This document shows, piece after piece, positions 1 to 64,000 of a stretch of DNA of 64,000 nt (position 1 is the stretch's first letter; the number at the start of each line of letters is the position of its first letter). The DNA is from Patescibacteria group bacterium. GTDB lineage: Bacteria > Patescibacteriota > Minisyncoccia > Phycocordibacterales > UBA9973. Location of the stretch: the NCBI GenBank assembly GCA_040384805.1, contig JAZKIP010000009.1, forward strand, positions 1,490 through 65,489. The letters run 5' to 3'. The notes below the pieces were generated by a model that saw nothing but the letters and a program-made list of their open reading frames with translations, was not told where the DNA came from and ran no database searches. The translations under genes were made by a program, and so were the position numbers.

Positions 1-570
1 GATGTTCGCCTTGAGGTGATGGATCAAGGAGACTTGATTCTGCCGGATGGCTACCAAGACGGAGAGTGGTTTACACCGCTCGACGTGGCATGGGATGCCA
101 TCTGTGACGAGAGTTATCTGAATGGTAATTTATTTTACCGTTTTGGGGATAGTCTCAGCGGGAAATATCCAATCCTTAAAGGAGCTTTCTCCCGTTTTGG
201 CGAGAACTTGGGTTGGTCGTTGATCAACAAATATTCGTTGATCTACGACTTAGCTCACGACAAATTCGTTAAGGACGATGAGCTGTTGGTCATTGTCGCT
301 CAAAGCGACCTACCACTTCTCATTATGGAACTGCAAATTCTGGAGGGACACACCGATGTCACTCTAGAGAACTTGTCGTACAAATGTTGGGAGGTCTATA
401 AAAGTGGCCTTCAAGCAAAAATGTATGACAAAAATACTGAAGGCGATGGCAATTTTGACATCGCCATGGGCTATGTCGGGAATTTTAATTTGTCGGATTT
501 CGTTAAAAGCGGATTCGATGTCACCATTAAAAATGCTGGCTTACTGCTGGCGGAAAGGAGGTTGTTATGA
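1..570 (+). CDS. hypothetical protein, C-terminal portion (ORF open at window start)
   Basis: Frame-1 ORF 16..570 has no stop codon upstream to position 1. Protein is acidic/aromatic-rich with no motif I recognise. Confidence 0.35.
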   Translation, partial: DVRLEVMDQGDLILPDGYQDGEWFTPLDVAWDAICDESYLNGNLFYRFGDSLSGKYPILKGAFSRFGENLGWSLINKYSLIYDLAHDKFVKDDELLVIVAQSDLPLLIMELQILEGHTDVTLENLSYKCWEVYKSGLQAKMYDKNTEGDGNFDIAMGYVGNFNLSDFVKSGFDVTIKNAGLLLAERRLL

Positions 571-1469
571 AAAAAGAAAAAAGCGCGATCCCGATCGTGT
601 TTACTTTTGATGACAACTACGCCTTGCCAGCGGCAGTTGCCATCAAATCCCTCATTCACACAGGCAAGCGGGGGACCTGGTATGACATTTATTGTCTGTA
701 CCAGAATTTGTCGGATCAAAACCGTCGGGCACTTAACCAAGTGGCGAAAATCAACTGGATAAAGGTTAATGAAAGCCTCTTTACGGGCGCGCCGACCAGT
801 GTCGAATATCCGGTGGATGTCTATTATCGCTTGGCGATACATGACATCCTGCCCCAGTATGACAAGATTATCTACAGCGATGTGGATGTCCTGTTTCAGG
901 GCGACCTGACGGCAGTGTACAAGATGAATATGGAGGGCGCTTATTGGGCAGGCGTTCCTCTGGAAAAAAATGAGGTGCCTAGCCTCAAGGCCGTTTCCGC
1001 GCAGATTGGCAATCCGGACGACGCAAAATTCATGTCCGGACACACCAAGTTTGCCGAAAACAGCAATGCGAACATTTTCGCTAACGGTTTTATGGTTATT
1101 AACGTAAAAAAGATGCGTGAAGACCGTATGACCGAAAAATTCCTGCAAACTATCAAACAGTTTTCAGGAAGGTTGAAGATGTTCGACCTTGAGGTGCTGA
1201 ATCTCGCGTGCCAGAATGGAACGATCAAATCGCTTCCGTTCGAGTACTGTGTCCTTGAGGATATCGCGATAGCGAAGGATTACAGGAAAACAAACCTCTA
1301 TCCTTTTCTGTCGAGAGTATTCTCAGACAAAGAACTCACACATGCTGTTCGCAAGCCGGTAATCTTACATTATACCGGGGCGAATACAGTGCGAGTGTGG
1401 CATCGCGACGAAAAAATTCAGCCGTCGCCGTACAAGTTTTTCTTCAGTATGGTGGCGGTATTGTTGTAA
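567..1469 (+). CDS. glycosyltransferase family 8 (LgtC/GspA-like)
   Basis: N-terminal IVFTFDDNYALPAAVAIKSL and downstream YSDVDVL (DxD-like) motifs typical of GT8. Overlaps the upstream ORF by 4 nt. Confidence 0.7.
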   Translation: MKKEKSAIPIVFTFDDNYALPAAVAIKSLIHTGKRGTWYDIYCLYQNLSDQNRRALNQVAKINWIKVNESLFTGAPTSVEYPVDVYYRLAIHDILPQYDKIIYSDVDVLFQGDLTAVYKMNMEGAYWAGVPLEKNEVPSLKAVSAQIGNPDDAKFMSGHTKFAENSNANIFANGFMVINVKKMREDRMTEKFLQTIKQFSGRLKMFDLEVLNLACQNGTIKSLPFEYCVLEDIAIAKDYRKTNLYPFLSRVFSDKELTHAVRKPVILHYTGANTVRVWHRDEKIQPSPYKFFFSMVAVLL

Positions 1470-1502
1470 AAAAATAAAAACCAGTCGAGGAGGACTGACA
1501 AA

Positions 1503-2123
1503 ATGAAAGAATTAAATTTTTCTTCGTCAGCTCGTATCCTCGTGCTGGCACCACATCCGGACGATGAATCCATTGGTTGTGGAGGACTTCTCTTGAAGTA
1601 CCCAGGCCAATGCGATGTCATTGTCCTCACCGATGGCCGTCATGGTGGTCTACCGGGACAAAATGAAAAAGAAACCATGGCTATGCGTACGTCAGAGTTT
1701 AAAAAAGCAATGACGTACGCACGGGTAAAAAATTTTTCGTTCCTTGGAGTAGGAGACAGCAAACTGAGCGAAAGTTTCGCAAAGTTTGCTAGTTTGGACA
1801 CGAGTGGTTATGATGCCATTTTCTGTCCAGCTCCGGGGGATAATCACGTGGATCATATGTGCGTGTGCGAATTCTTGCTGAGGCTCAACCCTCAAGCAAG
1901 AATTTTCGGGTATGAAGTATGGTCTGCACTAGCCGTTCCCTCGCACTACTTGGATATTTCCAATGTAGTCGAAGGAAAAAAGAAGCTAATCAATTTTCAT
2001 GAGTCCCAAGTGGCTCAGGTTGATTATGTTGCCAAAGCGATCGGATTAAATTGCTTCCGCGGGATGCTGGTGTATCCGGCAATCCAATATGCAGAGGTGT
2101 ATGAAGAATTAGGGTTAGGGTAA
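1503..2123 (+). CDS. PIG-L/LmbE family N-acetylglucosaminyl deacetylase
   Basis: ILVLAPHPDDESIGCGG signature near the N-terminus; conserved His/Asp further on. Confidence 0.7.
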   Translation: MKELNFSSSARILVLAPHPDDESIGCGGLLLKYPGQCDVIVLTDGRHGGLPGQNEKETMAMRTSEFKKAMTYARVKNFSFLGVGDSKLSESFAKFASLDTSGYDAIFCPAPGDNHVDHMCVCEFLLRLNPQARIFGYEVWSALAVPSHYLDISNVVEGKKKLINFHESQVAQVDYVAKAIGLNCFRGMLVYPAIQYAEVYEELGLG

Positions 2124-2130
2124 AAAATTG

Positions 2131-2177
2131 GAAAGGGACGATTCTGTTTAAATACATGGCAACCCTTTCCTTTCTTA
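2131..2177 (+). terminator. hairpin GGAAAGGG..CCCTTTCC followed by a T-rich tract
   Basis: 8-bp GC-rich stem seen directly, 8 nt after the PIG-L stop. Confidence 0.5.
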
Positions 2178-2447
2178 TTAGGTTCCTGATTGAGAGAATC
2201 GGGGATCGATAGGGAAAGTAAGGTGTGTCGTCTCCGGCATGCTGTCTAATTTCACACGATATGGGCGGATACATCTCTCTCCTCGCCGAAGCTTTTATTT
2301 TATATTATCGCTTCGGTCATTCGCTCCGTACGAAATCAGATAGCATACTTGAGATGAAAAATAAAAGGCCTCCGACGATATGGATCGCGGAGGTTTTTCT
2401 TTTATTAAAATAATTTTTATGCGGCAATAAGTCTCGAGAGTAACGAA

Positions 2448-2837
2448 CTACTTGTCAGAGGAGTACCATACGCCTCCATTTAGCAAAGAATACGCTAACC
2501 CGGCAGATTTATTTGTTTTTCCATAGTCATAATATGCAACTAAGGGGTACAACATAAAAAAATCTTTCTGGCTCCATGCTTTTTCTGCAAACTCTCCTAC
2601 AAAAGCTAAACTGACTTCTGGCTCAATAATAATGACATCAGTTTTATTCTCACAGATGAATTCAATGAGATTATTAATGGGGGTGTTTTCTGAAAAAACT
2701 GTAATTGATTCTTTGTTTTCCACTATTAAATATCGTACAAGATCCTGCGATAGGGCTTGCTTTTCTTCCTGATCGTCTCCGATAAGGACAATTTTCTTGT
2801 TTATCATGAGGTAAGTATTTTCTATACTATACCACAA
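2448..2837 (-). CDS. hypothetical protein (weak receiver-like N-terminus KIVLIGDD; internal start at 2807 possible)
   Basis: ORF immediately downstream of clpP on the same strand. No conserved phospho-acceptor Asp, so it is not a confident response regulator. Confidence 0.3.
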   Translation of the reverse strand: MWYSIENTYLMINKKIVLIGDDQEEKQALSQDLVRYLIVENKESITVFSENTPINNLIEFICENKTDVIIIEPEVSLAFVGEFAEKAWSQKDFFMLYPLVAYYDYGKTNKSAGLAYSLLNGGVWYSSDK

Positions 2838-2843
2838 TTTGAT

Positions 2844-3434
2844 TTATTTTCCAGCCTTCGGCTTTGCGACGATCTCATCGACGATGCCGTACTTTTTGGC
2901 TTCATCGGCTGTCATATAGTAGTCTCGGTCAGAGTCTTTGTCGATTTGGGCGACAGACTGGCCGGTGTTCTTAGCGAGGATCTTGTTGAGAGTGTCTTTG
3001 GTGCGCAGGATGTGCTTGGCATTGATGGCGATATCGGATGCCTGGCCTTCGGCGCCGCCCATGACCTGATGGATCATGACTTCGGAATTCGGCAGGGCAT
3101 AGCGCTTGCCTTTCGCGCCTGCTGACAGGAGCACTGCTCCCATCGACGCTGCGATGCCGACGCAGATGGTCGAGACATCGGCTTTGACAAAGCTCATCGT
3201 ATCAACGATGGCAAGTCCTGCTGTGACCGAACCTCCCGGAGAGTTGATATAAAGCTGGATGTCTTTTTTCGAATCCGCGTGATCGAGGTACAGGAGCTGG
3301 GCGATGACGAGATTGGCGACATGATCGTCGATCGGGCCGCCAAGAAAGATAATGCGGTCGTTCAAAAGGCGCGAATAAATGTCATATGCGCGCTCGCCGA
3401 ATTGCGATTTTTCGATAACTGTAGGAATAAGCAT
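2844..3434 (-). CDS. clpP: ATP-dependent Clp protease proteolytic subunit
   Basis: GGPIDD..., [15 protein letters not shown], catalytic Ser/His/Asp context; classic ClpP over the full length. Confidence 0.92.
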
Positions 3435-3607
3435 AAATGAAAATAAGAATTAATTTGTATATTTCTCCTAGTTGATATTACCATATCTCGTCCCGTTTGA
3501 AATTTAAATGCATTCGATTCTAAATTTCTTGCGGGATAACTGTAGGAATTAACATAATGTAGAAATAAAATTAAGCTGATATATCTAGCTGACTAATTAT
3601 AGCATTT

Positions 3608-4660
3608 CTATTGTTCCTCAAGGAATTTAAACACTTTTTCATTTTCAAGCATATTCTCCACATAGGCGCGAGCGCGGGCGGGATCCGCATCCTTGTATGC
3701 CGTCATGATGTTAGAGACTTCTTTGTCGAGTTCTTCCACGGTCGGCTTGAGCTTTTCCTTGTCTGAAATAGTATGGATGATCATCTGAAGCTTCGCGCGT
3801 TTCTCGGCGTCAGGACGCCATTCGTTGCGAAGCTCCTCCTCGGTTTTCTTGATCTGGATCAGATAATCGTCGAATTTGAATCCCATCTGGGTTATATCAG
3901 CCTCGAGACGATACAAAATTTTATCCGTTTCGCTTTGAATAAGGATCTCAGGAATCTCGCCTCCAGTTTTCTCGAGAAGCTCTTCAATGATGGCAAGGCG
4001 CAGCTTATCTTTCTGCTCAACGTTTTTTTCTTTCTTTAAATTCTCGCGGATCTTGTTCTTGAATGCGTCAACATTCTCAAACTCGCCGAATGACTTTACG
4101 AATTCATCATCAAGAGCGGGCAGTTCTTCTTCGGAAAGTTCGGGATGATCCTGTCCGTCCTCGTGCTCGTGAGCGGGCATAGCCTGATGAGCGCGCATCT
4201 TGCGAAGATCAAGAAGCGCTTTTTCGACGGATGCCTCATCGACGGGAATTTCCTTCGTGTACTCTTCGTTCTTGGCATGAGCCTTGGCAAGCGTCTTATA
4301 GTCAGGCAGTTTCATTTCAGGCAATACGGCGGTGACGATCTTAAATTCAAGCGGCGACCCTTTGGCGATCTTGGTAATGGCGATCTCTGGACGTCCGATC
4401 GCGTCGAGCTTGTGTTCCTCGATGATTTTCGGATATGCGTCATAGAGTGCCTGTTCGGCCATTTCTTCGAGTATCATCATTTCCGTGACATTCTCCCGTA
4501 CGACAGTGGCCGGAGCCTTTCCCTTGCGGAATCCGGGGAGTTCAAGACGGTCGCCGATAATGCGAAGAGCCTTGTCTTCATATTTTTCGAATTCTATAAC
4601 TTCAAGAATACCTGTTATCTCGACTTGGCTTTTGTCTAGTTTTTTGGTGGTTGTTTGCAT
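3608..4660 (-). CDS. tig: trigger factor (short form lacking the FKBP/PPIase domain)
   Basis: N-terminal ribosome-binding domain with the GFRKGKAP signature. The C-terminal arm motif LPALDDEFVKSFG follows the N domain directly, with no PPIase segment. Conserved tig-clpP order. Confidence 0.8.
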   Translation of the reverse strand: MQTTTKKLDKSQVEITGILEVIEFEKYEDKALRIIGDRLELPGFRKGKAPATVVRENVTEMMILEEMAEQALYDAYPKIIEEHKLDAIGRPEIAITKIAKGSPLEFKIVTAVLPEMKLPDYKTLAKAHAKNEEYTKEIPVDEASVEKALLDLRKMRAHQAMPAHEHEDGQDHPELSEEELPALDDEFVKSFGEFENVDAFKNKIRENLKKEKNVEQKDKLRLAIIEELLEKTGGEIPEILIQSETDKILYRLEADITQMGFKFDDYLIQIKKTEEELRNEWRPDAEKRAKLQMIIHTISDKEKLKPTVEELDKEVSNIMTAYKDADPARARAYVENMLENEKVFKFLEEQ

Positions 4661-4817
4661 GATTTAGTACGGTAATAATTATTTCTAATTAGTCTTAATC
4701 TATCTTATTACAGGATATTTGTCTAATTAAGACTTATTATATCTTCCATATTGACTTATTATAACGGATTTGTTATATATAACCTATACGTTATTTAATA
4801 AGGTCGATATAAAAATT

Positions 4818-5213
4818 ATGGAAAATTGGTCTATAGAATTATGGGTAACAGAAGACGGTGTTTGCAGGGTTGATAAAGATCTTTTAAAAAAGCTGAGAAA
4901 TAAGGAAAAATTCCTCTTCAAGTCTTTGGAAGAAAAAATGAGACAGTACACATCGGCAAAAATTGCCGATGTTCAGCATCAAAAAGACTTAGAGAAAGTT
5001 AAAAATGAAGTGGATATGTGGGAATTGAAATTTCACTTATCCAAGAATGAAATACGATTTCTCGGATACATGGATCTTCAGAAAGAATTCTCCGTTTTCT
5101 ATGCGCTTTATGCTTTTAAGAAAAAGAACCAGGAGATCATGGAAAAACATAAGATAGCGGCGCGTAATCGCGTAAAAGAATTTACTAATTATTTTAATCG
5201 CAATGGACTTTAA
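4818..5213 (+). CDS. putative toxin, HigB/Gp49-like (RelE/ParE superfamily, DUF891-like)
   Basis: Small basic protein starting MENWSIELWV... Overlaps the downstream HTH gene by 11 nt in HigB-HigA order. ORF track start 4770; internal ATG at 4818 preferred. Confidence 0.45.
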   Translation: MENWSIELWVTEDGVCRVDKDLLKKLRNKEKFLFKSLEEKMRQYTSAKIADVQHQKDLEKVKNEVDMWELKFHLSKNEIRFLGYMDLQKEFSVFYALYAFKKKNQEIMEKHKIAARNRVKEFTNYFNRNGL

Positions 5214-5571
5214 AAAATACTTTGAACAACAGAATATCTCCTTAACGGACAAAGAAAGAATCGCCGTTAAGGTCGGAGGACTTATAACTGCTGCCCGGCT
5301 TTATGCGCGTCTCTCCCAGAAGGAATTGGCGGAGAAAATCGGCACGCAGCAGCCGAGCGTCGCGCGCGCGGAGAAGGGCGAAGTCATCGCGAGCGTCGAG
5401 TTTCTCGATAAGATCGCGAGAGCGATAAAAACAGAACTCATCCTGCGCTTTAGCTTTATGGAAGAGAAAATAAAGACGCAGACCGTCGAGAACAGCATTG
5501 ATGTGTCGCACAGCTCTTCGGGTTTCGTTGTTTCGCCCTTGTCCGGCAGTTATCAGATTTTATTTAAATAA
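5203..5571 (+). CDS. HTH XRE-family (Cro/C1-type) DNA-binding protein, putative HigA-like antitoxin
   Basis: LSQKELAEKIGTQQPSVARAEKG helix-turn-helix signature. Confidence 0.6.
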   Translation: MDFKKYFEQQNISLTDKERIAVKVGGLITAARLYARLSQKELAEKIGTQQPSVARAEKGEVIASVEFLDKIARAIKTELILRFSFMEEKIKTQTVENSIDVSHSSSGFVVSPLSGSYQILFK

Positions 5572-5575
5572 CCTT

Positions 5576-6067
5576 ATGAACAAAAAAGAAAATCAAAAAG
5601 TGGAACATATGATGACGATGCTGTGCAGCTCGTCCGCCGTCGATAAGGACAGCAACAGCTTGTCGCTCTTCAACATGATCGAAGAGATCACCGTCGATTT
5701 TAAAACAGAAAACAATCAGCCGATTAACTTTACCCAGAAAAAAGGCGTCCCCATTCCTTTTGAACTTGTTTCTATCTGGAACCGGCCGGATGACTCTCCT
5801 GAAGTCTCCACTGAAATCAAGATGGTACTTCACGATCCTGACGGAGAGATCATGCAGGAATCGGTTTCTCCGCTTGAGATCAAGAATCCTCACCACAGAA
5901 TGAGAATCAGGGTAAAGGGGAACGGTCTTAATGTTACCAAGCAGGGGAAATATTATTTCTCCATTTTGTTCAAGAACGACGGTTCCTTTGATGAGGTCGT
6001 CCGGGTTCCGCTTACGGTCAAAGTTTCCACTCCTATTCCGTCGGATCTTCGGATCTTGAAAAAATAA
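5576..6067 (+). CDS. hypothetical protein
   Basis: ORF 5498..6067. Start at MNKKENQ (5576) preferred because the upstream portion overlaps the HTH gene. No recognisable domain. Confidence 0.4.
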   Translation: MNKKENQKVEHMMTMLCSSSAVDKDSNSLSLFNMIEEITVDFKTENNQPINFTQKKGVPIPFELVSIWNRPDDSPEVSTEIKMVLHDPDGEIMQESVSPLEIKNPHHRMRIRVKGNGLNVTKQGKYYFSILFKNDGSFDEVVRVPLTVKVSTPIPSDLRILKK

Positions 6068-6086
6068 ATAAAATACTAAAACAAAA

Positions 6087-6113
6087 CACTCCGCAACCTG
6101 CGGAGTGTTTTGG
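6087..6113. terminator. bidirectional rho-independent terminator CACTCCGCA-ACC-TGCGGAGTG flanked by A- and T-tracts
   Basis: 9-bp perfect stem between convergent genes (5576..6067 + and ppa -). Confidence 0.7.
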
Positions 6114-6116
6114 AAA

Positions 6117-6653
6117 CTATTTGCCGAACTTCTCTTCGTAGAGCGTGATCGATCGGTGAATTGCTTCGATCGCTGCAGCCTTGTCTTTAAAACCATGTAC
6201 AGTTACGATGCTTTGTTTCGCCTTGAGTGCTTTATAGGTCTGGAAGAAGTCAGCGAATTCGCGCAATGAGTGTTTATTGATATCCTTTAAATCCTTTACA
6301 TCTTCCCAACGCTGGTCATCGATCGGAACGGCGATTATCTTACTGTCAGATTCGCCGCTATCTATCATTTCCATGATCCCGACGGGACGGACATTTACGA
6401 GTATTCCCGATGGAATCGGATAGGTTGAAAGCACAAGCACATCAAGCGCATCGCCGTCTTCCCAGAGAGTTTGTGGGACGAAACCATAGTCGAAAGGATA
6501 TGCTGTCGGCCCGTAGTTCGCACGATCAAGCTTGATCATGCCGGTGTCCTTGTCTATTTCATATTTATTATTCGATCCTTTTGGAATTTCAATTATGCAA
6601 TTGAATTCCTCCGGAATATTCTTGCCTCGTGTTACTTCATGCCACAGATTCAT
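6117..6653 (-). CDS. ppa: inorganic pyrophosphatase
   Basis: EIPKGSNNKYEIDKDTG..., DGDALDVLV and other family I PPase signature segments. Confidence 0.92.
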   Translation of the reverse strand: MNLWHEVTRGKNIPEEFNCIIEIPKGSNNKYEIDKDTGMIKLDRANYGPTAYPFDYGFVPQTLWEDGDALDVLVLSTYPIPSGILVNVRPVGIMEMIDSGESDSKIIAVPIDDQRWEDVKDLKDINKHSLREFADFFQTYKALKAKQSIVTVHGFKDKAAAIEAIHRSITLYEEKFGK

Positions 6654-6690
6654 AATAGTTATTTATTTGATTACTGTTGTTAATGTGCGA

Positions 6691-7863
6691 CTATGCAGGC
6701 GTTCCATCATCAACCAATCCTGTATCTTCCAGTATATCACTGTCGCTTGAAACGACCTCGCCTTCGACTCCCTTGATATCGATTCTCCAGCCGGTTAATT
6801 TCGCAGCAAGGCGGACGTTCTGGCCGCCCTTGCCGATGGCAAGAGATAACTGGTCGGCGGCAACTTCGACGGCTGCCTTGTGCTCCTGTTCGGAGACTTC
6901 AATATCAAGCACATGAGCGGGAGAAAGAGCGCTTGCGATATATGTTGCACTATCGGCGCTCCACGGGATAATGTCGATCTTCTCTCCGTTAAGCTCGCTC
7001 ATGACGGTCGTGACGCGGATGCCTTTCTGTCCCACGCATGATCCGACAGGATCAACATGGTCGTCATTGGAATAGACTGCGATCTTCGAGCGCGATCCCG
7101 CTTCGCGGGCGATGGCCTTTATTTCAACGACGCCTGAGGCGATCTCGGGCGCTTCAATGGCGAAGAGCCCCTCGATAAATTGAGGATGAGTACGGGAAAG
7201 CTTGAGATTGACTCCGCGCGGCGTTTCCTCGACAGAGTAGAGATATGCGCGAATGCGATCGCCTCTCCTGTAGAATTCTCCCGGTATCTGCTCTTCGGGA
7301 AGAAGGATACCCGTTGCGCGGTTGAAGTCAATGTAGACGACATTCCGCTCGACTTTCTGAATGAAACCGTTGATGATCTCGCCTTCCTTGCTGCCGTATT
7401 CGTCGACGATGGCGCTCCGTTCCGCTTCGCGGATCTTCTGGATGATCACCTGCTTCGCTGTCTGAGCGGCGATGCGGCCGAAATCATCTTTGCTCTCAAG
7501 AGGGAAAATGATCTCCTCTCCGAGCTTTACGTCGCTTTTTATTTTCTTCGCATCCTCGATCAATATATGATGCTCTTCGTTGAACCTGACGCGATCATCG
7601 TCTTCCGGTATCTCTTCCTCATCGTCTTCATCAGTTGTCATGCGAACCAGAGAGTCGTCGACAACGATCTTTACCTGGTAAAATTCCATTTTTGCTGCAT
7701 CAAGATCGATATGAACGCGGACAATCTGGCCTTTTTTGCCGTAATCCTTTTTATATGCGGCGGCTAAAGCCTGTTCCATGGCGTCTATGATCTTTTCATA
7801 GGGTACTTTCCTGTCTTCCTTGAGCTGTTCGATGGCTGATTTTATGGCTTTTAAATCTAACAT
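6691..7863 (-). CDS. nusA: transcription termination/antitermination factor NusA
   Basis: N-terminal domain, S1 and two KH domains recognisable (GVVEIKAIAREAGSRSKIAV..., GKGGQNVRLAAKLTGWRIDI). Confidence 0.9.
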   Translation of the reverse strand: MLDLKAIKSAIEQLKEDRKVPYEKIIDAMEQALAAAYKKDYGKKGQIVRVHIDLDAAKMEFYQVKIVVDDSLVRMTTDEDDEEEIPEDDDRVRFNEEHHILIEDAKKIKSDVKLGEEIIFPLESKDDFGRIAAQTAKQVIIQKIREAERSAIVDEYGSKEGEIINGFIQKVERNVVYIDFNRATGILLPEEQIPGEFYRRGDRIRAYLYSVEETPRGVNLKLSRTHPQFIEGLFAIEAPEIASGVVEIKAIAREAGSRSKIAVYSNDDHVDPVGSCVGQKGIRVTTVMSELNGEKIDIIPWSADSATYIASALSPAHVLDIEVSEQEHKAAVEVAADQLSLAIGKGGQNVRLAAKLTGWRIDIKGVEGEVVSSDSDILEDTGLVDDGTPA

Positions 7864-8081
7864 ATTCGTTTGGAGACTGAATATTACAGCTATTAAGCCT
7901 AATAACCAGTCTTTTATTAAGTTTTCTAAAAATAAAAGTCCGGTTTCGAAACGGACTGGAATATGAATATATTACTATATAAGGGTATTTCAGTCAAATC
8001 CCGTTAATGAGTTTTAACAACCCTACCTCTTCCTTTATATCTGTAAAGATTATAGTGTCAAAAGTTGCTATTGGGCAAATC

Positions 8082-8101
8082 TGTGGATAAAATGTGGATA
8101 A
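8082..8101. promoter_or_regulatory. two tandem perfect DnaA boxes (TGTGGATAA = TTATCCACA on the other strand), 11 bp start-to-start
   Basis: Exact 9-mers at 8082..8090 and 8093..8101. A third exact copy sits at 9111..9119. Confidence 0.5.
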
Positions 8102-8289
8102 ATATTGACTAAAAGTCAAAAATGCGTTATATTGCGAGAAGATCAAGGGTCAGCCCTTGGATTTGTGGTTCATTGAAAAATAGGTTTATTTGTTTGAAAA
8201 GCAATTTTCATCTTTTTTTGCTGATGAGTGGTAAGGTGAGCATTGTTTTCAAACAAATATTTTTCTAAACCTTTAAATACTAAAAAACC

Positions 8290-9012
8290 ATGAAAAAGTT
8301 TTTCAAAACCCATGATGGCCCGGGATGGGCTGTATTGATAGTCGCTTTTATTCTCAACCTCCTGTTGGGGGGGTGTAGCAAAAAAGGCGCCGATATAGTA
8401 CAGCCTCCTCCCATTGTCGTTGTGCAAAAATTACCAACAGTAACGGCAACCACACCTACAACAAGTGTCTGGTTTAAGGCGAGTCCTGTCGTTGACTACT
8501 CAGCCAACGATGCTGACTCGGTTCTCGTTAACGGTAAAAAGCTAAGTGCTCTCTCCGGCAGTATTCCTTTAACTGAATTACAAAGTGACACAACCCTGGC
8601 TTTTGCTGCTAAGAACAAGTTTGGTGTAGCCGGTTCCACTCTGTCTCTCCATGTTTATTCGCCTTTCCGCACCTTATTGTGCCAGTACGACCGATTCACG
8701 ATGAGCACTTACACTGTTCAGGCTGAGAACTCTTCGAACATTGAAACAAAATCAATTGTCAAAGACACTATTCAGTTTAAACCGAACGATTCCACGTATA
8801 CAAACAAGTATAATGAACCCGGAGTGCGGCGTGGCGGGAAGTATCAACTTTTCAACGAATGGTCTGCAACTGGCCGTCAATTGAAGTGGGGTGATCTGTG
8901 GGAGATAGATCATATTAATGCTTCAGGATTTAAATGCTACATGAGGAAACCATCACTGGATAACGCAAACGTATGGATTATCCATACTCAGGAGTATATC
9001 CGTGTTCAATAA
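8290..9012 (+). CDS. lipoprotein, function unknown
   Basis: Signal peptide followed by the lipobox LLGGC; remainder Thr/Ser-rich with no known domain. Confidence 0.6.
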   Translation: MKKFFKTHDGPGWAVLIVAFILNLLLGGCSKKGADIVQPPPIVVVQKLPTVTATTPTTSVWFKASPVVDYSANDADSVLVNGKKLSALSGSIPLTELQSDTTLAFAAKNKFGVAGSTLSLHVYSPFRTLLCQYDRFTMSTYTVQAENSSNIETKSIVKDTIQFKPNDSTYTNKYNEPGVRRGGKYQLFNEWSATGRQLKWGDLWEIDHINASGFKCYMRKPSLDNANVWIIHTQEYIRVQ

Positions 9013-9071
9013 GTTTTTTTAATTTTTAAGTTGAGTTTTAGTGGTTTTGCTCAACAAGTGTCGAATGTCAA

Positions 9072-9108
9072 TGCTGCTCTACCTAATACGGGGGCAGCAT
9101 TTTTTTTG
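9072..9108 (+). terminator. rho-independent terminator (ATGCTGC..GCAGCAT + T8)
   Basis: Stem plus an uninterrupted T-run seen directly, 60 nt after the lipoprotein stop. Confidence 0.7.
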
Positions 9109-9191
9109 TTTGTGGATAACTTTTTTTCCTGAATAAGAAAATGCTATACTTATAAGGTAATAATTAATATACGCAATCTCTTATTTTTATC

Positions 9192-11306
9192 ATGAAGAAT
9201 TTATTTATATTTTCGATTCTCGGCTTGTTCTGTTTTTCATTTACATTTTTTTCACACACCGCCTTTGCGGCGACTGCGTCTCCGATTGCAACGGTAAATA
9301 TTCAAGACGCACAAATCGTTTCTCAAAACGGCAATGACCTTACTGTTTCCTTCACTCTAAGCAATCGTGAAGGAATGCAAACCGGCGTGAAGTACGGCAT
9401 CCAGCTTGTTTCCGAAACCAAGGCACAGAGGTCCATAGTAGATGAGAAAGTATATGATGAATCTCTGACGCTCAACGAGAACAGCAGTTTTAAGAAAGAA
9501 ATCACATACACTACGCCATCGTATCTAAATGGAGATTACTCTTTGTTTGTGACAAGCCGTAATGCGAGCGGGTTTCCGTTCGGGGTAGCTTTTGCAGGAA
9601 AAATCACCTTTTCCTCTTCCGTGAAAAGCTTTGATATCGTTGAGGATTCTTGTTATCTGAAGGTTGAGGGAGAGAAAAGCAATACTCGCTACGGTCTTCT
9701 TGAAGGAGTCGATATTTCACAGGAGGAAACTCTTCGGTTGACATGCAGCACTATGAACAACTCTCCTTCGGCGCTTTCATTGAGTCCTTCTTTTGAGACA
9801 CGATACCGCTCCTCATATGGAGAGATTGTCCCTGTGGCAGGAGGAGACACGATGCCTATTGCTTTTAAGGCCCTTAAGAAAGAAAATTTTTCCATACTTC
9901 TTCCAAAGGCAACTGCGCCTCAGCTCTATGACTTGAAAGTACTTCTTGCAAACGGACAAACTTTTTCGAATGCGGTTACTATTCGTTATTTTATCCGCGG
10001 GACAAGCGCGACGATACAAAATCTGACTTTGGATAAGGATTATTATACGGCAGGCGAAACGGCGTCACTTTCTCTTGTATGGACGCAATCGGGAAACACG
10101 TTCCTGCGAAATTCGACCACTGCTTTTACAAAGCCTCCCGTGGTTTTCCTCACAACAACTATTTCCGATTCTAAAGATAATGCATGCGTTGATCCTGCGA
10201 AACAAACTCTCGTTAGAAATCCTGCACAATCGAAGACAATCGTAACGATTCCTGTAACAGCACCATGCCGTGATCCGCATATAAATCTTGTTGTGGCTGA
10301 TGAATCGGGTACTATTCTTGATCAGAAAGAATTTTCTTTTACAACAAAGGACGAACCTATGGAACCGCAATCATCTCACAATGCTCGACTATGGCTGATT
10401 GTCGGCGTCGTTTTTCTTACCATAATCATCTTTATATATATGAAAAAGAGAAATAGCGCGAAAGATACAACAACTATTGTAAGAGCTGTGCTCCCTTTCT
10501 TCCTGTTTGCGGCAATGGGAGTGATGTTCTCATCGCATACCGCCTTTGCGGATACGTATGCCTCAGGCATTAATGGTGAAATTCTCTCAACGGTATCGAT
10601 AAATAACGGCTCACCATATGCTCCAGGGGATACCATCACTGTCACATCGTCGATAGTATCGAACGCGACTGTTCCAAGGCGCGTAAATCTCAAAGCAACA
10701 ACAATTGGCAATGCAACTCTCACCCTGATTCCGGATCAAGAAATTGGAGCGGGAGGCATGGTTCCGACTGTCTATGACGCTTTCGCCGCTCCCGGCGCGC
10801 CGTCTTCCCCGGGCTCGTATCTGGTGAGCTTTGTCACAGGTGTCGATGAAGTTGCACAGGGGATATATGTGAAAATTACATCGACAACAGCGGTTGGAGC
10901 AATACCGATGCGAACAAATGCGAATGGAGTTTGCCCTCAAGGTTATGGTATTGGTGACGGTAGCTACGGGGGAGACACATTTACGGGAGCGTGGCAGAAT
11001 TATGCTTATGAGCATGTGACAGAAACAGCTGATTTCTATAGTGACCCGGATGCCACTACCCCTCTTGATGTTGGCGGCTTAGGATTTAGACTGCTGCAGG
11101 GGAAAGTTTCAGATGAAGGAGGAATTTCTTCCGAAAGCCCGACTCCGATCGGAGGAGGGACATCGTATACGTATCAAGGAAGAAGCTTCGATGAAAGCTA
11201 TACGGATCAGTACGGATTTTCATCGTGCGACAAACAGCTCCATTATAGCGGCTATGTCACCTTAGATGGAACAAGCGCTCCGGTCCCTTATGTGCTCTTG
11301 CCATAA
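9192..11306 (+). CDS. large secreted/cell-surface protein; possible in-frame fusion of two tandem signal-peptide-bearing paralogs
   Basis: N-terminal signal peptide ...FFSHTAFA|ATASP. At about aa 400 there is a TM helix, then MKKRNSAKD followed by a second signal-peptide-like segment ending FSSHTAFA|DTYASG. Confidence 0.55.
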   Translation: MKNLFIFSILGLFCFSFTFFSHTAFAATASPIATVNIQDAQIVSQNGNDLTVSFTLSNREGMQTGVKYGIQLVSETKAQRSIVDEKVYDESLTLNENSSFKKEITYTTPSYLNGDYSLFVTSRNASGFPFGVAFAGKITFSSSVKSFDIVEDSCYLKVEGEKSNTRYGLLEGVDISQEETLRLTCSTMNNSPSALSLSPSFETRYRSSYGEIVPVAGGDTMPIAFKALKKENFSILLPKATAPQLYDLKVLLANGQTFSNAVTIRYFIRGTSATIQNLTLDKDYYTAGETASLSLVWTQSGNTFLRNSTTAFTKPPVVFLTTTISDSKDNACVDPAKQTLVRNPAQSKTIVTIPVTAPCRDPHINLVVADESGTILDQKEFSFTTKDEPMEPQSSHNARLWLIVGVVFLTIIIFIYMKKRNSAKDTTTIVRAVLPFFLFAAMGVMFSSHTAFADTYASGINGEILSTVSINNGSPYAPGDTITVTSSIVSNATVPRRVNLKATTIGNATLTLIPDQEIGAGGMVPTVYDAFAAPGAPSSPGSYLVSFVTGVDEVAQGIYVKITSTTAVGAIPMRTNANGVCPQGYGIGDGSYGGDTFTGAWQNYAYEHVTETADFYSDPDATTPLDVGGLGFRLLQGKVSDEGGISSESPTPIGGGTSYTYQGRSFDESYTDQYGFSSCDKQLHYSGYVTLDGTSAPVPYVLLP

Positions 11307-11366
11307 GGAGTGCGATGTCGCGCGCCGCATAATAATAGTCGCAATTAACAATTATCTTTTAAGAAT

Positions 11367-12662
11367 ATGAAAAAAAAGCTTCCTCTCAATCTTAAATATG
11401 TCAGTTTCATCTTTATTTTCGGACTTGCTTTCGGAGTGTCGCACTCGGCCTCCGCTGTATGGACGTACTATAATTATGAAATTCCTTACACTGTTGCGGT
11501 TACTCTTCCCAACATGGCTCCTGCGGTTGATGCAGGTCCGGATAAGACGATTACCCTTCCCGCATCTTCCGTGTCGATTACAGGCACGGCAATCGATTCG
11601 GATGGTACGATTGCAAGCACGCAATGGTTCCCGGGAGTGCGGGGACAGGTTCCTTATTCATTCTCGAGCCCTTCTTCTTTGACGACAACCGTAAGCGGAT
11701 TTACGTCCCCTGGCGTGTATGTGATTTATTTGAGTGCAACGGACAATCAGATGAATACGGGATCCGATACGATGCAGATAACAGTCGTCGCAGCTTCCGC
11801 TTCCGTAGATCTTGTTGCAGGCAGTGTCTCTCCGGATGCGGCGGCTCTCAATTCTCCGACCCATTTCTTTTCGACGATTACCAATATCGGCGGTACGGCA
11901 ACTCCGGCCGGGTTCTCTAGCTTCTTCCAAGTCGCAACGAGCGCGAATGGCACGGGCGCTGTTACTGATCTTGCCCCTTCGTCAATGAGAGCTCTCCCCT
12001 CAGGCGGGAATAGTACGATTACGTCCCCCTCATATACCTTTTCATCTGCCGGCACATACTCTGTCCGGGCGTGCGCAGATAAAAGTTCATCATCCAATAA
12101 CGGAGTTATTGCCGAGTCGCATGAAGACAATAATTGCAGCCAATGGACGAATGTCACAGTCGCTTCTCTCGTAGCACCCGTTAATGGAGTATGCGGTGAG
12201 AGCCACTACTACTGCACATTCGGCGCGAGCGCGAATAATTCGCAAGAGTCTTCATCGTGGACATGGATGTGTATCGGCTCAAATGGCGGATCCAATAGTT
12301 CATGTTTAGAAATGAATCCTCCCGGAGAGGTGGAACCTGGAGAACCTGAACAGCCAGGAGAACCGGGACAACCAGGAGAGCCCGGACAACCGGGAGAACC
12401 TGGCGATCCCGGGCAACCTGAACAGCCTGGAGAGCCTGAGCAACCCGGAGAACCAACCGGTCCGGGATCGGGGGGAGGAGGTACCACCGGGCCGGGTACG
12501 ACGACATATCAATGCAGTGACGGCAAGGACAATGATAATGATGGAAAGATCGATTACAAAGGAGAGCGTACTGCAAGTCCGGCAGGCGCGGGCGATCCGG
12601 GCTGTGCGAGCGGTCAAGACAATGATGAAAGGAATCTCACTCCTATATATATAGAAAATTAA
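11367..12662 (+). CDS. secreted protein with PKD-like domain, collagen-like PGEPGQ repeat and C-terminal MopE-like Cys/Asp-rich metal-binding motifs
   Basis: Signal peptide; VDAGPDKTITLPASSVSITGTAIDSDGTIASTQW (PKD signature); (P)GEPGQPGEPGQPGEPGD repeat at nt 12333..12440; CSDGKDNDNDGKIDY ... GCASGQDNDE. Confidence 0.6.
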   Translation: MKKKLPLNLKYVSFIFIFGLAFGVSHSASAVWTYYNYEIPYTVAVTLPNMAPAVDAGPDKTITLPASSVSITGTAIDSDGTIASTQWFPGVRGQVPYSFSSPSSLTTTVSGFTSPGVYVIYLSATDNQMNTGSDTMQITVVAASASVDLVAGSVSPDAAALNSPTHFFSTITNIGGTATPAGFSSFFQVATSANGTGAVTDLAPSSMRALPSGGNSTITSPSYTFSSAGTYSVRACADKSSSSNNGVIAESHEDNNCSQWTNVTVASLVAPVNGVCGESHYYCTFGASANNSQESSSWTWMCIGSNGGSNSSCLEMNPPGEVEPGEPEQPGEPGQPGEPGQPGEPGDPGQPEQPGEPEQPGEPTGPGSGGGGTTGPGTTTYQCSDGKDNDNDGKIDYKGERTASPAGAGDPGCASGQDNDERNLTPIYIEN

Positions 12663-12663
12663 G

Positions 12664-12713
12664 CAAACACAAACAAAAAAGACGGGTAAGCCCGTCTTTT
12701 TTGTTTGTGTTTG
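12664..12713. terminator. 50-bp perfect palindrome (CAAACACAAACAAAAAAGACGGG-TAA-GCCCGTCTTTTTTGTTTGTGTTTG), bidirectional terminator
   Basis: Perfect 23-bp arms verified by hand; the right end overlaps the -35 of the tuf promoter. Confidence 0.75.
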
Positions 12714-12738
12714 ACAATCTTTTTTAATTTGCTAGTAT
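12711..12738 (+). promoter_or_regulatory. sigma70-type promoter TTGACA-N16-TGcTAGTAT (tuf operon)
   Basis: Consensus -35 plus extended -10. A 32-bp block (12710..12741) is repeated exactly at 21068..21099. Confidence 0.7.
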
Positions 12739-12761
12739 GGAGGTCTATCGCAATATTTGCG

Positions 12762-12780
12762 TTCCGACTAGCGGTCGGAA
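12762..12780 (+). other. leader hairpin TTCCGAC-TAGCG-GTCGGAA in the tuf 5' UTR (CCGAC..GTCGG family)
   Basis: 7-bp perfect stem seen directly. Confidence 0.5.
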
Positions 12781-12864
12781 TTATTTATTAATAATTTATG
12801 TTGGTGTTAGTAATAGAACGGGGTTTCTCGTACGGTCTGTTATTAAAATCAACCAATAATTCAT

Positions 12865-14064
12865 ATGGCAGAAGAATTTAACAGAGACAAGCCACACGTC
12901 AATGTGGGTACGATCGGTCACGTCGACCATGGTAAAACCACGTTAACTGCGGCTATTTTGCAGGTCCTTTCCCGACAGGGAGGCGGATATGGAGCGAAAA
13001 TCAAGGGTGTCGACCAGATCGACTCAGCTCCTGAAGAAAAGGCTCGTGGTATTACGATCGCCCTTTCTCACAACGAGTACTGGACTCCAGCTCGTCACTA
13101 CGCTCACATTGATGCTCCGGGACACGCTGACTACATCAAGAACATGATCACGGGTGCCGCTCAGATGGACGGTGCTATCATTGTCGTTGCCGCAACTGAC
13201 GGCGTTATGCCTCAGACACGCGAGCACATCCTCCTTGCAAAGCAGGTTGGTGTTCCAAAGATCATCGTATTCCTCAACAAGTGCGACATGGTTGATGATC
13301 CTGATATGCTTGACCTCGTCGAAGAAGAAGTCCGTGAACTCCTTACAAAGCAGGGATTTGATGGCGCTAACTCTCCGGTTATCCGCGGTTCAGGCCTTAA
13401 AGCCCTTGAATCTGCTGATAACAACGACGAATGGGCGAAGAAGGTCCTTGATCTTGCGAATGCTCTTGATACATATATTCCAACACCGGAACGTGATGTG
13501 ACAAAGCCATTCCTTATGCCGATCGAAGATATCTTCTCAATTGAAGGACGCGGTACAGTTGTTACAGGTAAGATCGAACGCGGTATTGTCAAAGTCGGTG
13601 AAGAAGTTGAAATCGTCGGTATCAAGGATACAGCAAAGACGACTGTTACGGGTATTGAAATGTTCAACAAGAACCTCAAGGAAGGTATGGCTGGCGACAA
13701 TGCTGGTATCCTTATCCGCGGTATCAAGAAGGAAGACATCACTCGCGGTCAGGTTCTCTGCAAGCCGGGTACTGTAACTCCACATGCTGAATTTGAATGT
13801 GAGGTATACATCCTCAAGAAGGAAGAAGGCGGCCGACACACTCCATTCTTTACAGGTTACAAGCCTCAGTTCTACATCCGTACGACTGACGTAACGGGAG
13901 AATCAACGCTTCCAAGCGGAGTTGAAATGGTTATGCCGGGAGATACAGTCAAGCTCACAGTCAAGCTCGTTACTCCCGTCGCTCTTGAAGAGCAACAGCA
14001 CTTCGCGATCCGCGAAGGAGGCAAGACAGTCGGAGCAGGAGTCGTTACGAAGATAATCAAATAG
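12865..14064 (+). CDS. tuf: elongation factor Tu
   Basis: [22 protein letters not shown] and full-length EF-Tu similarity. Confidence 0.97.
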
Positions 14065-14120
14065 CGAACAGCGGAATAGATGAAAGCGTCTTTCGCTTCG
14101 TCGCCCCTGATCCCTACCAT

Positions 14121-14489
14121 ATGGCAACAACAGAATTAAAACCTAAAAAGAAGACGGTCAAGAAAGGAAAAGAAGACGGGACTCAGGTCCAGCTTCGTAT
14201 CCGTGTCCGAGCCTACGAGAACAAGATCCTTGACGCATCCGTCAAGCAGATCATTGATACGGCTCTTCGCTATGATGCGACGATTGTGGGACCGATCCCG
14301 CTTCCAACCGAGATCAAGAAATACACGGTAAACCGCGCATCCTTCGTTTTCAAGAATGCCCGCGAACAATTCGAGATCAGAATCCACAAGCGCGTCATCG
14401 ATATCCTCAATCCGAATCCGAAAACGATCGAAGCGCTGACAAATCTTTCACTCCCTTCGGGTGTGGATATCGACGTGAAGATGATGTAA
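14121..14489 (+). CDS. rpsJ: 30S ribosomal protein S10 (with a roughly 22-aa N-terminal extension)
   Basis: QLRIRVRAYENKILDAS... matches the S10 core. Confidence 0.9.
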   Translation: MATTELKPKKKTVKKGKEDGTQVQLRIRVRAYENKILDASVKQIIDTALRYDATIVGPIPLPTEIKKYTVNRASFVFKNAREQFEIRIHKRVIDILNPNPKTIEALTNLSLPSGVDIDVKMM

Positions 14490-14529
14490 GTGAAAATAAC
14501 GAGCAAGCAGGGAGATTATTTTCCTTATA

Positions 14530-14543
14530 CCGACCCGGGTCGG
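14530..14543 (+). other. perfect palindrome CCGACCCGGGTCGG in the rpsJ-rplC spacer
   Basis: Seen directly; member of the CCGAC..GTCGG family. Confidence 0.5.
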
Positions 14544-14588
14544 GATGCAGATTTTAAAAATCTCACTACGTTCAATTAAAAAATCAAC

Positions 14589-15224
14589 ATGAAATTTATT
14601 CTTGGTAAAAAACAGCATATGATGCAGTGCTTTGATGATAATGGCACGGTGATCCCAACGACTGTCATACAGGCGGGTCCCCTTGTCGTTACTCAAGTCA
14701 AAACTCCTGATACTGACGGCTACACCGCAGTGCAGGTTGCATACGACGAGCAGAAGGAATCGCGCGCGACAAAAGCGCATCTTGGCCATGTTCTGCCATC
14801 GAAGCAGGAAGGCAAAGAAGGCGCATCGACAATCGGAGCTTTCAAGCATCTGCGCGAATTCCGTGATATCGAGGAAATAACAGTCGGCGACCGCATCACC
14901 GTTTCGGCTTTTGCCAAGGGCGATATTGTCACTGTATCGGGCCTTTCAAAAGGAAAGGGATTCCAAGGTGTCGTGAAGCGTCATGGATTCCATGGTGGTC
15001 CGCGATCTCATGGACAGAAGCACTCTGAACGCGAGCCCGGATCAATCGGCGGCGGTCTTCGCAACAAGGTTCCAAAAGGGATGCGCATGGCAGGACGCAC
15101 AGGCGGCGATCGCATTACGATCAAGAATCTTGAGATCATCGGCGTTGATGTGGAGAACAATCAATTACTCGTTAAAGGCGCAATCCCTGGTCGCCGAGGT
15201 ACTTTAGTTGAAATAATCGGCTAA
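14589..15224 (+). CDS. rplC: 50S ribosomal protein L3
   Basis: GKGFQGVVKRHGFHGGPRSHG... L3 signature. Confidence 0.93.
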   Translation: MKFILGKKQHMMQCFDDNGTVIPTTVIQAGPLVVTQVKTPDTDGYTAVQVAYDEQKESRATKAHLGHVLPSKQEGKEGASTIGAFKHLREFRDIEEITVGDRITVSAFAKGDIVTVSGLSKGKGFQGVVKRHGFHGGPRSHGQKHSEREPGSIGGGLRNKVPKGMRMAGRTGGDRITIKNLEIIGVDVENNQLLVKGAIPGRRGTLVEIIG

Positions 15225-15227
15225 TAT

Positions 15228-15902
15228 ATGGAAACACAGATATACAATCAAAAAGGAAAGTCTGTCGGGAAGCTTGATCTTCCAAAGGAGATATTCGATC
15301 TTCCGTGGAATGCCGACCTTGTTCACCAGGTCGTGACAGCGATGCAGGCTAATGCCCGTACGCCTGTTGCTCACTCCCGTACGCGAGCGGAAGTCTCCGG
15401 AGGAGGACGCAAGCCATGGAAACAGAAAGGCACGGGACGCGCTCGTCACGGTTCATCACGTTCTCCGATCTGGAAAGGCGGCGGCGTGACTCACGGTCCG
15501 CGCAATGATAAGATCTATACGCAGAAAATAAACAAGAAGATGAGAGTCAAAGCGCTCTTTACTGTTTTATCCGAGAAGCTCCGGAAGGGTCAGGTTCTCT
15601 TTGTCGAGGAATTGTCACTCAAGAACATCAAGACCAAAGACGCGGTTGCAGTCATGAAGGATCTAAGCGTCGTGAAGGGATTTGAGAAAATCGTCGGCGG
15701 AAAGAAGCCCAATACATACATAACCGTTCCGGCTAAAAGCGATGTCCTAAAAAAGAGCTTTGCCAATATCCCGACGCTTGAAATCGACGAGGTTCGCAAT
15801 ATGAATCCGGTTGATCTTCTGTCATATCGATACGTTATTATTTCACAGCCTCAGGAAAGCATCGCATTCTTGGGCGGCAAGATAGAAAAGCCCCGATCAT
15901 AA
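15228..15902 (+). CDS. rplD: 50S ribosomal protein L4
   Basis: SGGGRKPWKQKGTGRARHGS... L4 signature. Confidence 0.93.
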   Translation: METQIYNQKGKSVGKLDLPKEIFDLPWNADLVHQVVTAMQANARTPVAHSRTRAEVSGGGRKPWKQKGTGRARHGSSRSPIWKGGGVTHGPRNDKIYTQKINKKMRVKALFTVLSEKLRKGQVLFVEELSLKNIKTKDAVAVMKDLSVVKGFEKIVGGKKPNTYITVPAKSDVLKKSFANIPTLEIDEVRNMNPVDLLSYRYVIISQPQESIAFLGGKIEKPRS

Positions 15903-15908
15903 TCGGGG

Positions 15909-15927
15909 TCCCGACGCGAGGTCGGGA
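15909..15927 (+). other. hairpin TCCCGAC-GCGAG-GTCGGGA in the rplD-rplW spacer
   Basis: Seen directly; CCGAC..GTCGG family. Confidence 0.5.
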
Positions 15928-15944
15928 TAAAATTAAGAATTTAT

Positions 15945-16286
15945 ATGGCAACGACAAAAGAAAAAAAGAATACAAAAGAGAAAAAAGAAGCTGCTGTTGT
16001 CGCCAAGAAAGGCGCATCGCATCCTCTTATTCTCGGTCCCCGCATAACTGAAAAGGGAGCAATCGGAGCGGAAAAAGGCATCTATACTTTTAACGTGAAA
16101 GAAAACGCGAACAAAAACGAGATCAAGAAAGCGATCACTATGCTCTACGGCGTGACTCCCGTCCGAATTTCGATCACGCAAGTGACAGACAAAGTTGTCT
16201 TTCGCGGCGGCGCATGGGGCACGAAGCACGGCGGCAAAAAGGCAGTCGTTCACTTGAAGAAAGGAGATAAAATAACATTTGCATAA
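15945..16286 (+). CDS. rplW: 50S ribosomal protein L23
   Basis: Lys-rich N-terminus followed by the L23 core (KGIYTFNVKENANKNEIKKAI...). Confidence 0.88.
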   Translation: MATTKEKKNTKEKKEAAVVAKKGASHPLILGPRITEKGAIGAEKGIYTFNVKENANKNEIKKAITMLYGVTPVRISITQVTDKVVFRGGAWGTKHGGKKAVVHLKKGDKITFA

Positions 16287-16293
16287 TACCTGT

Positions 16294-16317
16294 CCCGTTA
16301 GAAAATTAACTAACGGG
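16294..16317 (+). other. hairpin CCCGTTAG-AAAATTAA-CTAACGGG in the rplW-rplB spacer
   Basis: 8-bp perfect stem; the CCCGTTAG motif recurs elsewhere in the window. Confidence 0.5.
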
Positions 16318-16357
16318 GAAGAAAAATAAAACTTTAGTAATTAAATTTTTTAATGGG

Positions 16358-17209
16358 ATGAAGAGCTATAAACCAACAACACCATCGAAGCGCCATCAGA
16401 CAACGGTCTCATACCGCAACGTTTTGACGACCGACAAGCCGACAAAGTCTCTGACTCACGGTTTCAAGCGCGCGGTTGGCCGTAACAATCACGGCCGCAT
16501 CACGACGAGGCACAAGGGAGGCGGTCACAAGCGCCTGTATCGCGACGTTGACTTCATGTACAACAAACGCGATATTCCTGCGAAGATCTCAACGATTGAA
16601 TACGATCCGAACCGCAACGCATTCATCGGCCTTGCAGTCTATGCTGACGGCGAGAAGCGCTATGTCGTTGTTCCAAAATCAGTCAAAGTCGGCGATGCAT
16701 TCATGGTCGGCGAAAAGGCGCCGCTTACAACAGGCAACCGCCTCCCGCTCCGCCTTATTCCTGTCGGAACTTTTGTATACAATATCGAGATCAAGCCGGG
16801 CAACGGCGGAAAGCTCGCTCGAAGCGCGGGAACATTCGGTCAAGTCGTGGCAAACGACCTTGGATACACCAATATCAAGATGCCATCGACAGAAGTCCGC
16901 AAAGTGTCTGAGAACTGCTGGGCATGTATCGGCGAAGTCTCAAACTCCGAATTTCATCTTCAGAATTTCGGCAAGGCTGGCCGGTCACGCTGGAAGGGAA
17001 TCCGTCCGACAGTCCGCGGCTCTGCCATGAATCCGGTTGACCACCCATACGGAGGAGGCGAAGGCGCTCAGGGACGAGGCCTGCGACGCGCAAAGACAAT
17101 GTGGGGCAAGCCATCCGGCAAGGGACAGAAGACACGCACTCCGAAGAAATACTCGAACATGTGGGTTGTATCCCGCCGACGGGTTGGCAAGGCTAAAAAG
17201 ACTAAATAA
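16358..17209 (+). CDS. rplB: 50S ribosomal protein L2
   Basis: Full-length L2 similarity (GRNNHGRITTRHKGGGHKR...). Confidence 0.95.
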   Translation: MKSYKPTTPSKRHQTTVSYRNVLTTDKPTKSLTHGFKRAVGRNNHGRITTRHKGGGHKRLYRDVDFMYNKRDIPAKISTIEYDPNRNAFIGLAVYADGEKRYVVVPKSVKVGDAFMVGEKAPLTTGNRLPLRLIPVGTFVYNIEIKPGNGGKLARSAGTFGQVVANDLGYTNIKMPSTEVRKVSENCWACIGEVSNSEFHLQNFGKAGRSRWKGIRPTVRGSAMNPVDHPYGGGEGAQGRGLRRAKTMWGKPSGKGQKTRTPKKYSNMWVVSRRRVGKAKKTK

Positions 17210-17210
17210 C

Positions 17211-17249
17211 TTACAACAAAAAATACCCGTACGGGTATTTTTTGTTGTA
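17211..17249. terminator. 39-bp palindromic terminator ACAACAAAAAATACCCGTA|CGGGTATTTTTTGTTGT
   Basis: Perfect inverted repeat ending the tuf-rplB transcription unit. Confidence 0.75.
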
Positions 17250-17260
17250 TACTTGAATAT

Positions 17261-17650
17261 ATGAAAAAAATGACAGAACAAAAACGCTTTTCCCTGATCT
17301 CCCGCATCAAAAGCGCCAATAACGCATGGCGCGGCGTTCTGATTTTCATGCGGAGTACTCACAACGCATGGCTTCAGATATTCTTCGGTTTATTAGCTGT
17401 CTATCTTGGCTTTCTCCTGCATATCTCAAGCGTTGAATGGGTGCTCATCATATTCTGCATCGGATTCGTCATCTTGGCAGAAACTATCAATACGGCGATC
17501 GAGATCGATATTGATCTGACAAGTCCTACATATCATCCCTATGCGCGTGATACAAAGGATGTCGCCGCCGGAGCGGTATTGATCGTTGTTTTTATGGCTT
17601 CTCTCGTTGGTCTTATAATTTTTCTTCCAAAGATACTAGCTCTCCTGTAG
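17261..17650 (+). CDS. dgkA: diacylglycerol kinase / undecaprenol kinase family (DgkA)
   Basis: Three TM segments and the ETINTAIEIDIDLTSPTYHPYARDTKDVAAGAVL segment resemble DgkA. Confidence 0.65.
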   Translation: MKKMTEQKRFSLISRIKSANNAWRGVLIFMRSTHNAWLQIFFGLLAVYLGFLLHISSVEWVLIIFCIGFVILAETINTAIEIDIDLTSPTYHPYARDTKDVAAGAVLIVVFMASLVGLIIFLPKILALL

Positions 17651-17879
17651 AGGGGTTTTTGCAATACGGGGTATTCTTGCCCCAGGTGACCCTGTTCCAT
17701 GCGCGCTCGTGAATGAAATAAACGGCAAGACTGATTGAATTTGAAAGAATGACGATGATTGTCGACTTTTCAAGATCCTTCGTTACGAGATAGGCGACAC
17801 TGTAATCGATGCAGATGCTGATAAGCCGGTAGGCGATTGCCTTGGCAAGCGAGCGGTATCGTTTGTCTTTGTGGTGCAT
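17613..17879 (-). CDS. DUF2061-like small membrane protein
   Basis: RSLAKAIAYRLIS ... YFIHERAWNRVTWG resembles the DUF2061 consensus. Convergent with dgkA, overlapping it by 38 nt. Confidence 0.45.
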   Translation of the reverse strand: MHHKDKRYRSLAKAIAYRLISICIDYSVAYLVTKDLEKSTIIVILSNSISLAVYFIHERAWNRVTWGKNTPYCKNPSTGELVSLEEKL

Positions 17880-17985
17880 AGACGCATCATACTATAACTT
17901 ACATTCTTTCGCATCAGTTTATATAAAATAAAACGCTTTGTATTCCAATGAATGCAAAGCGTTTAGTATTTTCCAATTTCTTGTC

Positions 17986-18909
17986 TTAAGCCATACCCGT
18001 GATTCTATTGTATTCAAAGAGGTTATCTGTAATAATCTCTTTCCAATCATCCGGAGCAGGCTGCTTCTCACCCCACGGATGAGTTAATCCGCTGGACAAA
18101 TTCAGTCGTGCAAGGTTGACATCATACCCGGCGTTCTTCAAAGCCTCGTACACTTCTTTGGCGTCGCCGCCTTGTCCGCCAACTGACTTTTTGCCGATAC
18201 CGGGTATCAAAAGAGGTATCTCGACCCCTCCTTGGGTATAATCATAAGCAATTTGTTCAAGCTGTGTGAGCCATGTAGCTCCTACGACGGCACCGAGTCC
18301 GATATGATTTTTGGCGTTCTTTCTTATCCAGTCTGCTACACGCATGTAAACTAGGCTGCCATCTGTAGTCCCCAGCATTTCAAAATCATTCTTCCCTTCA
18401 TTTGAAGTCAGGTTTAAGACATAGACACCGCGATTTTCTGATGCTTTATCTGGTACATTGCAAAAGGGCAGCATTGAATCGCTTCCCATATATGGGGGAA
18501 TCGTTACCGCATCTGCATCCCAGAATTCAAAACCCTCAAGCATGTAATTTTCTGAAGATTTCAGAATATCTGCTTTCTTAAAATCCAAAATTGTAATCAT
18601 ACCCGGGAAATAAAGTTCGATGAGATCAAAGATCTTCGCAAGCACTATTAATCCTTCAAAATTCAAGTCTTTGGCTTTTCCGTGTTTTGAATAAAATCCC
18701 AGATTTGGCTTGAATGCCCCAGGAGCTACTTTTTGACTTGCCATGTAATCAAAAAGTTCTTCAAGCATGTCATAGAATCCTTTGATTCCACCTGAAATGA
18801 ATTTTTTGTGAAGAGTTGAAATTACAGGGTCGAGACCAAAGCAGATGATGCTTTTGTAGATCTGAGTAGTAATTTTAAGCAACTCGAGATAATTCATAGA
18901 TCTTTTCAT
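17986..18909 (-). CDS. pyrF: orotidine 5'-phosphate decarboxylase, type 2 (long form)
   Basis: CFGLDP, FKPNLGFY and Lys/Asp catalytic context typical of long-type OMP decarboxylase. Confidence 0.8.
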   Translation of the reverse strand: MKRSMNYLELLKITTQIYKSIICFGLDPVISTLHKKFISGGIKGFYDMLEELFDYMASQKVAPGAFKPNLGFYSKHGKAKDLNFEGLIVLAKIFDLIELYFPGMITILDFKKADILKSSENYMLEGFEFWDADAVTIPPYMGSDSMLPFCNVPDKASENRGVYVLNLTSNEGKNDFEMLGTTDGSLVYMRVADWIRKNAKNHIGLGAVVGATWLTQLEQIAYDYTQGGVEIPLLIPGIGKKSVGGQGGDAKEVYEALKNAGYDVNLARLNLSSGLTHPWGEKQPAPDDWKEIITDNLFEYNRITGMA

Positions 18910-19104
18910 TGTAAAGAGTTTAAGTGATGAATATTGTTTTTGTAAGAGAATTTTCCCTCATACTACAGCACCTTATGTTTTTGTCAAACTACGAAGGATT
19001 GCCTGTATTAGTGATGTTATTAAAATAACTAATATTTTCTTAGAAATTAAAAATGGAACAAAAAAACAGGACGAAATCGTTCCTGCTTTTTTATTTTTGC
19101 AAAA

Positions 19105-19704
19105 TTATTTTTCTGTTTTTTGTAAATTGTGTTTATGGTCCCAATTCTCCTGGTCAGACATCCATTCCCTCAGCATCTCTTCATTATTTTTATCGATGAA
19201 GCCATGGTCGATGGCGACAGAAAGAAGCTGTTCATAGTGAAGTAGGGAAATCACCATGCAAGGCTCTTTCAATTGCTCACCTTCCTCCTTACCAAACGGT
19301 ACGATACCCTTGAACATATCAACAGCCTTGGGTAAGCCGTAATTGAAGATAGACAAGCAATAGGGCACAATGCCTCTTGCATTGCGTACGGCCTGTACAG
19401 CTTTCGCGCTCGAACCTCCTGTTGAGATCAGGTCTTCAATCACGAGTACTCGTGATTTACCTAAATCCTTATTCGCGTCAATGCCCTCTATCTGGTTTCT
19501 TAAGCCATGGTCTTTGGGCTTGTCCCTGATGTAAGCCATCGGAAGTCCCATTGCATCAGCTAAAAGGATTGCGTAGGGAATTCCGGCAGTAGCAGTTCCT
19601 GCAATTGCATCAGGGTTGAAATGCTCAAAAACCTGTAGCTTTAGAATAATTTCCAGGAATCCATCGACTATCAATCGACGGTATTCGGGATACCAAAGAA
19701 ACAT
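19105..19704 (-). CDS. pyrE: orotate phosphoribosyltransferase
   Basis: PRTase PRPP-binding motif RVLVIEDLISTGGS. Confidence 0.85.
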   Translation of the reverse strand: MFLWYPEYRRLIVDGFLEIILKLQVFEHFNPDAIAGTATAGIPYAILLADAMGLPMAYIRDKPKDHGLRNQIEGIDANKDLGKSRVLVIEDLISTGGSSAKAVQAVRNARGIVPYCLSIFNYGLPKAVDMFKGIVPFGKEEGEQLKEPCMVISLLHYEQLLSVAIDHGFIDKNNEEMLREWMSDQENWDHKHNLQKTEK

Positions 19705-19966
19705 TCTATTATCGTTATATATGGGATTTAGTGTTCCTGACGCCCATAAAAAAGGCTTTGAAGGGTTGCCCCCATTTTGAGCCCGGCTAAAGCAAGCTTT
19801 TCACCGATTGCTGTGAGTTGGTTTATCATGTTTAGAGTTTTATTTTAAAAAATCAAGATTCTGTGCTTAATCCTACTGATTCGACCATTTTTGTCAAACA
19901 AAAAATCCTCCTAAAATAAGGGAGGATTTTAAATAGATACACCAGTCGTCATGGCAGTTACTTGTC

Positions 19967-20533
19967 CTATAAAAAAATACCATTCTTGTACAGCAGCTTG
20001 CCTAAGATCCAGAAATGAGTGATTTTAGGAAGTCGTGTCCCATCCTTTGCTCCTTTGTCCTTATCAGGCTTCAGATTTACAATCATCAGGTCGGCATAAT
20101 TGCCGACATCGATAGTACCTCGTCCTTCTATGTCGTGAGCGACTGCATGCGATTGTTTCGCAATTTCAATCAAAGACAGTTTTCCGCCTATCGTTTCATC
20201 GATCTCTTCGAGAACAGCCCTCAATGCCTTGCCGTTGGCTATCATCGTGAAGTAAAGTGATGCGGACAAAAGATACCTATTGGCGCCGTCAACAACTTCT
20301 GTACGGGTGATGTTTGCCGTATTTGACGGAAGAATAGCTGCTATTTTTTCGCCGCTGATTAAAACGTCCTTCCAGGATTCTCCTGTTTCTGTGATGAGTG
20401 TTATTTTTTGGAGGAGTGTAGCTCTTTGTGTTTTCAGAGATTTCACTAAAGTTTCTTTCATATACTTCGGTTTAAATTTACAATTTTTCTTTATTTTATT
20501 TTGGAAGTACGAATCTGGTAACCCTGAAGCCAT
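19967..20533 (-). CDS. amidohydrolase-superfamily composite (beta-sandwich) domain protein lacking the catalytic TIM barrel; possible dihydroorotase remnant
   Basis: N-terminal DVLISGEKIAAI...TEVVDGANRYLLSAS and C-terminal SLIEIAKQSHAVAHDIEGRGTIDVGNYADLMIVNL segments of amidohydrolases are present. No HxH barrel lies between them. Adjacent to pyrE/pyrF. Confidence 0.45.
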   Translation of the reverse strand: MASGLPDSYFQNKIKKNCKFKPKYMKETLVKSLKTQRATLLQKITLITETGESWKDVLISGEKIAAILPSNTANITRTEVVDGANRYLLSASLYFTMIANGKALRAVLEEIDETIGGKLSLIEIAKQSHAVAHDIEGRGTIDVGNYADLMIVNLKPDKDKGAKDGTRLPKITHFWILGKLLYKNGIFL

Positions 20534-20972
20534 TGCGCAGGCTATAGCCGAACCTTGTGCTGACTGTTTCTAGAGAGGGACGGAAAGCCATTATTTGAAC
20601 ATTAGGGAATTTCCATTTGAAAGGAAAAATAAAATAGCGCAGAGACCTCCTATAATGAACCATATTATGGATAGTATTAATCTTGCCTCCTGCAATGACG
20701 ATCAAGTATGGTTCGGAATAACGCAAATCATTACAGAGTTTTTGCATGAATTCTTTCCTGACTCTCTTGATTTCTTTTCCTCCATGAGGAGGAAGGTGAG
20801 CCGCAGTTATACTGTATATAGGATTAGTTTTGTCTTTTGTTTCCGAAAAGATAAAGACCCCAATACAACAGTAAAGGTTCGGTATAACCATGGGTTTCCA
20901 TTCCTCAGGCCCGAAATGCTGGGTTGTCCATCGAGCACGTTTGGTTTTTGAAAGATCTACTTTTATAGCCAT
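20496..20972 (-). CDS. hypothetical protein
   Basis: ORF upstream of the amidohydrolase-like gene with a 38-nt overlap. No recognisable motif; an alternative + strand ORF 20595..20951 is equally uninformative. Confidence 0.3.
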   Translation of the reverse strand: MAIKVDLSKTKRARWTTQHFGPEEWKPMVIPNLYCCIGVFIFSETKDKTNPIYSITAAHLPPHGGKEIKRVRKEFMQKLCNDLRYSEPYLIVIAGGKINTIHNMVHYRRSLRYFIFPFKWKFPNVQIMAFRPSLETVSTRFGYSLRNGFRVTRFVLPK

Positions 20973-21068
20973 ATATATTTGATTTTATTTTTTAAAAATA
21001 GGTTTTTCTAAACCTTACCTTATTTATTAAATATGTCAATGATCTTCTATATCTATAACCTTTATAAT

Positions 21069-21096
21069 TTGACAATCTTTTTTAATTTGCTAGTAT
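21069..21096 (+). promoter_or_regulatory. second exact copy of the TTGACA-N16-TGcTAGTAT promoter (rpsS operon)
   Basis: 21068..21099 is identical to 12710..12741. Confidence 0.7.
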
Positions 21097-21187
21097 GGAC
21101 GGACAAGGCTCTAGCGAGCTTATTTATATTGTATGACCCGCCTCCGCAAAACTACGGATGGGCAGGTGCGATATAGAAGAATTTATT

Positions 21188-21532
21188 ATGACAAGATCAC
21201 TCAAAAAAGGTCCATATGTTGATCCACGGCTGATGAAGAAAATTGCCGGCAAAAAGCCTATTCAAACAGGCCCGATCAAGACATGGTCGCGCGCATGCGT
21301 TATTCACCCTGATATGGTCGGATTCGTCTTTGCAGTCCATAATGGGAAGATTTTCATAGAAGTCCTAGTAACCGAGGACATGGTGGGTCATCGTCTCGGC
21401 GAATTCGCACAGACTCGCAAGTTCGTCCGACACGGAGGAAAGATGCAGAAAGAACTTGAGCAGAAGAAGAAAGAAGCCGAAATTACCGCCGCCAAGTCCG
21501 CCAAAGCAACAACCGATACGAAAAAGAAGTAA
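21188..21532 (+). CDS. rpsS: 30S ribosomal protein S19 (Lys-rich C-terminal extension)
   Basis: [12 protein letters not shown]... S19 signature. ORF track start 21158; internal ATG at 21188 preferred. Confidence 0.9.
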
Positions 21533-21542
21533 TATTTAGATC

Positions 21543-21977
21543 ATGAAAGCATTTCTTAAAAACTACAGACAGTCTCCCCGCAAGGTTCGCCTTGTAGCAG
21601 ACTTAATAAAAGGCAAAAGGGTTGCCGACGCTTTTGTTCAATTGAAATCCCTTCCAAAGCGCGCATCAGGGCCAGTTGAGAAGCTCCTTGCAGGCGCAGT
21701 TGCCAATGCCAAGCACGCAGGTGTCTCGACCGACAATCTGATCGTTTCAAACGTGACGGTCAATAAAGGAATTGTCATGAAACGCAGCATGCCCCGCGCC
21801 CGCGGTTCTGCATCACGCATCAACAAGCGAACGAGCCATATCATGCTTACTCTTATGGAAAATTCCGAAACGAAGAGCAAAAAGAAAACGGTAAAGCCGA
21901 AGAAGGAAGTGAAGGAGACTGGAGCAGAAAAGCCAAAAACCATTAAAACAAAAGCTAAAAAACAAGAAACACAGTAA
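21543..21977 (+). CDS. rplV: 50S ribosomal protein L22 (Lys-rich C-terminal tail)
   Basis: L22 core SPRKVRLVADLIKGKRVADA... Confidence 0.9.
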   Translation: MKAFLKNYRQSPRKVRLVADLIKGKRVADAFVQLKSLPKRASGPVEKLLAGAVANAKHAGVSTDNLIVSNVTVNKGIVMKRSMPRARGSASRINKRTSHIMLTLMENSETKSKKKTVKPKKEVKETGAEKPKTIKTKAKKQETQ

Positions 21978-21982
21978 ATTAT

Positions 21983-22678
21983 ATGTCAAAAGTCGTCCAT
22001 CCATATGCACATAGATTAGTAACCCTTCGTGATTGGAAATCACGCTGGTTTGCTGACAAGAAATACAAGGATCTGCTAGAGAGCGATGTTGTTATCCGTG
22101 CGTACCTTTCTAAAAAGCTCCGCGGATTCTACGTATCCCGCATCGAGATTGAACGAAACGCTAAGACGACAAAGGTCATGATCTTTACATCACGCCCGGG
22201 AATGATCATCGGCCGATCAGGCGAAGGAGCGGCAAAGCTCAAGAGCGATCTCTTGACCCTTATGGCCAAGAAAGGCATCAAAGCTGTCGAGGATTTCAAG
22301 CTCGACATTGTCGAAGTGACCAATCCCGATGCTGACGCTGCCATTGTTGCATGCTCCATTGCCGAAGGTCTTGAGAAGCGCCTTCCATACCGCCGCGTGA
22401 TAAAACAGGCGATCGAAAAGATCATGGCAGCGCGCGGAGTCAAAGGAGCTCGTATCTATCTTGGCGGCCGTCTTGCAGGAAGCGAAATTGCCCGCAGCGA
22501 GCAGATCAAGCGCGGTTCGATCCCGCTTCAGACATTCAGAGCAGACGTTGATTTTGCCCGTGAGAAGGCTCACATGAGCTACGGCGATATTGGTATTAAG
22601 GTATGGATCTACCGGGGCGAAGTCTTTTCAGCCCAAAGTCCATCAGGATCGGGCAGGAATGATCGCAATGATAAGTAA
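21983..22678 (+). CDS. rpsC: 30S ribosomal protein S3
   Basis: KH and S3-C domains (GRSGEGAAKLKSDL..., RRVIKQAIEKIMAARGVKGARI). Confidence 0.93.
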   Translation: MSKVVHPYAHRLVTLRDWKSRWFADKKYKDLLESDVVIRAYLSKKLRGFYVSRIEIERNAKTTKVMIFTSRPGMIIGRSGEGAAKLKSDLLTLMAKKGIKAVEDFKLDIVEVTNPDADAAIVACSIAEGLEKRLPYRRVIKQAIEKIMAARGVKGARIYLGGRLAGSEIARSEQIKRGSIPLQTFRADVDFAREKAHMSYGDIGIKVWIYRGEVFSAQSPSGSGRNDRNDK

Positions 22679-22689
22679 ATTACATTTTT

Positions 22690-23106
22690 ATGTTACTACC
22701 AAAGAAAGTAAAATTTAGAAAATGGCAGACAGGACGTACGGATATGTCGAAAGTGACACCGGATACGCGCGGTATTACCCTTGCCTTCGGATCATACGGT
22801 CTCAAAGCCACATCCGGCGGACGCGTTCGCTCCAATCAGATAGAATCAGCCCGCAAGGTGACATCACGAACAATCGGCAAAACAGGCCGTATGTGGATCC
22901 GCATCTTCCCTGACCGGCCGTTTACTGCAAAGCCTGCAGAAGTAGGAATGGGAAAGGGAAAAGGAGATCCTCAAGGATACTGTCTCGATGTCCGTCCCGG
23001 CCGCATGCTTTTTGAAGTCGATGGCGTACCTGAAGCGATTGCAAAGGAAGCCCTCCGCAAGGCGGGAACAAAATTACCAGTGACGACTCGTATTGTTGCT
23101 CGATAA
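22690..23106 (+). CDS. rplP: 50S ribosomal protein L16
   Basis: L16 core (KVTSRTIGKTGRMWIRIFPDRPFTAKPAEVGMGKGKG). Confidence 0.93.
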   Translation: MLLPKKVKFRKWQTGRTDMSKVTPDTRGITLAFGSYGLKATSGGRVRSNQIESARKVTSRTIGKTGRMWIRIFPDRPFTAKPAEVGMGKGKGDPQGYCLDVRPGRMLFEVDGVPEAIAKEALRKAGTKLPVTTRIVAR

Positions 23107-23128
23107 ACCTGCCTGCCGGCAGGCAGGT
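23107..23128 (+). repeat. 22-bp perfect palindrome ACCTGCCTGCCGGCAGGCAGGT filling the rplP-rpsQ gap, where rpmC normally sits
   Basis: Exact copy also at 26544..26565; related hairpins at 27661..27677 and 61519..61537. Confidence 0.7.
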
Positions 23129-23141
23129 ATAAATAAAATCA

Positions 23142-23387
23142 ATGAATACACAAAAGACACAATCAAAGAAAGTTCTCAAAGGAGTCGTTATTTCCGACAA
23201 GATGGACAAGACTATCGTTGTCGAGGTAACGCGCTTTGTCGAGCATTCCAAATACCAGAAGCGCATCAAGAAGTCGAAGAAATACAAGGCTCACGATGAA
23301 GACAATAGCAAGAAAGTCGGCGATATCGTAGAGATCGAAGAAACACGCCCGATTTCAAAGGATAAGAAATTTAAAGTAATCGCATAA
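23142..23387 (+). CDS. rpsQ: 30S ribosomal protein S17
   Basis: [22 protein letters not shown]... S17 signature. Confidence 0.9.
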
Positions 23388-23394
23388 TACATAT

Positions 23395-23766
23395 ATGATT
23401 CAAGACGGAACAATAGTAAAGATCGCGGACAACGCCGGAGGAAAGATCGGCAAGGTCTTCAAGGTGCTTGGATCATCAAAGCGCCGCTATGCCGGCATTG
23501 GCGACAGGGTCATCATCTCTGTGAAGATCGCCGAACCGCGCAAGGGTGTCAAGAAGAAGGATGTCCACCAGGCTGTCGTTGTCCGCACCGTAAAGGCATT
23601 CCGCCGCAAGGACGGATCATATATCCGCTTTGATGACAACGCTGTCGTGATCCTCGAAAAGGACAAGCAGGATCCTAAGGGCGGCCGTGTTTTCGGGCCG
23701 ATCCCGCGCGAGATGGCAGACCGCGGATATCAGAAGATCATTTCGCTTGCGCAGGAGGTAATTTAG
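23395..23766 (+). CDS. rplN: 50S ribosomal protein L14
   Basis: MIQDGTIVKIADNAGGK... L14 signature. Confidence 0.93.
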   Translation: MIQDGTIVKIADNAGGKIGKVFKVLGSSKRRYAGIGDRVIISVKIAEPRKGVKKKDVHQAVVVRTVKAFRRKDGSYIRFDDNAVVILEKDKQDPKGGRVFGPIPREMADRGYQKIISLAQEVI

Positions 23767-23770
23767 AAAA

Positions 23771-23950
23771 ATAATGAAGCGAAGCGGAATATATTTTTCT
23801 AAATCCGCCATACAAATTTATTGATTATAGTTAAGAGGTGTGATAGGGTGATATAAGTTTTATAACATACAAGGAATATTTGAAGTAATAAATAAATTTG
23901 GGGCGGATAACGATTTTTATAGTCGTTCCTCCTTAAAAATCAGTCATATG
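23771..23950 (+). repeat. 180-bp element, copy 1 (rplN-rplX spacer, ends with the rplX ATG)
   Basis: Identical to 24163..24342 on base-by-base comparison. Confidence 0.85.
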
Positions 23951-24163
23951 CATATCAAAAAAGGAGACAATGTAATAGTTATAACAGGCGACAGCAAGGG
24001 CAAGAAGGGCAAGGTCCTTCGCATGCTTCCGAAGGAAGGCAAGGTCATCGTCGAAGGCATCAACGTACGTAAGAAGACCCGCAAGTCGCGCACGAAGGGA
24101 GAAGCAAGCCAAATCATCGAGCTTGCGATGCCTATTCATGCATCAAATGTCAGGAAGGGATGA
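23948..24163 (+). CDS. rplX: 50S ribosomal protein L24
   Basis: KOW motif IKKGDNVIVITGDSKGKKGKV. Confidence 0.85.
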   Translation: MHIKKGDNVIVITGDSKGKKGKVLRMLPKEGKVIVEGINVRKKTRKSRTKGEASQIIELAMPIHASNVRKG

Positions 24164-24342
24164 TAATGAAGCGAAGCGGAATATATTTTTCTAAATCCGC
24201 CATACAAATTTATTGATTATAGTTAAGAGGTGTGATAGGGTGATATAAGTTTTATAACATACAAGGAATATTTGAAGTAATAAATAAATTTGGGGCGGAT
24301 AACGATTTTTATAGTCGTTCCTCCTTAAAAATCAGTCATATG
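24163..24342 (+). repeat. 180-bp element, copy 2 (rplX-rplE spacer, ends with the rplE ATG)
   Basis: Identical to 23771..23950. Confidence 0.85.
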
Positions 24343-24879
24343 GAAACAGTCAAACAAAAAGAAAATAAGGCACTTGGTACGCTTAAAGACAAGTACGGCT
24401 ACAAGAACAAAATGGCTGCGCCTCACTTGGTCAAAGTTGTCGTTGCGTCAGGAACAGGAAGCGGCGTCAAGCGCGACAAGGATCGCAACAAATTCGTAAC
24501 AGAGCGCCTTGCAAAGATCACCGGCCAGAAGCCTGCAGTCAGGGGAGCAAAGAAATCAATCGCGAGCTTTAAGATGCGTCAGGGCGACCCGATCGGGGTC
24601 ATGGTGACTCTCCGCGGCGCGCGCATGTACGGATTCCTCGACAAGCTTATCAATGTCGCTATTCCCCGCACAAAGGACTTCCGCGGCATCGAGCGAAAGA
24701 TCGTCGACAATATCGGCAATCTGACAATGAGCATCAAGGAGCATACGATCTTCCCGGAAACAGGCGATGAAGAGTTCAAAGATGTCTTCGGTCTTGCAAT
24801 AACGATCGTCACAACCGCAAAGAACAAACAGGAAGCAACAGACTTCTTCGAACAAATAGGAATTCCATTCAAGAAATAA
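24340..24879 (+). CDS. rplE: 50S ribosomal protein L5
   Basis: L5 core (ITGQKPAVRGAKKSIASFKMRQGDPIG...). Confidence 0.93.
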   Translation: METVKQKENKALGTLKDKYGYKNKMAAPHLVKVVVASGTGSGVKRDKDRNKFVTERLAKITGQKPAVRGAKKSIASFKMRQGDPIGVMVTLRGARMYGFLDKLINVAIPRTKDFRGIERKIVDNIGNLTMSIKEHTIFPETGDEEFKDVFGLAITIVTTAKNKQEATDFFEQIGIPFKK

Positions 24880-24890
24880 AAATTATATTA

Positions 24891-24916
24891 AAACTCCCCG
24901 AAAGGGGAGTTTTAAT
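24891..24916 (+). terminator. hairpin AAAACTCCCCG-AAA-GGGGAGTTTT inside the spc operon
   Basis: Perfect stem with a T-run, immediately followed by a promoter. Confidence 0.65.
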
Positions 24917-24923
24917 ATATTGT

Positions 24924-24952
24924 TTGACATCCAAACCTCAATCTGCTAGTAT
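24924..24952 (+). promoter_or_regulatory. promoter TTGACA-N17-TGcTAGTAT upstream of rpsN
   Basis: Consensus -35 and the shared extended -10 motif. Confidence 0.6.
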
Positions 24953-25061
24953 GAGACAAGTTCGATAGGGAGTCTGATCTGTGTTTCTCCTTAAGGTTTT
25001 AGATAAAACTTTAAGAAATAACACATGATATCACTCACCCGAAGAACGGGCATTTTTATTT

Positions 25062-25247
25062 ATGGCAAAAACATCAGTCATTGCGCGACATAAGAAGAAG
25101 TCAAAATTCAGCACGCGGGAAACAAACCGCTGTTTTCGCTGCGGCCGCGGCCACGCATACATGAGAGATTTCGGTCTCTGCCGTATCTGCTTCAGGGAGC
25201 TTGCCAATGACGGCCTGCTTCCAGGTGTTCGTAAATCAAGCTGGTAA
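25062..25247 (+). CDS. rpsN: 30S ribosomal protein S14 type Z (zinc-binding)
   Basis: 61 aa with CxxC...CxxC ([20 protein letters not shown]). Confidence 0.9.
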
Positions 25248-25257
25248 TCAACATTAT

Positions 25258-25644
25258 ATGGATCAAATCGCAAACATGATAAATATGATCAAGAACGCGG
25301 GCGTGCGCGAGCATGAAACTATTACCGTCCCGTATTCGAAGATCAAGCACACGATTGCAGATTGTCTCGTCCGCGAGGGGTATCTCTCATCTGTCACGAA
25401 GAAAACAAAGAAAGGACAGGCTGTTCTTGAACTTGGGCTCGTATACGTCGAAGGAACTCCCAAAGTAACAGGGGCTGAGCGCGTTTCGAAGTCATCTCGC
25501 CGCATCTACAAAGGAGTCAAAGCTATCAAGCCATCGCGCAACGGATATGGGCTTACAGTCATGACGACATCAAAGGGTATTTTGACTGACAAGGAGGCAA
25601 AGAAGGAAATGGTCGGAGGAGAAGTTTTATTTAGACTCTGGTAA
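25258..25644 (+). CDS. rpsH: 30S ribosomal protein S8
   Basis: MDQIANMINMIKNA... S8 signature; internal start of ORF 25201..25644. Confidence 0.9.
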   Translation: MDQIANMINMIKNAGVREHETITVPYSKIKHTIADCLVREGYLSSVTKKTKKGQAVLELGLVYVEGTPKVTGAERVSKSSRRIYKGVKAIKPSRNGYGLTVMTTSKGILTDKEAKKEMVGGEVLFRLW

Positions 25645-25653
25645 TTATATTAT

Positions 25654-26193
25654 ATGTCACGCATAGGAAAACAAACAGTTATAGTTCCTGCCGGTACCGA
25701 AGTAAAGCTCTCCGGTGTGACTTTCTCCGTCAAAGGCCCGAAAGGCACTCTTGTTCGCGATTTCCCGGGAGATGTTGCGATCAACATCAACGGCAATGAA
25801 ATTACGTTTATCACAAAGGAGGATACGACTGACAAGAATATCAACGCTCTCTGGGGTACATACGCATCGCATGTGAAAAATATGATCACCGGCGTCAATG
25901 AGGGATTTTCCAAAAAGCTTATCCTCGAAGGAGTCGGATTCAAATCCGACGTCGCAGGCACAACTCTCAATCTTGCTCTCGGATTTTCTCATCCTGTTAA
26001 AGTGGCGATTCCTACCGGACTGACTGTGACTGCCGACAAGAACAATATTACGGTTACAGGGACTGACAAGGAACTTGTCGGATCGTTTACCGCATCAATC
26101 CGCTCCATGAAGAAACCTGAACCATACAAGGGCAAGGGATTCCGATACAGCGATGAAGTTATCCGCCGCAAGCAGGGCAAGAAAGCTGCATAA
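25654..26193 (+). CDS. rplF: 50S ribosomal protein L6
   Basis: MSRIGKQTVIVPAGTEVK... L6 signature. Confidence 0.93.
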   Translation: MSRIGKQTVIVPAGTEVKLSGVTFSVKGPKGTLVRDFPGDVAININGNEITFITKEDTTDKNINALWGTYASHVKNMITGVNEGFSKKLILEGVGFKSDVAGTTLNLALGFSHPVKVAIPTGLTVTADKNNITVTGTDKELVGSFTASIRSMKKPEPYKGKGFRYSDEVIRRKQGKKAA

Positions 26194-26202
26194 TATTTAT
26201 AT

Positions 26203-26544
26203 ATGAACAAGAAACTGGAAAAAAGAATACGTTTAAAGAAAAAGATCCGCACCAAAGTAAACGGAACTCTCGGTATTCCGCGTCTCTCGGTATTTCGTTC
26301 AAACAGCTATGTCTATGCGCAAGTCATCGATGATACGACAGGAACAACTCTCGTGTCTGCGTCGGATATGAAGGCGAAAGACGGTTCAAAAACAGACCGA
26401 TCAAAGACTGTGGGAATGGATGTTGCTAAAGCGTCACTTGCAAAAGGAATCAAGAAAGTTGTTTTTGACCGTAATGGATTTAAGTATACCGGTCGGGTGA
26501 AAGCATTGGCGGATGCAGCCCGTGAAGGAGGTCTAGAGTTTTAA
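26203..26544 (+). CDS. rplR: 50S ribosomal protein L18
   Basis: L18 core ([17 protein letters not shown]...). Confidence 0.9.
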
Positions 26545-26565
26545 CCTGCCTGCCGGCAGGCAGGT
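26544..26565 (+). repeat. second exact copy of palindrome ACCTGCCTGCCGGCAGGCAGGT (rplR-rpsE spacer)
   Basis: Overlaps the last base of the rplR stop codon. Confidence 0.7.
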
Positions 26566-26577
26566 ACATACAATATT

Positions 26578-27189
26578 ATGGATACACCAAAACCAAAACA
26601 GAATACGACACCGACACGAGGGAGCAATGACCGCGGAGGGCGTCGCGAAGGAGGAGATCGGAGGCCTCGCGCGACATTCGAGCGGCCGAAGCCCGAGTTC
26701 GACCAGAAGATGGTTTCTATCCGCCGTGTTACCCGCGTTGTTGCCGGAGGCCGCCGCATGACATTCGCAGTCGCCATTGCGATCGGTGATAAGAAAGGAT
26801 CTGTCGGATTGGGAACAGGAAAGGGAGGCGATACAGCGATTGCGATCGCTAAAGCGCTTCGTCAGGCAAAGAAAAATATGTTCAAGATAAAAACGACGAA
26901 AGAATTCTCGATCACTCATCCAGTATCCGCGAAATTTTCAAGCTCAAAACTCTCACTTATGCCGAACCGCGGCAAGGGTATGGTTGCAGGAAGTACAGTT
27001 CGCGACATGCTTACTCTCGCGGGACTCAAGAATATTACGGCAAAACTTCATTCAGGAAGCAAGAACAAGCTTAACAACGCTCGCGTTGCATATGCGGCAC
27101 TCTATGAGCTTCGCTCAAAAGCAACTCTTCCGAAAATTCCGGCGGTTGTGACTGAAGCAATAGCAGAAGAGAAGAAAGAGGCTAAATAA
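26578..27189 (+). CDS. rpsE: 30S ribosomal protein S5 (Arg/Gly-rich N-terminal extension)
   Basis: S5 dsRBD and C-domain (RRVTRVVAGGRRMTFAVAIAIGDKKGSVGLGTGKG). Confidence 0.93.
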   Translation: MDTPKPKQNTTPTRGSNDRGGRREGGDRRPRATFERPKPEFDQKMVSIRRVTRVVAGGRRMTFAVAIAIGDKKGSVGLGTGKGGDTAIAIAKALRQAKKNMFKIKTTKEFSITHPVSAKFSSSKLSLMPNRGKGMVAGSTVRDMLTLAGLKNITAKLHSGSKNKLNNARVAYAALYELRSKATLPKIPAVVTEAIAEEKKEAK

Positions 27190-27198
27190 ATATATTTT

Positions 27199-27630
27199 AT
27201 GCAATTAAACAATTTACAAAGGAAACATCCTAATAAAAAAGCTACACAGGTCGGTCGCGGCGGAACTCGCGGCAAGACATCAGGCCGTGGCGGCAAGGGG
27301 CAAACTGCCCGCGCCGGAAACAAGCGCCGCCCTCAAATGCGTGATATCATAAAGAAGCTTCCTAAACTGCGTGGATACCGGTTCAAGTCGCCGAATAAGA
27401 AGATCGTTGTGATCAATGTCTCGTCTCTTAATGTATTTGCTGCAGGAGACAAGATTACCCCGGAAATTGTCTTTGAAAAGGGTCTTATCCGAAGAATAGG
27501 CGGCGTATATCCGGCTGTAAAGATATTAGGTTCAGGCGATCTTGCCGTAAAACTCGACGTCATCGGTTTTGAAGTATCCGAGAGCGCTAAAGCCAAGATT
27601 GAAAAAGCTGGCGGCAGTATTGGAAAGTAA
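27199..27630 (+). CDS. rplO: 50S ribosomal protein L15
   Basis: GRGGTRGKTSGRGGKGQ... L15 signature. It follows rpsE after 9 nt, so no rpmD (L30) gene is present. Confidence 0.9.
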   Translation: MQLNNLQRKHPNKKATQVGRGGTRGKTSGRGGKGQTARAGNKRRPQMRDIIKKLPKLRGYRFKSPNKKIVVINVSSLNVFAAGDKITPEIVFEKGLIRRIGGVYPAVKILGSGDLAVKLDVIGFEVSESAKAKIEKAGGSIGK

Positions 27631-27660
27631 GGAATAGAATCCCGTTAGAAGCCAAGCCTT

Positions 27661-27677
27661 GCCTGCAGTAGGCAGGC
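27661..27677 (+). other. hairpin GCCTGC-AGTAG-GCAGGC in the rplO-secY spacer
   Basis: Same CCTGC/GCAGG arms as the 22-bp palindromes. Confidence 0.45.
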
Positions 27678-27705
27678 GCGATTGCAATTTAAATACTGAA
27701 ATAAT

Positions 27706-28977
27706 ATGGAAACAGCGTGGAATAAAATAAGAGCAATATTCACCGACAAATCGCTTCGATCGCGTGTTTTGTTCGTTCTTGCCATGCTTATTCTTTTCCG
27801 GTTTCTGTCAGTAATCCCGATTCCCGGAGTTGATCCTATCAAGCTTCAGGCGTTTCTTGCCAACAATCAGTTCTTCGGCGTTCTCAATATCTTTTCCGGC
27901 GGCGGTCTTTCGCATCTCTCGATCCTCATGCTTGGCGTAGGTCCCTATATTACGGCTTCGATCATTATGCAGCTTTTGACAATCATGTCTCCGCGCCTCA
28001 AAGCCATCTATCAGGAAGAAGGCGAAGCGGGACGCAAGAAATTCAATCAATGGAGCCGCTTGCTGACTGTTCCGCTTGGAATCGTTCAGGGGTTGGCTCT
28101 TCTAGTCGTCCTTAAAGGCCAGGGAATTCTGGGAAATATCTCGAATTTTGAAATGATTGCGAACCTTGCTGTCATCGTCGGAGGAGCGCTCCTTTTGATG
28201 TGGATCGGCGAGCTCATATCTGAATTCGGCATCGGCAACGGAGTGTCTCTTATTATCTTCGCGGGAATCGTTGCCAACATCCCGACCGAAGTTTCCCAGT
28301 TCCTCTTCACCTTCGATATGGCTAATCTGCCGGTGTATATTCTTTTCCTTGCTGTCGGAATCTTGATTGTCGCAGGCGTTGTTGTTGTCACCGAAGCGGA
28401 ACGTCCGATTCCTGTGACCTATGCCAAACAGCAGAGAGGAAACACTGCCGGCGGAAGCGTTCAGACCTATCTGCCGCTACGGGTAAACCAGTCCGGCGTT
28501 ATTCCGATTATTTTCGCGCTTTCAATTCTCATGTTCCCCCAGCTTATCGGAAACGCTTTGGCAAGCGCAACAAGCCCGGTACTTCTTAGCATTTCGCGCG
28601 GGCTTCTCTGGTTTGTTGCCAATACATGGCTTTATTCTCTTGTCTACTTTATTTTTGTATTCATGTTTACATATTTCTATACAGCAGTCACTTTCGATCC
28701 TGACAAGCTGTCGACGAATCTTCAGAAAAACGGCGCCTTCATTCCCGGCATCCGACCGGGTCCTGCAACACGCGAGTATATTGCAAAGATTCTCGGCCGC
28801 ATTACACTTATGGGCGCGATATTCCTCGGCTTGATCGCCGTTCTCCCGCTTGTTATGCGCGCCATCACCGGCATTACGGCTTTCGCCCTCGGTGGTACCG
28901 CCCTCTTGATCGTCGTGTCAGTTGTTATGGATCTCATCAAGAAAATCGAAGCGCAATTATCAATGAGAGAGTATTAG
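27706..28977 (+). CDS. secY: preprotein translocase subunit SecY
   Basis: 10 TM helices with conserved SecY segments (GVGPYITASIIMQLL, GNGVSLIIFAGIV). Confidence 0.95.
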   Translation: METAWNKIRAIFTDKSLRSRVLFVLAMLILFRFLSVIPIPGVDPIKLQAFLANNQFFGVLNIFSGGGLSHLSILMLGVGPYITASIIMQLLTIMSPRLKAIYQEEGEAGRKKFNQWSRLLTVPLGIVQGLALLVVLKGQGILGNISNFEMIANLAVIVGGALLLMWIGELISEFGIGNGVSLIIFAGIVANIPTEVSQFLFTFDMANLPVYILFLAVGILIVAGVVVVTEAERPIPVTYAKQQRGNTAGGSVQTYLPLRVNQSGVIPIIFALSILMFPQLIGNALASATSPVLLSISRGLLWFVANTWLYSLVYFIFVFMFTYFYTAVTFDPDKLSTNLQKNGAFIPGIRPGPATREYIAKILGRITLMGAIFLGLIAVLPLVMRAITGITAFALGGTALLIVVSVVMDLIKKIEAQLSMREY

Positions 28978-29015
28978 GATAATTACGAATTATCAATGAC
29001 TAATTACGAATTCAA

Positions 29016-29047
29016 CAAAAATCACAAATAATATTATTTGTGATTTT
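29016..29047 (+). terminator. palindromic terminator AAAAATCACAAATAA-TAT-TATTTGTGATTTTT
   Basis: Perfect inverted repeat after secY. Confidence 0.6.
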
Positions 29048-29062
29048 TGTTATAATATACCT

Positions 29063-29656
29063 ATGAATACACCGCTTACATTTGTTTTCTTTGGAATCGT
29101 CGGGTCCGGCAAGGGAACCCAGGTCGAGCTTCTGCAGAAATATCTGCGTGAAAAAACCCTTAGTATTGATTTCGTTGATGCTTCGCCCGGCCTTGAATAC
29201 AGGAAGCTTATTTCAAGCGGAAGCTATACGGGAGAGCTTGTTCGGGATGCCTACAATCAGGGATATCTCCAGCCTGATTTCCTGACGGACGGCCTCTTTA
29301 CGAAAATTCTCACGGAAAAAACATCGCCATCCTCCGTCATTATGGCGGACGGGTATCCTCGCACACTCGTGCAGTCAAAAACATTCGAAGATGCGATGAT
29401 ATTTTATCGCCGGGACGATGTCCGTGTTATTTATATACAGGTAGGAAAAGAAGAAGCGACACGAAGAATGAAACTCCGTGGTCGATCCGATGATACCGAC
29501 GAAGGAATCGCGAAGCGCTTCGATGAATATGTAAATAATGTTATTCCTTCAATGAATTATTTCGAAGGCAGGCCCGGATATGCTCTTTATGTCATCAACG
29601 GGGAGCAGTCGATCGAAGACGTCCATGCTGATATTATCAAGTCTCTCGGAATCTAA
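29063..29656 (+). CDS. adk: adenylate kinase (short type, no zinc lid)
   Basis: P-loop GIVGSGKGTQ plus NMP-binding and LID remnants. Confidence 0.85.
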   Translation: MNTPLTFVFFGIVGSGKGTQVELLQKYLREKTLSIDFVDASPGLEYRKLISSGSYTGELVRDAYNQGYLQPDFLTDGLFTKILTEKTSPSSVIMADGYPRTLVQSKTFEDAMIFYRRDDVRVIYIQVGKEEATRRMKLRGRSDDTDEGIAKRFDEYVNNVIPSMNYFEGRPGYALYVINGEQSIEDVHADIIKSLGI

Positions 29657-29657
29657 T

Positions 29658-30344
29658 ATGGAAGACTCGAAGCATATTGTCATATCGTTGGGCGGATCGC
29701 TTATTGTGCCGGAAGAGATAGACTCCGGATTCCTAAAAGAATTTATTCATGCTCTGAGTGAATATGCTAGCCGTGGCTTTCGATTTGTTATTATAACCGG
29801 CGGCGGGAGAATTTCCCGCAATTATACGCTTTCGGCGCAAGACATAGGGGAACCGACAAGCATCGATCTTGACTGGATTGGCATTGCAGTGACGCGACTT
29901 AATGCCGAATTCATTCGTGTTCTTTTTGGAAATCTGGCTCATCCTGACATTATCTTCAATCCTGAAGAGATGCCTGAGACAGATAAAGCGATTATGGTGG
30001 GAGGAGGATGGAAGCCTGGAAATTCGAGCGATTTGGCTGCTGTCATCGTTGCAAAGTCCATCGGCGCCCGCACGATCATCAATCTCTCCAATATCGATTA
30101 TGTGTACGACAAGGATCCTCGCTATAATCCCGATGCGATAAAAATCGAAAGTGCATCATGGGGGGATCTCCGCGCACTGTTGCCGAAAGAATGGGAACCG
30201 GGCCTTAATAGTCCTTTTGATCCCATTGCAGCCGAAAAAGCCGAAGCGCTTGGTCTCGAAGTTGCTATCATGAACGGCAAAAATATAGACAATCTCAGGA
30301 ATTATATCGACCAGAAGCCTTTTATTGGAACAATTATCCGTTAA
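29658..30344 (+). CDS. pyrH: amino-acid-kinase-fold protein resembling archaeal-type UMP kinase
   Basis: IVISLGGSLIVPE, GGGRISR, GIAVTRLNA, PGNSSDLAAVIVAK and a DPRYNPDAIKI-like segment parallel archaeal PyrH. ORF track start 29580; ATG at 29658 directly after the adk stop. Confidence 0.55.
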   Translation: MEDSKHIVISLGGSLIVPEEIDSGFLKEFIHALSEYASRGFRFVIITGGGRISRNYTLSAQDIGEPTSIDLDWIGIAVTRLNAEFIRVLFGNLAHPDIIFNPEEMPETDKAIMVGGGWKPGNSSDLAAVIVAKSIGARTIINLSNIDYVYDKDPRYNPDAIKIESASWGDLRALLPKEWEPGLNSPFDPIAAEKAEALGLEVAIMNGKNIDNLRNYIDQKPFIGTIIR

Positions 30345-30363
30345 ATCTTCCTCTATATCCTAT

Positions 30364-30391
30364 TTGCAAAAGGAGTTTTGATCGGCTAGTA
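30364..30391 (+). promoter_or_regulatory. promoter TTGCAA-N17-TAGTAT, 10 nt upstream of the map ATG (near-leaderless)
   Basis: Shared TAGTAT -10 motif. Confidence 0.45.
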
Positions 30392-30401
30392 TTGAGCCTA
30401 C

Positions 30402-31172
30402 ATGGGAGTTATCATAAAAACCAAAGAACAGATCGACATGCTGCGCGAGGGCGGAAGACGTCTCGGGGCAATTGTGGCAAAAGTAGCAGGGAAAGTAGCA
30501 CCGGGTGTGACGACGTTTGAACTTGATGAATACGCCCGCATGCTTATTCGCGATGGCGGCGATGAGCCGGCTTTTTTGAATTACAAGCCCGAAGGCCACG
30601 GCAAGCCCTTTCCGGCAGCTCTCTGCACATCGATCAATAATGAAGTTGTTCACGGGATTCCGAACAAAAATAGAATCTTGAAAGAAGGCGATATTATTTC
30701 CATTGATCTCGGGCTCAAACACAAGGGGTTCTATACCGATCACGCAATAACCGTTCCTGTCGGCATGATCTCTAAAAAAGATCGGCAGCTTCTTGATGAT
30801 ACGAAGGAAGCCCTCGATATCGGCATTTGGGCCGCGAAGAACGGCAAGACGGTTGGCGATATTGGCCATGCCATAGAATCTTTCGTCCATAAACGATATG
30901 GCATCATCAGAGAGCTGTCAGGTCATGGCGTCGGTATCTCTATTCACGAAGATCCCTATATTCCCAATTTCGGCAAGCCGGGCAAGGGACAAAAGCTTCT
31001 TCCCGGAATGGTTATCGCTATCGAACCGATGCTTGCTTTAGGCAAGGCAGATATCGTCAGTATGGCTGATGGATATACGATCAAGACCGCCGATGGATCC
31101 AGGAGCGCTCATTTTGAACATACGATCCTCATTACGGATAACGAGCCGGAAATCTTGACTATGGCGGCATAA
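30402..31172 (+). CDS. map: methionine aminopeptidase type I
   Basis: Pita-bread fold metal ligands (D..D..H..E..E context: HGIPN..., GDIISIDLG, HGVGISIHEDP, AIEPM). Confidence 0.93.
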   Translation: MGVIIKTKEQIDMLREGGRRLGAIVAKVAGKVAPGVTTFELDEYARMLIRDGGDEPAFLNYKPEGHGKPFPAALCTSINNEVVHGIPNKNRILKEGDIISIDLGLKHKGFYTDHAITVPVGMISKKDRQLLDDTKEALDIGIWAAKNGKTVGDIGHAIESFVHKRYGIIRELSGHGVGISIHEDPYIPNFGKPGKGQKLLPGMVIAIEPMLALGKADIVSMADGYTIKTADGSRSAHFEHTILITDNEPEILTMAA

Positions 31173-31229
31173 CCCCCTTCTTTAATCTTATAGATTTGAT
31201 ATACTATAAGAAGCATATTCGCAGAATGT

Positions 31230-31697
31230 ATGACAAGCACCTCCTTGAATAGAAAAACTATATTTATAAGTATCTTAACAGTAGCACTGTTTGCCCTGTC
31301 TTTTATGTCTCTTGACGCCGCCGGACTTATCCCCGACTGCAACAGGGGAACAACGGTCAATAGCGCAAAGACAGGCCTCGGGACAGCTTGCGGATTCAAC
31401 GAACTCATGGGCCTTGCCAATAAGGTCATCAGCTTCCTCCTTTTCACTATTGCCACGCCTCTTGTTGCGTTGATCGTGTGTTACGCGGGATTTCTCCTCT
31501 TAACATCGGGAGGAAGCTCTGAGAAACTGACTAAAGCCAAGCATATCTTCAAGAATGTCCTCATCGGCTATATTGTCGCCTTGGCCGCATGGCTGATCAT
31601 TCATACCATTGTCAAAACTCTCGGCTTTACCGGCGATGATTTCCTTGACGAATCGGCACAGATAGAGAATACGACTCCACTGCGAATGAGGGTATAA
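31230..31697 (+). CDS. VirB2/TrbC-like pilin-type membrane protein (putative T4SS pilin)
   Basis: Long signal peptide, a Cys pair, then two hydrophobic helices (VISFLLFTIATPLVALIVCYAGFLLL and VLIGYIVALAAWLIIHTIV). Lies directly upstream of a VirB4-like ATPase. Confidence 0.4.
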   Translation: MTSTSLNRKTIFISILTVALFALSFMSLDAAGLIPDCNRGTTVNSAKTGLGTACGFNELMGLANKVISFLLFTIATPLVALIVCYAGFLLLTSGGSSEKLTKAKHIFKNVLIGYIVALAAWLIIHTIVKTLGFTGDDFLDESAQIENTTPLRMRV

Positions 31698-31776
31698 GGA
31701 AAAAGTTTTATTGGAACAAGGTACACTCTTCCGAAAGCGCCCGAAATAATCGCGGGTTATGATATAATGTCTACTC

Positions 31777-34509
31777 ATGGAAGGTTTTAGTCTCACAAAT
31801 GCCCCGAAATTCAAGAGTCCTCAAGAGGAACTCGAATTTTTGCGTGCCCACATTGCCGAAAAGGAAAAAGCTCTCGTATCGCAGGGAGTAGAAACATCAA
31901 AAGAAGACATAGCGCATGAAATCGTGGAGGAGTACAAGCGCTATCAGCCGCAGGATGTCATGGACACGAGCGCTATTCTTGAGAATGTTCAAGCTGAAAG
32001 CCTTGTCTTGCGGCTTCATCCGGAAGAACATGATAAGAAGATGGAGGAAATGCTTGGAATATTGCTCGATAAAGGAGTGTCCAATGCTCTTTCTATCATC
32101 GGCAAGCTTAATAATCCCCATCTCGATGATGATTTTCATCGTTTCTTGGTCCAATACTTGATAAGTACTCATAAGATACCAGGATTAAAAGAGGGAACGC
32201 CCTTGTTTAAGTCTCTGGATATGAAGCTGTTTGAAATCACTCTTCCTGATCCGACCGATGACGAGAGCAATAAAAAAGGGCTCAAAGAACTTCTTTCCGC
32301 TATGGAGCAGTTTTATGCCGGAATGCACTCTGTCGGAGAGGGACGGGAGAATCGGAATCGCAATCACTTCACCCTTGAGATCGCTCTTGCCGAAGGAAGC
32401 GACCAGTTCATTTTTTATGCGGCTGTTCCCGCTTACAAGACGGATCTTTTCGAGAAGCAGCTCTTGGGAGTCCATCCGCACGCCAAGATCGTCGAGGTTC
32501 CCGATGACTACAATATTTTCTCGGAGGGAAGCGTTACTGCCGCGTCACATGCGACGCTCGCTCATCATGATGTATATCCTATCAAGCTCTATGACGCGCT
32601 TGATCATGATCCGCTCAACATCATTCTTAACGTCTTCACCAAGCTTCAAAAATCAGGGGAAGGAGCATCGATTCAATTTACCATCTGCCCCGAAGACGAT
32701 GACATCATCCGCAAATTTCACACTGTCCTTGCCGACGTTAAAAACGGCATGTCCGTGCGAACGGCATCGAGCATGACTCGCCAGTTTACCAAGGAATTCA
32801 AATCCATTGCCTCTGAAATGTTTTTTGGCGCATCAAAAAAGAAGGAGGAAAAGAAAGTCAACGACAAAGCGGTGGAAAATATCACCGAGAAGATGAAAAG
32901 CACCATCCAGGCATGCACTATACGCATTATATCCTCCGCTCAGACAAAGCTTCGCGCCGAGCAGATTCTCTCGGACCTTGAATCATCGTTTAATCAGTTC
33001 ACCGAATCGGACCGGAACGGCTTTGATTTCGTACATCCGCAAGGATCGGATCTCGCATCGCTCATCCATGCTTTTTCATATAGGACCTTCTCCCAGGATT
33101 ATTCGATGCCTCTGAATCTCAAGGAGCTTGCCACGATCTTCCACTTTCCTTATGGTATCGAAAGCTCGCCTCAGCTCAAGCAAGCGAAAGCGGGCATCGC
33201 TCCGGCTCCGATGGAAATGGGAACCCAGGGAGTCGCTCTCGGTATCAACAGCTACCGCGGCAAGGAAACCAGAGTGCACTTCGCCGAAGAAGACCGCATG
33301 CGGCATTTTTATGTTATCGGTCAGACAGGTACTGGTAAGACCACGATCATGAAAAACATGATCGCTCAGGATATCGCCGCGGGCCACGGCGTCTGTTATA
33401 TCGATCCCCATGGGACAGATATCCAGGATATTCTCAGCTACATTCCCCGGGAACGCATCGACGATGTCATTTATTTCGATCCGGCATATACGGCACGTCC
33501 CATGGGCCTTAACATGCTCGAATATGACGTTCGTTATCCCGAGCAGAAGACATTCGTCGTCAACGAGCTGATGAATATATTCAACAAGCTCTTCGACATG
33601 AAGACCTCCGGAGGTCCGATGTTCGAGCAATATTTCAAAAACTCCGCCTTTCTTGTCATGGAGCATCCTGAATCGGGATCGACTCTTCTTGAAATCAGCC
33701 GCGTTCTTTCGGATAAGGCATTCCGCGATATGAAGCTTTCCCATTGCAAGAACCCCATCATCAGGCAGTTCTGGGAGAACGCCGAACAGACGACAGGCGA
33801 TCAGGCCCTTGCCAACTTCGTGCCGTACATCACTTCGAAATTCGATAATTTCATTTCAAACGACATCATGCGCCCGGTCGTCTTGCAGGAGAAATCAGTC
33901 TTCAATTTCCGTGAGATCATGGACAGCAAGAAGATTCTTCTTGTTAATTTGTCGAAAGGACGCTTGGGAGACATCAATGCCAATCTTATCGGCATGCTTA
34001 TCGTCAACAAGATCCAGATGGCGACATTATCCCGCGTGGATATGTACGGCAAGAAAATGGAGGATTTCTTCCTCTATGTCGATGAGTTCCAGAACGTATC
34101 GACGGATTCCATCGAATCGATATTCTCCGAGGCGCGCAAATACCGGCTGTCGCTCACGGTGGCTCATCAATACATCTCCCAGCTTGAGGAGAAGATCAAG
34201 AATTCCGTCTTCGGAAACGTGGGTTCCATGGCGGTCTTCCGCGTCGGCGCCGAAGATGCGCAATTCCTCGAAAGCAAGTTTAAGCCGACATTTACTGCCG
34301 CCGATATCATGAAGATCGAGAATCGCAATGCTTATATCTCAATGCTCATCAACGGACAGCCGACAAAGCCTTTCAATATAGCGACATTTCCTCCACCCCA
34401 AGGCAATATGGCAGCAGTCGAGAAGATCAAGGAACTCTCATATCTTAAATTCGGCCGCGAGCGCGAGGAAGTCGAAGAGGAGATCATGAATAAATATAAA
34501 AAGAATTAA
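31777..34509 (+). CDS. VirB4/TrsE/ConE-like type IV secretion ATPase (FtsK/HerA superfamily) with an uncharacterised roughly 490-aa N-terminal domain
   Basis: Walker A HFYVIGQTGTGKTT...IDPHG, Walker B FLYVDEFQNV, C-terminal LSLTVAHQYISQL...VFRVGAEDAQFL resembling T4SS ATPase/TraG-D_C segments. No TM helices. Confidence 0.6.
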   Translation: MEGFSLTNAPKFKSPQEELEFLRAHIAEKEKALVSQGVETSKEDIAHEIVEEYKRYQPQDVMDTSAILENVQAESLVLRLHPEEHDKKMEEMLGILLDKGVSNALSIIGKLNNPHLDDDFHRFLVQYLISTHKIPGLKEGTPLFKSLDMKLFEITLPDPTDDESNKKGLKELLSAMEQFYAGMHSVGEGRENRNRNHFTLEIALAEGSDQFIFYAAVPAYKTDLFEKQLLGVHPHAKIVEVPDDYNIFSEGSVTAASHATLAHHDVYPIKLYDALDHDPLNIILNVFTKLQKSGEGASIQFTICPEDDDIIRKFHTVLADVKNGMSVRTASSMTRQFTKEFKSIASEMFFGASKKKEEKKVNDKAVENITEKMKSTIQACTIRIISSAQTKLRAEQILSDLESSFNQFTESDRNGFDFVHPQGSDLASLIHAFSYRTFSQDYSMPLNLKELATIFHFPYGIESSPQLKQAKAGIAPAPMEMGTQGVALGINSYRGKETRVHFAEEDRMRHFYVIGQTGTGKTTIMKNMIAQDIAAGHGVCYIDPHGTDIQDILSYIPRERIDDVIYFDPAYTARPMGLNMLEYDVRYPEQKTFVVNELMNIFNKLFDMKTSGGPMFEQYFKNSAFLVMEHPESGSTLLEISRVLSDKAFRDMKLSHCKNPIIRQFWENAEQTTGDQALANFVPYITSKFDNFISNDIMRPVVLQEKSVFNFREIMDSKKILLVNLSKGRLGDINANLIGMLIVNKIQMATLSRVDMYGKKMEDFFLYVDEFQNVSTDSIESIFSEARKYRLSLTVAHQYISQLEEKIKNSVFGNVGSMAVFRVGAEDAQFLESKFKPTFTAADIMKIENRNAYISMLINGQPTKPFNIATFPPPQGNMAAVEKIKELSYLKFGREREEVEEEIMNKYKKN

Positions 34510-35085
34510 ATGGAAGAAATCGAAGTAAAATTTTTGGATGTAAACATCGAGTCTCTGGAAAAGAAGCTTTTAGATATGGGAGCAGAAAAGATCGGGGAAA
34601 CTCTTTCTCGTATAACTTGTTTTGATTACCCGGATTATCAGTTAAGAGATAAAAATGCGTGGGTACGTCTTCGAACGGAATTTAATGAGACAACTCTTGC
34701 ATATAAAGAACGTCTTGGTGTTAGTTCTGAAGACGCTTCAATCAAGGATGATGGTATGAGAGAGATTGAAGTCGTTGTTTCTGATTTTGACACCACGAAG
34801 TCATTTCTTTTTGAAATCGGTATGATTGAAAAATTCTCGCAGGAAAAAAAGAGAATTCGTTTTAAAAAAGATACAATCGTATTTGATATAGACACGTGGC
34901 CACTTACACCGCCATATATTGAAATCGAAGGTTCATCATGGGATGACGTGAAGACTGCCGCTGAAAATCTAGGTTTTAAATACGAAGATCACTTGAGGTG
35001 TTCTGCCCACAATATATTTATTAAATATGGTTTTAATGATCATGATTATTCGGTCTTCACCTTCGCAGAGCAGATTAAAAAATAA
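34510..35085 (+). CDS. CYTH-domain protein (CyaB/thiamine-triphosphatase-like triphosphate tunnel metalloenzyme)
   Basis: EIEVKFLDVN... and the alternating acidic/basic beta-strands characteristic of CYTH. Its ATG abuts the TAA of the ATPase. Confidence 0.65.
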   Translation: MEEIEVKFLDVNIESLEKKLLDMGAEKIGETLSRITCFDYPDYQLRDKNAWVRLRTEFNETTLAYKERLGVSSEDASIKDDGMREIEVVVSDFDTTKSFLFEIGMIEKFSQEKKRIRFKKDTIVFDIDTWPLTPPYIEIEGSSWDDVKTAAENLGFKYEDHLRCSAHNIFIKYGFNDHDYSVFTFAEQIKK

Positions 35086-35157
35086 TTGCAGAGCAAGGCT
35101 TTTTCTGCTACACTGTGCCTATTACAATCACCAGAGCACAGGCTCTTTTTTATTTAT

Positions 35158-35742
35158 ATGAAGCATCCAAAAGAAGAAGTCACATATGTCATGCTGAAGC
35201 CCGACGGCGTCCGCAAAGGCCTCATTGGAGAGGTTATTAAGAGATTCGAACAGCGCGATCTGAAAATCGTCGCTCTTGAAATGTTCAATCCCGAATTCGA
35301 CAAGGTCAACGATCACTATCCGAAAAGCGAAGAATGGATCACGCGTCTCGGCAATAAAACACTCACGACATATGAAAAATACGGCTATGACGCGATGAAG
35401 GATTTCGGTACGACCGATGCTTCCAAAATCGGACCTGAAATCCGAAAATGGCTCATCGATTACATGACGTCCGCTCCGCTTGTGAAAATGATCGTCAAAG
35501 GCGTCCATGCTGTTGATGTCGTCCGCAAAGTAGCAGGGGATACGATGCCGTACAAAGCCGATATGGGCACGATTCGCGGCGATTTCTCAATCGACAGCCC
35601 CGCTCTTGCAAATATGGAGAAGCGCGCAGTTATGAACATCGTTCACTGCTCTGAGACTCCCGAAGAAGCTGAGCATGAGATCAAGCATTGGTTCGGTGCT
35701 GCCGAGATCCTCGACTACAAGCGCTTTGGTGTTGACGAATAA
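35158..35742 (+). CDS. ndk: nucleoside diphosphate kinase (with a roughly 50-aa insertion)
   Basis: TYVMLKPDGVRKGLIGEVIKRFEQ and the active-site His region NIVHCSETPEEAEHEIKHWF. ORF track start 35086; ATG at 35158 preferred. Confidence 0.8.
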   Translation: MKHPKEEVTYVMLKPDGVRKGLIGEVIKRFEQRDLKIVALEMFNPEFDKVNDHYPKSEEWITRLGNKTLTTYEKYGYDAMKDFGTTDASKIGPEIRKWLIDYMTSAPLVKMIVKGVHAVDVVRKVAGDTMPYKADMGTIRGDFSIDSPALANMEKRAVMNIVHCSETPEEAEHEIKHWFGAAEILDYKRFGVDE

Positions 35743-35751
35743 AATGAAAAA

Positions 35752-35782
35752 GCATAAAATCCGCCATCGGCGGATTTTATGC
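35752..35782 (+). terminator. hairpin GCATAAAATCCGCC-ATC-GGCGGATTTTATGC
   Basis: 14-bp perfect stem; overlaps a TGcTAGTAT -10 element at 35781..35788. Confidence 0.65.
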
Positions 35783-35796
35783 TAGTATATTTTAGT

Positions 35797-36441
35797 ATGA
35801 GAAAGATCGCCGATATATACGAAGAATACAAAATCATGCCGAATCTGCAGATACATCAATTGCGTGTCGCCGCTGTGGCAGCCAAGGTGTGCGATTCACT
35901 CGATATCCCGGTAGACAAGGACGCAATAGTAACTGCTTGTCTTTTCCACGACATGGGCAATATCATCAAATTCAAGCTCGGCTATTTCCCGGAATTTCTG
36001 GAGCCCGAGGGTCTCGACTATTGGGAAACTGTTAAAAGGGAATATATTGAAAAATATGGAGAAAATGAGCATATAGCCACGATTGCCATAGCCCGGGAGT
36101 TTGGTATCGGTGCAGATATTATAAAAAATATGGAAGCGATTGAATTTTCCAATTGGTGCGCTGTAAATGTAGATGAAAACTGGAGCCAAAAGATATGCAC
36201 CTATGCCGATGCGCGCGTCGGCGTTACGGGCATCATAAGCCTTGAGGAAAGGCTTGAAGACGGAGAAAGGCGATACAAAGGAATACATGAAGATATGGAT
36301 GCGAAAAGACTGTTCCTTCAGAATTGTATGCGCACTATCGAAAAAGAAATTTCTTCTCGTATGAAAATTGCCCCAGAAGACATTACTGACGAGTCTATCT
36401 CTCCGTATATTGAAGAACTGAAAAATTTTTCTCTCGCGTAA
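35797..36441 (+). CDS. HD-domain phosphohydrolase
   Basis: LFHDMGN (H...HD) metal-binding motif. The ATG lies 8 nt after the -10 hexamer, so the mRNA is probably leaderless. Confidence 0.6.
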   Translation: MRKIADIYEEYKIMPNLQIHQLRVAAVAAKVCDSLDIPVDKDAIVTACLFHDMGNIIKFKLGYFPEFLEPEGLDYWETVKREYIEKYGENEHIATIAIAREFGIGADIIKNMEAIEFSNWCAVNVDENWSQKICTYADARVGVTGIISLEERLEDGERRYKGIHEDMDAKRLFLQNCMRTIEKEISSRMKIAPEDITDESISPYIEELKNFSLA

Positions 36442-36673
36442 ACTTGAAAAATCTCAAAAAACGTGATGTTGTGAAAAAAATCCTTGCGCGTGACTTCCAA
36501 AAGAGTATAGTTGAAGTAGGGTTATTTGAGATGTATTACCTAGAACATATTTTATAGGGGATATATTGTTTTGATATGGGGCTGTAACGTTATTAATGTG
36601 AACAAATCCATGGCATCCGTTGTCCCACGTAGCATAACGCTATGGTAATATCCCTTGAATAGTCCTAATAAGC

Positions 36674-36711
36674 ATCCTCGGCTCATAGTATGAGTCTGAG
36701 GATTTTTATTT
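36674..36711 (+). terminator. imperfect hairpin CCTCGGCTCATA-G-TATGAGTCTGAGG followed by a T-run (possible 3' end of an unannotated small RNA)
   Basis: About 13-bp stem with a T-tract, inside a 410-bp ORF-free region. Confidence 0.4.
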
Positions 36712-36723
36712 TACCTTTATCCC

Positions 36724-36767
36724 CCACTTCCATTTTAAGTTCCGATCGGAACTTAAAATGGAAGTGG
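36724..36767. repeat. 44-bp perfect palindrome CCACTTCCATTTTAAGTTCCGA|TCGGAACTTAAAATGGAAGTGG
   Basis: 22-bp arms verified by hand; unique in the window. Confidence 0.8.
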
Positions 36768-36853
36768 CACTATTCCTGATTGTCGTAGCGGCAAAAGCGC
36801 AAACTTCTTCTTATTTCGCACAATTGTAGTATCTAGGGTATAATAAAGCCCAT

Positions 36854-38224
36854 ATGGCAAACGATACAAACCTAAAACTGACATTCTGCTCGGGTGCGGG
36901 GACTGTCACGGGCGCAAACTTTTTATTGGAAGGGAATGGCAAGAAATTCCTCGTCGATTGCGGACTCATCCAGGGCGAAAAGCTCGCTGATGACATGAAC
37001 TGGGAGAAATTTCCTTACGATGCATCCGAAATCGATATTCTCTTTATTAGTCATGGCCATATCGACCATATCGGCCGTATTCCAAAGATCATAAGCGAAG
37101 GCTTCAAGGGGAGAATCGTCTCAACGATCCCGACTAAGGAGATCACCGAAGTTATGCTTGCCGATACTGCCCATCTTTTGTCTCGGGACACCGAGAACAA
37201 TCTCGACAAAATATACTCCGCCGAGAATATACAAAAGGCCATGAGTCTCTGGGAAACTCTCGAGTACGGGCAGAAGCTCAATGTCGACCACGGCTTTCAA
37301 TTTTCATATAAGGACGCGGGGCATATCCTCGGCTCAGGAATGCTCGAGATCGTTTATAACGGCAAGAAAATAGTTTTTACAGGCGACATCGGCAATTCGC
37401 CGTCACCTCTTCTTCCTGACCCTGATTTCATCACCGATGCTGATTACCTCGTCATGGAATCGGTGTATGGCGACCGCAATCATGAGGATCGCAGCTTGCG
37501 CAAAAAGAAGCTTGAACAGGTCATCAAGGACAACTATGCCCGTAAGGGAACATTGATGATCCCGACGTTTTCTCTTGAGCGTACGCAGGAACTTCTCTAT
37601 GAGATAGATTCTTTGGTGGAGAATAAGATCATACCCGAGATGCCGATCTTTCTCGACTCTCCTCTTGCGATCAAGCTGACAGCCGTTTATCTCAAATACG
37701 AAAGATATTTCAACGAGACTGCCAAGAAGATCATTGCCGCAGGAAACCGCCTTTTTGAATTTCCGGGATTAAAGCAAACAGAGGAGACTGAAGAATCAAA
37801 GGCAATCTTGCATGCGCCGAATCCAAAGATCATCATCGCAGGGTCAGGCATGTCCAACGGCGGCCGTATTATTCATCATGAGAAGAATTATCTGCCGGAT
37901 CCGAACAATACGATTCTCCTGATCGGGTATCAGTCAATCGGGACTCTCGGCCGGTTGATTGAAGACGGCGTGCGGGATCTTCATATTCAAGGAACTATTG
38001 TTCCTCTACGCTCGCACGTGGAAATGATCAGCGGCTATTCGGGACACAAGGATTCCGACGGTCTTGTCGAATTCGTCGGGCATACGGCTAAAACAGTCAA
38101 GAAAGTTCTGGTTGTCATGGGTGAGCCGAAATCATCCCTCTTCTTGTCTCAGAAATTGCGTGACAACCTCGGCGTGGATACGTATGCGCCTCAGGCCGGA
38201 GAAACTGTCATTCTTGAGTTTTAA
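36854..38224 (+). CDS. MBL-fold metallo-hydrolase of the beta-CASP (RNase J/CPSF-like) family
   Basis: HGHIDHIG motif, beta-CASP motifs A/B/C context and the C-terminal RNA-specificity region. Confidence 0.75.
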   Translation: MANDTNLKLTFCSGAGTVTGANFLLEGNGKKFLVDCGLIQGEKLADDMNWEKFPYDASEIDILFISHGHIDHIGRIPKIISEGFKGRIVSTIPTKEITEVMLADTAHLLSRDTENNLDKIYSAENIQKAMSLWETLEYGQKLNVDHGFQFSYKDAGHILGSGMLEIVYNGKKIVFTGDIGNSPSPLLPDPDFITDADYLVMESVYGDRNHEDRSLRKKKLEQVIKDNYARKGTLMIPTFSLERTQELLYEIDSLVENKIIPEMPIFLDSPLAIKLTAVYLKYERYFNETAKKIIAAGNRLFEFPGLKQTEETEESKAILHAPNPKIIIAGSGMSNGGRIIHHEKNYLPDPNNTILLIGYQSIGTLGRLIEDGVRDLHIQGTIVPLRSHVEMISGYSGHKDSDGLVEFVGHTAKTVKKVLVVMGEPKSSLFLSQKLRDNLGVDTYAPQAGETVILEF

Positions 38225-38225
38225 T

Positions 38226-38864
38226 ATGAATTTAAAAAATACACGAACCCAATATCTCTGTTATAACGGGCCTGTCGGCGCAGGGGGAACGAACGATCAT
38301 CTGAAAATCAAGATCGGCGTTTCAGGTGCGGCTGAGACAGGCGCCTGCGGCGTACGCGCTTTCGATCAGGCACAGGAGCTTGGCCGGGAGATCATCCGGC
38401 AGGGAGGCATACTTGTGACCGGAGCGACATCGGGATTCCCGATCTGGAGCGCCATGGGTGCAAAAGAAGAGCAAGGGTTGAGCATCGGCATTTCTCCGGC
38501 TTCCAATGAGCATGAGCATATCGACGTATATAAGCTTCCGATGGAACATATGGACTTTATCATCTATACAGGTTTCGGTTTTCCGGGCAGAGATCTCCTC
38601 TTTACGCGAAGCTGCGAGGCGGTCATCGTCGGATGCGGCCGAATCGGAACTATCCACGAGTTTACGATCGCGTTTGAGGACGGCAAGCCTATCGGAATTC
38701 TTGAAGGAGAGTGGACGATGGATGAGACGATCCGCGATATCATCGCCCGCGGCAACCGTCCTAACGATAAAATTGTTTTTGATTCGGACCCTAAAGCGCT
38801 TGTGGAGAAAGTCATCGCTCTAGTGGCGAAGGATAAGGCTCAGAGAAAACTCGCTCTAAATTAA
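38226..38864 (+). CDS. SLOG/TIGR00725-like Rossmann protein (DprA/LOG-related)
   Basis: IKIGVSGAAETGA...GGILVTGATSGFP...VIVGCGRIGTIHE resemble the LOG/DprA-like fold. ATG at 38226, internal start of ORF 38064..38864. Confidence 0.5.
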   Translation: MNLKNTRTQYLCYNGPVGAGGTNDHLKIKIGVSGAAETGACGVRAFDQAQELGREIIRQGGILVTGATSGFPIWSAMGAKEEQGLSIGISPASNEHEHIDVYKLPMEHMDFIIYTGFGFPGRDLLFTRSCEAVIVGCGRIGTIHEFTIAFEDGKPIGILEGEWTMDETIRDIIARGNRPNDKIVFDSDPKALVEKVIALVAKDKAQRKLALN

Positions 38865-38903
38865 AAATCCCCTCCGACCTTACGTCGGAGGGGATTTTTA
38901 ATT
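38865..38903. terminator. bidirectional terminator AAAAATCCCCTCCGAC-CTTAC-GTCGGAGGGGATTTTT
   Basis: 16-bp perfect stem between convergent genes. Confidence 0.75.
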
Positions 38904-39243
38904 AAAGGCTTTTTGCGATGCGGGAGAATGTTTCAGGATTGTCTTGAGCAAGCGTTGCCAAGATCTTGCGATCGATGACGATGTTCTTCTTTTTAAGCTT
39001 GTTCATGAATACGCTATAGGACATATCGAATGGCCTGATCGCCGCGTTGATGCGTGTTGTCCACAATGATCGGGCATCGGCTTTCTTGTCTCTTCGGTGG
39101 GCGAATGCGTATGCTCCTGCATGGAGAAGTGCTTCTTTTGCCTGCGCCTCCTTGGTGCTGCGGCCGAATCTGAATCCTTTCGTCTGCGCAAGGATATTCT
39201 TGCGGCGCTTGTTCTTGATAACTCCTCGTTTTACTCGTGTCAT
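38902..39243 (-). CDS. rplT: 50S ribosomal protein L20
   Basis: MTRVKRGVIKNKRRKNIL... L20 signature. Confidence 0.93.
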   Translation of the reverse strand: MTRVKRGVIKNKRRKNILAQTKGFRFGRSTKEAQAKEALLHAGAYAFAHRRDKKADARSLWTTRINAAIRPFDMSYSVFMNKLKKKNIVIDRKILATLAQDNPETFSRIAKSL

Positions 39244-39275
39244 AAAATGGTGATGTAATTAGTATTTGGTAAATA

Positions 39276-39467
39276 TTACGCGTTTGGCAGATATGTGCGT
39301 GTAATCTTGTTGGAAAGATGAAGGGTATTCATTTTCTTGCCGTTGAGCTGTTTCGTGCGGGATTGTTTCGCATTGAAGTGGTTGAAGCCCGGAGCGCGAG
39401 AAAGGATCTTCCCGTTCTTGGTGACCTTCAGGCGCTTGGTCATTGATTTGTTTGTTTTAATGCTCAT
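39276..39467 (-). CDS. rpmI: 50S ribosomal protein L35
   Basis: MSIKTNKSMTKRLKVTKNGKI... L35 signature. Confidence 0.88.
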   Translation of the reverse strand: MSIKTNKSMTKRLKVTKNGKILSRAPGFNHFNAKQSRTKQLNGKKMNTLHLSNKITRTYLPNA

Positions 39468-39491
39468 ATACTTCTTTTTTATTAATAAAAT

Positions 39492-40055
39492 TTAACTTAT
39501 TGCTTCTTGTTTTGGAACCTTGTTCTCGGCATCTGCACCTTTTGAAGGTATCTTGTCCTTTTCGATGGTCATCGTCGGGCCTTTGGGACCCTTTTTGTAT
39601 CCTTCCGCGATCTTGAAATTTTCGGTAATCAGATGAAGCACACGATCGAGGCGTTCCTTGAGAAATGCGTCTGCCATGTATTTCGCGCGGCCGGAAAGGA
39701 AAAGCTCTACCTTGATGCGATGGCCTTCGCGAAGCCATTCGGAGGCTTTCTTCGCCTTCATGGCAAGATCATTGTCTCCGGTTCCGATTTTTATCTGGAT
39801 GGATTTCGTCTCGGTCGTTTTGGCACCTTGTTTGGCTTTTTTCTGCTTCTTATTTTGCTCGTACTGGTATTTGCCGAATTCTGCTATTTTCACTATCGGA
39901 GGTTTGGCATTGGGAGAAATTTCAATCAAATCAAGACCGTCCTTTTGGGCAAGTGCAAGCGCCTCCTTTAAACTTAAAACGCCAAGGTTCGTACCCTCGC
40001 TTGAGATTACGCGAACCTCGAGAGCTCGTATTTGATTGTTGATTCTTTCTCTCAA
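39492..40055 (-). CDS. infC: translation initiation factor IF-3
   Basis: N and C domains of IF3 (INNQIRALEVRVIS..., KVELFLSGRAKY). The true start may be a non-ATG codon upstream. Confidence 0.9.
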   Translation of the reverse strand: MRERINNQIRALEVRVISSEGTNLGVLSLKEALALAQKDGLDLIEISPNAKPPIVKIAEFGKYQYEQNKKQKKAKQGAKTTETKSIQIKIGTGDNDLAMKAKKASEWLREGHRIKVELFLSGRAKYMADAFLKERLDRVLHLITENFKIAEGYKKGPKGPTMTIEKDKIPSKGADAENKVPKQEAIS

Positions 40056-40133
40056 AAAATTAGATACCGATAGAAATAAATAGAATTTGCCTACCTGTGA
40101 TTGATAATAGCATATTCATGTTAGTATGGCAAT

Positions 40134-40916
40134 ATGGATCAGAAAGTGATAAACGTCTATAAAAAATCAGGTCAAACCCCTCTTGAGTGCATTCAAAAAC
40201 TCAAAAACGCCCATCTGGAACTCAGGCATGTGCCGCTTTCATACGCGGGGAGACTTGATCCTCTTGCCGAGGGTGTTCTCCTTATTCTTGTAGGAGATGA
40301 GTGTCTGAAAAAGGATGACTATCTGGCTTTGGACAAGGAATATGAGATGACTATCCTCTTCGGCTTCTCCACGGATACATATGATGTGATGGGACTAGTT
40401 GACGAGTCGAAAGAGTCGCAAGATCTGATAGAGGATATCTCGGATAAAGTCTCACATATTCTCCCGCAATTTGTGGGCCGCATCAGTCAGAAATATCCGG
40501 CATACTCATCACGAACAGTGGATAGTAAACCCCTTTTCCAATGGGCCCGCGAGGGGAAGCTTGATGAAATCGTCATACCGTCGCATGATGTCTTTATAAA
40601 AAGTATCAATATCGTCTCCTCGGGCTCCGTGTCGTCAGAGGAATTTCGCAAGAAAATACACGAAATGATCACCGCTGTCCATGGCGATTTCCGACAGGAC
40701 CAGATTCTTGGTATATGGAATAAAATCCTACGACCGCTTCCGGAAAAGGAATTTCCCGTTCTGACTCTTCGTATTGTTTCCGGAAGCGGGGTTTATGTCC
40801 GGGCACTTGCTCATGATATCGGACAGGCTCTCGGCATTCCCGCTCTTGCCCTTGGAATTGTACGTACGAGAGTAGGGGATTACCGGAATCCGGAATATCA
40901 ACAAGAGATGATATAA
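40134..40916 (+). CDS. truB: tRNA pseudouridine(55) synthase TruB-like
   Basis: YAGRLDPLAEGVLLIL catalytic Asp motif. Confidence 0.8.
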   Translation: MDQKVINVYKKSGQTPLECIQKLKNAHLELRHVPLSYAGRLDPLAEGVLLILVGDECLKKDDYLALDKEYEMTILFGFSTDTYDVMGLVDESKESQDLIEDISDKVSHILPQFVGRISQKYPAYSSRTVDSKPLFQWAREGKLDEIVIPSHDVFIKSINIVSSGSVSSEEFRKKIHEMITAVHGDFRQDQILGIWNKILRPLPEKEFPVLTLRIVSGSGVYVRALAHDIGQALGIPALALGIVRTRVGDYRNPEYQQEMI

Positions 40917-40924
40917 TTTTATGT

Positions 40925-41878
40925 ATGAAAAAAATCGTTACAATCGGCGGCGGCACCGGACACTTTGCTATTCTTTCGGGATTGAAGAATCTTCCAGATA
41001 TTTCCCTGTCTGCGATCGTAACAATGTCAGACGATGGAGGTTCGTCCGGACCGCTTCGGCATGAGCTTGGCGTATTGCCTCCGGGCGATGTCAGGCAGTG
41101 TCTCGTTGCTTTGAGCGAAAGCGATGATGTGGTGAAAACTCTCATGAACTATCGATTCCGCGAAGGCAACCTTTCGGGGCATAGTGTCGGCAATATTTTG
41201 CTTGCGGGTCTCGAAAAAGTAACGGGGAATTTCCAAAGCGGTCTTGACGTTGCGTCCGATCTTCTGAAAGTCCGGGGCACTGTTATCCCTGTCACCGATG
41301 ATAATGCCATCCTCGCGGTTTCGCTTCTCGACGGATCAGTGATTGAAGGACAGGTCAACATTGGCCGGGCACGAATCCGCGAAGTGGGGCTTGATAAGAT
41401 CTTTTATACAAGCGATGTACGCTTGTCGGAGAAGGCTCGACAGGCGATCGTCGAAGCCGACTATATTATTATCAGTCCCGGCGATTATTATGAATCGATC
41501 ATCCCTGCTCTTATTGTTGGAGGATTTAAGGAAGCTTTGTCTGCAAGCGCAGCCGCGATAGTTTTTCCGATCAATCTTACCAATAAGGAGATCCATATGA
41601 AGCATTGGAAAGCGAGCGATTATATAAAAAACATAGAAACATATCTCGGAAAACGCATTGATGTTATTTTGATCAACAGCGAAAAGCCTTCTCTCGAACA
41701 GGAGAAACAGTTCGATTTGAAAAAAGAATCGGGAATCTTGGTCGAGGATGATATAAATGACGAGCGTGCAATCCGGAAGCCTCTTCTATCTTCTCTCCTT
41801 TTTGATCATGTTCGAAGTTTCCTGCGCCATGATCCTTCGAAGTTCGCCGAGGCTGTTTCTTCCGTCATAGAAAAATAA
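40925..41878 (+). CDS. YvcK/CofD-like gluconeogenesis factor family (UPF0052)
   Basis: MKKIVTIGGGTGHFAILSGLK...DDGGSSG signature. Confidence 0.8.
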   Translation: MKKIVTIGGGTGHFAILSGLKNLPDISLSAIVTMSDDGGSSGPLRHELGVLPPGDVRQCLVALSESDDVVKTLMNYRFREGNLSGHSVGNILLAGLEKVTGNFQSGLDVASDLLKVRGTVIPVTDDNAILAVSLLDGSVIEGQVNIGRARIREVGLDKIFYTSDVRLSEKARQAIVEADYIIISPGDYYESIIPALIVGGFKEALSASAAAIVFPINLTNKEIHMKHWKASDYIKNIETYLGKRIDVILINSEKPSLEQEKQFDLKKESGILVEDDINDERAIRKPLLSSLLFDHVRSFLRHDPSKFAEAVSSVIEK

Positions 41879-41879
41879 T

Positions 41880-42449
41880 ATGAAACTCATTTTTGATTTT
41901 GACGATACGCTTTTTGATATGAAAAATTTCAAGGAACGCATCTTCGCGCATTTAGAGAAAGCGGGAATATCGCGACAGGTTTCAGAGGATACCTATGCGA
42001 ATATGCGCGCCGATAACAGTCCTTTTTCTTTAAAGCAATTTATCTCGTCTCTTCTTGATCTTCAAGCCGCAGAAACTCCTGGTCCTGATTTTCTGTATAA
42101 CGAAATCTTACAAGAATCTCCCGCATACCTTCAGACTGCTCTCTGTGATGTTGTTAAAAAAGCGGGCTCCTCGAATTGTTATATTGTCACCAATGGAGAC
42201 GCGCAATATCAGCGCGATAAAATTAAAAAAAGCGGTGCAGAGCATTTATTTTCTGAAATATATGTGACTCCCGGGAGCAAAAAAGACATTATAGCCGGCA
42301 TCTGTGATCGAAACAGAAATGACCGCATCATCTTTATCGACAATAAGATCGAATTCATCCAAGATCTTGATATGAAGAAGTGTCCAAATCTCCAAACATT
42401 TCTGTACGACGGAAATAATCTATCGGACTTTATAAAACTAATAGGCTGA
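41880..42449 (+). CDS. HAD-superfamily hydrolase
   Basis: Motif I FDFDDTLFD at the N-terminus. Confidence 0.6.
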   Translation: MKLIFDFDDTLFDMKNFKERIFAHLEKAGISRQVSEDTYANMRADNSPFSLKQFISSLLDLQAAETPGPDFLYNEILQESPAYLQTALCDVVKKAGSSNCYIVTNGDAQYQRDKIKKSGAEHLFSEIYVTPGSKKDIIAGICDRNRNDRIIFIDNKIEFIQDLDMKKCPNLQTFLYDGNNLSDFIKLIG

Positions 42450-42547
42450 AGTCCGGAAAAGACAACTCAATAAATGAATATTTTTCAGGCTTATATCGCC
42501 TAATCCAGAATATTTACTTGAGCCTGTAAATAGTCTACTATGGGGAT

Positions 42548-45517
42548 ATGATTTCACGGATATATGTGACTCCGACGGTATCTGATTCCCGAGCGGAGAT
42601 TCTGGCCACATCCTTCAATAATCTCGACATTAAAGGAAAAGTCACTCATATATCCGTCATCGATTGCTATACGATCGACGCTCCGCTTTCGCCAACTGAC
42701 CTTTCCGCTTCTGCCGCTCTTTTTGCGAATCCTGTCGCCGAAAATGCGACCGTCGGCGGATTTCCGAAGATCCCGCCATTTTCATATCTCGTCGAGATCG
42801 GGTATCTTCCGGGTGTCACTGACAATGTGGGTCACACGGCCATGGAGGAGATCGCTGACAAGCTCGGACGACCCTTTAAAGACACGGAAGCTGTGTATGT
42901 ATCACGGCTTTTTTGTATCTCAGGAGAGCTTTCCGAATCCGATGCAAAAATAATTTCCTTATCGCTTCATAATCCTCTGATCGAGCGGGCGTATGTGGCA
43001 AAAGCCGATCTTATTAAGAAACAAAACGGCCTGCCTCTTGTTGTTCCTCAAGTTATTCTTCCCACGAAAACTCCCGTTATAAAAGTCTCGCTTGATCTGT
43101 CTGACGAAGAACTTATAAAGATCGGCAAAGAAGGAATTTCAGGCCCCGACGGCATACGGCGCGGACCGCTTGCTCTTGATCTTGAATCTATGAAAGTCAT
43201 TCAGGCATTCTTTCGGAAACTCAAGCGTGATCCGACGGATATCGAGCTTGAATCTCTTGCCCAGACGTGGAGTGAGCATTGCAAGCACACGATATTCGCA
43301 AATTCGATCGATGATATTAAAGACGGGCTTTACAAGACATACATCAAGGCGGCGACGAATATTATACGAAAAAACAAAGGCAAAGATGATTTCTGCGTTT
43401 CCGTTTTCTCCGATAACGCAGGCGGCATTGTGTTGGACAAGGATTTTATGGTGACGCACAAGGTTGAGACTCATAACAGCCCGTCGGCGCTTGATCCTTT
43501 CGGCGGAGCGATCACAGGCATTGTCGGAGTTAATCGCGATACGATCGGATTTGGTCTCGGAGCAAAGCCTATCGCCAATACGTACGGATTCTGTTTTGGG
43601 TATCCGGGCGATGTGCGGCCGCTCTATCGCGACAAGAATCTCACGCAGAAAATGCTCCCTCCACGCCGCATCATCGATGGTGTCATAAAGGGAGTCAATG
43701 TCGGGGGAAACTGCTCGGGCATTCCGACAGTGTCGGGATTTGTTCGCTACGATGACCGCTTCCGCGGGAAACCTTTGGTATTCGTCGGTACGGTCGGATT
43801 GATCCCGCGAAAAATAAACGGAAAACTTTCGCATGAAAAATCCGCTCGCATAGGCGACTTGATTGTCGTCGTCGGGGGACGGGTCGGAGCCGACGGGATT
43901 CACGGAGCGACATTCTCCTCTGTTGCCATGGATTCATCGAGCCCTGCGACTGCTGTTCAGATCGGCGATCCGATCACTCAGAAAAAATTAAGCGACGCGA
44001 TTATCAAGGAAGCTCGTAACAGGGAACTCTATACGAGCATCACCGACAATGGCGCAGGAGGCCTTTCATGCTCGGTTGCCGAGATGGCCAAGGAGTCCGG
44101 CGGAGCAGTCGTCGATATTGAAAGCATTCCGACGAAATATCCCGGCCTTTCGCCCTGGGAGATCTGGATCTCCGAATCGCAGGAGCGAATGACCCTTTCG
44201 GTGCCGAAAAAGAAATGGAATGAATTCAAGAATTTGATGGAATCGCGCGGTGTGCTTGCCGTTGTAATCGGAGAGTTTACCGATTCCGGGAAGTGTATTG
44301 TCCGCCACAATGGGAAAATGATCATGGATATGCCGATGGAATTCCTTCATAACGGCTTGCCGGTTCGTCATCTCATATCAGAAAAAAGTAAGAGCGTACA
44401 TAAAGATCCGAAAATTCCCAGGGGAGATTCTCGGACGAAAGAATTGCTCGCGCTTTTAAGAGAAGGGAATGTCGGAGGATTTTCATTCATTTCGGAGCAA
44501 TATGATCATGAGGTGCAGGCTACATCGGTAATCAAACCGCTTTCCGGAAAAGGTCGCATCAATACCGATGCCCAAGTCATCCGCCCTGTTCTTGATTCTA
44601 CGAAAGGAGTGATACTTTCTGAAGGCGTATATCCTTCGTACTCCGATATCGACACATATCACATGGCTGCATGCGCGATCGACACGGCTATCAGGAATGC
44701 TGTCGCCGGAGGCGGAAGCCTAAAACATTTGGCAATTCTCGATAACTTCTGCTGGTGCTCGTCATACGACAAGAAACGCTTGGCGGAACTCGTCGCAGCC
44801 GTTCGCGCCTGCTATGACTACGCCGTCGGGTACGGAACCCCCTTTATTTCAGGCAAAGACAGTATGTTCAATGATTTCCGCGGATACGATGAAAAGGGAA
44901 ATCTGATCGCGATTTCAATCCCGCCGACGCTTTTAATATCGGCGATCGGAGTGATGAAGGATATATCAAAGGCGGTCAGTCCTGAATTTAAGATGGCAGG
45001 CGATATCATTTATGTCTTGGGTGAAACTCATGATGAGCTTGGTGCAAGCGAGTATTACAAGCTCCTTGCTAAGGGTACCCTTGAGGATATCGGAAATAGT
45101 ATGCCTCGGGTTGATCTCCAAAAGAATATTAAAATATATCAGGCGCTTGAAAAGGCGATCGATAAGGAATTAATCGCATCATCACTCTCCCTTACGTCCG
45201 GAGGCCTTTCTGTTGGATTAGCGAAGGCCTCTCTTGGCGGCATGCTCGGATGTACGGTGAATGTCAAAAATATTCCCGGCACGGCATCATCGATTGACGC
45301 GAAGCTTTTCTCCGAAAGTCAGGGGCGAATCATCGTTACTGTAGCGAAGAAAAACATACGCGCTTTTGAGAAACTGATGAGGAATATCCCGCATGCGAAG
45401 ATCGGCACTGTTTTAAGGAACAAGAGTTTCACCATAACCGATGAAAAGAAAGCGATTGATACGATGGTCGATATTCTTGCAAAAAATTATCATAACTTCT
45501 CGCGGCAATTTAAATAA
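42548..45517 (+). CDS. purL: phosphoribosylformylglycinamidine synthase PurL with a roughly 225-aa PurS-like N-terminal extension
   Basis: WSEHCKHTIF, GVNRDTIGFG and GGRVGADGIHGATFSS are PurL signatures. The extra N-terminal region resembles the PurS-like domain of large PurL. Confidence 0.85.
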   Translation: MISRIYVTPTVSDSRAEILATSFNNLDIKGKVTHISVIDCYTIDAPLSPTDLSASAALFANPVAENATVGGFPKIPPFSYLVEIGYLPGVTDNVGHTAMEEIADKLGRPFKDTEAVYVSRLFCISGELSESDAKIISLSLHNPLIERAYVAKADLIKKQNGLPLVVPQVILPTKTPVIKVSLDLSDEELIKIGKEGISGPDGIRRGPLALDLESMKVIQAFFRKLKRDPTDIELESLAQTWSEHCKHTIFANSIDDIKDGLYKTYIKAATNIIRKNKGKDDFCVSVFSDNAGGIVLDKDFMVTHKVETHNSPSALDPFGGAITGIVGVNRDTIGFGLGAKPIANTYGFCFGYPGDVRPLYRDKNLTQKMLPPRRIIDGVIKGVNVGGNCSGIPTVSGFVRYDDRFRGKPLVFVGTVGLIPRKINGKLSHEKSARIGDLIVVVGGRVGADGIHGATFSSVAMDSSSPATAVQIGDPITQKKLSDAIIKEARNRELYTSITDNGAGGLSCSVAEMAKESGGAVVDIESIPTKYPGLSPWEIWISESQERMTLSVPKKKWNEFKNLMESRGVLAVVIGEFTDSGKCIVRHNGKMIMDMPMEFLHNGLPVRHLISEKSKSVHKDPKIPRGDSRTKELLALLREGNVGGFSFISEQYDHEVQATSVIKPLSGKGRINTDAQVIRPVLDSTKGVILSEGVYPSYSDIDTYHMAACAIDTAIRNAVAGGGSLKHLAILDNFCWCSSYDKKRLAELVAAVRACYDYAVGYGTPFISGKDSMFNDFRGYDEKGNLIAISIPPTLLISAIGVMKDISKAVSPEFKMAGDIIYVLGETHDELGASEYYKLLAKGTLEDIGNSMPRVDLQKNIKIYQALEKAIDKELIASSLSLTSGGLSVGLAKASLGGMLGCTVNVKNIPGTASSIDAKLFSESQGRIIVTVAKKNIRAFEKLMRNIPHAKIGTVLRNKSFTITDEKKAIDTMVDILAKNYHNFSRQFK

Positions 45518-45518
45518 T

Positions 45519-46391
45519 ATGACAAACGAGAAATTTTTCCCTACAGGAAATGAGCGCAAAAAAGTAGTAGAAGAGAATCAAAAGCAAACTGTCTCTTTTC
45601 AGGAAAAAGGCAAAAGCATGATACAAGATTCCCACTATTATACGGATGTCGATTCTCCTCTTGAAGGTTCAATGGTAGATACGGGCAATAGTTTCAGCTT
45701 TTCATTCCATGAGATAATTCCGCAGGGTTACATAAATATGCGCGACTATATTGAAAAAAATCTTGCAGAGAAAAAAGGCCACGCTGTGGGAATTGAGTTC
45801 GGAGGTCTTGGGTACAATCTTTTTGCCGGATTCGACAGGGGATTTTTTAAAAAGTCGCTTGGCGTAACTCTCGTTGACCATAGGATGGATAGCTGGAAAC
45901 AACAAGACGAAAAAATAGCAGAAGAAAAGAAATTAGATCATACCGTCGTCGAAGGGAATATTCTGTCGCCGGATTTATATAAGAACTTGGAGAAAAAGCT
46001 CGATAAGAAAAAAGCGGATCTCGTCATTGAGAGAATGTTCAGAGGTCTTGAATTCATGCCGCAGGAGCCATATGAAATAGGCAAGGTGTTGCAGAAATGG
46101 TATTCGATGCTTAATGAGAACGGAATGATGTTTGTCCAGGTGCCGGTTGTTTTCAATAATCTTCTTGAAAAATGGGGTTTGATGATTCAAAAAGGATATG
46201 GTCATGTTATAGAATTAAGATACAAGAAAGGAAAGTATGACATGGGCAGAGTGGATGATCCGTCGGTCTTCATCTTGAAAAAATTAAAAGGAGCTCCCGA
46301 GAAGCTGCCTTTCCTTGATCCGAGAACTGTTCAGGAAACGGAAAAAAATACTGATATAAATTATTATGAAAAAAGAAACACTGAAAATTAA
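45519..46391 (+). CDS. hypothetical protein, possibly a Rossmann-fold methyltransferase-like protein
   Basis: HAVGIEFGGLGYNL (motif I-like), VTLVDHRMD and ADLVIERM. Inserted between purL and purQ; 26-nt overlap with purQ. Confidence 0.4.
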   Translation: MTNEKFFPTGNERKKVVEENQKQTVSFQEKGKSMIQDSHYYTDVDSPLEGSMVDTGNSFSFSFHEIIPQGYINMRDYIEKNLAEKKGHAVGIEFGGLGYNLFAGFDRGFFKKSLGVTLVDHRMDSWKQQDEKIAEEKKLDHTVVEGNILSPDLYKNLEKKLDKKKADLVIERMFRGLEFMPQEPYEIGKVLQKWYSMLNENGMMFVQVPVVFNNLLEKWGLMIQKGYGHVIELRYKKGKYDMGRVDDPSVFILKKLKGAPEKLPFLDPRTVQETEKNTDINYYEKRNTEN

Positions 46392-47163
46392 GAAACCGTG
46401 TGTCATGATCCTTTCGGGATACGGCATCAACTGCGAAGAGGAAACAAAATTCGCTTTCGAATCTGTAGGCGGCGCGGCCGACATTATCCACATCAACGAT
46501 CTTATTGATGATCCGGCATTATTTTCGAAATACCACATCCTTGCATTTCCGGGAGGGTTCTCGTATGGGGATGATACAGGATCGGGAAAGGCCTTTGCCA
46601 ATAAAATGAAGAATCATCTCGGGAAAGAACTCAAGGAGTTCGTCAGTCGCGACACGCTTGTTATCGGCATCTGTAATGGATTCCAGATTATTACGAATCT
46701 CGGCCTTCTGCCGGGAGCACTGGTACACAATAAAGGGGGCCTTTATATCGACCGTTGGGTTGATCTTGAAACAAAAGAAAATAAAAGCCCATGGCTTTCC
46801 GGTATAGAAAAGATTTCCCTCCCGATCGCCCATGGCGAAGGACGCTATGTTGTTGGTACTGATGAATATAAGGCGATGAAAAAAAGGGGAGACATAGCCT
46901 TTTCTTATACGAAAGGAGAAATATGCGATTATCAGAATCTCGAGGCCAATCCGAACGGCGCCATGCATGACATCGCGGGCATCCTCGGCTATAATGGAAG
47001 AGTCTTAGGGCTCATGCCTCATCCGGAAAGGGCACTTTTCTTCCATCATCGCCCCGATTGGCAGTTACGCAACGAAGTTCTTAAGAGGAAAGGGAAGAAA
47101 ATGGAAAAAGAAGGAGCAGGAATTGTCTTATTCAAAAACGCAGTTAAATACTTTAAAAAATAA
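46366..47163 (+). CDS. purQ: phosphoribosylformylglycinamidine synthase I (glutamine amidotransferase)
   Basis: GICNGFQ nucleophile Cys and HPE triad context. Confidence 0.9.
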   Translation: MKKETLKIKKPCVMILSGYGINCEEETKFAFESVGGAADIIHINDLIDDPALFSKYHILAFPGGFSYGDDTGSGKAFANKMKNHLGKELKEFVSRDTLVIGICNGFQIITNLGLLPGALVHNKGGLYIDRWVDLETKENKSPWLSGIEKISLPIAHGEGRYVVGTDEYKAMKKRGDIAFSYTKGEICDYQNLEANPNGAMHDIAGILGYNGRVLGLMPHPERALFFHHRPDWQLRNEVLKRKGKKMEKEGAGIVLFKNAVKYFKK

Positions 47164-47174
47164 ATCAAGAATAC

Positions 47175-48572
47175 ATGGAGCATCTTAAAGAAAAGTGCGG
47201 TATTGTAGGACTGTACGGCAGAGATTTGCCATTGGCGAAGCTTGCCTTTTTCGGTCTCTTTGCCCTTCAGCACAGAGGACAGGAAGCATCGGGAATTACG
47301 ACGTCAGATGGCGTCTCTTTTTATAATCATAAGGGCGCAGGCCTCGTGTCAGCAGTTTACAGCGAAGAGGATATTGCGCGCCTAGCGGGCCATATCGGCA
47401 TCGGACATAACCGCTACTCAACATCAGGCGGCGGAGCGCTCTCTCATGCTCAGCCGGTCGTAACGGGAGATTTTTCATTTGCTCTTGCTCATAATGGCAA
47501 TCTGCCGAGTACGAAGGCCCTTGAGGAATTCCTTTCATCACATGGCGTTCTTGTTGCTGACAGGACCGATTCTGAACTTATCGCCGATGCCGTGTCATTT
47601 TACCTTTCTCAAAGCCTATCCCTTGAAGAAGCGATAGAAAAAGTCTTCCCGCTTTTAACGGGAGCATTCTCTCTTGTCATGATGACGCGCGAAAAACTCG
47701 TCGCAGTGCGGGATTCATACGGGATGAGGCCGCTTTGTCTGGGAACCATCGGCGATGGATATATGATCGCGTCGGAGACATGCGCGCTTAAAACTATCGG
47801 GGCGACTTTTCTACGAGAAGTTAATCCGGGCGAAATGATGGTGATCGACGATTCGGGTCTTAAAAGCGTAACGCTTGCGAATGCGACGCCGAAACATGAC
47901 ATATTTGAATACGTGTATTTCGCTCGGCCTGATAGCGTTCTTAACGGAAAGCTCGTTTACGAAGTCAGAAAGAATTTCGGCAAAAAATTGGCCGAAGAAT
48001 GCCTCCTTGATGTCGACTGCGTGGTGCCCGTGCCCGATACTGCAACGCCTGTTGCCGTCGGATATACCGAAAAGTCGGGAATCCCGCTTGAGCTTGCTCT
48101 TGTGAAGAACCGTTATGTCCATCGCACCTTTATCGAGCCTGACCAGAAATCCCGCCGCAACAGTGTCGCATTAAAGCTTGTGACATTGCCGGAAGTTCTT
48201 GCCGGCAAGAAGATTGCGGTGATCGACGATTCTATCGTCCGAGGGAACACGAGCAAGAAGCTCGTCGAGGCTCTTTTTGCCGCAGGTGCGGCCGAAGTGC
48301 ACTTCCTCGTCTCATCGCCCCCGGTGAAGTTCCCCGATTTTTACGGGATCGATACTCCAATGCAAAGCGAGCTTATCGCATCGCACAAGACAGTTGAGGA
48401 GATCAGGGAATTTCTCGGAGCAACATCGCTTCACTTCTTGTCTCTTGAAGGACTGATAGAGTCGATCGGATTGCCGGAAGAAGAGCTCTCGACGTCATTT
48501 TTCACCGGAGAGTACCCGATCGATATTTTGGAAAGAAAAGATGAAGTTAGCTACGATGTATCGCAGGAATAG
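47175..48572 (+). CDS. purF: amidophosphoribosyltransferase (with propeptide before the catalytic Cys)
   Basis: KCGIVG N-terminal nucleophile and PRTase domain VIDDSIVRGNTS. Confidence 0.93.
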   Translation: MEHLKEKCGIVGLYGRDLPLAKLAFFGLFALQHRGQEASGITTSDGVSFYNHKGAGLVSAVYSEEDIARLAGHIGIGHNRYSTSGGGALSHAQPVVTGDFSFALAHNGNLPSTKALEEFLSSHGVLVADRTDSELIADAVSFYLSQSLSLEEAIEKVFPLLTGAFSLVMMTREKLVAVRDSYGMRPLCLGTIGDGYMIASETCALKTIGATFLREVNPGEMMVIDDSGLKSVTLANATPKHDIFEYVYFARPDSVLNGKLVYEVRKNFGKKLAEECLLDVDCVVPVPDTATPVAVGYTEKSGIPLELALVKNRYVHRTFIEPDQKSRRNSVALKLVTLPEVLAGKKIAVIDDSIVRGNTSKKLVEALFAAGAAEVHFLVSSPPVKFPDFYGIDTPMQSELIASHKTVEEIREFLGATSLHFLSLEGLIESIGLPEEELSTSFFTGEYPIDILERKDEVSYDVSQE

Positions 48573-48598
48573 AAATCGTAGGGTATTGGAGCAAGCAT

Positions 48599-48686
48599 AG
48601 TCTTCGAGAAATAACTTGCGCAAGGGCGACGGTCCGAGCAGAGAAAAAATTCAGCAGAATTTTATTCGTGTATTTCGAGAAGAGCT
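48599..48686 (-). repeat. pur-cluster intergenic element, copy A (inverted orientation)
   Basis: Its reverse complement aligns with 52179..52270 and 54941..55030 (AGCTCTTCTCGAAAT...CTGCTCGGACCGTCG.CCT.GCAAG...ATTTCTCGAAGACT). Confidence 0.7.
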
Positions 48687-48712
48687 ATGCTTGTGGAAAG
48701 AATAAATAATAT

Positions 48713-49432
48713 ATGAAAATTGCATTATTAATTTCAGGGGGAGGAACGACGATGGAAGCGATCATCAAGGCGTGCAAGAACGGATCGCTTCTTGGGGTTG
48801 TCCCGGGGCTTATTATTTCAAGCACTCCTTCTGCGGGCGCAATAGAGAAAGCCAAAGCTCTTGGCATATCGCCCGATGACATTTTAATATTGAATCCCAA
48901 ATCATTTTCGTCTCAGGAGGAATTTGGGGAAGTTCTCATTGCTGAATGCAGGAAGAGAAATATCGATTTCATCGGCCAATACGGCTGGCTTATCAAAACT
49001 CCGGACATCGTCTGTGAAGCTTTTAAGGGGAGAATCGTTAATCAGCACCCTGGGCCTTTAGATAATGGCCGCCCTGATTTTGGAGGGCCCGGCATGTACG
49101 GCATGCGAGTACATCAGGCGCGACTTGAATTTGTTCGCAAAACCGGACATGATTTCTGGACCGAAGCGACCACTCATAGAGTGACATCTCATTTTGACAA
49201 AGGCAGAATTGTCAAAAGAAAGCAGATACCCATATTTCAGAATGACACAGCAGAAACTCTTCAAGCGCGCCTCTTGCCTGTCGAACACGAAGTCCAGATT
49301 GAAGCGCTCCGGGATTTTGCCAATAATACCGTTTCTGAGTTTACGCGGGAACACCCACTCGTTCTTGCGGACGAATTAGAGACTCTCGCAGAGTGCAAAG
49401 AAAATGCCCGTAAAGCGTACCCGAATGGGTGA
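48713..49432 (+). CDS. purN: phosphoribosylglycinamide formyltransferase
   Basis: IALLISGGGT and NQHPGPL motifs; insertion relative to canonical PurN. Confidence 0.85.
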   Translation: MKIALLISGGGTTMEAIIKACKNGSLLGVVPGLIISSTPSAGAIEKAKALGISPDDILILNPKSFSSQEEFGEVLIAECRKRNIDFIGQYGWLIKTPDIVCEAFKGRIVNQHPGPLDNGRPDFGGPGMYGMRVHQARLEFVRKTGHDFWTEATTHRVTSHFDKGRIVKRKQIPIFQNDTAETLQARLLPVEHEVQIEALRDFANNTVSEFTREHPLVLADELETLAECKENARKAYPNG

Positions 49433-49444
49433 TATACTAAAAAT

Positions 49445-50737
49445 ATGACAAAACAGAAAATCTTGATTATCGGTTCCGGCGGCCGCGAGCATGCCATCGG
49501 ATGGAAGATAAAGCAATCCGCGCGCTGCGGAGAGCTTTTCTTTGCGCCCGGTAATGCGGGAACGCTTGCACTCGGGACGAATATGGATATCAAGGCGACT
49601 GATATACTGGGGTTGATCGAATTTGTGAAATCGCAGAAGATCGATGTTACTCTCGCTATTCCTGATGATCCGCTTGCTCACGGGATCGTCGATGCGTTCC
49701 GTGCGGTCGGCTTGCGTATCTTCGGTCCTATGAAAGAAGCCGCACAGCTTGAATCATCGAAAGCATATGCGAAGTATTTTATGGAAACCCATAACTTGCC
49801 GACTGCGAAATTCAAGACATGCACCAGTTTTCCTGAAGCTGAGGAATATGTCAGAGAACAAACGTTTCCATTGGTTATAAAGGCAAGCGGACTTGCTTTG
49901 GGGAAAGGGGTTCTCATCTGCCATGATATGACCGAAGCTCTTGAAGCTCTCGACAGCATCTTGGTGAAAAAGATATTCGGAGATGCTGGAAGCGTCGTTG
50001 TCATAGAAGAATTTATGACAGGCCCCGAGGTCTCTATACACGCGTTTTCGGATGGAATTACATCGCAGCTTTTCCCCGCGTCGCAGGATCATAAAAGGAT
50101 CGGTGACGGGGATACAGGGCCGAATACCGGAGGAATGGGAACGATCGCCCCGCTCCCTTTCGTTAGGCAAGAGTGGATGGAAAAAATCAAGAAAGATATT
50201 GTCGAGCCGACAATCGAGGGAATGAAAACCATTAATGCTCCTTTTGAAGGAGTTCTGTATCCGGGGCTGATGCTTACTGCCGAGGGCCCCAAAATTCTCG
50301 AATACAATGCTCGGTTCGGCGATCCTGAAACGCAAACATATATGCGCCTGCTTGAGACTGATCTCATCGATATTGTTGATGCCTGTATCGACAAAAAATT
50401 ACATGAAATAGAGATTGTATGGAAAAATAGATCAGCGTGCACGGTTATTTGTGCATCAGAAGGCTATCCGGGTGTTTATGAAAAAGGAAAGGTAATTGCA
50501 GGGATACAAGACGCGGAAAGCCACGATGACATTGTCGTTTTCCATGCGGGAACTATCATGCACGAGGGAGAGCTTGTGACCAACGGCGGCCGGGTGCTCG
50601 GAGTAAGCGCGATCGGCGTAACTTTACATCAAGCGCTTGATAAAGCTTATAAAGCTATAGAGATGATTTCATTCGACGGGATGCAATACAGAAAGGATAT
50701 TGGCCAAAAGGCCCTTCAACAAAAATTATTAATATAA
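49445..50737 (+). CDS. purD: phosphoribosylamine--glycine ligase
   Basis: ILIIGSGGREHAIGWK and ATP-grasp core. Confidence 0.93.
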   Translation: MTKQKILIIGSGGREHAIGWKIKQSARCGELFFAPGNAGTLALGTNMDIKATDILGLIEFVKSQKIDVTLAIPDDPLAHGIVDAFRAVGLRIFGPMKEAAQLESSKAYAKYFMETHNLPTAKFKTCTSFPEAEEYVREQTFPLVIKASGLALGKGVLICHDMTEALEALDSILVKKIFGDAGSVVVIEEFMTGPEVSIHAFSDGITSQLFPASQDHKRIGDGDTGPNTGGMGTIAPLPFVRQEWMEKIKKDIVEPTIEGMKTINAPFEGVLYPGLMLTAEGPKILEYNARFGDPETQTYMRLLETDLIDIVDACIDKKLHEIEIVWKNRSACTVICASEGYPGVYEKGKVIAGIQDAESHDDIVVFHAGTIMHEGELVTNGGRVLGVSAIGVTLHQALDKAYKAIEMISFDGMQYRKDIGQKALQQKLLI

Positions 50738-50765
50738 TTGACATGCTATCTCTGTTTGTTATGCT
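50738..50765 (+). promoter_or_regulatory. promoter TTGACA-N16-TATGCT directly after the purD stop
   Basis: Consensus -35 and an acceptable -10 with a TG two bases upstream. Confidence 0.4.
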
Positions 50766-50792
50766 GTAAATATCACCAAAAGTTTCCAACTT

Positions 50793-50957
50793 ATGGACGA
50801 AAAAAAGGATGATGTGCCTGATCCTCAGGTAGGAAAAGGTACAAAAAATGTTATTTTAACCCCTAAAACTGGTGGTTCAAAGGAAACACCTATCGCTGAT
50901 AGACAAGATGATGCTGATGATAACGGGACAGGATGGGACGAACGCTGGGGAAAATAA
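50793..50957 (+). CDS. candidate 54-aa acidic small protein
   Basis: ATG..TAA ORF, below the ORF-track cutoff, bracketed by a promoter-like element and a hairpin+T terminator (50965..50995). Coding status unproven. Confidence 0.25.
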   Translation: MDEKKDDVPDPQVGKGTKNVILTPKTGGSKETPIADRQDDADDNGTGWDERWGK

Positions 50958-51033
50958 TATTTTAAATATAGAAAGTCCTCCTTGAGGGGACTTTTTTGTT
51001 GTTTCATCACTCCTCCTCTGCTACAGTTAGGAT

Positions 51034-52158
51034 ATGAAAACGATTGGAATCGCCGGCGGAGGACAGTTGGGGCGGATGCTTGCGGAAGCGGCGCAGCATC
51101 TCGGTTTTTCAGTCGCTATTCTTGATCCGACGGAAAAGTGTCCAGCAGCGGAATTTGCCGATACTCACATCGTTGGGAGTTTCAAAGACAAGGACAAGAT
51201 TCACGAGCTTGCCCGGATTTCTGACTATATAACGTTTGAGATCGAGTCCGCCAATGCCGAGGCTCTCGACGAGCTTGTCGCTTCGGGGAAGATCGTTCAT
51301 CCGTCGCCTGCGACTCTCCGTACTATAAAAGATAAGTTCGGACAGAAAGCATTTTTGCGTGATAATGATATTCCTGTAGCTGATTTTGCGCTTATTGAAA
51401 CGGAAGAAGACTGCAGAAAGCAGGGCGATATATTCGGCTATCCTTTTCTTCTGAAGGCTCGGTTCGATGCATACGACGGACGGGGGAACTGTGTCATTCG
51501 TAGCGAATCAGATATTGCAGATGCTTTTTCTGCGCTATCGAAGAGCCCACTTTATGCAGAGCGATTCGTACCATTCATAAAAGAGCTGTCGGTTGTTTCG
51601 GCGCGTGATACAAACGGCAGTATCGTTTCGTATCCTGTCGTTGAGACGATCCATAAAAACAATATCTGCCATATTGTTCGCTCTCCTGCGCCCGTTGATA
51701 GTGAAATTCAAAAAAACGCCGAGGCACTTGCTAGAAAAGTACTCGATGTTTTGGGCGGGGTCGGAGTGTTCGCCTGCGAAATGTTCCTGACAGCCGGGGG
51801 AGAAATTCTTATAAACGAAATCGCCCCGCGGGTTCACAATTCAGGCCATCATACGATAGAGGCGTTTACTGCCTCTCAATTCGAACAGCACATACGAGCT
51901 ATCACGGGCATGCCTCTTGTCATACCTGAATCTCTTTCACAGGCGGCCGTGATGATCAATATATTGGGCGAGCGGGATGCGCAAGCAGAGCTTTTTGGGA
52001 ACGATCAGGCTCTTGCCCTCGGTGGTGTCACGGTGCATATCTATGGTAAACTGCAGACACGAAAGGAGCGCAAGATGGGCCATATAACAGTACTTTCTGA
52101 CAGTATTGAAGAGGCCGAAAACAAAGCAATTGAAGCGCGCAAATTGATATCTATATAA
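51034..52158 (+). CDS. purK: N5-carboxyaminoimidazole ribonucleotide synthase
   Basis: ATP-grasp with IGIAGGGQLGRML N-terminus. Confidence 0.9.
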   Translation: MKTIGIAGGGQLGRMLAEAAQHLGFSVAILDPTEKCPAAEFADTHIVGSFKDKDKIHELARISDYITFEIESANAEALDELVASGKIVHPSPATLRTIKDKFGQKAFLRDNDIPVADFALIETEEDCRKQGDIFGYPFLLKARFDAYDGRGNCVIRSESDIADAFSALSKSPLYAERFVPFIKELSVVSARDTNGSIVSYPVVETIHKNNICHIVRSPAPVDSEIQKNAEALARKVLDVLGGVGVFACEMFLTAGGEILINEIAPRVHNSGHHTIEAFTASQFEQHIRAITGMPLVIPESLSQAAVMINILGERDAQAELFGNDQALALGGVTVHIYGKLQTRKERKMGHITVLSDSIEEAENKAIEARKLISI

Positions 52159-52178
52159 TTAAGTAGTCGTCAGAAAAT

Positions 52179-52270
52179 AGCTCTTTGCGGAATGCACGCA
52201 TAAAATTCTGCTCTATTTTTGCTCAGACTCGGACCGTCGTCCTCCGCAAGTCATTCCGCCAAGACTATTT
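52179..52270 (+). repeat. pur-cluster intergenic element, copy B
   Basis: About 75 percent identical to copy C and to the reverse complement of copy A. Confidence 0.7.
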
Positions 52271-52288
52271 TCTTCTGACCTTTAACGA

Positions 52289-52804
52289 ATGAAAAAACAA
52301 ACTCACATCGCAATTATCATGGGTTCGGATTCGGACCTTCCTGTTATGCAGGAAGCGGCACAGATGCTCGAGGATTTCGGCGTTGGATATGAAATAACCA
52401 TTGTATCCGCTCACCGCACTCCTGATGTTTTGGTGTCATATGCGACAAAAGCTCTCGGTCGCGGTATAAAAGTTATCATCGCAGGCGCAGGCGGGGCAGC
52501 GCATCTTCCCGGTATGACGGCATCGATGACGGTGCTTCCTGTGATCGGTGTGCCGATCAAGACGAAGACAATGGATGGCCTCGATTCTCTTTTATCAATC
52601 GTCCAGATGCCGCCCGGCGTTCCGGTTGCAACAGTCGCCGTCAACGGTGCGAAAAATGCCGCCCTCCTTGCTCTCCAGATGCTTGGTATCTCTGATAAAA
52701 AATTACAGAAAAAGATATCCGATTATAAAAAGAAAATGAATACTGACGTGAAAGGAAAAGCCAAGACATTATCTGCAAAGGGCTATAAGAAATATTTTGC
52801 ATAA
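52289..52804 (+). CDS. purE: N5-CAIR mutase
   Basis: [14 protein letters not shown] and [10 protein letters not shown] signatures. Confidence 0.93.
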
Positions 52805-52805
52805 T

Positions 52806-53846
52806 ATGAGTGATCTTTACGCACAATCAGGAGTCAACATCGACGCAGGCAACGAATCGGTCAGCCGGATCAAGGCTCATGTTACCACGACGCACACAAG
52901 CGCGGTACTAACAGGGATCGGAAGCTTCGGCGCGCTCTATGATATCGGCGATGTTCTTAAGTCATATTCGCATCCGGTTCTTGTTCAGTCGATCGATGGC
53001 GTTGGCACAAAGCTCTCGGTTGCGCGCATGATGGGAAAATACGATACAGTGGGAGAAGATATTGTGAACCACTGCTGCGATGATCTTCTTGCTATGGGTG
53101 CGCGATCGCTTACGTTTCTTGACTATGTCGCCAACGACAAGCTTGATCCCGACGTTATGGAAGCCATGGTCAAAGGAATGTCTAAAGCATGCAAAGAAAA
53201 CGGAGTATCGCTCATCGGCGGGGAAACCGCCGAAATGCCGGGCGTCTATATGCCCGGCGAACACGATATTGCCGGGTGCATTACGGGCGTTGTGGAAAAA
53301 GACAGGATCATCACAGGAGAGAAGATAAAGGAGGGAGATATCATTCTCGGCTTCCCCTCATCAGGCCTTCATACGAACGGATTTTCTCTTGCCCGCAAAA
53401 TACTTTTCAGTATCGCGGGTCACACGACAGAGACTGTCGTCGATGAGCTTGGCGAAAGCGTAGGCGAAGCCCTTCTGAAAGTACATGTTAATTATTCGCG
53501 GCCTGTTCTTGAAATGCTTGATCAGGGTATCGACATCCGCGGGATCGCTCATATAACTGGTGGCGGATTCATTGAGAATATTCCACGCGTACTTCGCAAT
53601 GGTCTTGATGCTGAAATAAAAAAAGGATCATGGCCAATGCTTCCTATATTTCCGTATATGCAAAAAATGGGGAATGTCGACGAAAGCGAAATGTATCGCG
53701 TCTTTAATATGGGGGTAGGACTTGTCCTGATTGTACCTGAAAGCGAGAAAGGGAAAATTGAAGCAATTCTCAATAACTATTCGGAATTCAAAATATATGA
53801 AATCGGAAAAATTAGCCCGGGTGAAGGAAAAGTTGTCTTGAAATAA
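52806..53846 (+). CDS. purM: phosphoribosylformylglycinamidine cyclo-ligase (AIR synthetase)
   Basis: DGVGTKL and GGETAEMPG signatures. ATG 52806 directly after the purE stop. Confidence 0.93.
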   Translation: MSDLYAQSGVNIDAGNESVSRIKAHVTTTHTSAVLTGIGSFGALYDIGDVLKSYSHPVLVQSIDGVGTKLSVARMMGKYDTVGEDIVNHCCDDLLAMGARSLTFLDYVANDKLDPDVMEAMVKGMSKACKENGVSLIGGETAEMPGVYMPGEHDIAGCITGVVEKDRIITGEKIKEGDIILGFPSSGLHTNGFSLARKILFSIAGHTTETVVDELGESVGEALLKVHVNYSRPVLEMLDQGIDIRGIAHITGGGFIENIPRVLRNGLDAEIKKGSWPMLPIFPYMQKMGNVDESEMYRVFNMGVGLVLIVPESEKGKIEAILNNYSEFKIYEIGKISPGEGKVVLK

Positions 53847-53847
53847 T

Positions 53848-53974
53848 TGAATCCCGTTAGAGATGTGCCTCAATATATAATATGGTGTAAGATAAAATAA
53901 GATATAGGTTATATTATTAATAATACATAAATAAGAAATGGAAGATTTAAAAGGCTTCCTATCTCTAACGGGAT
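53848..53974 (+). other. 17-bp inverted repeat TGAATCCCGTTAGAGAT ... ATCTCTAACGGGATGAAT enclosing about 96 nt of AT-rich sequence; the right arm contains the purC start codon
   Basis: Arms at 53848..53864 and 53961..53974 seen directly. Confidence 0.6.
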
Positions 53975-54929
53975 GAATATCGAACTTATAAAAGACCATA
54001 TTAATGATGTCCTGATTGAAACGAATTTTGAAGACTTGGGAGAGAAAAAAGTTGGCAAGGTCAGAGATATTTATATTAATGATAAAAATATTATTCTTAT
54101 TGCAACCGACCGCCATTCGTCATTCGATCGCATTATCGCCCACGTGCCATTTAAGGGGGAAGTCCTCAACCAGATAAGCGCTTTCTGGTTCGAGAATACG
54201 AAGGATATCATTCCCAATCATGTCATCTCGATTCCCGACCCCAATGTTCTTGTTGCCCGAAAATGCACGCCTCTTCCGATCGAGGCGGTCGTCCGAGGAT
54301 ATATAACAGGAGTGACGGGCACATCGCTCTGGACGCATTACGAGAAAGGCAAACGCGACTTCGGAAATTTTATCCTTCCTGAAGGATTGGAGAAAAATCA
54401 GAAACTTTCTGAACCGGTTTTCACGCCGACCACCAAATCCGACGAGCATGACCGGCCAATCACACCCCGAGAGATCGTCGCCGAAGGGTTGTTAACGAAA
54501 GAAATGTGCGATGAAATCGAACGTGTTGCTAAAGCATTATTTACGCGTGGGCAGGAAATCGCTCTTTCGAGGGGACTCATACTTGTCGATACGAAGTATG
54601 AATTCGGTATCGATGACGAAGGGAAACTTGTTCTTATCGATGAGATCCATACGCCTGATTCCTCGCGCTACTGGAAAGCAGCTACATATGATGAGCGATT
54701 CAATGCTGAAGAGGAACCCGAATACTTCGACAAGGAATTCCTGCGCCTCTGGTTCAAGGACAACTGCGATCCGTATAATGATCCTGTGTTGCCCGAAGCG
54801 CCTCCTGAACTTGTGGCAGAACTGTCCCGCCGCTATATCGAGATCTATGAAACAATCACTGGCAAGGCATTCGAACATGATTTTTCTCAGCCTATTATTG
54901 AAAGGATACAAAATAATTTAAGGACATAA
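53973..54929 (+). CDS. purC: SAICAR synthetase (long form)
   Basis: GKVRDIY and LVLIDEIHTPDSSRYW signatures. Confidence 0.9.
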   Translation: MNIELIKDHINDVLIETNFEDLGEKKVGKVRDIYINDKNIILIATDRHSSFDRIIAHVPFKGEVLNQISAFWFENTKDIIPNHVISIPDPNVLVARKCTPLPIEAVVRGYITGVTGTSLWTHYEKGKRDFGNFILPEGLEKNQKLSEPVFTPTTKSDEHDRPITPREIVAEGLLTKEMCDEIERVAKALFTRGQEIALSRGLILVDTKYEFGIDDEGKLVLIDEIHTPDSSRYWKAATYDERFNAEEEPEYFDKEFLRLWFKDNCDPYNDPVLPEAPPELVAELSRRYIEIYETITGKAFEHDFSQPIIERIQNNLRT

Positions 54930-54940
54930 CTTCATAAAAC

Positions 54941-55030
54941 AGCTCTTCTCGAAATGTACACATAATTTCCTGCTGGAAATTTGCTCTGCTCGGCCCGTCG
55001 GTCTCCGCAAGACATTTCTCAAAGACTGTT
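54941..55030 (+). repeat. pur-cluster intergenic element, copy C
   Basis: Aligns with copies A (reverse complement) and B. Confidence 0.7.
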
Positions 55031-55054
55031 TTATTGTGTTATAGTCTAGTTTAG

Positions 55055-56422
55055 ATGATTAACGCTATAACTCCATTAGACGGACGCTATTACGAGAAAA
55101 CCAAGGCTCTTTCTCTGTATTTCTCGGAGTGGGCTCTCATGAAGTACCGTGTCATGGTTGAGTGTGAATTCTTCATATTCCTCTCCGAGTCCAAAATGAC
55201 AGATCTCCGAGCGTTGACCGCAGGCGAAGCTAAAAAAGTGCGTGAGCTTTATGAAAAGTTCGACGATGTATCATACAAAAAAATAAAGACATTCGAATCA
55301 ACGACGAATCATGATGTTAAAGCCGTGGAATATTTCCTGAAGGAATCTCTGAAAACGACGAGTCTGAAAAATGCGATCGAATGGATCCATTTCGGTCTCA
55401 CGTCCGAAGATACGAACAATTGCGCCCATGCCCTGATGCTCGGTCTCGGTATTAAGAATGTCATTTCTCCGGCTCTGAGAGATATTGGAAAATTCCTTCT
55501 AGATTCTGCAAAAGTTTACGCCGCGCTTCCGATGCTTGCCCGCACTCACGGTCAGAGCGCATCGCCGACAACGCTCGGGAAGGAATTCGCAGTCTTCGGC
55601 GCACGGCTTTCCCGCCAGATGAAGCAATTGAATAGTTATAAAATCCTGATGAAGCTTAACGGCGCAACAGGCAACTACAATGCTTTCGTTGCCGCATACC
55701 CGAAAGGAAAATGGGATATCTTTACGCGAAAATTCATTGCCCATCTCTCCAAAATTGTCGGGATACACTATGAGGCCAATCTGATTACGACCCAGATCGA
55801 GTCTCACGACACCTATGCTGAGCTTTTCGACACGATGCGTCGGATCAATACGATTCTCGTCGATTTTAATCAGGATATGTGGCGGTATATAAGCGACGGA
55901 TATATCACACAGAAGCCCAAGAAAGGAGAAGTCGGATCATCGACCATGCCGCACAAGATCAATCCAATCGACTTTGAGAACAGCGAAGGAAACCTCGGCC
56001 TTGCTAACGCGCTCTTTACATTCTTCTCCCAGAAATTGCCGATCTCGCGTCTTCAGCGCGATCTCTCGGACTCGACCGTTGAGCGGTCTTTCGGAACGGC
56101 ATTTGGATACTCATATGTAGCATACTTGTCTCTTTTGAAGGGCTTAGGCAAAATAAGCGTAAATGTTGATAAAATAAAGGATGATTTGCTATCGCACCCC
56201 GAGGTGGTCGCAGAGGCGATCCAGACGGTTCTCCGCCGTGAGGGGTATCCGATCCCGTACGAAGCGCTCAAGGAACTGACCCGCGGAAAAGAAATAACAA
56301 TGGACGGTTTCTTAAGATTCATCGACAACTTAAAGATATCTTCGAAGCTCAAGACGGAGCTTAAAAGATTTACTGCCGAGAATTACACGGGCATGGCGAA
56401 GAAAATTGCAATTATTAACTAA
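55055..56422 (+). CDS. purB: adenylosuccinate lyase
   Basis: Fumarate-lyase signature GSSTMPHKINPIDFEN. Confidence 0.93.
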   Translation: MINAITPLDGRYYEKTKALSLYFSEWALMKYRVMVECEFFIFLSESKMTDLRALTAGEAKKVRELYEKFDDVSYKKIKTFESTTNHDVKAVEYFLKESLKTTSLKNAIEWIHFGLTSEDTNNCAHALMLGLGIKNVISPALRDIGKFLLDSAKVYAALPMLARTHGQSASPTTLGKEFAVFGARLSRQMKQLNSYKILMKLNGATGNYNAFVAAYPKGKWDIFTRKFIAHLSKIVGIHYEANLITTQIESHDTYAELFDTMRRINTILVDFNQDMWRYISDGYITQKPKKGEVGSSTMPHKINPIDFENSEGNLGLANALFTFFSQKLPISRLQRDLSDSTVERSFGTAFGYSYVAYLSLLKGLGKISVNVDKIKDDLLSHPEVVAEAIQTVLRREGYPIPYEALKELTRGKEITMDGFLRFIDNLKISSKLKTELKRFTAENYTGMAKKIAIIN

Positions 56423-56435
56423 TCATATCCACTAT

Positions 56436-56804
56436 ATGGGTGATAATTCTTTTTTGGGCGGAAATAAGGAAAATAAAAGCGAGTACTCTAGCAAGATACA
56501 AGAATGGCTTCAAGACTATGCCAATAATTTTATAGCTTTGCAGATGCATCATAATTTTTCAGGGATAGAGGGTGTAAGAAAAATAATAGCAAAACATCCA
56601 ATACCTGCAATTGAAGACTACAAGAAAACTTCTGCTCACGAGCCGCTAACTGATGAAGAGGCAAAGAATCCTGAACTTCTCAAACGGCTTTCGGAACTTG
56701 AAACACTAAGAAAAGAACTCTCAGAAAGTGAATCATTACCCGAGGATAGATTCATTGTAATTATGGATGAGGTTAGTGATATTGTAAGAAGAAAAGCTAG
56801 CTAA
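56436..56804 (+). CDS. hypothetical protein
   Basis: ORF 56406..56804 overlapping the purB end; internal ATG 56436 preferred. No motif. Confidence 0.35.
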   Translation: MGDNSFLGGNKENKSEYSSKIQEWLQDYANNFIALQMHHNFSGIEGVRKIIAKHPIPAIEDYKKTSAHEPLTDEEAKNPELLKRLSELETLRKELSESESLPEDRFIVIMDEVSDIVRRKAS

Positions 56805-56870
56805 TTTTACATAAATAAATCCCGGATCTTGTATTATTGTGATTAAGTAATATGGTACTATACATGTATC

Positions 56871-57311
56871 ATGATCCTGATCGACAACAGAAAAGCCCAT
56901 TTCAACTATGAAATCATTGAAAAATATGAAGCAGGTATTGAGCTTTTCGGATTCGAGGTCAAATCGATCACAAGCGGCCGGGCAATCCTTCCGGGATCCT
57001 TTGCGATCGTCCGCGGCGGGGAAGCTTTCCTTGTCGGGATGCAGATACCACCCTATCAGGCAGGCAATACGCCTGCTGACTACGATCCCGAGCGTACGCG
57101 AAGGCTTCTTTTGAGCAAAAAGCAGATCGCTGAAATCGCTCCGTCGGACAATATGAAAGGCTTGACCCTTGTACCGCTTTCGCTGTATAGTAAGGGGCGC
57201 TTGATCAAGGTCGAGCTTGCTATCGTAAAGGGAAAGAAGAATTACGATAAAAGGGAGACGATCAAGAAGCGTGATACTGATCGCGAGATCAGGAGAGAAT
57301 ACAAGAGGTAA
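56871..57311 (+). CDS. smpB: SsrA-binding protein
   Basis: NRKAHFNYEIIEKYEAGIEL... SmpB signature. Confidence 0.9.
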   Translation: MILIDNRKAHFNYEIIEKYEAGIELFGFEVKSITSGRAILPGSFAIVRGGEAFLVGMQIPPYQAGNTPADYDPERTRRLLLSKKQIAEIAPSDNMKGLTLVPLSLYSKGRLIKVELAIVKGKKNYDKRETIKKRDTDREIRREYKR

Positions 57312-57420
57312 TTACCAATTACCAATGACGAATTACTGATTACGAATGGAGCCCGTATGGATTTCATTATTGATCGGTAATTAGTAATTCGTAATTAAAG
57401 TTTTCCTTGAAAATTTTATA

Positions 57421-57807
57421 GGGGGATGACGGGCTTCGACAGGAGATCGTCCTCATGTATGTGCGTGTCGAGTGCGAAGGTATCTCGTAAAACTACTTTC
57501 AAAAGACTACGTGCAAACAAAGTCGCTTCAGTAAAGTCACCATACACTGGTAACTTTGCTCTCGCATTCGCCTAATTTAGGTCATGTGAGTGTCTCTTAT
57601 ATAGACATCCGATATATACGAGAGGCATAACTTATCGGGTTACGGATCATGCCGTGTTCGCGCATGATCCCGACAATACAGAACTCAGCATGCGTTTGTT
57701 TTGCTTGTTCTCTAGAGCGTATGCTTAAACCGATCGAACAAGTTACACACGTAGACTCATATATGAACATCTTCTGCATGGCGGTTCAACTCCGCCCATC
57801 TCCACAA
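57421..57807 (+). ncRNA. ssrA: tmRNA (ssrA); predicted tag ANKVASVKSPYTGNFALAFA (57513..57572, stop TAA 57573..57575)
   Basis: 5' GGGGGATGACGGGCTTCGACAGG. 3' tRNA-like arm GCGGTTCAACTCCGCC-CATCTCC pairs with the 5' GGGGATG. The reading frame ends ...LAFA-stop like canonical tags. Located directly after smpB. Confidence 0.8.
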
Positions 57808-57810
57808 TAA

Positions 57811-57848
57811 AACTTCCCGCGAAAGCGGGATTTTTTATTGTGGAGATG
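57811..57848 (+). terminator. hairpin TCCCGC-GAAA-GCGGGA + T6, nested in a larger near-palindrome that includes the tmRNA 3' end and its inverted copy ATTGTGGAGATG
   Basis: Seen directly. Confidence 0.65.
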
Positions 57849-58216
57849 AATAAGCAAACTGCTTTGCTTATGTGGCGGAGATGAAGACCTTTTCCCTATG
57901 AGCGTACTCGCGAATGGAAAAGGCTAAAACCTTAATAGGTTTTAGAGTCGGAGGCTGATGAGCCGAGACGGGGTCGCGAACTTTTTCAACAGAAAAAGAT
58001 TTGTGACTACTGATCCTGTAAGGATCAACATGTGTAATCATGGTCCACCCATCTCCACAACCTTGACTTTCTTCTCATTTTATGCTATTGTCCTATCAAT
58101 GGTAGCACTTTGACACACTTTGATGAATTTTGCTGTGAGAACTATTTTCGCATCTGTTTTTAGATGTTCGATTAGTTTTCACAGTAAAAATTAAACTAAT
58201 CATCAAAAAATTAATT

Positions 58217-58501
58217 ATGAAAAAGAAGATTTTGAACATCTCAGTTGTCGCTATTATAGTGGCTGTAATATTTTCATTTTTTCAGAGCATCTACTGGGAA
58301 AAGGAGGCAGGCAAAATATTTTTAAAATCAGTTCCATTAAGGCAAATAATTAGCAGTGATATGAGGATAATTGATAATGCCGAAAGATTGGAAAAGATTA
58401 CAGGTCCTTTGATTGCTAAACTGGAAGAAATGAATAAAAAAATGGAAAGGCAAAAGAATAATGCCATCTTTTACAAATTGTTTGGTTGGGAAATATCATA
58501 A
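58217..58501 (+). CDS. small membrane-anchored hypothetical protein
   Basis: N-terminal TM helix, then a coiled-coil-like charged region. Lies in the AT-rich segment downstream of ssrA. Confidence 0.4.
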   Translation: MKKKILNISVVAIIVAVIFSFFQSIYWEKEAGKIFLKSVPLRQIISSDMRIIDNAERLEKITGPLIAKLEEMNKKMERQKNNAIFYKLFGWEIS

Positions 58502-58535
58502 GACACCATCCATGAAAATTATTTAGCCACCGGAA

Positions 58536-58566
58536 AAGCCACGCTTCTCCGGTGGCTTTTCTTTTT
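58536..58566 (+). terminator. hairpin GCCAC-GCTTCTCCG-GTGGC + T-run
   Basis: Seen directly after the small ORF. Confidence 0.5.
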
Positions 58567-58709
58567 ACCTCCCTAGATTTATATCACGTATCATTGACTT
58601 ATTCTATTTTTTATGTTATCATGCAAATGATATATAGCTCCTTGATATTTTTATTGGTTGAACAGAGAAGATCTCTACAGTCTTTTGCGTTCAACCAATA
58701 ATAAACAAA

Positions 58710-59489
58710 ATGAAGAAAACAATCTTTTTTGCGGTGATTTTTTTCATTGCCACACTTGTTCAGGGTCAAACCTCTTTGCAAAAAACGTCCGAGCAATTTC
58801 GGAATGGAAAATCAGTCTGGGATTTATTAAGCGATGATGAAAAGATAGGCGAATTCTGGCCTATTAATGGGCTTAACCTGGTAACTAAAGAAACTGACCC
58901 TGATATTTTTTCTCACCCCGACATCACGGCAATCCAGGCAAGTTTACGTGGCATTGCCACTGCGCCGGACGGAATGACAGCCGGCTCTCTCGGGTCTTAC
59001 CGCATGGAAGGCAAGTCACTTTCTCATGGCCGCCCTTGTGGCGATGGTTTCGTCTATCAGTATGGAATTGTGTGCGTAAGTCCGAATGGATACTCTATCC
59101 AGTTTACCCATGCAAATGAAGTGAAAAATTTTGATTCTCTGTATGCCCATTATCAGCAGATCGGAGCCACTTTATTTTTCCTGCCGAGTATTTTTCGTAA
59201 CGGGAATTTTCTTTCATCTGAGAAGATGATCGACAAAGTACTTGTACGAAGAACAACCTACGATGGTGAACAAATAGGAGTTATCCTGTTTGATCAACCA
59301 ACAACGTGCAACAAGGCACGGGAGATTATCTTAGGCTTAGACAGGCCCGGCAGATCTCAAACAACACATATCTATGTTTTAGACGGGGGACCGGCTTGGG
59401 GACAAGCTTGCAAGGAGACAAATGGAACTGTCACGGTACTGGGAACGCGCGATCCTCGCGTCGTGACCAACTATTTGGTTTTCTATTAA
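58710..59489 (+). CDS. secreted hypothetical protein (signal peptide; weak, unverified resemblance to phosphodiester glycosidase/DUF2233)
   Basis: Signal peptide MKKTIFFAVIFFIATLVQG. Preceded by the 11-bp inverted repeat ATTGGTTGAAC...GTTCAACCAAT. Confidence 0.5.
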   Translation: MKKTIFFAVIFFIATLVQGQTSLQKTSEQFRNGKSVWDLLSDDEKIGEFWPINGLNLVTKETDPDIFSHPDITAIQASLRGIATAPDGMTAGSLGSYRMEGKSLSHGRPCGDGFVYQYGIVCVSPNGYSIQFTHANEVKNFDSLYAHYQQIGATLFFLPSIFRNGNFLSSEKMIDKVLVRRTTYDGEQIGVILFDQPTTCNKAREIILGLDRPGRSQTTHIYVLDGGPAWGQACKETNGTVTVLGTRDPRVVTNYLVFY

Positions 59490-59597
59490 AAAGATTTAAA
59501 ACAAGAAGTTCAATGGACCTGTCGAAATGACGGGTCCTTTTACATTGAGTTATTCTAAAACTACTCTTAATTTTATTTACCCCCTCTTTCATGTATA

Positions 59598-61496
59598 ATG
59601 CCCAATATGGATAAAAACAAAAAACAGTCAAAACAACCGAAACCCCCGCGAATTGGCAACCAGATTTTTGTTGCTCTTATGATATTTATAAGCATTACAA
59701 TTATTTATTCCTTTATTGCACGGCCCGCTGAAGATATTGAGAATCTCACGATCGCAGGCGTGGCTCAAAGCATCACTGAAGGTACGGTGGAGAAAATCGA
59801 AGTCGCGGGAAGCGATGTAACGGTTTACTTTCTCGATCAGAGAAAAGGCATTGCCAAGAAAGAAGTGGAAAGCTCCCTGTCTGAAACGCTCTCTCATTAT
59901 GGTGTCACTCCGGAGAAACTTGCCGCAGCTCCAATTGAAATAAAAGATGAAACAGGATTTACGTACTGGCTCCTTAATATCTTGCCGTTTCTCCTGCCGA
60001 TTGTGATCGTCGGATTCTTCATCTGGATGCTCACGCGCCAGGTCAAAGGCGCAGGCATGCAGGCATTCACCTTCGGACAGTCAAAGGCGCGCATAACGGA
60101 CCCCAATGACAAAAATAACCGGGTGACATTCAAGGATGTGGCCGGGGCGAAAGAAGCCAAAGAAGAATTGAAGGAGATCGTCGATTTTCTTCGCAATCCG
60201 AAAAAATTCCTCGACATCGGAGCACAGATTCCCAAGGGAGTTCTTTTAGCTGGAGCACCCGGTACGGGAAAGACCCTTCTTGCACGCGCTGTTGCCGGAG
60301 AAGCGGGGGTACCGTTCTTTCATCTCTCAGGTTCCGAGTTCGTCGAGATGTTCGTCGGCGTCGGAGCGTCACGCGTACGAGATCTTTTTAAGATGGCCAA
60401 GAAAGCTGCGCCCGCGATCGTTTTCATCGATGAGATTGACGCCGTCGGCCGCGTTCGCGGTACGGGCGTCGGTGGCGGCAATGACGAGCGCGAGCAGACT
60501 CTCAATCAGATCCTCGTCGAGATGGATGGATTCGAGCCTAATGAAAAAGTGATCGTCATGGCAGCCACTAACCGCTCCGACGTCCTTGATCCGGCACTGC
60601 TGCGTCCTGGCCGCTTTGATCGTCGGGTAATGCTTGATCTCCCTGACCGTTCCGATCGAGAAGAAATCCTTACGATCCATGCCCGCAAGAAGCCTTTCGC
60701 TGAAGATGTGAATCTTAAAGTCGTAGCAGAGCGAACGCCCGGATTCTCGGGAGCGGATCTCTATTCTCTTATGAACGAAGCGGCAATTTTGGCTGCACGC
60801 GAGGATCGTAAGAAAGTCGCTCAGTTTGACCTCATCCGTTCGATTGAAAAAGTGATGATGGGTCCCGAGCGCAAGAGCCATCTTCTTTCGACAAAGGAAA
60901 AAGAAATCACGGCGTATCACGAAGCGGGGCATGCTCTTGTCGCATCGGTCTTGCCATATGCCGATCCGGTTCACAAAGTTTCGATTGTTTCGCGCGGCCG
61001 CGCAGGAGGCTATACGCTTAAATTGCCCCTCGAGGAGCGCAGGCTCCAGAGCAAAAAAGAATTTATCGACGATATCGCGATGGCTATGGGAGGATACGCG
61101 GCAGAAAAGATCGTTTTCGGAGATATCACAACCGGACCGTCCAATGATCTTCAGGTCGCGACAAATCTCGCCCGTGCTATGGTTACTCGCTGGGGAATGA
61201 GCGATGAGATCGGGCCGGTCGCTATTGATTCGGACGGAGGAAAAACAATGTTCGGCGAAGGAGTCGGGGACAGTGATATTTCCGATGCGACGGCTACGAA
61301 AGTCGGCGTCGAGGTCAAGAAGATCCTCGATGCGGCCCTCAAGACAGCGGAACGCGTCATTAACGAGAAGCGCGCGACTCTCGATGCCATTGCTCGGAAA
61401 TTGATCGAAGTTGAGACTCTCGAGCAGAATGAATACAACCAGATCATAATTGCTAATGGAATCACCCCGAAGACAAAAGAGGGTGTGCAAGGATAA
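59598..61496 (+). CDS. ftsH: ATP-dependent zinc metalloprotease FtsH
   Basis: N-terminal TM, AAA module [25 protein letters not shown], and zinc motif HEAGHALV. Confidence 0.95.
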
Positions 61497-61948
61497 TATA
61501 TGAAATCGCGGTTTTTAGCCTGCAGCCAATAGGCAGAGGAACATATTTTCTGGGGTATATATATCATACTTATGATCATGTCCGTGGCGTCCGGCATTAC
61601 GACGGTCTCTACTGGTATGTCCTCTCTGGGTGAGTTTCGATTCCATCCTGTTTCTCTCCTTTTACCTTTGCTGCTTTTGTATGGGATTATAAGCGTTTGG
61701 CGGATATTTCCAAGAATCCGTTTCTTCTCCTGCTCCTCCTTCTCCCTATCGCAAGTTTTTTTGAAGTTATATCAGCCAAAGACATTATGTCCTTTATCGA
61801 GTCTGATATAACGGTCCTTGATATCGCAACCGTGGCATTTTCCCTGTTCCTTATTTTTAAGAAAAGGGAAAAACATGCTCCCGAAGAGCGTATTGTTCGA
61901 AAAGACTAGAAGTTATATAATGTATATTATTATATATTCACATAGATT

Positions 61949-62158
61949 ATGTCCCACATCAAAAAAATCGCCGTTTATATTCTTATTGCTTCTGTTTCTA
62001 TTCTGACCCTTGTTGCTATTTTGTCCGTCTGGGATGTCTTCTCAGATGACGTCTTGTGGAAGTCGATCTCAACGATTGGCATTGTCGCCTTTGGTGCTTT
62101 GATCGTCATTATCGTAAGTCAGGTGTTCGATCATAAAGAAAATCATCCGGAAATATAA
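61949..62158 (+). CDS. small two-TM membrane protein
   Basis: Hydrophobicity only. Confidence 0.35.
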   Translation: MSHIKKIAVYILIASVSILTLVAILSVWDVFSDDVLWKSISTIGIVAFGALIVIIVSQVFDHKENHPEI

Positions 62159-62162
62159 TAAT

Positions 62163-62603
62163 ATGAACTCACCCATCTTAAAACCGATCCGCAGACGCAC
62201 GTATGTCGTAGGACTCCTTGTTTTTGCTCTCATAAGCATGATATTCGGCCTTGGCATGTTCGTCACTCGCGGACCCCAGATTGCCGGAGGAACCCTTTCC
62301 TTTTTCTTGATTCTTGCCGTCCTGAGGCTCATATGGGATTACAAGCGCATCAAAGATATTTCGTTAAATCCCACCTATCTCCTCCTTCTCTTGATCCCTA
62401 TCGTCGGGAACCTCGTAAATCTGATCCGATGGCGGCCGGAAGGAGAGTTTTATCCGGGGACAGGAATAGAAATGATCATATTTGTGATAGTTTTTGGAAT
62501 TATAAGCCTCATCTATACTCTTTTCCTTATATTCAAAAAAGGCGCTATGCGGAGAATCCCTCCAAAAGGAAAAGAGATAGAAAACTTTCAGAAGCCTGCT
62601 TAA
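62163..62603 (+). CDS. multi-TM membrane protein, function unknown
   Basis: Four predicted TM helices; follows the previous ORF after 4 nt. Confidence 0.4.
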   Translation: MNSPILKPIRRRTYVVGLLVFALISMIFGLGMFVTRGPQIAGGTLSFFLILAVLRLIWDYKRIKDISLNPTYLLLLLIPIVGNLVNLIRWRPEGEFYPGTGIEMIIFVIVFGIISLIYTLFLIFKKGAMRRIPPKGKEIENFQKPA

Positions 62604-62610
62604 TCCTAAG

Positions 62611-62652
62611 GCAAATGAAAAGATCCCTTACGTAAGGGATCTTTTCATTTGC
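62611..62652. terminator. 42-bp perfect palindrome GCAAATGAAAAGATCCCTTA-CG-TAAGGGATCTTTTCATTTGC
   Basis: Verified by hand. Confidence 0.7.
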
Positions 62653-62689
62653 ATGTCAGGCTTATTTTGGGTAGTATTGCAATATATAT

Positions 62690-62763
62690 CCACCCTTAGC
62701 TCAGTTGGTTAGAGCACAGAGCTTATACCTCTGGGGTCCTTGGTTCGAATCCAAGAGGGTGGA
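62690..62763 (+). tRNA. tRNA-Ile (anticodon UAU), no encoded CCA
   Basis: Cloverleaf: acceptor CCACCCT/AGGGTGG, D-arm GCTC-AGTTGGTTA-GAGC, anticodon stem CAGAG/CTCTG with loop CTTATAC, T-arm CTTGG-TTCGAAT-CCAAG, discriminator A. Confidence 0.8.
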
Positions 62764-62804
62764 CACTTTAAAAAACAAGCTAAACCTTGTTTTTTAAAGT
62801 GTCC
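62761..62804 (+). terminator. 44-bp palindrome GGACACTTTAAAAAACAAG-CTAAAC-CTTGTTTTTTAAAGTGTCC overlapping the tRNA 3' end
   Basis: 19-bp perfect arms. Confidence 0.65.
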
Positions 62805-62814
62805 AAGCCGGAGG

Positions 62815-62837
62815 CCGACGGGCCGAGGCCGGGTCGG
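62815..62837 (+). repeat. GC-rich quasi-palindrome CCGACGGGCCGAGGCCGGGTCGG (CCGAC..GTCGG family) in AT-rich surroundings
   Basis: Seen directly; followed at 62914..62932 by a C8 T9 homopolymer pair. Confidence 0.5.
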
Positions 62838-62957
62838 GCAAATTTTTAGCAGAAAATTATGCCTGACGACACCAAAACAATATTAAAACTCCTTAATGTA
62901 AAGGAGAAAAAGCAGACCCCCCCCTTTTTTTTCTTTTAAAGTAAAAATCATGTGGTA

Positions 62958-62986
62958 TTGACAAATTTTGAACTTCGTGATAGAAT
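62958..62986 (+). promoter_or_regulatory. promoter TTGACA-N17-TAGAAT
   Basis: Near-consensus hexamers with 17-bp spacing, 90 nt upstream of the 63077 gene. Confidence 0.6.
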
Positions 62987-63076
62987 TTAAGAAGTAACAT
63001 TAAAATACATTCTTTTCTTTCTTGTAAAGTTGTATAATAAAAGTATTATTTTTTAAAGCCTATAAAAGGAAATAGT

Positions 63077-63367
63077 ATGAAAGACTTAAATCAGTTTATT
63101 GATAAGCTCATTGAAGAGAAAGGTTTTGACGAGAAAGACCCAGAAGTTCTAGAGCAAATCAAGACAGATCTCATAAGCCATCTTGAAGACCGCATTGATG
63201 CGATGGTACTTAATAATATAAAAGAAGAAGACTTGCCTGCTTTTGAAAAAGCTCTTGATTCGAACAATAAGGAAGAAATTGAGAAATTTACCCTTGAGCA
63301 CATCCCCGACATTAATGAAAAAGTCGCCAACGAAATGTTAAACTTTAGAAATATTTATTTAGGCTAG
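63077..63367 (+). CDS. small acidic hypothetical protein
   Basis: ORF with a strong upstream promoter; no motif. Confidence 0.4.
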   Translation: MKDLNQFIDKLIEEKGFDEKDPEVLEQIKTDLISHLEDRIDAMVLNNIKEEDLPAFEKALDSNNKEEIEKFTLEHIPDINEKVANEMLNFRNIYLG

Positions 63368-63371
63368 ACAT

Positions 63372-64000
63372 ATGGATAAAAAGATTTTCAAAGCAGCTAT
63401 TGTTGATACTACCCGTCTTGTCGAAGCGGAAGCCCGCGATGTGGCCGACCACAGGATGACTGAAAACAATGCCGATCGTTCTAACAAAAGTTTGATGTCT
63501 CGGATTTCCAGAACAATAAAACGGATTTGGACACATAATATTGCCCTAGAATACAATCGTCAAAAAGAAATAAAGAAAGTAAGAGGAGAGATATTAAAAA
63601 GCGGCAATTTATACATAGGCGAAGAGGACGCCGCGCAGAAAAGTGACGAAGCGATGAAGGCCATCGTTGAGCGCTTTACAAGTGAATTCGAATACGATCT
63701 ACTCCGTCAAGAAGAAAAAGACTCTAAAACACCGGCACATCGGGCCTTGAATGCCGAAATAGAAGATTTGATAAGAGATTTTGCTTCAGCGGTGGGACCT
63801 TTGGATAAGAGTGCTTTTGAAGCCGAAAAGAAAGACATAATCTCAAAGTACGACCCAAGTTATGGAAGCGAAGCAAAAATGCACGCTGATAACCTCTTTG
63901 AAATTCTCCAAGAAGTCCGCGATGCGATTGATCACGGCCAAAAGCTCGAAGAGATGAATTTTGAAGTTGAAGTTACTCTAGCCGAGGCTCGTGAAAGCCT
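63372..64000 (+). CDS. hypothetical protein, N-terminal part (runs off window end)
   Basis: ATG at 63372, open through 64000. Charged/helical composition, no motif. Confidence 0.35.
   Translation, partial: MDKKIFKAAIVDTTRLVEAEARDVADHRMTENNADRSNKSLMSRISRTIKRIWTHNIALEYNRQKEIKKVRGEILKSGNLYIGEEDAAQKSDEAMKAIVERFTSEFEYDLLRQEEKDSKTPAHRALNAEIEDLIRDFASAVGPLDKSAFEAEKKDIISKYDPSYGSEAKMHADNLFEILQEVRDAIDHGQKLEEMNFEVEVTLAEARES

Follow-up and report, generated by a model that had tools for sequence, protein, structure and literature searches.

In the canonical S10 operon rplB and rpsS are adjacent. In the window examined here (the whole stretch of 64,000 nucleotides, from an uncultured Paceibacteria/Nomurabacteria-type CPR bacterium) the two genes are separated by ~3.9 kb (3978 bp) in which six ORFs lie between a terminator and a full promoter, and a 32-mer spanning that promoter (TTTGACAATCTTTTTTAATTTGCTAGTATGGA) also stands upstream of tuf, at the head of the preceding genes. 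An earlier note on this DNA explained both features by one event, a recombination or transposition that split the cluster and carried a duplicated promoter with it. We asked how the cluster came to be cut and why its two parts begin with the same 32 bases. The window was compared with 83 related Paceibacteria/Nomurabacteria loci, 80 of them from GTDB, comprising a close clade and a more distant clade. Promoters, terminators and the lack of read-through from rplB into rpsS are predicted from sequence throughout. Features are listed in the table.

The two copies of the 32-mer are exact and lie on the same strand, as the earlier note had it. No third copy was found at ≤3 mismatches, and 0/100 shuffles gave any match. 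Identity between the two sites breaks off precisely at either end of the 32-mer. Each copy reads TTGACA, a 16-nt T-rich spacer with the TG of an extended -10 (TGC), TAGTAT and GGA, and both are predicted promoters of the sigma-70/sigma-A type (-35 TTGACA, spacer of 16-18 nt, TG at -15/-14, -10 hexamer with A2 and T6). The remaining promoters in the window have the two hexamers in common with the 32-mer, but not the spacer. The tuf copy overlaps, by its first 2 bases (12710-12711), the 3' arm of the terminator of the upstream PKD-domain gene.

Coordinates of features in the window (strand and evidence where given)
Feature	Position	Strand	Remarks
Terminator hairpin (predicted), intrinsic, of upstream PKD-domain gene	12666-12711	+	-35.6 kcal/mol, z = -9.8
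P_tuf core promoter (predicted), 32-mer copy 1	12710-12741	+	orthologues 100-260 nt upstream of tuf in ~60 relatives
Structured tuf 5' leader	12742-12864	+	fold z = -3.4; clade-conserved blocks AATCGCA..TGCG, ATTTATTAATAATTTATGTTGGT, ATCAACCAATAA
Transcription unit 1 (predicted), tuf to rplB	12865-17209	+	Pfam; order kept in 83/83 related loci
tuf	12865-14064	+	Pfam
rpsJ (ORF)	14121-14489	+	Pfam
rplC	14589-15224	+	Pfam
rplD	15228-15902	+	Pfam
rplW	15945-16286	+	Pfam
rplB	16358-17209	+	Pfam
Intrinsic terminator (predicted) after rplB	17212-17249		bidirectional type: A-tract, stem, T-tract
TATACT, -10-type element	17248-17253	+	7 nt before dgkA ATG
dgkA (prokaryotic diacylglycerol kinase family)	17261-17650	+	Pfam PF01219, 8e-31
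DUF2061 membrane protein	17613-17879	-	convergent with dgkA, 38-nt overlap
pyrF terminator hairpin (predicted)	17931-17964		
pyrF (OMP decarboxylase, subfamily 2), apparently intact	17986-18909	-	TIGR02127 121 bits vs cutoff 110.6
pyrF promoter (predicted)	18960-18987	-	
pyrE-like orotate phosphoribosyltransferase, N-terminally short	19105-19704	-	below equivalog cutoffs
Promoter-like site of pyrE-like gene	19870-19897	-	
pyrC (dihydroorotase) remnant	19967-20533	-	NCBIfam dihydroorotase 2.8e-8, 33 bits vs cutoff 535
Conserved hypothetical protein, 158 aa	20496-20972	-	orthologue in L082
P_rpsS core promoter (predicted), 32-mer copy 2	21068-21099	+	orthologous position, immediately 5' of conserved rpsS leader
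Conserved rpsS leader	21105-21131	+	hairpin AAGGCTC-TAGC-GAGCTT, then T-rich run
Genome-specific 55-nt insertion at ancestral rpsS start codon	21132-21192	+	relatives read ...TATTGTATGACAAGATCA
Transcription unit 2 (predicted), rpsS to rplE	21188-24879	+	Pfam
rpsS	21188-21532	+	Pfam
rplV	21543-21977	+	Pfam
rpsC	21983-22678	+	Pfam
rplP	22690-23106	+	Pfam
rpsQ	23142-23387	+	Pfam
rplN	23395-23766	+	Pfam
rplX	23948-24163	+	Pfam
rplE	24340-24879	+	Pfam
Second break: terminator hairpin (predicted, 24884-24919), then promoter P3	24884-24952	+	
Promoter P3 (predicted)	24924-24952	+	TTGACA, 17 nt with TG, TAGTAT; ahead of rpsN (25062)

The extended -10 architecture is conserved at both operon heads in ~60 relatives. 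Promoters with the same T-rich spacer and ATTTG extended -10 precede tuf in 59 loci and rpsS in 58 (and 2 more at contig ends), which marks the predicted P_tuf and P_rpsS as members of one promoter family. Beyond these heads, a scan of 1.3 Mb on both strands yielded a single further match, upstream of rpsN; since the matrix recovers the very sites used to train it, the informative part of this result is the lack of further matches. Within 10 kb of the cluster the family is thus essentially confined to the tuf and rpsS heads.

Each promoter in the window adjoins the leader expected at the orthologous site. P_tuf is directly followed by the conserved tuf leader, whose blocks were recognised by setting the relatives' upstream sequences side by side and which has no Rfam family match. 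P_rpsS abuts a conserved leader (CGGAC.AGCTC-loop-GAGCTTATTTATATTGT) in the same way as in relatives; its core, AGCTC-N4-5-GAGCT plus a T-run, is nearly invariant in 54 aligned sequences. The leader in the window contains no Shine-Dalgarno sequence. The distance from the family promoter to rpsS is 57-80 nt in most relatives and reaches 192 nt in a few; relatives with no inserted gene have the promoter as well. Judged by these flanks, neither predicted promoter sits at a new place. Downstream of the rpsS leader, a 55-nt insertion found in this genome only has a 6-nt direct repeat at its edges (TATGAC, 49 nt, TATGAC). The working rpsS ATG (21188) comes from the second repeat, and the first ATG of the ORF (21158) is not the start. 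The insertion is predicted to fold over the old AUG (z = -3.0); no other copy of it was found.

The break between rplB and rpsS is likewise shared. Canonical adjacency occurs in 0 of the 83 related loci; the distance ranges from 83 to 7340 bp in the ~60 loci showing both genes, and six further loci show no rpsS within 10 kb. The hairpin that follows rplB in the window (perfect 17-bp stem, 4-nt loop, -22.7 kcal/mol, z = -7.3), a G+C-containing stem-loop with a U-run at a gene end, is a predicted intrinsic terminator; the palindrome in the earlier note was correctly placed and is 38 nt long rather than 39. An equivalent hairpin follows rplB in 61/78 relatives and is kept in cargo-free loci (e.g. 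L026, L036, L038, L050). Because relatives share the gap, the rpsS promoter, the terminator and the orthologous promoter sites, the split would predate this genome and would not have been made by a promoter-carrying insertion. Special to this genome is only the base-for-base identity of the promoters; the cut itself is old and present in ~80 related genomes.

The cargo at the junction has the gene order given in the earlier note: dgkA on the + strand, then DUF2061, pyrF, a pyrE-like gene and two ORFs, all on the - strand. In the GTDB set dgkA occupies this junction in 23/80 loci, and in the close clade in 24 of the 25 loci with rpsS visible. A conserved module, a hairpin plus TTTTTGTTGTATA(A/C)T, 5-8 nt and the ATG, precedes dgkA in most relatives shown, irrespective of where dgkA is located. 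From this conserved -10 module, dgkA would be transcribed from a promoter of its own into an almost leaderless mRNA. The convergent dgkA/DUF2061 layout is found also in L020, L082 and L083. The pyrE-like gene scores 111 bits against NF001729 (cutoff 245), its match beginning at profile position 52. Of the two ORFs called degenerate in the earlier note, one is an internally deleted pyrC: it retains N- and C-terminal segments and has lost ~285 residues of the catalytic barrel (by BLASTP against the PyrC of L002, residues 56-89 align with 22-55 and 103-187 with 340-439). The other, the 158-aa ORF, is not degenerate; it has no Pfam or NCBIfam match, and L082, the nearest relative, has at this junction a 164-aa ORF that is 44% identical to it over 156 aa (9e-40). 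DUF2061 and the 158-aa ORF occur at this junction in L020 and L082, and relatives with cargo there carry pyrE (9), pyrF (7), pyrC (3) and pyrD (3). The cargo shows no mobile-element signature: Pfam and NCBIfam searches of its six ORFs found no transposase or integrase, and a search of 16900-21400 for terminal inverted repeats or a target-site duplication returned only terminator palindromes and short chance matches.

The cluster is cut a second time, between rplE and rpsN, where a predicted terminator is again followed by a promoter. The spacing between these genes is at least 162 nt in 48/48 relatives (median 862, maximum 4257), and a P3-type promoter precedes rpsN in 44/48. The tuf-S10-spc series of this lineage would thus fall into three or more units, each with a promoter and a terminator of its own: tuf-rplB, rpsS-rplE and rpsN onward. 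Between rplP and rpsQ rpmC is missing; neither the window nor any close-clade locus has it, and 35 more distant loci do. No rpmD was found in the ribosomal cluster. The same cluster contains an exact 180-nt repeat.

These observations suggest that the rplB|rpsS break, a terminator and then a promoter, arose in the ancestor of the whole sampled clade. We propose that the space between terminator and promoter, in which an added gene interrupts no transcript, therefore took up genes repeatedly. In the close clade it would have received dgkA with its own -10 promoter and then a pyrimidine cluster (pyrF, pyrE, pyrC, pyrD), which appears to be decaying in this genome; in other genomes the space holds toxin-antitoxin or orphan genes. 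Ancestral split, later cargo, three-unit layout and recent homogenisation of the two promoters by short-tract conversion are jointly the best explanation of the locus, with a probability of roughly 0.72.

The scenario of the earlier note, in which a 3.9-kb segment bearing a duplicate of the tuf promoter recently entered an intact S10 operon in this genome, would account for the exact 32-bp identity, for the lower G+C content of the cargo (0.40 vs 0.48-0.50 in the flanking ribosomal genes) and for the orientation of the cargo genes, mainly on the opposite strand. The series is indeed interrupted, and the break is flanked by a terminator after rplB and a full consensus promoter before rpsS. Synteny nonetheless contradicts an insertion specific to this genome: split, terminator and rpsS promoter recur in essentially all relatives, cargo-free ones included; relatives carry cargo genes at the same junction; and close relatives do not show the empty site expected for an insertion, nearly all having dgkA and several having pyr genes there. 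Cargo-free loci retain terminator and promoter. P_rpsS abuts its conserved leader, the hallmarks of transposition are missing from the cargo, and the identity halts at the promoter edges, with no carried flank shared. We therefore consider this scenario very improbable. An artefact of the metagenome assembly, either a chimeric join or a wrong path taken through a short repeat, has equally little to commend it. A second assembly of the species and conspecific genomes were sought and none was found, so the exact 32-mer rests on a single MAG contig, and the 180-nt repeat is a type of structure that assemblers can mishandle. However, both flanks of both 32-mer copies are syntenic with relatives, which makes a chimeric join at the 32-mer unlikely: tuf is preceded by a PKD-type gene in L006, L008, L017 and L019 too, rpsS has dgkA, DUF2061 and pyr genes before it in L020, L082 and other independent assemblies, and the expected leaders follow both promoters. 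A 32-bp repeat is, moreover, shorter than reads and the larger k-mers normally used.

The identity itself then has to be explained between two old promoters. With a position weight matrix from 118 promoters of relatives, and presuming independent positions and unrelated sequences, the chance of 32/32 identity is 4e-7 to 1e-6, beyond chance even given the shared consensus; some copying event is therefore likely, and to that extent the reading in the earlier note is supported. The tuf and rpsS promoters of individual relatives differ from each other at 3-14 of the 32 positions. In L082 they differ by 6 mismatches, and the window 32-mer differs by 5 from P_rpsS and by 9 from P_tuf of that genome, against 0 within the window: each window copy is closer to the other than to its orthologue in the nearest relatives, as gene conversion would predict. 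As to the direction of copying, the nearest matches to the window 32-mer are the rpsS promoters of L082 and L029, yet its positions 7 and 29 look tuf-like relative to most close relatives. In the close clade, the two promoters of one genome are closer to each other than permuted pairs are (6.1 vs 7.4, p = 0.001); in the distant clade the effect is weak (9.7 within vs 10.0 between genomes, p = 0.098). Closer within-genome pairs are expected from co-adaptation to one polymerase as well. Independent convergence, that is, selection for one optimal core promoter at the two most highly expressed ribosomal-protein units with no copying, fits that slight likeness in the close clade, the tight constraint on the family (38 bits, conserved spacer, restriction to two operon heads) and the extent of the identical stretch, which runs from -36 to the discriminator and so coincides exactly with the functional promoter. 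It is nevertheless unlikely: ~10 positions vary freely in relatives, giving ~1e-6 for full identity; the closest pair in any relative is still 3 mismatches apart, and 0/1892 cross-genome tuf x rpsS pairs are identical; and, measured against the nearest relatives, the shared states at positions 8, 10, 16 and 17 would need four parallel changes per site. We infer that the identity is best explained by a recent gene conversion over a short tract, in which one of two old sister promoters was copied onto the other, or by template switching; the converted tract would be bounded by the short stretch where both sites were already alike. A tract of ~32 bp without flanking homology is unusually short, which speaks against conversion, as does the prospect that selection for one optimal sequence could yield the same identity without copying. 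A likely consequence of identical promoters would be equal initiation rates for both halves of the old S10 operon and hence a balanced supply of ribosomal proteins.

The cluster resembles the canonical S10 operon in its genes, their order and orientation, and in having tuf in front, as in many bacteria. It differs in its two cuts, rplB|rpsS and rplE|rpsN, each with a terminator and a promoter and neither coinciding with rpsQ|rplN, where the E. coli operons meet, in the non-ribosomal genes within the cuts, and in the absence of rpmC and rpmD from the cluster. No E. coli-type, L4-responsive S10 leader was detected upstream of rpsJ; such leaders are reported to have a narrow distribution (PMC3616713). 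No Rfam ribosomal-protein leader reached the gathering score anywhere in the window, though a lineage-specific equivalent may exist.

The S10-spc-alpha region of B. subtilis has internal promoters and terminators within a long ribosomal-protein cluster and is similar in that several promoters of the sigma-A/sigma-70 type, rather than one, drive a large cluster. Here, unlike in B. subtilis, the sub-units are physically apart and insulated by strong predicted terminators, the two leading promoters are near-copies, and the cargo at the junctions varies between species. The rplB|rpsS junction recalls genomic islets and insertion hot spots in its fixed core flanks and species-variable content (dgkA, pyr, toxin-antitoxin and orphan genes), but it lacks an integrase, a tRNA target and repeats at its boundaries and lies inside an operon that is normally among the most conserved in bacteria. 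Concerted evolution by gene conversion is familiar from repeated bacterial sequences such as duplicate tuf genes and rRNA operons. The two promoters follow the same pattern, being more alike within the window than either is to the nearest relative's orthologue; unlike in the usual cases, the unit would be a regulatory element of 32 bp whose flanks share no homology, a tract far shorter than those usually considered.

A 32-nt sequence, TTTGACAATCTTTTTTAATTTGCTAGTATGGA, is present in exactly two copies in the window, both on the + strand, one at the head of tuf (P_tuf) and one at the head of rpsS (P_rpsS); the number of copies expected by chance is none. A third copy at up to three mismatches was not found in the 64-kb window. 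The 32-mer has the layout of a complete σ70-type core promoter: TTGACA, a 16-nt spacer that closes with TG-C (extended −10), TAGTAT and GGA. Its edges are also the limits of similarity between the two copies, on the 5′ and the 3′ side. Other promoter-like sites in the window (pyrF, pyrE, rpsN) have the hexamers in common with the 32-mer but not the spacer. The earlier note had reported the identity of the two copies, which holds, and had described the gene order and the palindromic terminator correctly save for small details (such as the length of the palindrome).

Positions in the window of the genes, regulatory elements and repeats described in the text
Feature	Position	Strand	Details	Family databases
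ORF of PKD/CARDB-domain protein	11367-12662
9-nt tandem units in this ORF	12315-12472
32-mer, P_tuf	12710-12741	+
tuf 5′ leader	12742-12864		z = -3.4
tuf, rpsJ, rplC, rplD, rplW, rplB	rplB end 17209	+		Pfam, NCBIfam
Perfect palindrome, A-tract and T-tract	17212-17249		38 nt; -22.7 kcal/mol, z = -7.3
dgkA module	17212-17263
dgkA	17261-17650	+		Pfam/NCBIfam
DUF2061, pyrF, pyrE-like gene, two more ORFs		- strand		Pfam, NCBIfam
pyrC remnant (ORF)	19967-20533
158-aa ORF	20496-20972
32-mer, P_rpsS	21068-21099	+
rpsS leader	21105-21131
55-nt insertion	21132-21192		ancestral ATG 21133
rpsS, then rplV, rpsC, rplP	rpsS true start 21188			Pfam, NCBIfam
rplP/rpsQ gap	23106-23142
24-nt palindrome	23106-23129 and 26543-26566
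180-nt direct repeat	23771-23950 and 24163-24342
Terminator after rplE	24884-24919		-23.3 kcal/mol
P3: TTGACA, 17 nt with TG, TAGTAT	24924-24952		110 nt before rpsN
rpsE/rplO gap	27189-27199
tRNA-Ile, anticodon TAT	62690-62764

We placed the window proteins by tblastn in 80 loci, each with 10-kb flanks, from the 80 nearest genomes of a species-representative collection (all Paceibacteria, Nomurabacteria or Parcubacteria MAGs; RplB identity 69-91%). Two extra close relatives, L081 and L082, were added through exact-protein look-up. In the E. coli gene order rplB abuts rpsS (PMC13001810); this was seen in none of the loci, where the gap ranges from 83 to 7340 bp, and rpsS was absent within 10 kb of rplB in six. 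A protein search for outgroups with the canonical junction gave relatives that, among the matches listed, were all at least 83% identical. In the close clade (RplB 79-91% identical to that of the window), dgkA directly follows rplB in 24 of the 25 loci with rpsS visible, and the remainder of the gap is variable, with nothing further (gaps of 528-1200 bp), pyr homologues or orphan ORFs. Homologues of pyrF, pyrE, pyrC and pyrD occupy the gap in L001, L002, L004, L011, L020, L024 and L029. The gap of L082, the nearest relative (RplB 92%), contains dgkA, DUF2061 and two small ORFs.

In nearly all loci, sites resembling the 32-mer precede rpsS by 57-80 nt (by as much as 192 nt in a few) and tuf by 100-260 nt. 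The position weight matrix of the relatives' promoter sites contains 38 bits, with a conserved T-rich spacer and ATTTG ahead of the −10. A scan of both strands of 1.3 Mb of related loci gave 59 sites upstream of tuf, 58 upstream of rpsS and one upstream of rpsN; two more lay at contig ends, in the place expected for rpsS, and there were no others. The matrix was trained on these same sites, so that only the absence of further matches is informative. In the window, the family matrix found nothing above 14 bits apart from the two 32-mer sites. Of 78 loci, 61 have a classical terminator hairpin behind rplB; among them are loci such as L026, L036, L038 and L050, which hold no inserted gene, the entire gap being terminator and promoter. 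In the simplest history, the clade ancestor would already have had the arrangement rplB, terminator, promoter, rpsS, and genes would have built up later between terminator and promoter, where no transcript was interrupted; the promoter and terminator would then be older than the cargo (the genes between rplB and rpsS).

Anchored at the rpsS start codon, the upstream sequences of the relatives show a conserved leader directly 3′ of the rpsS promoter. In the close clade it consists of CGGAC(G)AGCTC, a 4-5-nt loop, GAGCTTATTTATATTGT and ATG, and the window has the same leader directly after the 32-mer. The tuf promoter is followed, in the window and relatives alike, by the conserved blocks AATCGCA..TGCG, ATTTATTAATAATTTATGTTGGT and ATCAACCAATAA. 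Since the leaders are conserved directly after both promoters, neither copy of the 32-mer is at a new location. The cargo carries no transposase, integrase, terminal inverted repeats or target duplication. Together, the orthologous promoter sites, the shared cargo and the lack of mobile-element signs rule out a recent promoter-carrying insertion as the cause of the split. The proposal of the earlier note, that recombination or transposition carrying a duplicated tuf promoter had split the cluster, is therefore not borne out, and synteny with relatives, in which the split is common to the clade, explains most of that framing away.

In L006, L008, L017 and L019 tuf is preceded by a PKD-type gene, and in L020 and L082 dgkA, DUF2061 and pyr genes precede rpsS. 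Both flanks of both 32-mer copies are thus found in the gene order of independent assemblies, which speaks against the repeat being a chimeric join. Exact look-ups of RplB and RpsS, and a database entry with 100%-identical RplB, gave no further contig from a second assembly of the same species. JGI metagenome contigs gave no match to the exact 32-mer and no close relative of PyrF.

The 3.9-kb cargo is a lineage-typical dgkA module joined to a partly decayed pyrimidine-synthesis cluster. In the window and most relatives the dgkA module comprises a hairpin, TTTTTGTTGTATA(A/C)T, 5-8 nt and ATG, and it is constant wherever dgkA sits, even 0.5-1.7 kb from rplB. Its sequence suggests a −10-only promoter built onto the terminator T-tract; dgkA would be transcribed from a −10-type promoter of its own into an mRNA with hardly any leader. 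The pyrF gene passes the NCBIfam cutoff, and the pyrE-like ORF is short at the N-terminus and scores below the cutoff of its own family. The pyrC remnant retains only the N- and C-terminal segments of dihydroorotase, with ~285 residues of the catalytic barrel gone relative to the PyrC of L002. The 158-aa ORF has no family match; the same junction of L082 holds an orthologue with 44% identity, which indicates that the ORF is a real gene, encoding a conserved hypothetical protein, and not debris. These two ORFs had both been called degenerate, which is right for the former and wrong for the latter. The idea that the 158-aa ORF or its surroundings contain a remnant of pyrD was rejected, as no similarity to the relatives' PyrD-like proteins was found. 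Reductive evolution is known for CPR bacteria of this kind, and the partly decayed pyrimidine cluster fits it.

The clade-wide arrangement leaves the identity of the two promoters in this genome to be explained. With positions assumed independent, the matrices give a probability of 4e-7 to 1e-6 for identical tuf and rpsS promoters. None of 1892 cross-genome tuf-rpsS pairs is identical (the closest has 1 mismatch), and the within-genome pairs of relatives (n = 44) have 3-14 mismatches, that of L082 having 6. Compared with L082, the window 32-mer has 5 mismatches to the rpsS promoter and 9 to the tuf promoter, and at positions 8, 10, 16 and 17 both window copies have the same states, which are unusual among the closest relatives. 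The family consensus lifts the background similarity but falls short of explaining 32/32. Because the identity exceeds matrix chance, the relatives' pairs differ and unusual states are shared, we infer that copying between the two sites, later than the divergence from the sampled relatives, explains it best. The sites would previously have been ~80-90% alike across the promoter only, and a short conversion or template-switch tract would then have had to stop at the promoter edges, matching the sharp boundaries of the 32-mer.

Selection alone could instead have given both promoters the same sequence. Within-genome pairs of the close clade are closer than permuted pairs (6.1 vs 7.4 mismatches, p = 0.001; the effect is marginal in distant genomes, p = 0.098), and co-adaptation to one polymerase fits this closeness as well as occasional homogenisation does. 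Pure convergence to 32/32 is a rival to be taken seriously, though the less likely one, given the matrix probability and the lack of any identical cross-genome pair. As for the putative copying event, the window 32-mer has 3 mismatches to distant-clade tuf promoters (TTTGACAATGTTTTTTAATTTGCTA...) and 2 to the rpsS promoter of L029; it resembles both types, and neither direction of copying appears favoured.

The cluster has a second cut. In the 48 relatives with both genes visible, rplE and rpsN are always at least 162 nt apart (median 862, maximum 4257), and a promoter of the P3 type, the one ahead of rpsN, lies between them in 44. This conserved cut with terminator and promoter indicates that the cluster is divided into three or more units throughout the clade. 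Transcription of unit 1 (tuf to rplB) is predicted to start at P_tuf and end at the terminator behind rplB; unit 2 (rpsS to rplE) would begin at P_rpsS, which in this genome lies ~84 nt ahead of the start codon, and end after rplE; unit 3 would begin at P3. With matched core promoters, units 1 and 2 would be initiated at matched rates, and the two halves of the old S10 operon would so be held in balance. The sequence elements and their conservation are observed, whereas transcription starts, termination, conversion and this balance are inferences. In L081, toxin-antitoxin-type genes lie in both cuts, a YafQ/ParE-type module between rplB and rpsS (10966-11722) and a HicA-type toxin among other genes between rplE and rpsN (15416-18378), which indicates that both junctions are open to selfish modules.

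In an alignment of 54 genomes, the rpsS leader has a nearly invariant AGCTC-N4-5-GAGCT hairpin and then a T-run at the predicted mRNA start, and no Shine-Dalgarno sequence before the ATG. The hairpin may serve as a 5′ stabiliser, as an attenuator or as a binding site for a ribosomal protein, or it may be a DNA operator with palindromic sequence. Because the stem sequence is all but constant, covariation is of little help, and an RNA hairpin and a DNA operator are equally possible from the alignment. In the window, a 55-nt insertion lies exactly at the ancestral rpsS start codon, with a 6-nt direct repeat, TATGAC, on both sides; the ancestral ATG is now out of frame, the duplicated ATG is in use, and the inserted sequence forms a fold that covers the former AUG (z = -3.0). 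No second copy of the insert was found in the window or related loci. The tuf 5′ leader is structured, with three clade-conserved blocks and a variable hairpin enclosed by a GTTGGT/ATCAAC helix. At gathering thresholds Rfam had no family match for the leaders, its only matches anywhere in the window being tmRNA and one tRNA; the tuf leader is a candidate lineage-specific cis-regulatory RNA.

A more far-reaching reading, which we consider doubtful, is that the most conserved bacterial operon has been permanently cut in this clade and its stoichiometry restored by two devices, converting sister promoters and an autoregulatory rpsS hairpin. Recurrent short-tract conversion would keep the sister promoters alike, a concerted evolution of a 32-bp regulatory element that is extreme here (32/32). 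The AGCUC-loop-GAGCU hairpin and U-run would provide a protein of the rpsS-rplE unit with a new site for autoregulation, in place of the L4 and S8 controls lost with the cut.

Other features of the window were noted. An exact 180-nt direct repeat makes up the whole intergenic regions before rplX and before rplE, each copy ending in the start codon of the following gene; relatives mostly have 8-35 nt at these junctions. Partial homologues occur ahead of rplN in L069 and L035 and close behind rplX in L007, and the fold is not exceptional (z = -0.7). The repeat could be a mobile leader/RBS cassette or an assembly loop. An identical 24-nt palindrome, AACCTGCCTGCCGGCAGGCAGGTA, fills the rplP/rpsQ and rplR/rpsE gaps, and is found between rplD and rplW in L005, with a similar one in L041; it looks like a small REP-like hairpin element targeting intergenic sites of ribosomal clusters. 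Between rplP and rpsQ, rpmC (L29) is absent in the window and every close-clade locus, and present in 35 more distant loci; rpmD (L30) is absent between rpsE and rplO in the window. The PKD/CARDB-domain protein upstream of tuf has at least 13 tandem 9-nt units encoding Gly-Glu/Gln-Pro, a collagen-like stretch near the C-terminus. In most bacteria AUA is read by a lysidine-modified CAU tRNA, so the tRNA-Ile(TAT) gene may be a sign of unusual decoding.

Few gene neighbourhoods are known to be as stable as the rplB-rpsS adjacency, and CPR binning and phylogeny usually rest on the 16 syntenic ribosomal proteins. A full-text literature search found no published description of a split between rplB and rpsS in CPR bacteria, which is no proof of novelty. 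The ribosomal block of this clade has two fixed cuts that hold 0.1 to >10 kb of variable cargo, and contig-level assumptions of a syntenic ribosomal block can fail in this group. The cuts are a natural experiment in the upkeep of ribosomal-protein stoichiometry once co-transcription is lost. They also supply a Paceibacteria-type group, for which we know of no genetic tools, with native modules (promoter, leader and terminator) that are well defined and, by prediction, very strong.

The genes and their order in the window are those of the canonical ribosomal cluster, except for the missing rpmC and rpmD. Ribosomal clusters subdivided by internal promoters are known. Unlike in those, here two fixed cuts fall at non-canonical places, between rplB and rpsS and between rplE and rpsN, strong terminators insulate the units, variable non-ribosomal cargo fills the cuts, and the sister-promoter pair is restricted to the two leading units.

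Follow-up and report, generated by a model that had tools for sequence, protein, structure and literature searches.

A reading frame of 188 codons (ORF188) in a Patescibacteria genome appears to encode the two ends of a cyclic amidohydrolase without the barrel that should lie between them, and it does so directly upstream of the pyrimidine synthesis genes pyrE and pyrF, on the same strand. Is it what is left of a dihydroorotase (DHOase) gene, pyrC, or is it a small protein with a role of its own? A first-pass annotation of the sequence had named both alternatives, proposing either the remnant of a pyrC gene or a non-catalytic beta-sandwich protein of a novel kind. We addressed the question in a 64-kb stretch of contig JAZKIP010000009.1 (assembly GCA_040384805.1), referred to here as the window, and in the corresponding site of related genomes. 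The best explanation that we found is that ORF188 is probably a non-catalytic, non-functional remnant of a type-I dihydroorotase gene of the NF006688/PRK09236 type.

Gene content of the locus

The flagged region lies inside an insert of 4 kb that splits a ribosomal-protein operon between rplB and rpsS (Table 1). For ORF188, NCBI places the start at Met25, which gives a hypothetical protein of 164 aa (V4665_03795, positions 19967-20461), called ORF164 below. The first-pass annotation had described a second, unrecognizable ORF overlapping the 5' end of ORF188, and ORF158 answers that description: the two frames share 38 nt when the longest ORF188 start is used and none when Met25 is used. We considered the missing Shine-Dalgarno sequence as a case against translation of ORF188 and dropped it, since the ribosomal-protein genes of this genome also lack one.

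Table 1. Features of the insert between rplB and rpsS and of its borders (window coordinates)
Feature	Position	Strand	Remarks
rplB	16358-17209	+	Left border of the insert
dgkA	17261-17650	+	Insert member, also in relatives
DUF2061 gene	17613-17879	-	Insert member, also in relatives
pyrF, type-2 OMP decarboxylase	17986-18909	-	Apparently intact; DxKxxD motif kept
pyrE main ORF (MES2930876.1)	19105-19704	-	199 aa; the N-terminal ~45 residues of orotate phosphoribosyltransferase are lacking as long as the frameshift is left uncorrected
Out-of-frame pyrE N-terminal fragment (MINQLTAIGEKLALAGLKMG...)	19728-19829	-	Homologous to the pyrE N-terminus of L006 and L013
Promoter-like TTGACA-16-TAGGAT ahead of pyrE	19870-19897	-	Consensus match only
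Hairpin AAAAUCCUCC-N9-GGAGGAUUUU, then U-run	19902-19930	-	Directly after ORF188; read from the sequence and folded
ORF188, probable pyrC remnant	19967-20533	-	188 codons; assigned by homology and cassette position
Last barrel helix region and C-terminal composite-domain strands (RGTIDVGNYADLMIVNL ... ITHFWILGKLLYKNGIF), aa 101-187	19973-20233	-	Aligns with pyrC ~335-437
Deletion junction, aa 91-100 (ASLYFTMIAN)	20234-20263	-	~8-10 unalignable residues replace ~273 of pyrC (~59-331)
N-terminal half of the type-I DHOase composite beta-sandwich (by alignment), aa 37-90	20264-20425	-	Aligns with pyrC residues 3-57
ORF158 (V4665_03800)	20496-20972	-	Orphan ORF in the pyrD slot of relatives; hypothetical protein at NCBI
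Restart promoter TTGACA-16-TAGTAT	21069-21096	+	Precedes rpsS
rpsS	21158-21532	+	Right border of the insert

ORF158 had no relative in Pfam, NCBIfam, PHROGs, PADLOC, the PDB, or the protein collections searched. A decayed pyrD was considered for it and rejected, as a profile of the clade's pyrD matched nothing in six frames (hmmsearch) and hhalign gave a probability of 0.3%. Its coding potential is ambiguous: on a 3-periodic Markov score trained on the long ORFs of the window it reached -0.03, below real genes but above spurious overlapping ORFs (-0.16 ± 0.16). AlphaFold2, run without an alignment, returned a pLDDT of 32.1 for its product.

The hairpin that follows ORF188 looks like an intrinsic terminator; a consensus terminator scan missed it because of its 9-nt loop. 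Promoter-like sites, all of them consensus matches only, precede ORF158, pyrE, and pyrF. Framed by these signals, ORF158 and ORF188 form a possible candidate transcription unit.

Retained and missing parts of the dihydroorotase

ORF188 matches known amidohydrolases in two pieces. Among NCBIfam models, aa 103-156 correspond to positions 335-388 of 444 in the dihydroorotase model NF006688/PRK09236 (E 2.8e-8), and the best match for the N-terminal piece pairs aa 40-87 with positions 3-48 of allantoinase (E 0.0036). A profile made from four syntenic pyrC proteins of relatives and searched against the six frames of positions 19700-21160 recovered both pieces, with profile positions 3-57 aligned to aa 37-90 (E 5.5e-6) and positions 350-397 aligned to aa 115-159 (E 9e-6). 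In hhalign, aa 113-187 were matched to pyrC 348-437 (probability 91.8%, E 7.5e-7), and hydantoinase and dihydropyrimidinase chains in the PDB align to ORF188 in the same two-piece manner. The first-pass annotation had read the two ends of the frame as strands of the amidohydrolase composite beta-sandwich; the profile matches support this prediction, and the amidohydrolase similarity is significant in the HHpred-type comparison.

We read the limits of the retained and missing segments from hand-checked MAFFT alignments with five or six syntenic pyrC proteins. The N-terminal piece of ORF188 stops at YLLSA; the relatives read YLLPG here and then continue into the HxH metal motif. After the junction, the alignment restarts at the last helix region (GKALRAVLEE aligned with HGLNAMLQ) and continues through RGTIDVGNYADLMIVNL and ITHFWILGKLLYKNGIF. 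The strand signatures RG.I..G.YADL and ITH...G.L.Y.NG are retained, and judging from the alignment, segments of the composite beta-sandwich are predicted in aa 37-90 and ~135-187. In the type-I DHOase of Aquifex, the composite domain is made of residues 1-55 and 366-422 (PMC3880350), so the surviving parts of ORF188 correspond to this accessory domain plus one helix.

The absent part, pyrC ~59-331, extends from HxH to DHAPH and comprises the whole TIM barrel, with the carboxylated Lys, the other His residues, the catalytic Asp, and every metal ligand. A barrel of roughly 250 residues had been reported missing in the first-pass annotation; the alignments put the loss slightly higher, at ~273 residues, and in a six-frame search of 19700-21160 the syntenic pyrC profile matched nothing of the barrel. 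Correcting the reading frame recovers no barrel either, because its DNA is simply missing: rpsS and pyrE lie 1.3 kb apart in the window, compared with 2.6-2.7 kb in relatives. Two further in-frame losses took 3 aa (CNN) and 11 aa (around KCGWSPFEG), and the C-terminus is ~13 aa short; the 11-aa loss and the C-terminal truncation fall within the sandwich half of ORF188 itself.

Scores on family models lie below the family cutoffs, at 33 bits compared with 535 for NF006688 and 13.2 bits compared with 25 for Pfam Amidohydro_1. AlphaFold2 without an alignment gave a pLDDT of 39.5 for ORF164, which, as with ORF158, is too low for the model to inform on the fold. What is established about the enzyme family implies that the product of ORF188 (164-188 aa), which has no metal site, cannot be a dihydroorotase.

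The same site in related genomes

We traced the contigs of relatives from the closest pyrF proteins, which are 51-63% identical to the pyrF of the window. At least seven related Patescibacteria or Saccharibacteria contigs carry pyrD-pyrC-pyrE-pyrF(-DUF2061)-dgkA between rpsS and rplB. The rplB of the window is 85%-93% identical to that of the relatives, which places the window organism inside the clade. In L001, L006, L008/L009, L010, and L013 (the last a 'Candidatus Saccharibacteria' MAG), the slot of ORF188 is taken by a type-I pyrC of 448-453 aa, and in L005 and L045, the cassette holds a type-II pyrC. The position of ORF188, between the pyrD slot and pyrE in the rpsS/rplB gap, matches L001, L005, L006, L008, L010, and L013, in agreement with the first-pass claim that it sits immediately upstream of pyrE-pyrF where pyrC would be expected. 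Its best family is NF006688, as it is for the intact pyrC of relatives, two of which (L001 and L010) were scanned and scored 610-664 bits. No further pyrC or pyrD was found elsewhere in the 64-kb window.

Two other contigs, L003 and L004, have lost pyrD and pyrC wholly and keep pyrE-pyrF. Since L008 has the full cassette and its pyrF shares 79% identity with that of L003 and L004, the loss of pyrD and pyrC was independent within the clade.

Given the homologous ends, the same slot in the cassette of relatives, and the shortened distance from rpsS to pyrE, we interpret ORF188 as what remains of the local pyrC. Of the two alternatives in the first-pass annotation, the remnant is thus the one that synteny with an intact type-I dihydroorotase of ~450 aa strongly supports.

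The low identity of ORF188 might instead reflect ancestry rather than decay, if the frame came from another cyclic amidohydrolase (an allantoinase or hydantoinase) or from a distant DHOase that was acquired horizontally. The allantoinase match of the N-terminal piece and the hydantoinase and dihydropyrimidinase matches in the PDB are consistent with such an origin, as are the gene swaps seen in the cassettes of relatives, where type-II pyrC occurs in L005 and L045 and pyrE is of two types. However, the best overall family of ORF188 is the one to which the relatives' pyrC belongs, its genomic position is identical to that of the clade's pyrC, and its retained columns are slightly closer to the pyrC of the clade (29%-35% identity) than to that of the outgroup L050, a distant Saccharibacteria ortholog (27%). 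We therefore regard a foreign origin as very unlikely, and even if it were true, the barrel would be absent and the fragment would still be a remnant.

Condition of pyrE and pyrF

Decay in the window is visible beyond pyrC. The 199-aa pyrE frame covers only positions 52-227 of the orotate phosphoribosyltransferase model NF001729. A frameshift lies at about 19760-19775, a stretch that includes the C5/G5 run 19769-19773. With one more G in this run, the two pyrE frames become one, and the NF001729 score increases from 111 to 136 bits with positions 29-227 covered, although it stays below the cutoff of 245. The pyrE of the window is only 29%-32% identical to that of L006 and L013, whereas those two are 55% identical to each other. 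The pyrF gene is not accelerated, with 52%-63% identity between the window and relatives and 54%-79% among the relatives. The pyr cassette is visibly decaying: pyrD is gone, pyrC is gutted, the N-terminus of pyrE is out of frame, and pyrF looks intact.

Authenticity of the sequence

Such a pattern could in principle come from an assembly or sequencing artefact, with reads collapsed or mis-joined and an intact pyrC (and pyrE) in the true genome. The assembly is a MAG derived from a metagenome, and the pyrE frameshift adjoins a homopolymer of 5 nt. Against this, run SRR26324625 yields two Logan contigs that match the window at 100% identity, L011 across 20056-21097 with the deletion junction and L059 across 17220-20039 with the pyrE frameshift. 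Both the junction and the frameshift were thus reproduced by another assembler, from reads that are possibly identical, so a systematic homopolymer error at pyrE is possible. The Logan assembly also breaks within ORF188, between 20039 and 20056, where a 16-nt gap (20040-20055) separates the two contigs; the gap may reflect a variant, such as strain variation, or low coverage. A collapse cannot account for the divergence of the retained parts, for the two extra in-frame losses, or for the missing pyrD, and we consider it extremely improbable that an artefact explains the locus.

Drift or constraint on ORF188

The retained parts of ORF188 have diverged more than those of its orthologs. Over 138 retained columns, the window is 27%-35% identical to relatives, compared with 56%-63% among the close relatives themselves. 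Over the retained columns, the pyrC of L050 is 42%-48% identical to that of the close relatives, and the pyrF of L050 is 40% identical to the pyrF of the window. When residues invariant in the other three relatives were counted, each relative kept 85%-92% of them and the window kept 43%-48%. Constraint on ORF188 is therefore relaxed relative to its orthologs and to the neighbouring pyrF.

The pattern of replacements in ORF188 was indistinguishable from neutral drift. Hydrophobic positions were kept in 30 of 38 cases, compared with 27.1 ± 2.8 under simulated neutral codon drift (p ~0.2), and the mean BLOSUM score was -0.23, compared with -0.69 ± 0.34 in neutral simulations (p ~0.09).

At the same time, the frame is open over its 188 codons, with no stop or frameshift inside, and all four of its length changes are in frame. 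A neutral origin of the excess divergence requires 0.25-0.32 changes per site, and 136 codons stay stop-free in 2%-8% of simulations. The coding score of ORF164 was 0.164 bits per codon (0.12-0.16 across versions of ORF188), compared with 0.21 ± 0.10 for 495-nt chunks of real genes, and 2%-9% of such chunks reached the score of ORF164 after 0.2-0.3 neutral changes per site. An open, coding-like ORF188 is thus only marginally compatible with long neutral drift (p ~0.02-0.09). Possible ways to reconcile these results are that some of the divergence is older than a recent deletion, that ORF188 was flagged because it is open (ascertainment bias), or that it is still under some selection.

Selection would be expected if ORF188 were a translated, stand-alone composite beta-sandwich plus one helix that was neofunctionalized after the barrel was lost, for example for binding or scaffolding, and possibly together with ORF158. 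The open frame with every indel in frame, the low probability of remaining stop-free under drift, and the near-normal coding score all point in this direction. The ends of the deletion match the boundary of the composite domain as delimited in the Aquifex enzyme (PMC3880350), the two strand signatures are retained, and ORF188 has a terminator-like hairpin of its own. Yet half of the clade-invariant residues have been replaced in a pattern indistinguishable from neutral, the sandwich half has itself lost 11 aa internally and 13 aa at its end, neighbouring genes decay too, and flagged ORFs are pre-selected as open. No second protein with this architecture was found in ~15 billion sequences (5.8 billion clusters, 1.84 billion representatives, and a metagenome contig scan), a search that excludes only fairly close relatives of ORF188, as single-sequence searches of these libraries missed full-length DHOases too. 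What speaks positively for a functional barrel-less protein comes down to a frame that is open and coding-like, and we judge such a protein to be unlikely.

One metagenome match, L012, was examined and rejected as a chance 'EEIDETIG' similarity in a GC-rich, unrelated membrane protein.

Comparison with known dihydroorotase homologs

With the type-I dihydroorotase of relatives (NF006688), ORF188 shares the N-terminal strands, the C-terminal helix and strands, the slot upstream of pyrE-pyrF, and the best family. It differs from these enzymes in lacking ~273 residues and in an identity over the retained columns that is roughly half of that expected.

Non-catalytic homologs of DHOase occur in other organisms. 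PyrC' of Pseudomonas is a non-catalytic DHOase-like protein with a structural role in aspartate transcarbamoylase (ATCase), of which it is a subunit, and yeast URA2 carries an inactive DHOase-like domain. Inactive homologs of the PyrC' and URA2 types keep the full barrel fold and act in complex with PyrB. ORF188 resembles the PyrC'-type partners in being a non-catalytic DHOase homolog but differs from them in that they keep the barrel. ORF188 lacks the barrel required of an ATCase partner of this type, and no pyrB was noticed in the cassettes of the window or of relatives.

Type-II dihydroorotases (the E. coli type, TIGR00856, found here in L005 and L045) keep the barrel and have no composite domain, and ORF188 is the reverse. 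The type-II enzymes show that, within the DHOase family, the barrel and the composite domain can be separated as modules (PMC3880350).

Parallels to the history that we favour for ORF188, that of a decaying pyrC, are pseudogenes in the reductive genomes of host-dependent bacteria. Like ORF188, these have lost an essential part and diverged at an accelerated rate, neighbouring genes of their pathway are lost or frameshifted, and sister genomes have deleted them fully. ORF188 differs from them in having no internal stop or frameshift and in still being annotated as protein-coding.

Stepwise loss of pyrimidine synthesis

The history that best fits the locus begins with a pyrD-pyrC-pyrE-pyrF cassette that was once inserted between rplB and rpsS in a Saccharibacteria-like clade of Patescibacteria. 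In the lineage of the window, a single in-frame deletion of about 820 nt took pyrC ~59-331 and with it the entire TIM barrel, and the two smaller in-frame losses and the C-terminal truncation came with this deletion or after it. The remnant would now be functionless and heading for full deletion, the end state of L003 and L004. In an organism that depends on a host and scavenges nucleotides, selection for pyrimidine synthesis may have relaxed and so driven these losses; 93% of Patescibacteria genomes are without de novo nucleotide synthesis (bioRxiv 10.64898/2026.06.21.733656). A literature search on Patescibacteria and dihydroorotase returned nothing relevant.

Annotation currently gives ORF188 the name hypothetical protein. 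Metabolic reconstructions of this MAG should not credit the organism with a dihydroorotase on its account. Were it a selected protein after all, it would be the first stand-alone composite domain, an autonomous module, and a natural experiment for the folding of this domain without the barrel. As a remnant, it represents an ordinary though unusually tidy gene loss in a Patescibacteria bacterium with a tiny genome, which matters little alone. Within the clade, one cassette at one site is found in three states, namely, the intact pyrD-pyrC-pyrE-pyrF, the half-decayed form in the window, and pyrE-pyrF only, and these three states document the stepwise loss of de novo pyrimidine synthesis in Patescibacteria.

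Insertion site and content of the pyrimidine cassette

The S10/spc ribosomal-protein operon is interrupted by a pyrimidine cassette together with dgkA (see the table below). The same insertion site is used across a Saccharibacteria-like Patescibacteria clade, as seen in the window and the related contigs L001, L003–L006, L008–L010, L013 and L045. Cassette content differs between clade members despite the constant site, and gene order also varies. pyrC is either type-I or type-II, and pyrE occurs as two unrelated-looking types: one of 250–270 aa, 'pyrE_Therm-like', and one NF001729-like with a long insertion. In L003/L004, pyrD and pyrC have been lost.

Coordinates of features in the window
Feature	Position	Strand	Remark
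9-nt repeat array	12315–12472		inside ORF 11367–12662 (+)
Exact 32-nt duplicate	12710–12741; 21068–21099	+	upstream of tuf; upstream of rpsS
Pyrimidine cassette + dgkA	17210–21157	opposite	between rplB and rpsS
pyrE, two parts	19728–19829; 19105–19704	−	shift at ~19760–19775
ORF158	20496–20972	−	in relatives' pyrD slot
Exact 180-nt direct repeat	23771–23950; 24163–24342	+	either side of rplX (L24)
tmRNA gene	57422–57807	+	Rfam, 132 bits
tRNA gene	62690–62763	+	Rfam

Disrupted and orphan reading frames

The frameshift dividing pyrE adjoins a G5 run, and an independent Logan contig has the identical split-pyrE sequence. The NCBI annotation covers only the C-terminal 199 aa, as a 'phosphoribosyltransferase family protein'. 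The two Logan contigs (run SRR26324625) end 16 nt apart at 20040–20055, within the C-terminal part of ORF188, the candidate pyrC remnant, and near its 11-aa alignment gap; this break could reflect a strain variant or a drop in coverage.

No relative of ORF158 was found among 5.8 billion protein clusters, and family and PDB searches gave no match; judged by sequence comparison, it is a true orphan. Its frame is open for 158 codons where the surrounding GC is 36–40%, and its coding score is only borderline (−0.03 bits/codon). Shine-Dalgarno-like sequences were not found in the window's start regions upstream of rplB, rpsS, rplV, rpsC, rplP, tuf and others. Since these include ribosomal-protein genes, a missing site is uninformative on ORF translation in this genome.

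Repeats and RNA genes

Both copies of the 180-nt repeat terminate in ...TCAGTCATATG, so the start codons of rplX and rplE are supplied by the repeat. In relatives, the rplX/rplE region is tightly packed, with gaps of 5–18 nt. The repeat, which had no match in Rfam, may have arisen by genuine duplication or may be an artefact of the assembly. At the Rfam gathering threshold, only the tmRNA gene and one tRNA gene were matched in the whole window. The 9-nt array codes for a low-complexity collagen-like stretch (G-x-P/E-P-G); the ORF that contains it is 431 aa long and lies immediately before tuf.

Promoter-like site upstream of rpsS and tuf

Both 32-nt copies hold a strong promoter-like site, TTGACA-16-TAGTAT. 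Upstream of rpsS, L008, L010 and L013 have a near-identical promoter and a conserved leader hairpin, and L001 has a weaker, truncated match. From the site upstream of rpsS, the ribosomal operon is probably transcribed anew after the interruption by the opposite-strand insert.

Follow-up and report, generated by a model that had tools for sequence, protein, structure and literature searches.

Two copies of a modular three-hairpin intergenic element bracket rplX in a Patescibacteria ribosomal protein operon

In the ribosomal protein operon of the window, the 64-kb stretch of Patescibacteria DNA analysed here, the gene for ribosomal protein L24 (rplX) is flanked on both sides by the same sequence, which raises the question of what this sequence is and how it came to occupy two neighbouring gaps. 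An earlier reading made from the sequence alone had reported an exact duplication, and this is borne out: positions 23771-23950 and 24163-24342 agree at every one of their 180 nt, with zero extra matching bases beyond either edge. The repeat has a GC content of 29%, against 45% for the whole window, and blastn found no other near-identical copy of the 180-mer within the 64 kb. Its right edge is a start codon in both places, as had also been claimed, with the ATG of rplX at 23948 and that of rplE at 24340 included in the 180-mer. The three genes concerned are as follows.

23395 to 23766, forward strand: rplN (ribosomal protein L14), upstream neighbour of copy 1, from its open reading frame and translation
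23948 to 24163, forward strand: rplX (ribosomal protein L24, 71 aa), between both copies, from its open reading frame
24340 to 24879, forward strand: rplE (ribosomal protein L5), downstream of copy 2, from its open reading frame

A protein identical to the rplN product is found on Logan contig L001, where it is annotated PF00238; an L24 of about 72 aa is the usual short size in 80 related genomes, and the rplE product shares 88% identity with the L5 proteins of Paceibacteria/Minisyncoccia MAGs. The rplN-rplX and rplX-rplE gaps measure 181 and 176 nt, and the description of them as oversized holds, since the same two gaps in the 80 relatives are mostly 1-70 nt, many of them 4-14 nt. Native (empty) junctions in relatives read 'TAA tatt ATG', and the closest relatives lack the element at both the rplN-rplX and the rplX-rplE junction.

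The biological element differs from the 180-mer. The bases common to both sites, ATAAT on the left and ATG on the right, make up a flank-like part of the 180-mer, and copy 1 begins at about 23761/23762, at TTTAGAAAAATA. This start was set upstream of the 180-mer because of the P1 hairpin and because homology to the elements in the rpsL-rpsG gaps of two other loci, L178 and L195, begins at 23759; copy 1 is 84-85% identical to these elements over 189-194 nt. Folding 23755-23953 as a whole gives z = -2.8. A third, diverged member of the same kind lies elsewhere in the window, where it is matched by an nhmmer profile of the 3' block (E = 7e-8) and at full length by covariance model R1 (26 bits, E = 7e-4). 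The elements and their parts are listed here.

14487 to 14588, forward strand: third, diverged compact member between rpsJ and rplC, reaching up to the ATG of rplC (14589)
23761 to 23947, forward strand: copy 1, complete with P1, P2 and P3, spanning the gap between the stop codon of rplN and the start codon of rplX
23761 to 23804, forward strand: P1 hairpin of copy 1 (fold -10.4 kcal/mol, z = -2.84)
23803 to 23908, forward strand: P2 of copy 1, a variable insert closed by a basal stem, from an inverted repeat and folds
23821 to 23849 (copy 1) and 24213 to 24241 (copy 2), forward strand: promoter-like motif inside P2, conserved in L178 and L195
23909 to 23947, forward strand: P3 module of copy 1, the 3' block conserved in all family members
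24163 to 24339, forward strand: copy 2, element without the P1 5' arm, identical to 23771-23947, truncated at its 5' end

The 5' arm of P1 in copy 1 is TTTAGAAAAATA (23762-23773), which contains the rplN stop TAG at 23764-23766; its loop, ATGAAGCGAAGCGGAA, carries GCGAAGC at 23779-23785, and its 3' arm is TATATTTTTCTAAA (23790-23803). The basal stem of P2 pairs ATCCGCC with GGCGGAT and CAAATTTATTGATTA with TAATAAATAAATTTG, and the promoter-like motif within it consists of TTGATT (23821-23826), a 17-nt spacer with TG at 23841-23842, and TAGGGT (23844-23849). P3 is built from the 5' strand AACGATTTTT (23909-23918), the loop ATAGTCGTTCCTCCTT (23919-23934) and the 3' strand AAAAATCAGTC (23935-23945), followed by AT and then the rplX ATG at 23948. 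Copy 2 runs from the rplX stop TGA (24161-24163) to the rplE start at 24340, and the sequence upstream of it, GGAAGGGATG, forms only a weak P1 (-4.7 kcal/mol, z = +0.63). A scan for intrinsic terminators found none inside either copy and one at 24884-24919; the T-run stands 5-6 nt from the P2 stem, where an intrinsic terminator would have its U-tract directly after the hairpin. The 182-nt rplE-rpsZ gap was considered as a diverged third copy and rejected, as it holds a terminator and a promoter.

Both copies are members of a large modular family of three-hairpin intergenic cassettes, which is specific to Paceibacteria/Nomurabacteria-type Patescibacteria and widespread there. Exact 20-23-mers from the centre of the repeat gave zero matches in genome or metagenome collections; a degenerate 3'-end pattern written without the ATG matched at least 120 metagenome contigs, with the Hainich groundwater wells contributing many of the matches. 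A gene-starting ATG lies 0-2 nt downstream in 113 of about 118 true matches, at offsets of +2 to +6 in the pattern (88 at +3, 18 at +5), and this 96% register with start codons includes cases in which a long 5' UTR would permit any position. At the other end, among the 48 members with an adjacent upstream ORF on the same strand, 23 have its stop codon at offset 0 to +2 of the P1 5' arm; about half of all elements have no adjacent upstream ORF. The one motif stands ahead of genes from at least 74 different families, including nusA (9 cases), rpsL (6), ftsZ (4), recA (3) and many ribosomal protein genes, as well as nusB, nusG, the S10 operon, rplK, rplJ and groEL. The 45-nt P3 is almost invariant across hosts whose ribosomal proteins are merely 40-85% identical. 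Occupancy of orthologous junctions is patchy, with 7 occupied junctions among the 80 relatives; six of these relatives carry members in their S10-spc loci. The junction differs from one to the next, and every member lies on the coding strand with its end at an ATG. Local copies recur in L154, where three bracket secE and nusG and two are 98% identical from P2 to the ATG, and derivatives include 5'-truncated (window copy 2) and internally deleted (L027) forms. The family appears to be previously undescribed. Rfam returned nothing for window positions 20000-30000 at E up to 10 and nothing relevant for five family-bearing loci at E up to 1, a gathering-threshold scan of the window gave a tmRNA and a tRNA only, and a search of the literature on CPR/Patescibacteria repeats, leaders and MITEs found nothing relevant. 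Viral contigs yielded no copies. A conserved small ORF from a 5' ATG was ruled out (M K stop in L019, no ATG in L079 and L067, varying lengths), a leaderless uORF ending in P1 was not seen at operon-first elements, and no long version with an ORF was found via P1-P3 pairing distances in 5-10 kb flanks, a search in which the P1 profile HMM was weak.

A full element has three parts. P1 is a hairpin with an A/T stem, and the stop codon of the preceding gene often falls in its 5' foot; P2, after 0-3 nt, consists of a conserved basal stem around a variable insert (present in 106 of 113 members, spanning 38-297 nt); and P3, after a further 0-2 nt, has a 3' strand that terminates at the start codon or 2 nt before it. 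Linkers measured across the family are short: -2 to 5 nt between P1 and P2, 0-3 nt between P2 and P3, and 0 nt between P3 and the ATG in 69 of 92 cases. The P1 and P2 stems covary across the family, as does the P3 helix xyzGATTTTT/AAAAATC(A)z'y'x', which is fully paired in 88 of 113 members, where shuffles average 42 and reach at most 53, and RNAalifold recovers P2 and P3 unaided. In 24 compact members, the structure is 90.7% paired, double-change pairs number 21 against 12.0±1.6, and covariation reaches 0.241 against 0.112 (0/500 shuffles), with slid registers at or below 0.084. The sequence-only reading had singled out a small hairpin, AACGA..TCGTT; it is present at 23909-23927, and the minimum free energy fold of the window copies, whose P3 loop is 2 nt shorter by deletion, favours it over the family P3, but it is not the conserved helix of the family. 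Its 3' arm scores 70, whereas shuffles average 61 and reach up to 72, and the family-wide partner of its 5' strand is the pre-ATG triplet, which beats the shuffles where the TCGTT arm does not.

Two properties of the hairpins bear on whether they act as RNA or as DNA. The loops of P1 and P3 form a 20-nt inverted repeat, TAAGGAGCGAAGCGACTATA / TATAGTCGCTTCRCTCCTTA, with one shared consensus; the repeat is subterminal, with about 10 more conserved bases flanking it on each side. A kissing interaction between the two loops was rejected, as two tests gave no partner-specific signal and co-variation of the loops within elements was 11.88, against 11.87 for shuffled partners. The second property is the balance of mismatches. 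With a symmetric stem finder, G·U was counted against A·C at 25 to 41 in P2, 20 to 21 in P1 and 7 to 16 in P3 (52 to 78 in total), and because G·U does not exceed A·C, the helices fit palindromy at the DNA level better than selection on RNA.

The reading that we favour, with a probability of roughly 0.55, is that the repeat belongs to a stop-to-start family of three-hairpin elements of which copy 1 is a complete member and copy 2 a recent, local, 5'-truncated copy. Gene conversion or microhomology-mediated copying most probably produced copy 2, with ATAAT on the left and ATG on the right as the microhomologies; classical transposition is disfavoured as its origin. As to how an operon could tolerate such spacers, the elements would be transcribed together with it in a host that may make no use of Shine-Dalgarno sequences and rely on leaderless starts and stop-start reinitiation instead. 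A Shine-Dalgarno core occurs in 3 of 49 window genes, leaderless-type TGnTAnnnT boxes 6-9 nt ahead of the ATG are common in the genome, and further stop-adjacent hairpins are present in the same operon. It had been remarked that neither copy supplies a Shine-Dalgarno sequence, which is true of both and says little about them, because so few window genes have one. The three contiguous hairpins would hold stop and start codon a few backbone nucleotides apart, and P3 would provide a conserved start-codon context; the cassette could therefore be inserted between essential cistrons or ahead of housekeeping genes with downstream translation kept. The idea that the hairpins hold the codons together is geometric, because a terminating ribosome would unwind P1, and reinitiation cannot account for everything, because of the elements that have no adjacent upstream ORF. 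This mechanism as a whole is put forward tentatively, with the odds against it. Any RNA function also leaves unexplained why the P1 and P3 loops are reverse complements that do not co-vary within elements.

A stronger form of the same idea, possible but improbable, is that the family constitutes a new class of cis-acting expression element, a portable stop-to-start module for ribosomes that do not use Shine-Dalgarno sequences. The downstream cistron would be translated across the long folded spacer by reinitiation or by shunting over the three hairpins, or else cleavage at the 3' foot of P3 might release a leaderless mRNA. Such a module would explain the exact ending at the AUG, the frequent start at a stop codon and the placement before core housekeeping genes.

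About equally improbable is a selfish palindromic DNA repeat of the REPIN/BIME/BOX/MITE kind, whose single-stranded hairpins would be mobilised in trans by an HUH/RAYT-like or other recombinase. A preference for a short target at the right end would then set orientation and ATG register, and purifying selection in a compact genome would leave only the insertions at start codons that preserve expression. The single consensus of the inverted repeat, without co-variation, and the lack of a G·U excess are consistent with such an origin, as are the patchy junctions, the truncated and internally deleted derivatives and the identical copies within one genome. P1 holds a mini-hairpin of the GCGAAGC / RY-GAA-RY type, and P3 holds one on the opposite strand; such mini-hairpins are far stabler as DNA than as RNA and occur where initiation takes place on ssDNA (PMC13037366). 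In the P2 inserts, GAA triloops do not predominate. However, comparison with empty junctions in relatives shows no target-site duplication, just a 2-nt AT ambiguity, the inverted repeat is subterminal, and a near-invariant P3 across distant hosts would be unusual for selfish DNA. The recurrence of the same housekeeping genes in many organisms, nusA and rpsL foremost, and the start-codon register even behind a long 5' UTR also argue against it. The earlier suggestion of a cassette or MITE-like element thus stands in part: this is a dispersed, modular, hairpin-rich family found at many junctions and in many genomes, but a strict MITE label does not fit, because the inverted repeat sits subterminally in loops, no target-site duplication is seen, and orientation and register are strict.

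It is unlikely that the element is a cis-regulatory RNA leader, in which P3, with or without P1 and P2, would bind a host factor and co-regulate housekeeping translation or transcription elongation, new copies arising by leader duplication. Candidate factors would be the ribosome or S1, a ribosomal protein, or NusB-S10 acting through a boxA-like CUCYUUAAAAAU. Such a leader would account for the covarying helices, the strict sense orientation and register with the AUG, the very strong conservation of P3 across distant hosts and the set of targets (nusA, nusB, nusG, the S10 operon, rpsL, rplK, rplJ). Some P2 sub-hairpins end in UUCG- and GNRA-like loops. In five operon-first elements a canonical promoter stands 54-65 nt before P1, which places the element within the 5' UTR in those cases and speaks equally for the favoured reading. 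The P3 motif CUCYUUAAAAAU resembles boxA (GCUCUUUAACAA), and P3 shares 14 of 18 positions with E. coli rrn boxA; on the negative side, L145, the sole rRNA leader compared, gives only a loose boxA-like match, ACUCUUUGCAGAAAAU. There is likewise no Rfam family match and no wobble signature, and an RNA-binding factor would have no need of a P1 loop reverse complementary to that of P3. Neither rplX nor rplE requires the element, since the closest relatives do without it at both junctions.

Less probable still is a portable promoter cassette, in which the P2 insert would carry a putative sigma-70-type promoter, TTGATT-N14-TGA-TAGGGT, by which rplX and rplE would each be self-promoted, with P3 in a leader of about 95 nt. 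The extended -10-like TGaTATAAG that the sequence-only reading had pointed to is present (TGATATAAG, 23849-23857) but is less convincing than this motif, which is kept in L178 and L195 despite 15% divergence. TTGATT-17-TAGGGT with its upstream TG has the same form as the strong window promoters at 21069 and 24924 (TTGACA-16/17-(TGn)TAGTAT), and the operon of this clade is already split into units, with a terminator and a promoter after rplE. However, the -10 TAGGGT fits the consensus at 3 of 6 positions, the motif lies below the threshold of the consensus scan, which made no call, and, of 87 elements, only 11 contain a promoter-like site scoring at least 10/12. Nor can a promoter be what the whole family has in common as its function, because compact members carry no such insert. 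Finally, an assembly artefact (two single-copy strains merged, or a collapsed or mis-joined repeat), which the sequence-only reading had entertained, is very unlikely: although the identity is 100% over 180 nt in a metagenome-type assembly and the exact rplX and rplE proteins are absent from other assemblies on record, placing rplX at all needs four junctions (rplN-element, element-rplX, rplX-element and element-rplE), the left boundaries of the complete copy 1 and the truncated copy 2 differ, an independent Logan contig (SRR26324625) has the rplN-repeat junction and breaks off after exactly 30 nt of the repeat, a length of k-1 (k = 31) such as a true repeat branch would produce, and the unrelated assembly L154 also has near-identical copies bracketing a small gene, on one contig.

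A large part of bacterial diversity belongs to the Patescibacteria (CPR), which remain mostly uncultured and whose ribosomes are odd, and to our knowledge translation start in them is essentially unstudied. The window pairs a genome nearly free of Shine-Dalgarno sequences, with many leaderless-type promoters, with a structured element between the stop and start codons of key genes. If the element acts in expression, it would offer a testable handle on initiation or reinitiation independent of Shine-Dalgarno sequences in this group; if it is selfish, it would be an unusually long-lived repeat whose targeting of start codons in essential operons informs on mobile DNA in minimal genomes. On the practical side, such repeats break short-read assemblies within the ribosomal protein operons that serve as phylogenetic markers.

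Several known systems share features with the family. Correia (CREE) and ERIC elements, which are MITE-like, are also 100-200 nt long, lie near genes, are transcribed into mRNA, can carry promoter-like sequence and alter the expression of neighbours, and are patchy between strains. They have terminal inverted repeats, a TA duplication and either orientation, whereas the elements here have an inverted repeat that is subterminal and in loops, fixed orientation and register, and no duplication that could be seen, the two window sites having ATAAT and ATG in common. REP/BIME/REPIN sequences with their RAYT (HUH) proteins are alike in their imperfect palindromes arranged as inverted pairs around a spacer, in their intergenic position inside operons and directly past stop codons, in wobble-free, DNA-like palindromy and in the concerted evolution of copies within each genome. 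In a REPIN the two palindromes would pair with each other, whereas P1 and P3 fold locally and their A/T arms are not mutually complementary; the elements also lack the GTAG-type 5' tetranucleotide of REPs, and they are in register with start codons where REPs are not. They differ as well from PATEs derived from IS200/IS605, in that the P1 and P3 loops are reverse complementary, the polarity of the A/T arms is opposite on the top strand, and the sole fixed flank is the ATG at the right end rather than a tetra- or pentanucleotide 5' of the insertion.

On the RNA side, ribosomal protein and boxA-Nus leaders are likewise structured RNAs immediately before ribosomal protein, nus and translation genes, and the 3' part of P3 is boxA-like. 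They differ in that here one motif stands before at least 74 gene families, without an Rfam match or wobble signature, and is dispensable at orthologous junctions. Mitochondrial tRNA punctuation and ribosome shunting or hopping (the CaMV 35S leader, T4 gene 60) also place a compact folded spacer between coding regions, in systems with leaderless starts and no Shine-Dalgarno initiation; this likeness is one of geometry only, no tRNA-like fold having been found in the elements. BOX elements of Streptococcus pneumoniae (boxA-boxB(n)-boxC) are comparable as modular intergenic elements whose end modules are partly inverted copies around a variable middle, with strong secondary structure, a gene-adjacent and co-transcribed position and no transposase of their own. 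The two share no sequence similarity. BOX occurs in both orientations and at variable distances from genes, whereas the elements described here are found in the sense orientation only, stop at the start codon of the next gene and in many cases start from the upstream stop codon, and the conservation of their ends extends over a far wider phylogenetic range.

The sequences at 23771-23950 and 24163-24342, in the rplN-rplX gap (copy 1) and the rplX-rplE gap (copy 2), are identical over 180 nt, and comparison shows the identity ending abruptly on both sides. The perfect direct repeat bracketing rplX that the sequence-only reading had described is thus real and exact, with no extension. Its copies do reach the downstream start codons, since the ORF map places the ATG of rplX and that of rplE in their last bases. 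The repeat has a G+C content of 29%, compared with 45% for the window, and a search across the 64 kb found no further near-identical copy.

Features in and around the repeat, and other hairpin elements of the window
14487-14591: third, diverged family member, rpsJ-rplC gap (R1, the covariance model built for the family; E = 7e-4)
23107-23128 and 26545-26564: palindrome CCTGCCTGCC|GGCAGGCAGG, after rplP and after rplR
23395-23766: rplN (ORF map)
23761-23947: copy 1, complete element (homology with L178/L195 from 23759)
23948-24163: rplX, 71 aa (ORF map)
24340-24879: rplE (ORF map)

The two ~180-nt gaps around rplX are unusual for the clade, although its operon is loose in general, since in 80 species-representative genomes retrieved by rplE (63-88% identity; all Patescibacteria MAGs of Paceibacteria/Nomurabacteria/Minisyncoccia type) these gaps are mostly 1-70 nt, with a few at 100-157 nt, and typically read 'TAA tatt ATG'. 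A short L24 of ~72 aa is normal in these relatives. So is a gap of 130-3500 nt after rplE, and the spc operon is therefore split there clade-wide. In the window, the rplE-rpsZ gap (24880-25061) contains a 16-bp bidirectional terminator hairpin (24884-24919), then, at 24924-24952, the near-consensus promoter TTGACA-17-TAGTAT, and after it ~110 nt of structured leader. The S10 operon is broken between rplB and rpsS by an insert of ~3.9 kb (17210-21187) carrying a diacylglycerol kinase on the + strand and DUF2061, an OMP-decarboxylase-like gene, a phosphoribosyltransferase and two unknown ORFs on the - strand; the rpsS restart promoter is TTGACA-16-TAGTAT (21069-21096). The 35-nt gap between rplP and rpsQ (23106-23142) lacks rpmC (L29), and the 9-nt rpsE-rplO gap (27189-27199) lacks rpmD (L30). 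Elsewhere are a tRNA-Ile (62690-62764) whose anticodon, TAT (UAU), is unusual and a tmRNA (57422-57805; tag peptide ANKVASVKSPYTGNFALAFA). Other junctions of the same operon have hairpins starting at or just after the stop codon: the perfect 20-nt palindrome lies directly 3' of the TAA of rplP and rplR, and the L4-L23, L23-L2 and L15-secY gaps have different ones. These make up a further family of intergenic hairpin repeats, smaller than the first.

The repeat belongs to an apparently undescribed, large family of intergenic elements. Sensitive blastn, nhmmer and iterated profiles recovered members in 6 of the 80 related loci, each at a different junction, so that orthologous junctions are patchily occupied.

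Family members in related loci (L numbers denote loci or contigs from related genomes or metagenomes)
L079, rpsC-rplP: 66% identity to the repeat, full length
L020, rpsS-rplV: family member
L067, upstream of rpsS: family member
L034, rpsQ-rplN: family member
L019, rplX-rplE: family member
L027, rplN-rplX: internally deleted form

All six, and the third window member, lie on the coding strand with their 3' end at the downstream gene's ATG. In L020 (1447-1600), the element's ATG is followed by 23 nt duplicating the rplV start (ATGAAAGCATTTTTAAAAAATTA) and a TAG, with ~50 nt before the real rplV start; the duplicated bases are what a copying or insertion event left behind on carrying along part of the rplV 5' end. 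The same gaps in other relatives hold species-specific hairpins or repeats unrelated to the family: a 59-nt hairpin ahead of both rplX and rplE in L030 (RAAC4_OD1_1; 3665-3723 and 3943-4000), an AC-rich 55-mer ahead of rplV and rplE in L024 (1340-1395 and 3948-4002), and a bare ATCCGCC...GGCGGAT hairpin in the rplN-rplX gap of L007.

Metagenome contigs were scanned with a degenerate 3'-block pattern, GATTTTTATARTC-N7-12-TTAAAAATYA, from which the ATG was purposely omitted. It occurred on at least 120 contigs, and among the matches listed (124) an ATG followed at +2 to +6 in 113 (+3 in 88, +5 in 18 as CATATG, +2 in 6); about 6 others lacked the conserved GGGTG prefix and appear chance-like, while about 5 are genuine elements with extra sequence inserted ahead of the ATG. 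These ATGs are true gene starts, e.g., MPTINQL (S12), MLLPKK (L16), MIQ (L14) and MSHTVHPYA (S3). The genes downstream among the listed matches include nusA (9), rpsL (6), ftsZ (4), and recA, pilC-like, rplP and rplK (3 each), together with groEL, clpB, EF-type GTPases, nusG, mutM and numerous other ribosomal proteins; 94 downstream proteins from these matches fall into 74 Pfam families. No element was found on the viral contigs scanned, none matched Rfam, and the literature searched yielded no description of such an element in CPR bacteria.

A full element consists of three hairpins.

Consensus architecture
P1: TTTAGAAAAATA / loop A-N-GA-RY-GAA-RY-GACTA / TATTTTTCTAA
P2: basal stem ACCCYGTnAAAT / ATTTnACRGGGT, closing an insert of 38-297 nt
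P3: xyzGATTTTTA / loop TAGTC-RY-TTC-RY-TCCTT / (T)AAAAATC-A-z'y'x', then ATG; the 3' strand runs up to the start codon

The P1 stem covaries (e.g., AAAACTA/TAGTTTT and GGAATCTA/TAGATTCC), and the P2 insert of compact members forms a pair of sub-hairpins whose loops are of UUCG, GNRA or GAAG type. All three positions of the P3 triplet xyz pair with z'y'x' in 88/113 elements (shuffles: mean 42, maximum 53), with at least nine Watson-Crick types, whereas the partner proposed for the small hairpin of the sequence-only reading did no better than shuffles. RNAalifold recovered P2 and P3 unaided. When the P1+P2+P3 structure was specified by hand on 24 compact members, 90.7% of cells were paired, double-sided changes occurred in 21 pairs (vs 12.0±1.6), and the covariation score was 0.241 vs 0.112 (0 of 500 shuffles), with slid registers scoring at most 0.084. 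The hairpins are contiguous, with linkers of about 0-3 nt (P1-P2) and 0-2 nt (P2-P3), and P3 abuts the ATG in 69/92 elements (2 nt away in 18/92). Of the 48 elements beside which a same-strand ORF ends, 23 have the stop codon of that ORF at an offset of 0 to +2 in the P1 5' arm.

Copy 1 is a complete element (23761-23947), since homology with L178 and L195, two rpsL-rpsG elements of its subfamily from other metagenomes (84-85% identity over ~190 nt), begins at 23759. Its P1 5' arm, TTTAGAAAAATA (23762-23773), includes the rplN stop codon, and the folding energy of P1 is -10.4 kcal/mol (z = -2.8); the entire element also gives z = -2.8, but the 180-nt span as first delimited only -0.76. Copy 2 starts within the P1 loop, leaving P1 effectively absent (z = +0.6). 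The identity is edged by ATAAT and ATG, both matching ordinary junction sequence, and local copying through gene conversion or microhomology would be the simplest origin for the duplicate.

Evidence on whether the element acts as RNA or as DNA is mixed. Transcription with an expression-linked role is favored by the invariable sense orientation and exact register with the ATG, by core housekeeping genes downstream (nusA, rpsL, ftsZ, recA, etc.), and by a P3 that is almost invariant although host ribosomal proteins are just 40-85% identical to those of the window. Five operon-first elements have a near-consensus promoter (TTGACA-16/17-TATAAT or TAGTAT) 54-65 nt 5' of their P1 and hence belong to the 5' UTR. 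Just 3' of the promoter, operon-first elements (L118, L141, L160, L172) have a small G+C-rich hairpin and then a T-run, 20-60 nt 5' of P1, as does the window's rpsS leader (21106-21121); such a hairpin may serve to stabilise the 5' end or as an attenuator. A DNA-level palindromic repeat is favored by P1 and P3 loops that are reverse complements of each other (a 20-nt inverted repeat), by loops that share a consensus without co-varying inside one element, by patchy junction occupancy, and by the lack of G·U excess with a symmetric stem finder (G·U/A·C 25/41 in P2, 20/21 in P1, 7/16 in P3). The P1 inner loop also contains GCGAAGC / RY-GAA-RY, with the opposite-strand version in P3, a mini-hairpin whose stability is far higher in DNA than in RNA (PMC13037366).

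Translation offers a further possible role. Only 3/49 window genes have a 4-nt Shine-Dalgarno (SD) core, and in at least ten an extended -10 (TGnTAnnnT) ends 6-9 nt 5' of the ATG (e.g., 30380-30401, 31755-31776, 40112-40133, 49423-49444), the geometry of leaderless mRNAs, which suggests that such mRNAs are widespread in this organism. Cistrons within window operons are 3-12 nt apart, and because the genome is nearly without SD, a 180-nt spacer could not be bridged by SD-dependent initiation. Since the hairpins are contiguous, folding would bring stop and start codons within a few backbone nucleotides, as at native junctions; the cassette is therefore proposed to be tolerated, or used, through preserving reinitiation, and it would supply a conserved start-codon context. 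This purely inferred proposal is the weakest step of our argument, and it does not extend to elements lacking an adjacent upstream ORF, about half of the total. We give about one chance in four that the repeat element represents a translation or expression element of a new type.

An internal promoter may add to function in the window's subfamily, where TTGATT-N14-TGA-TAGGGT (23821-23849) is conserved in L178/L195 and similar in form to the window's real promoters, but the motif is not shared family-wide. The 3' part of P3 resembles boxA, and the one rRNA leader compared (L145) has only a loose boxA-like match. Assembly duplication, including a two-strain merge, is unlikely. An independent Logan contig (SRR26324625) encoding the exact rplN protein crosses the rplN-to-repeat junction and breaks off after exactly 30 nt of repeat sequence, the length (k-1) at which a k=31 graph should branch if the repeat is genuine. 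The left boundaries also differ biologically (copy 1 complete, copy 2 truncated), and L154, an unrelated JGI contig, has the same layout. There, three elements precede secE, nusG and rplK, so that secE (59 aa) has one on either side, 390 nt apart; between the P2 start and the ATG the first and third share 98% identity while their P1 modules differ, which fits concerted evolution among resident copies.

The earlier suggestion of a transposed cassette or MITE-like element was partly right, in that this is a large family behaving in a way similar to REP/BOX-type intergenic repeats. Unlike those repeats, however, its members occur in an SD-free lineage and are tied to start codons, in many cases to stop codons as well.
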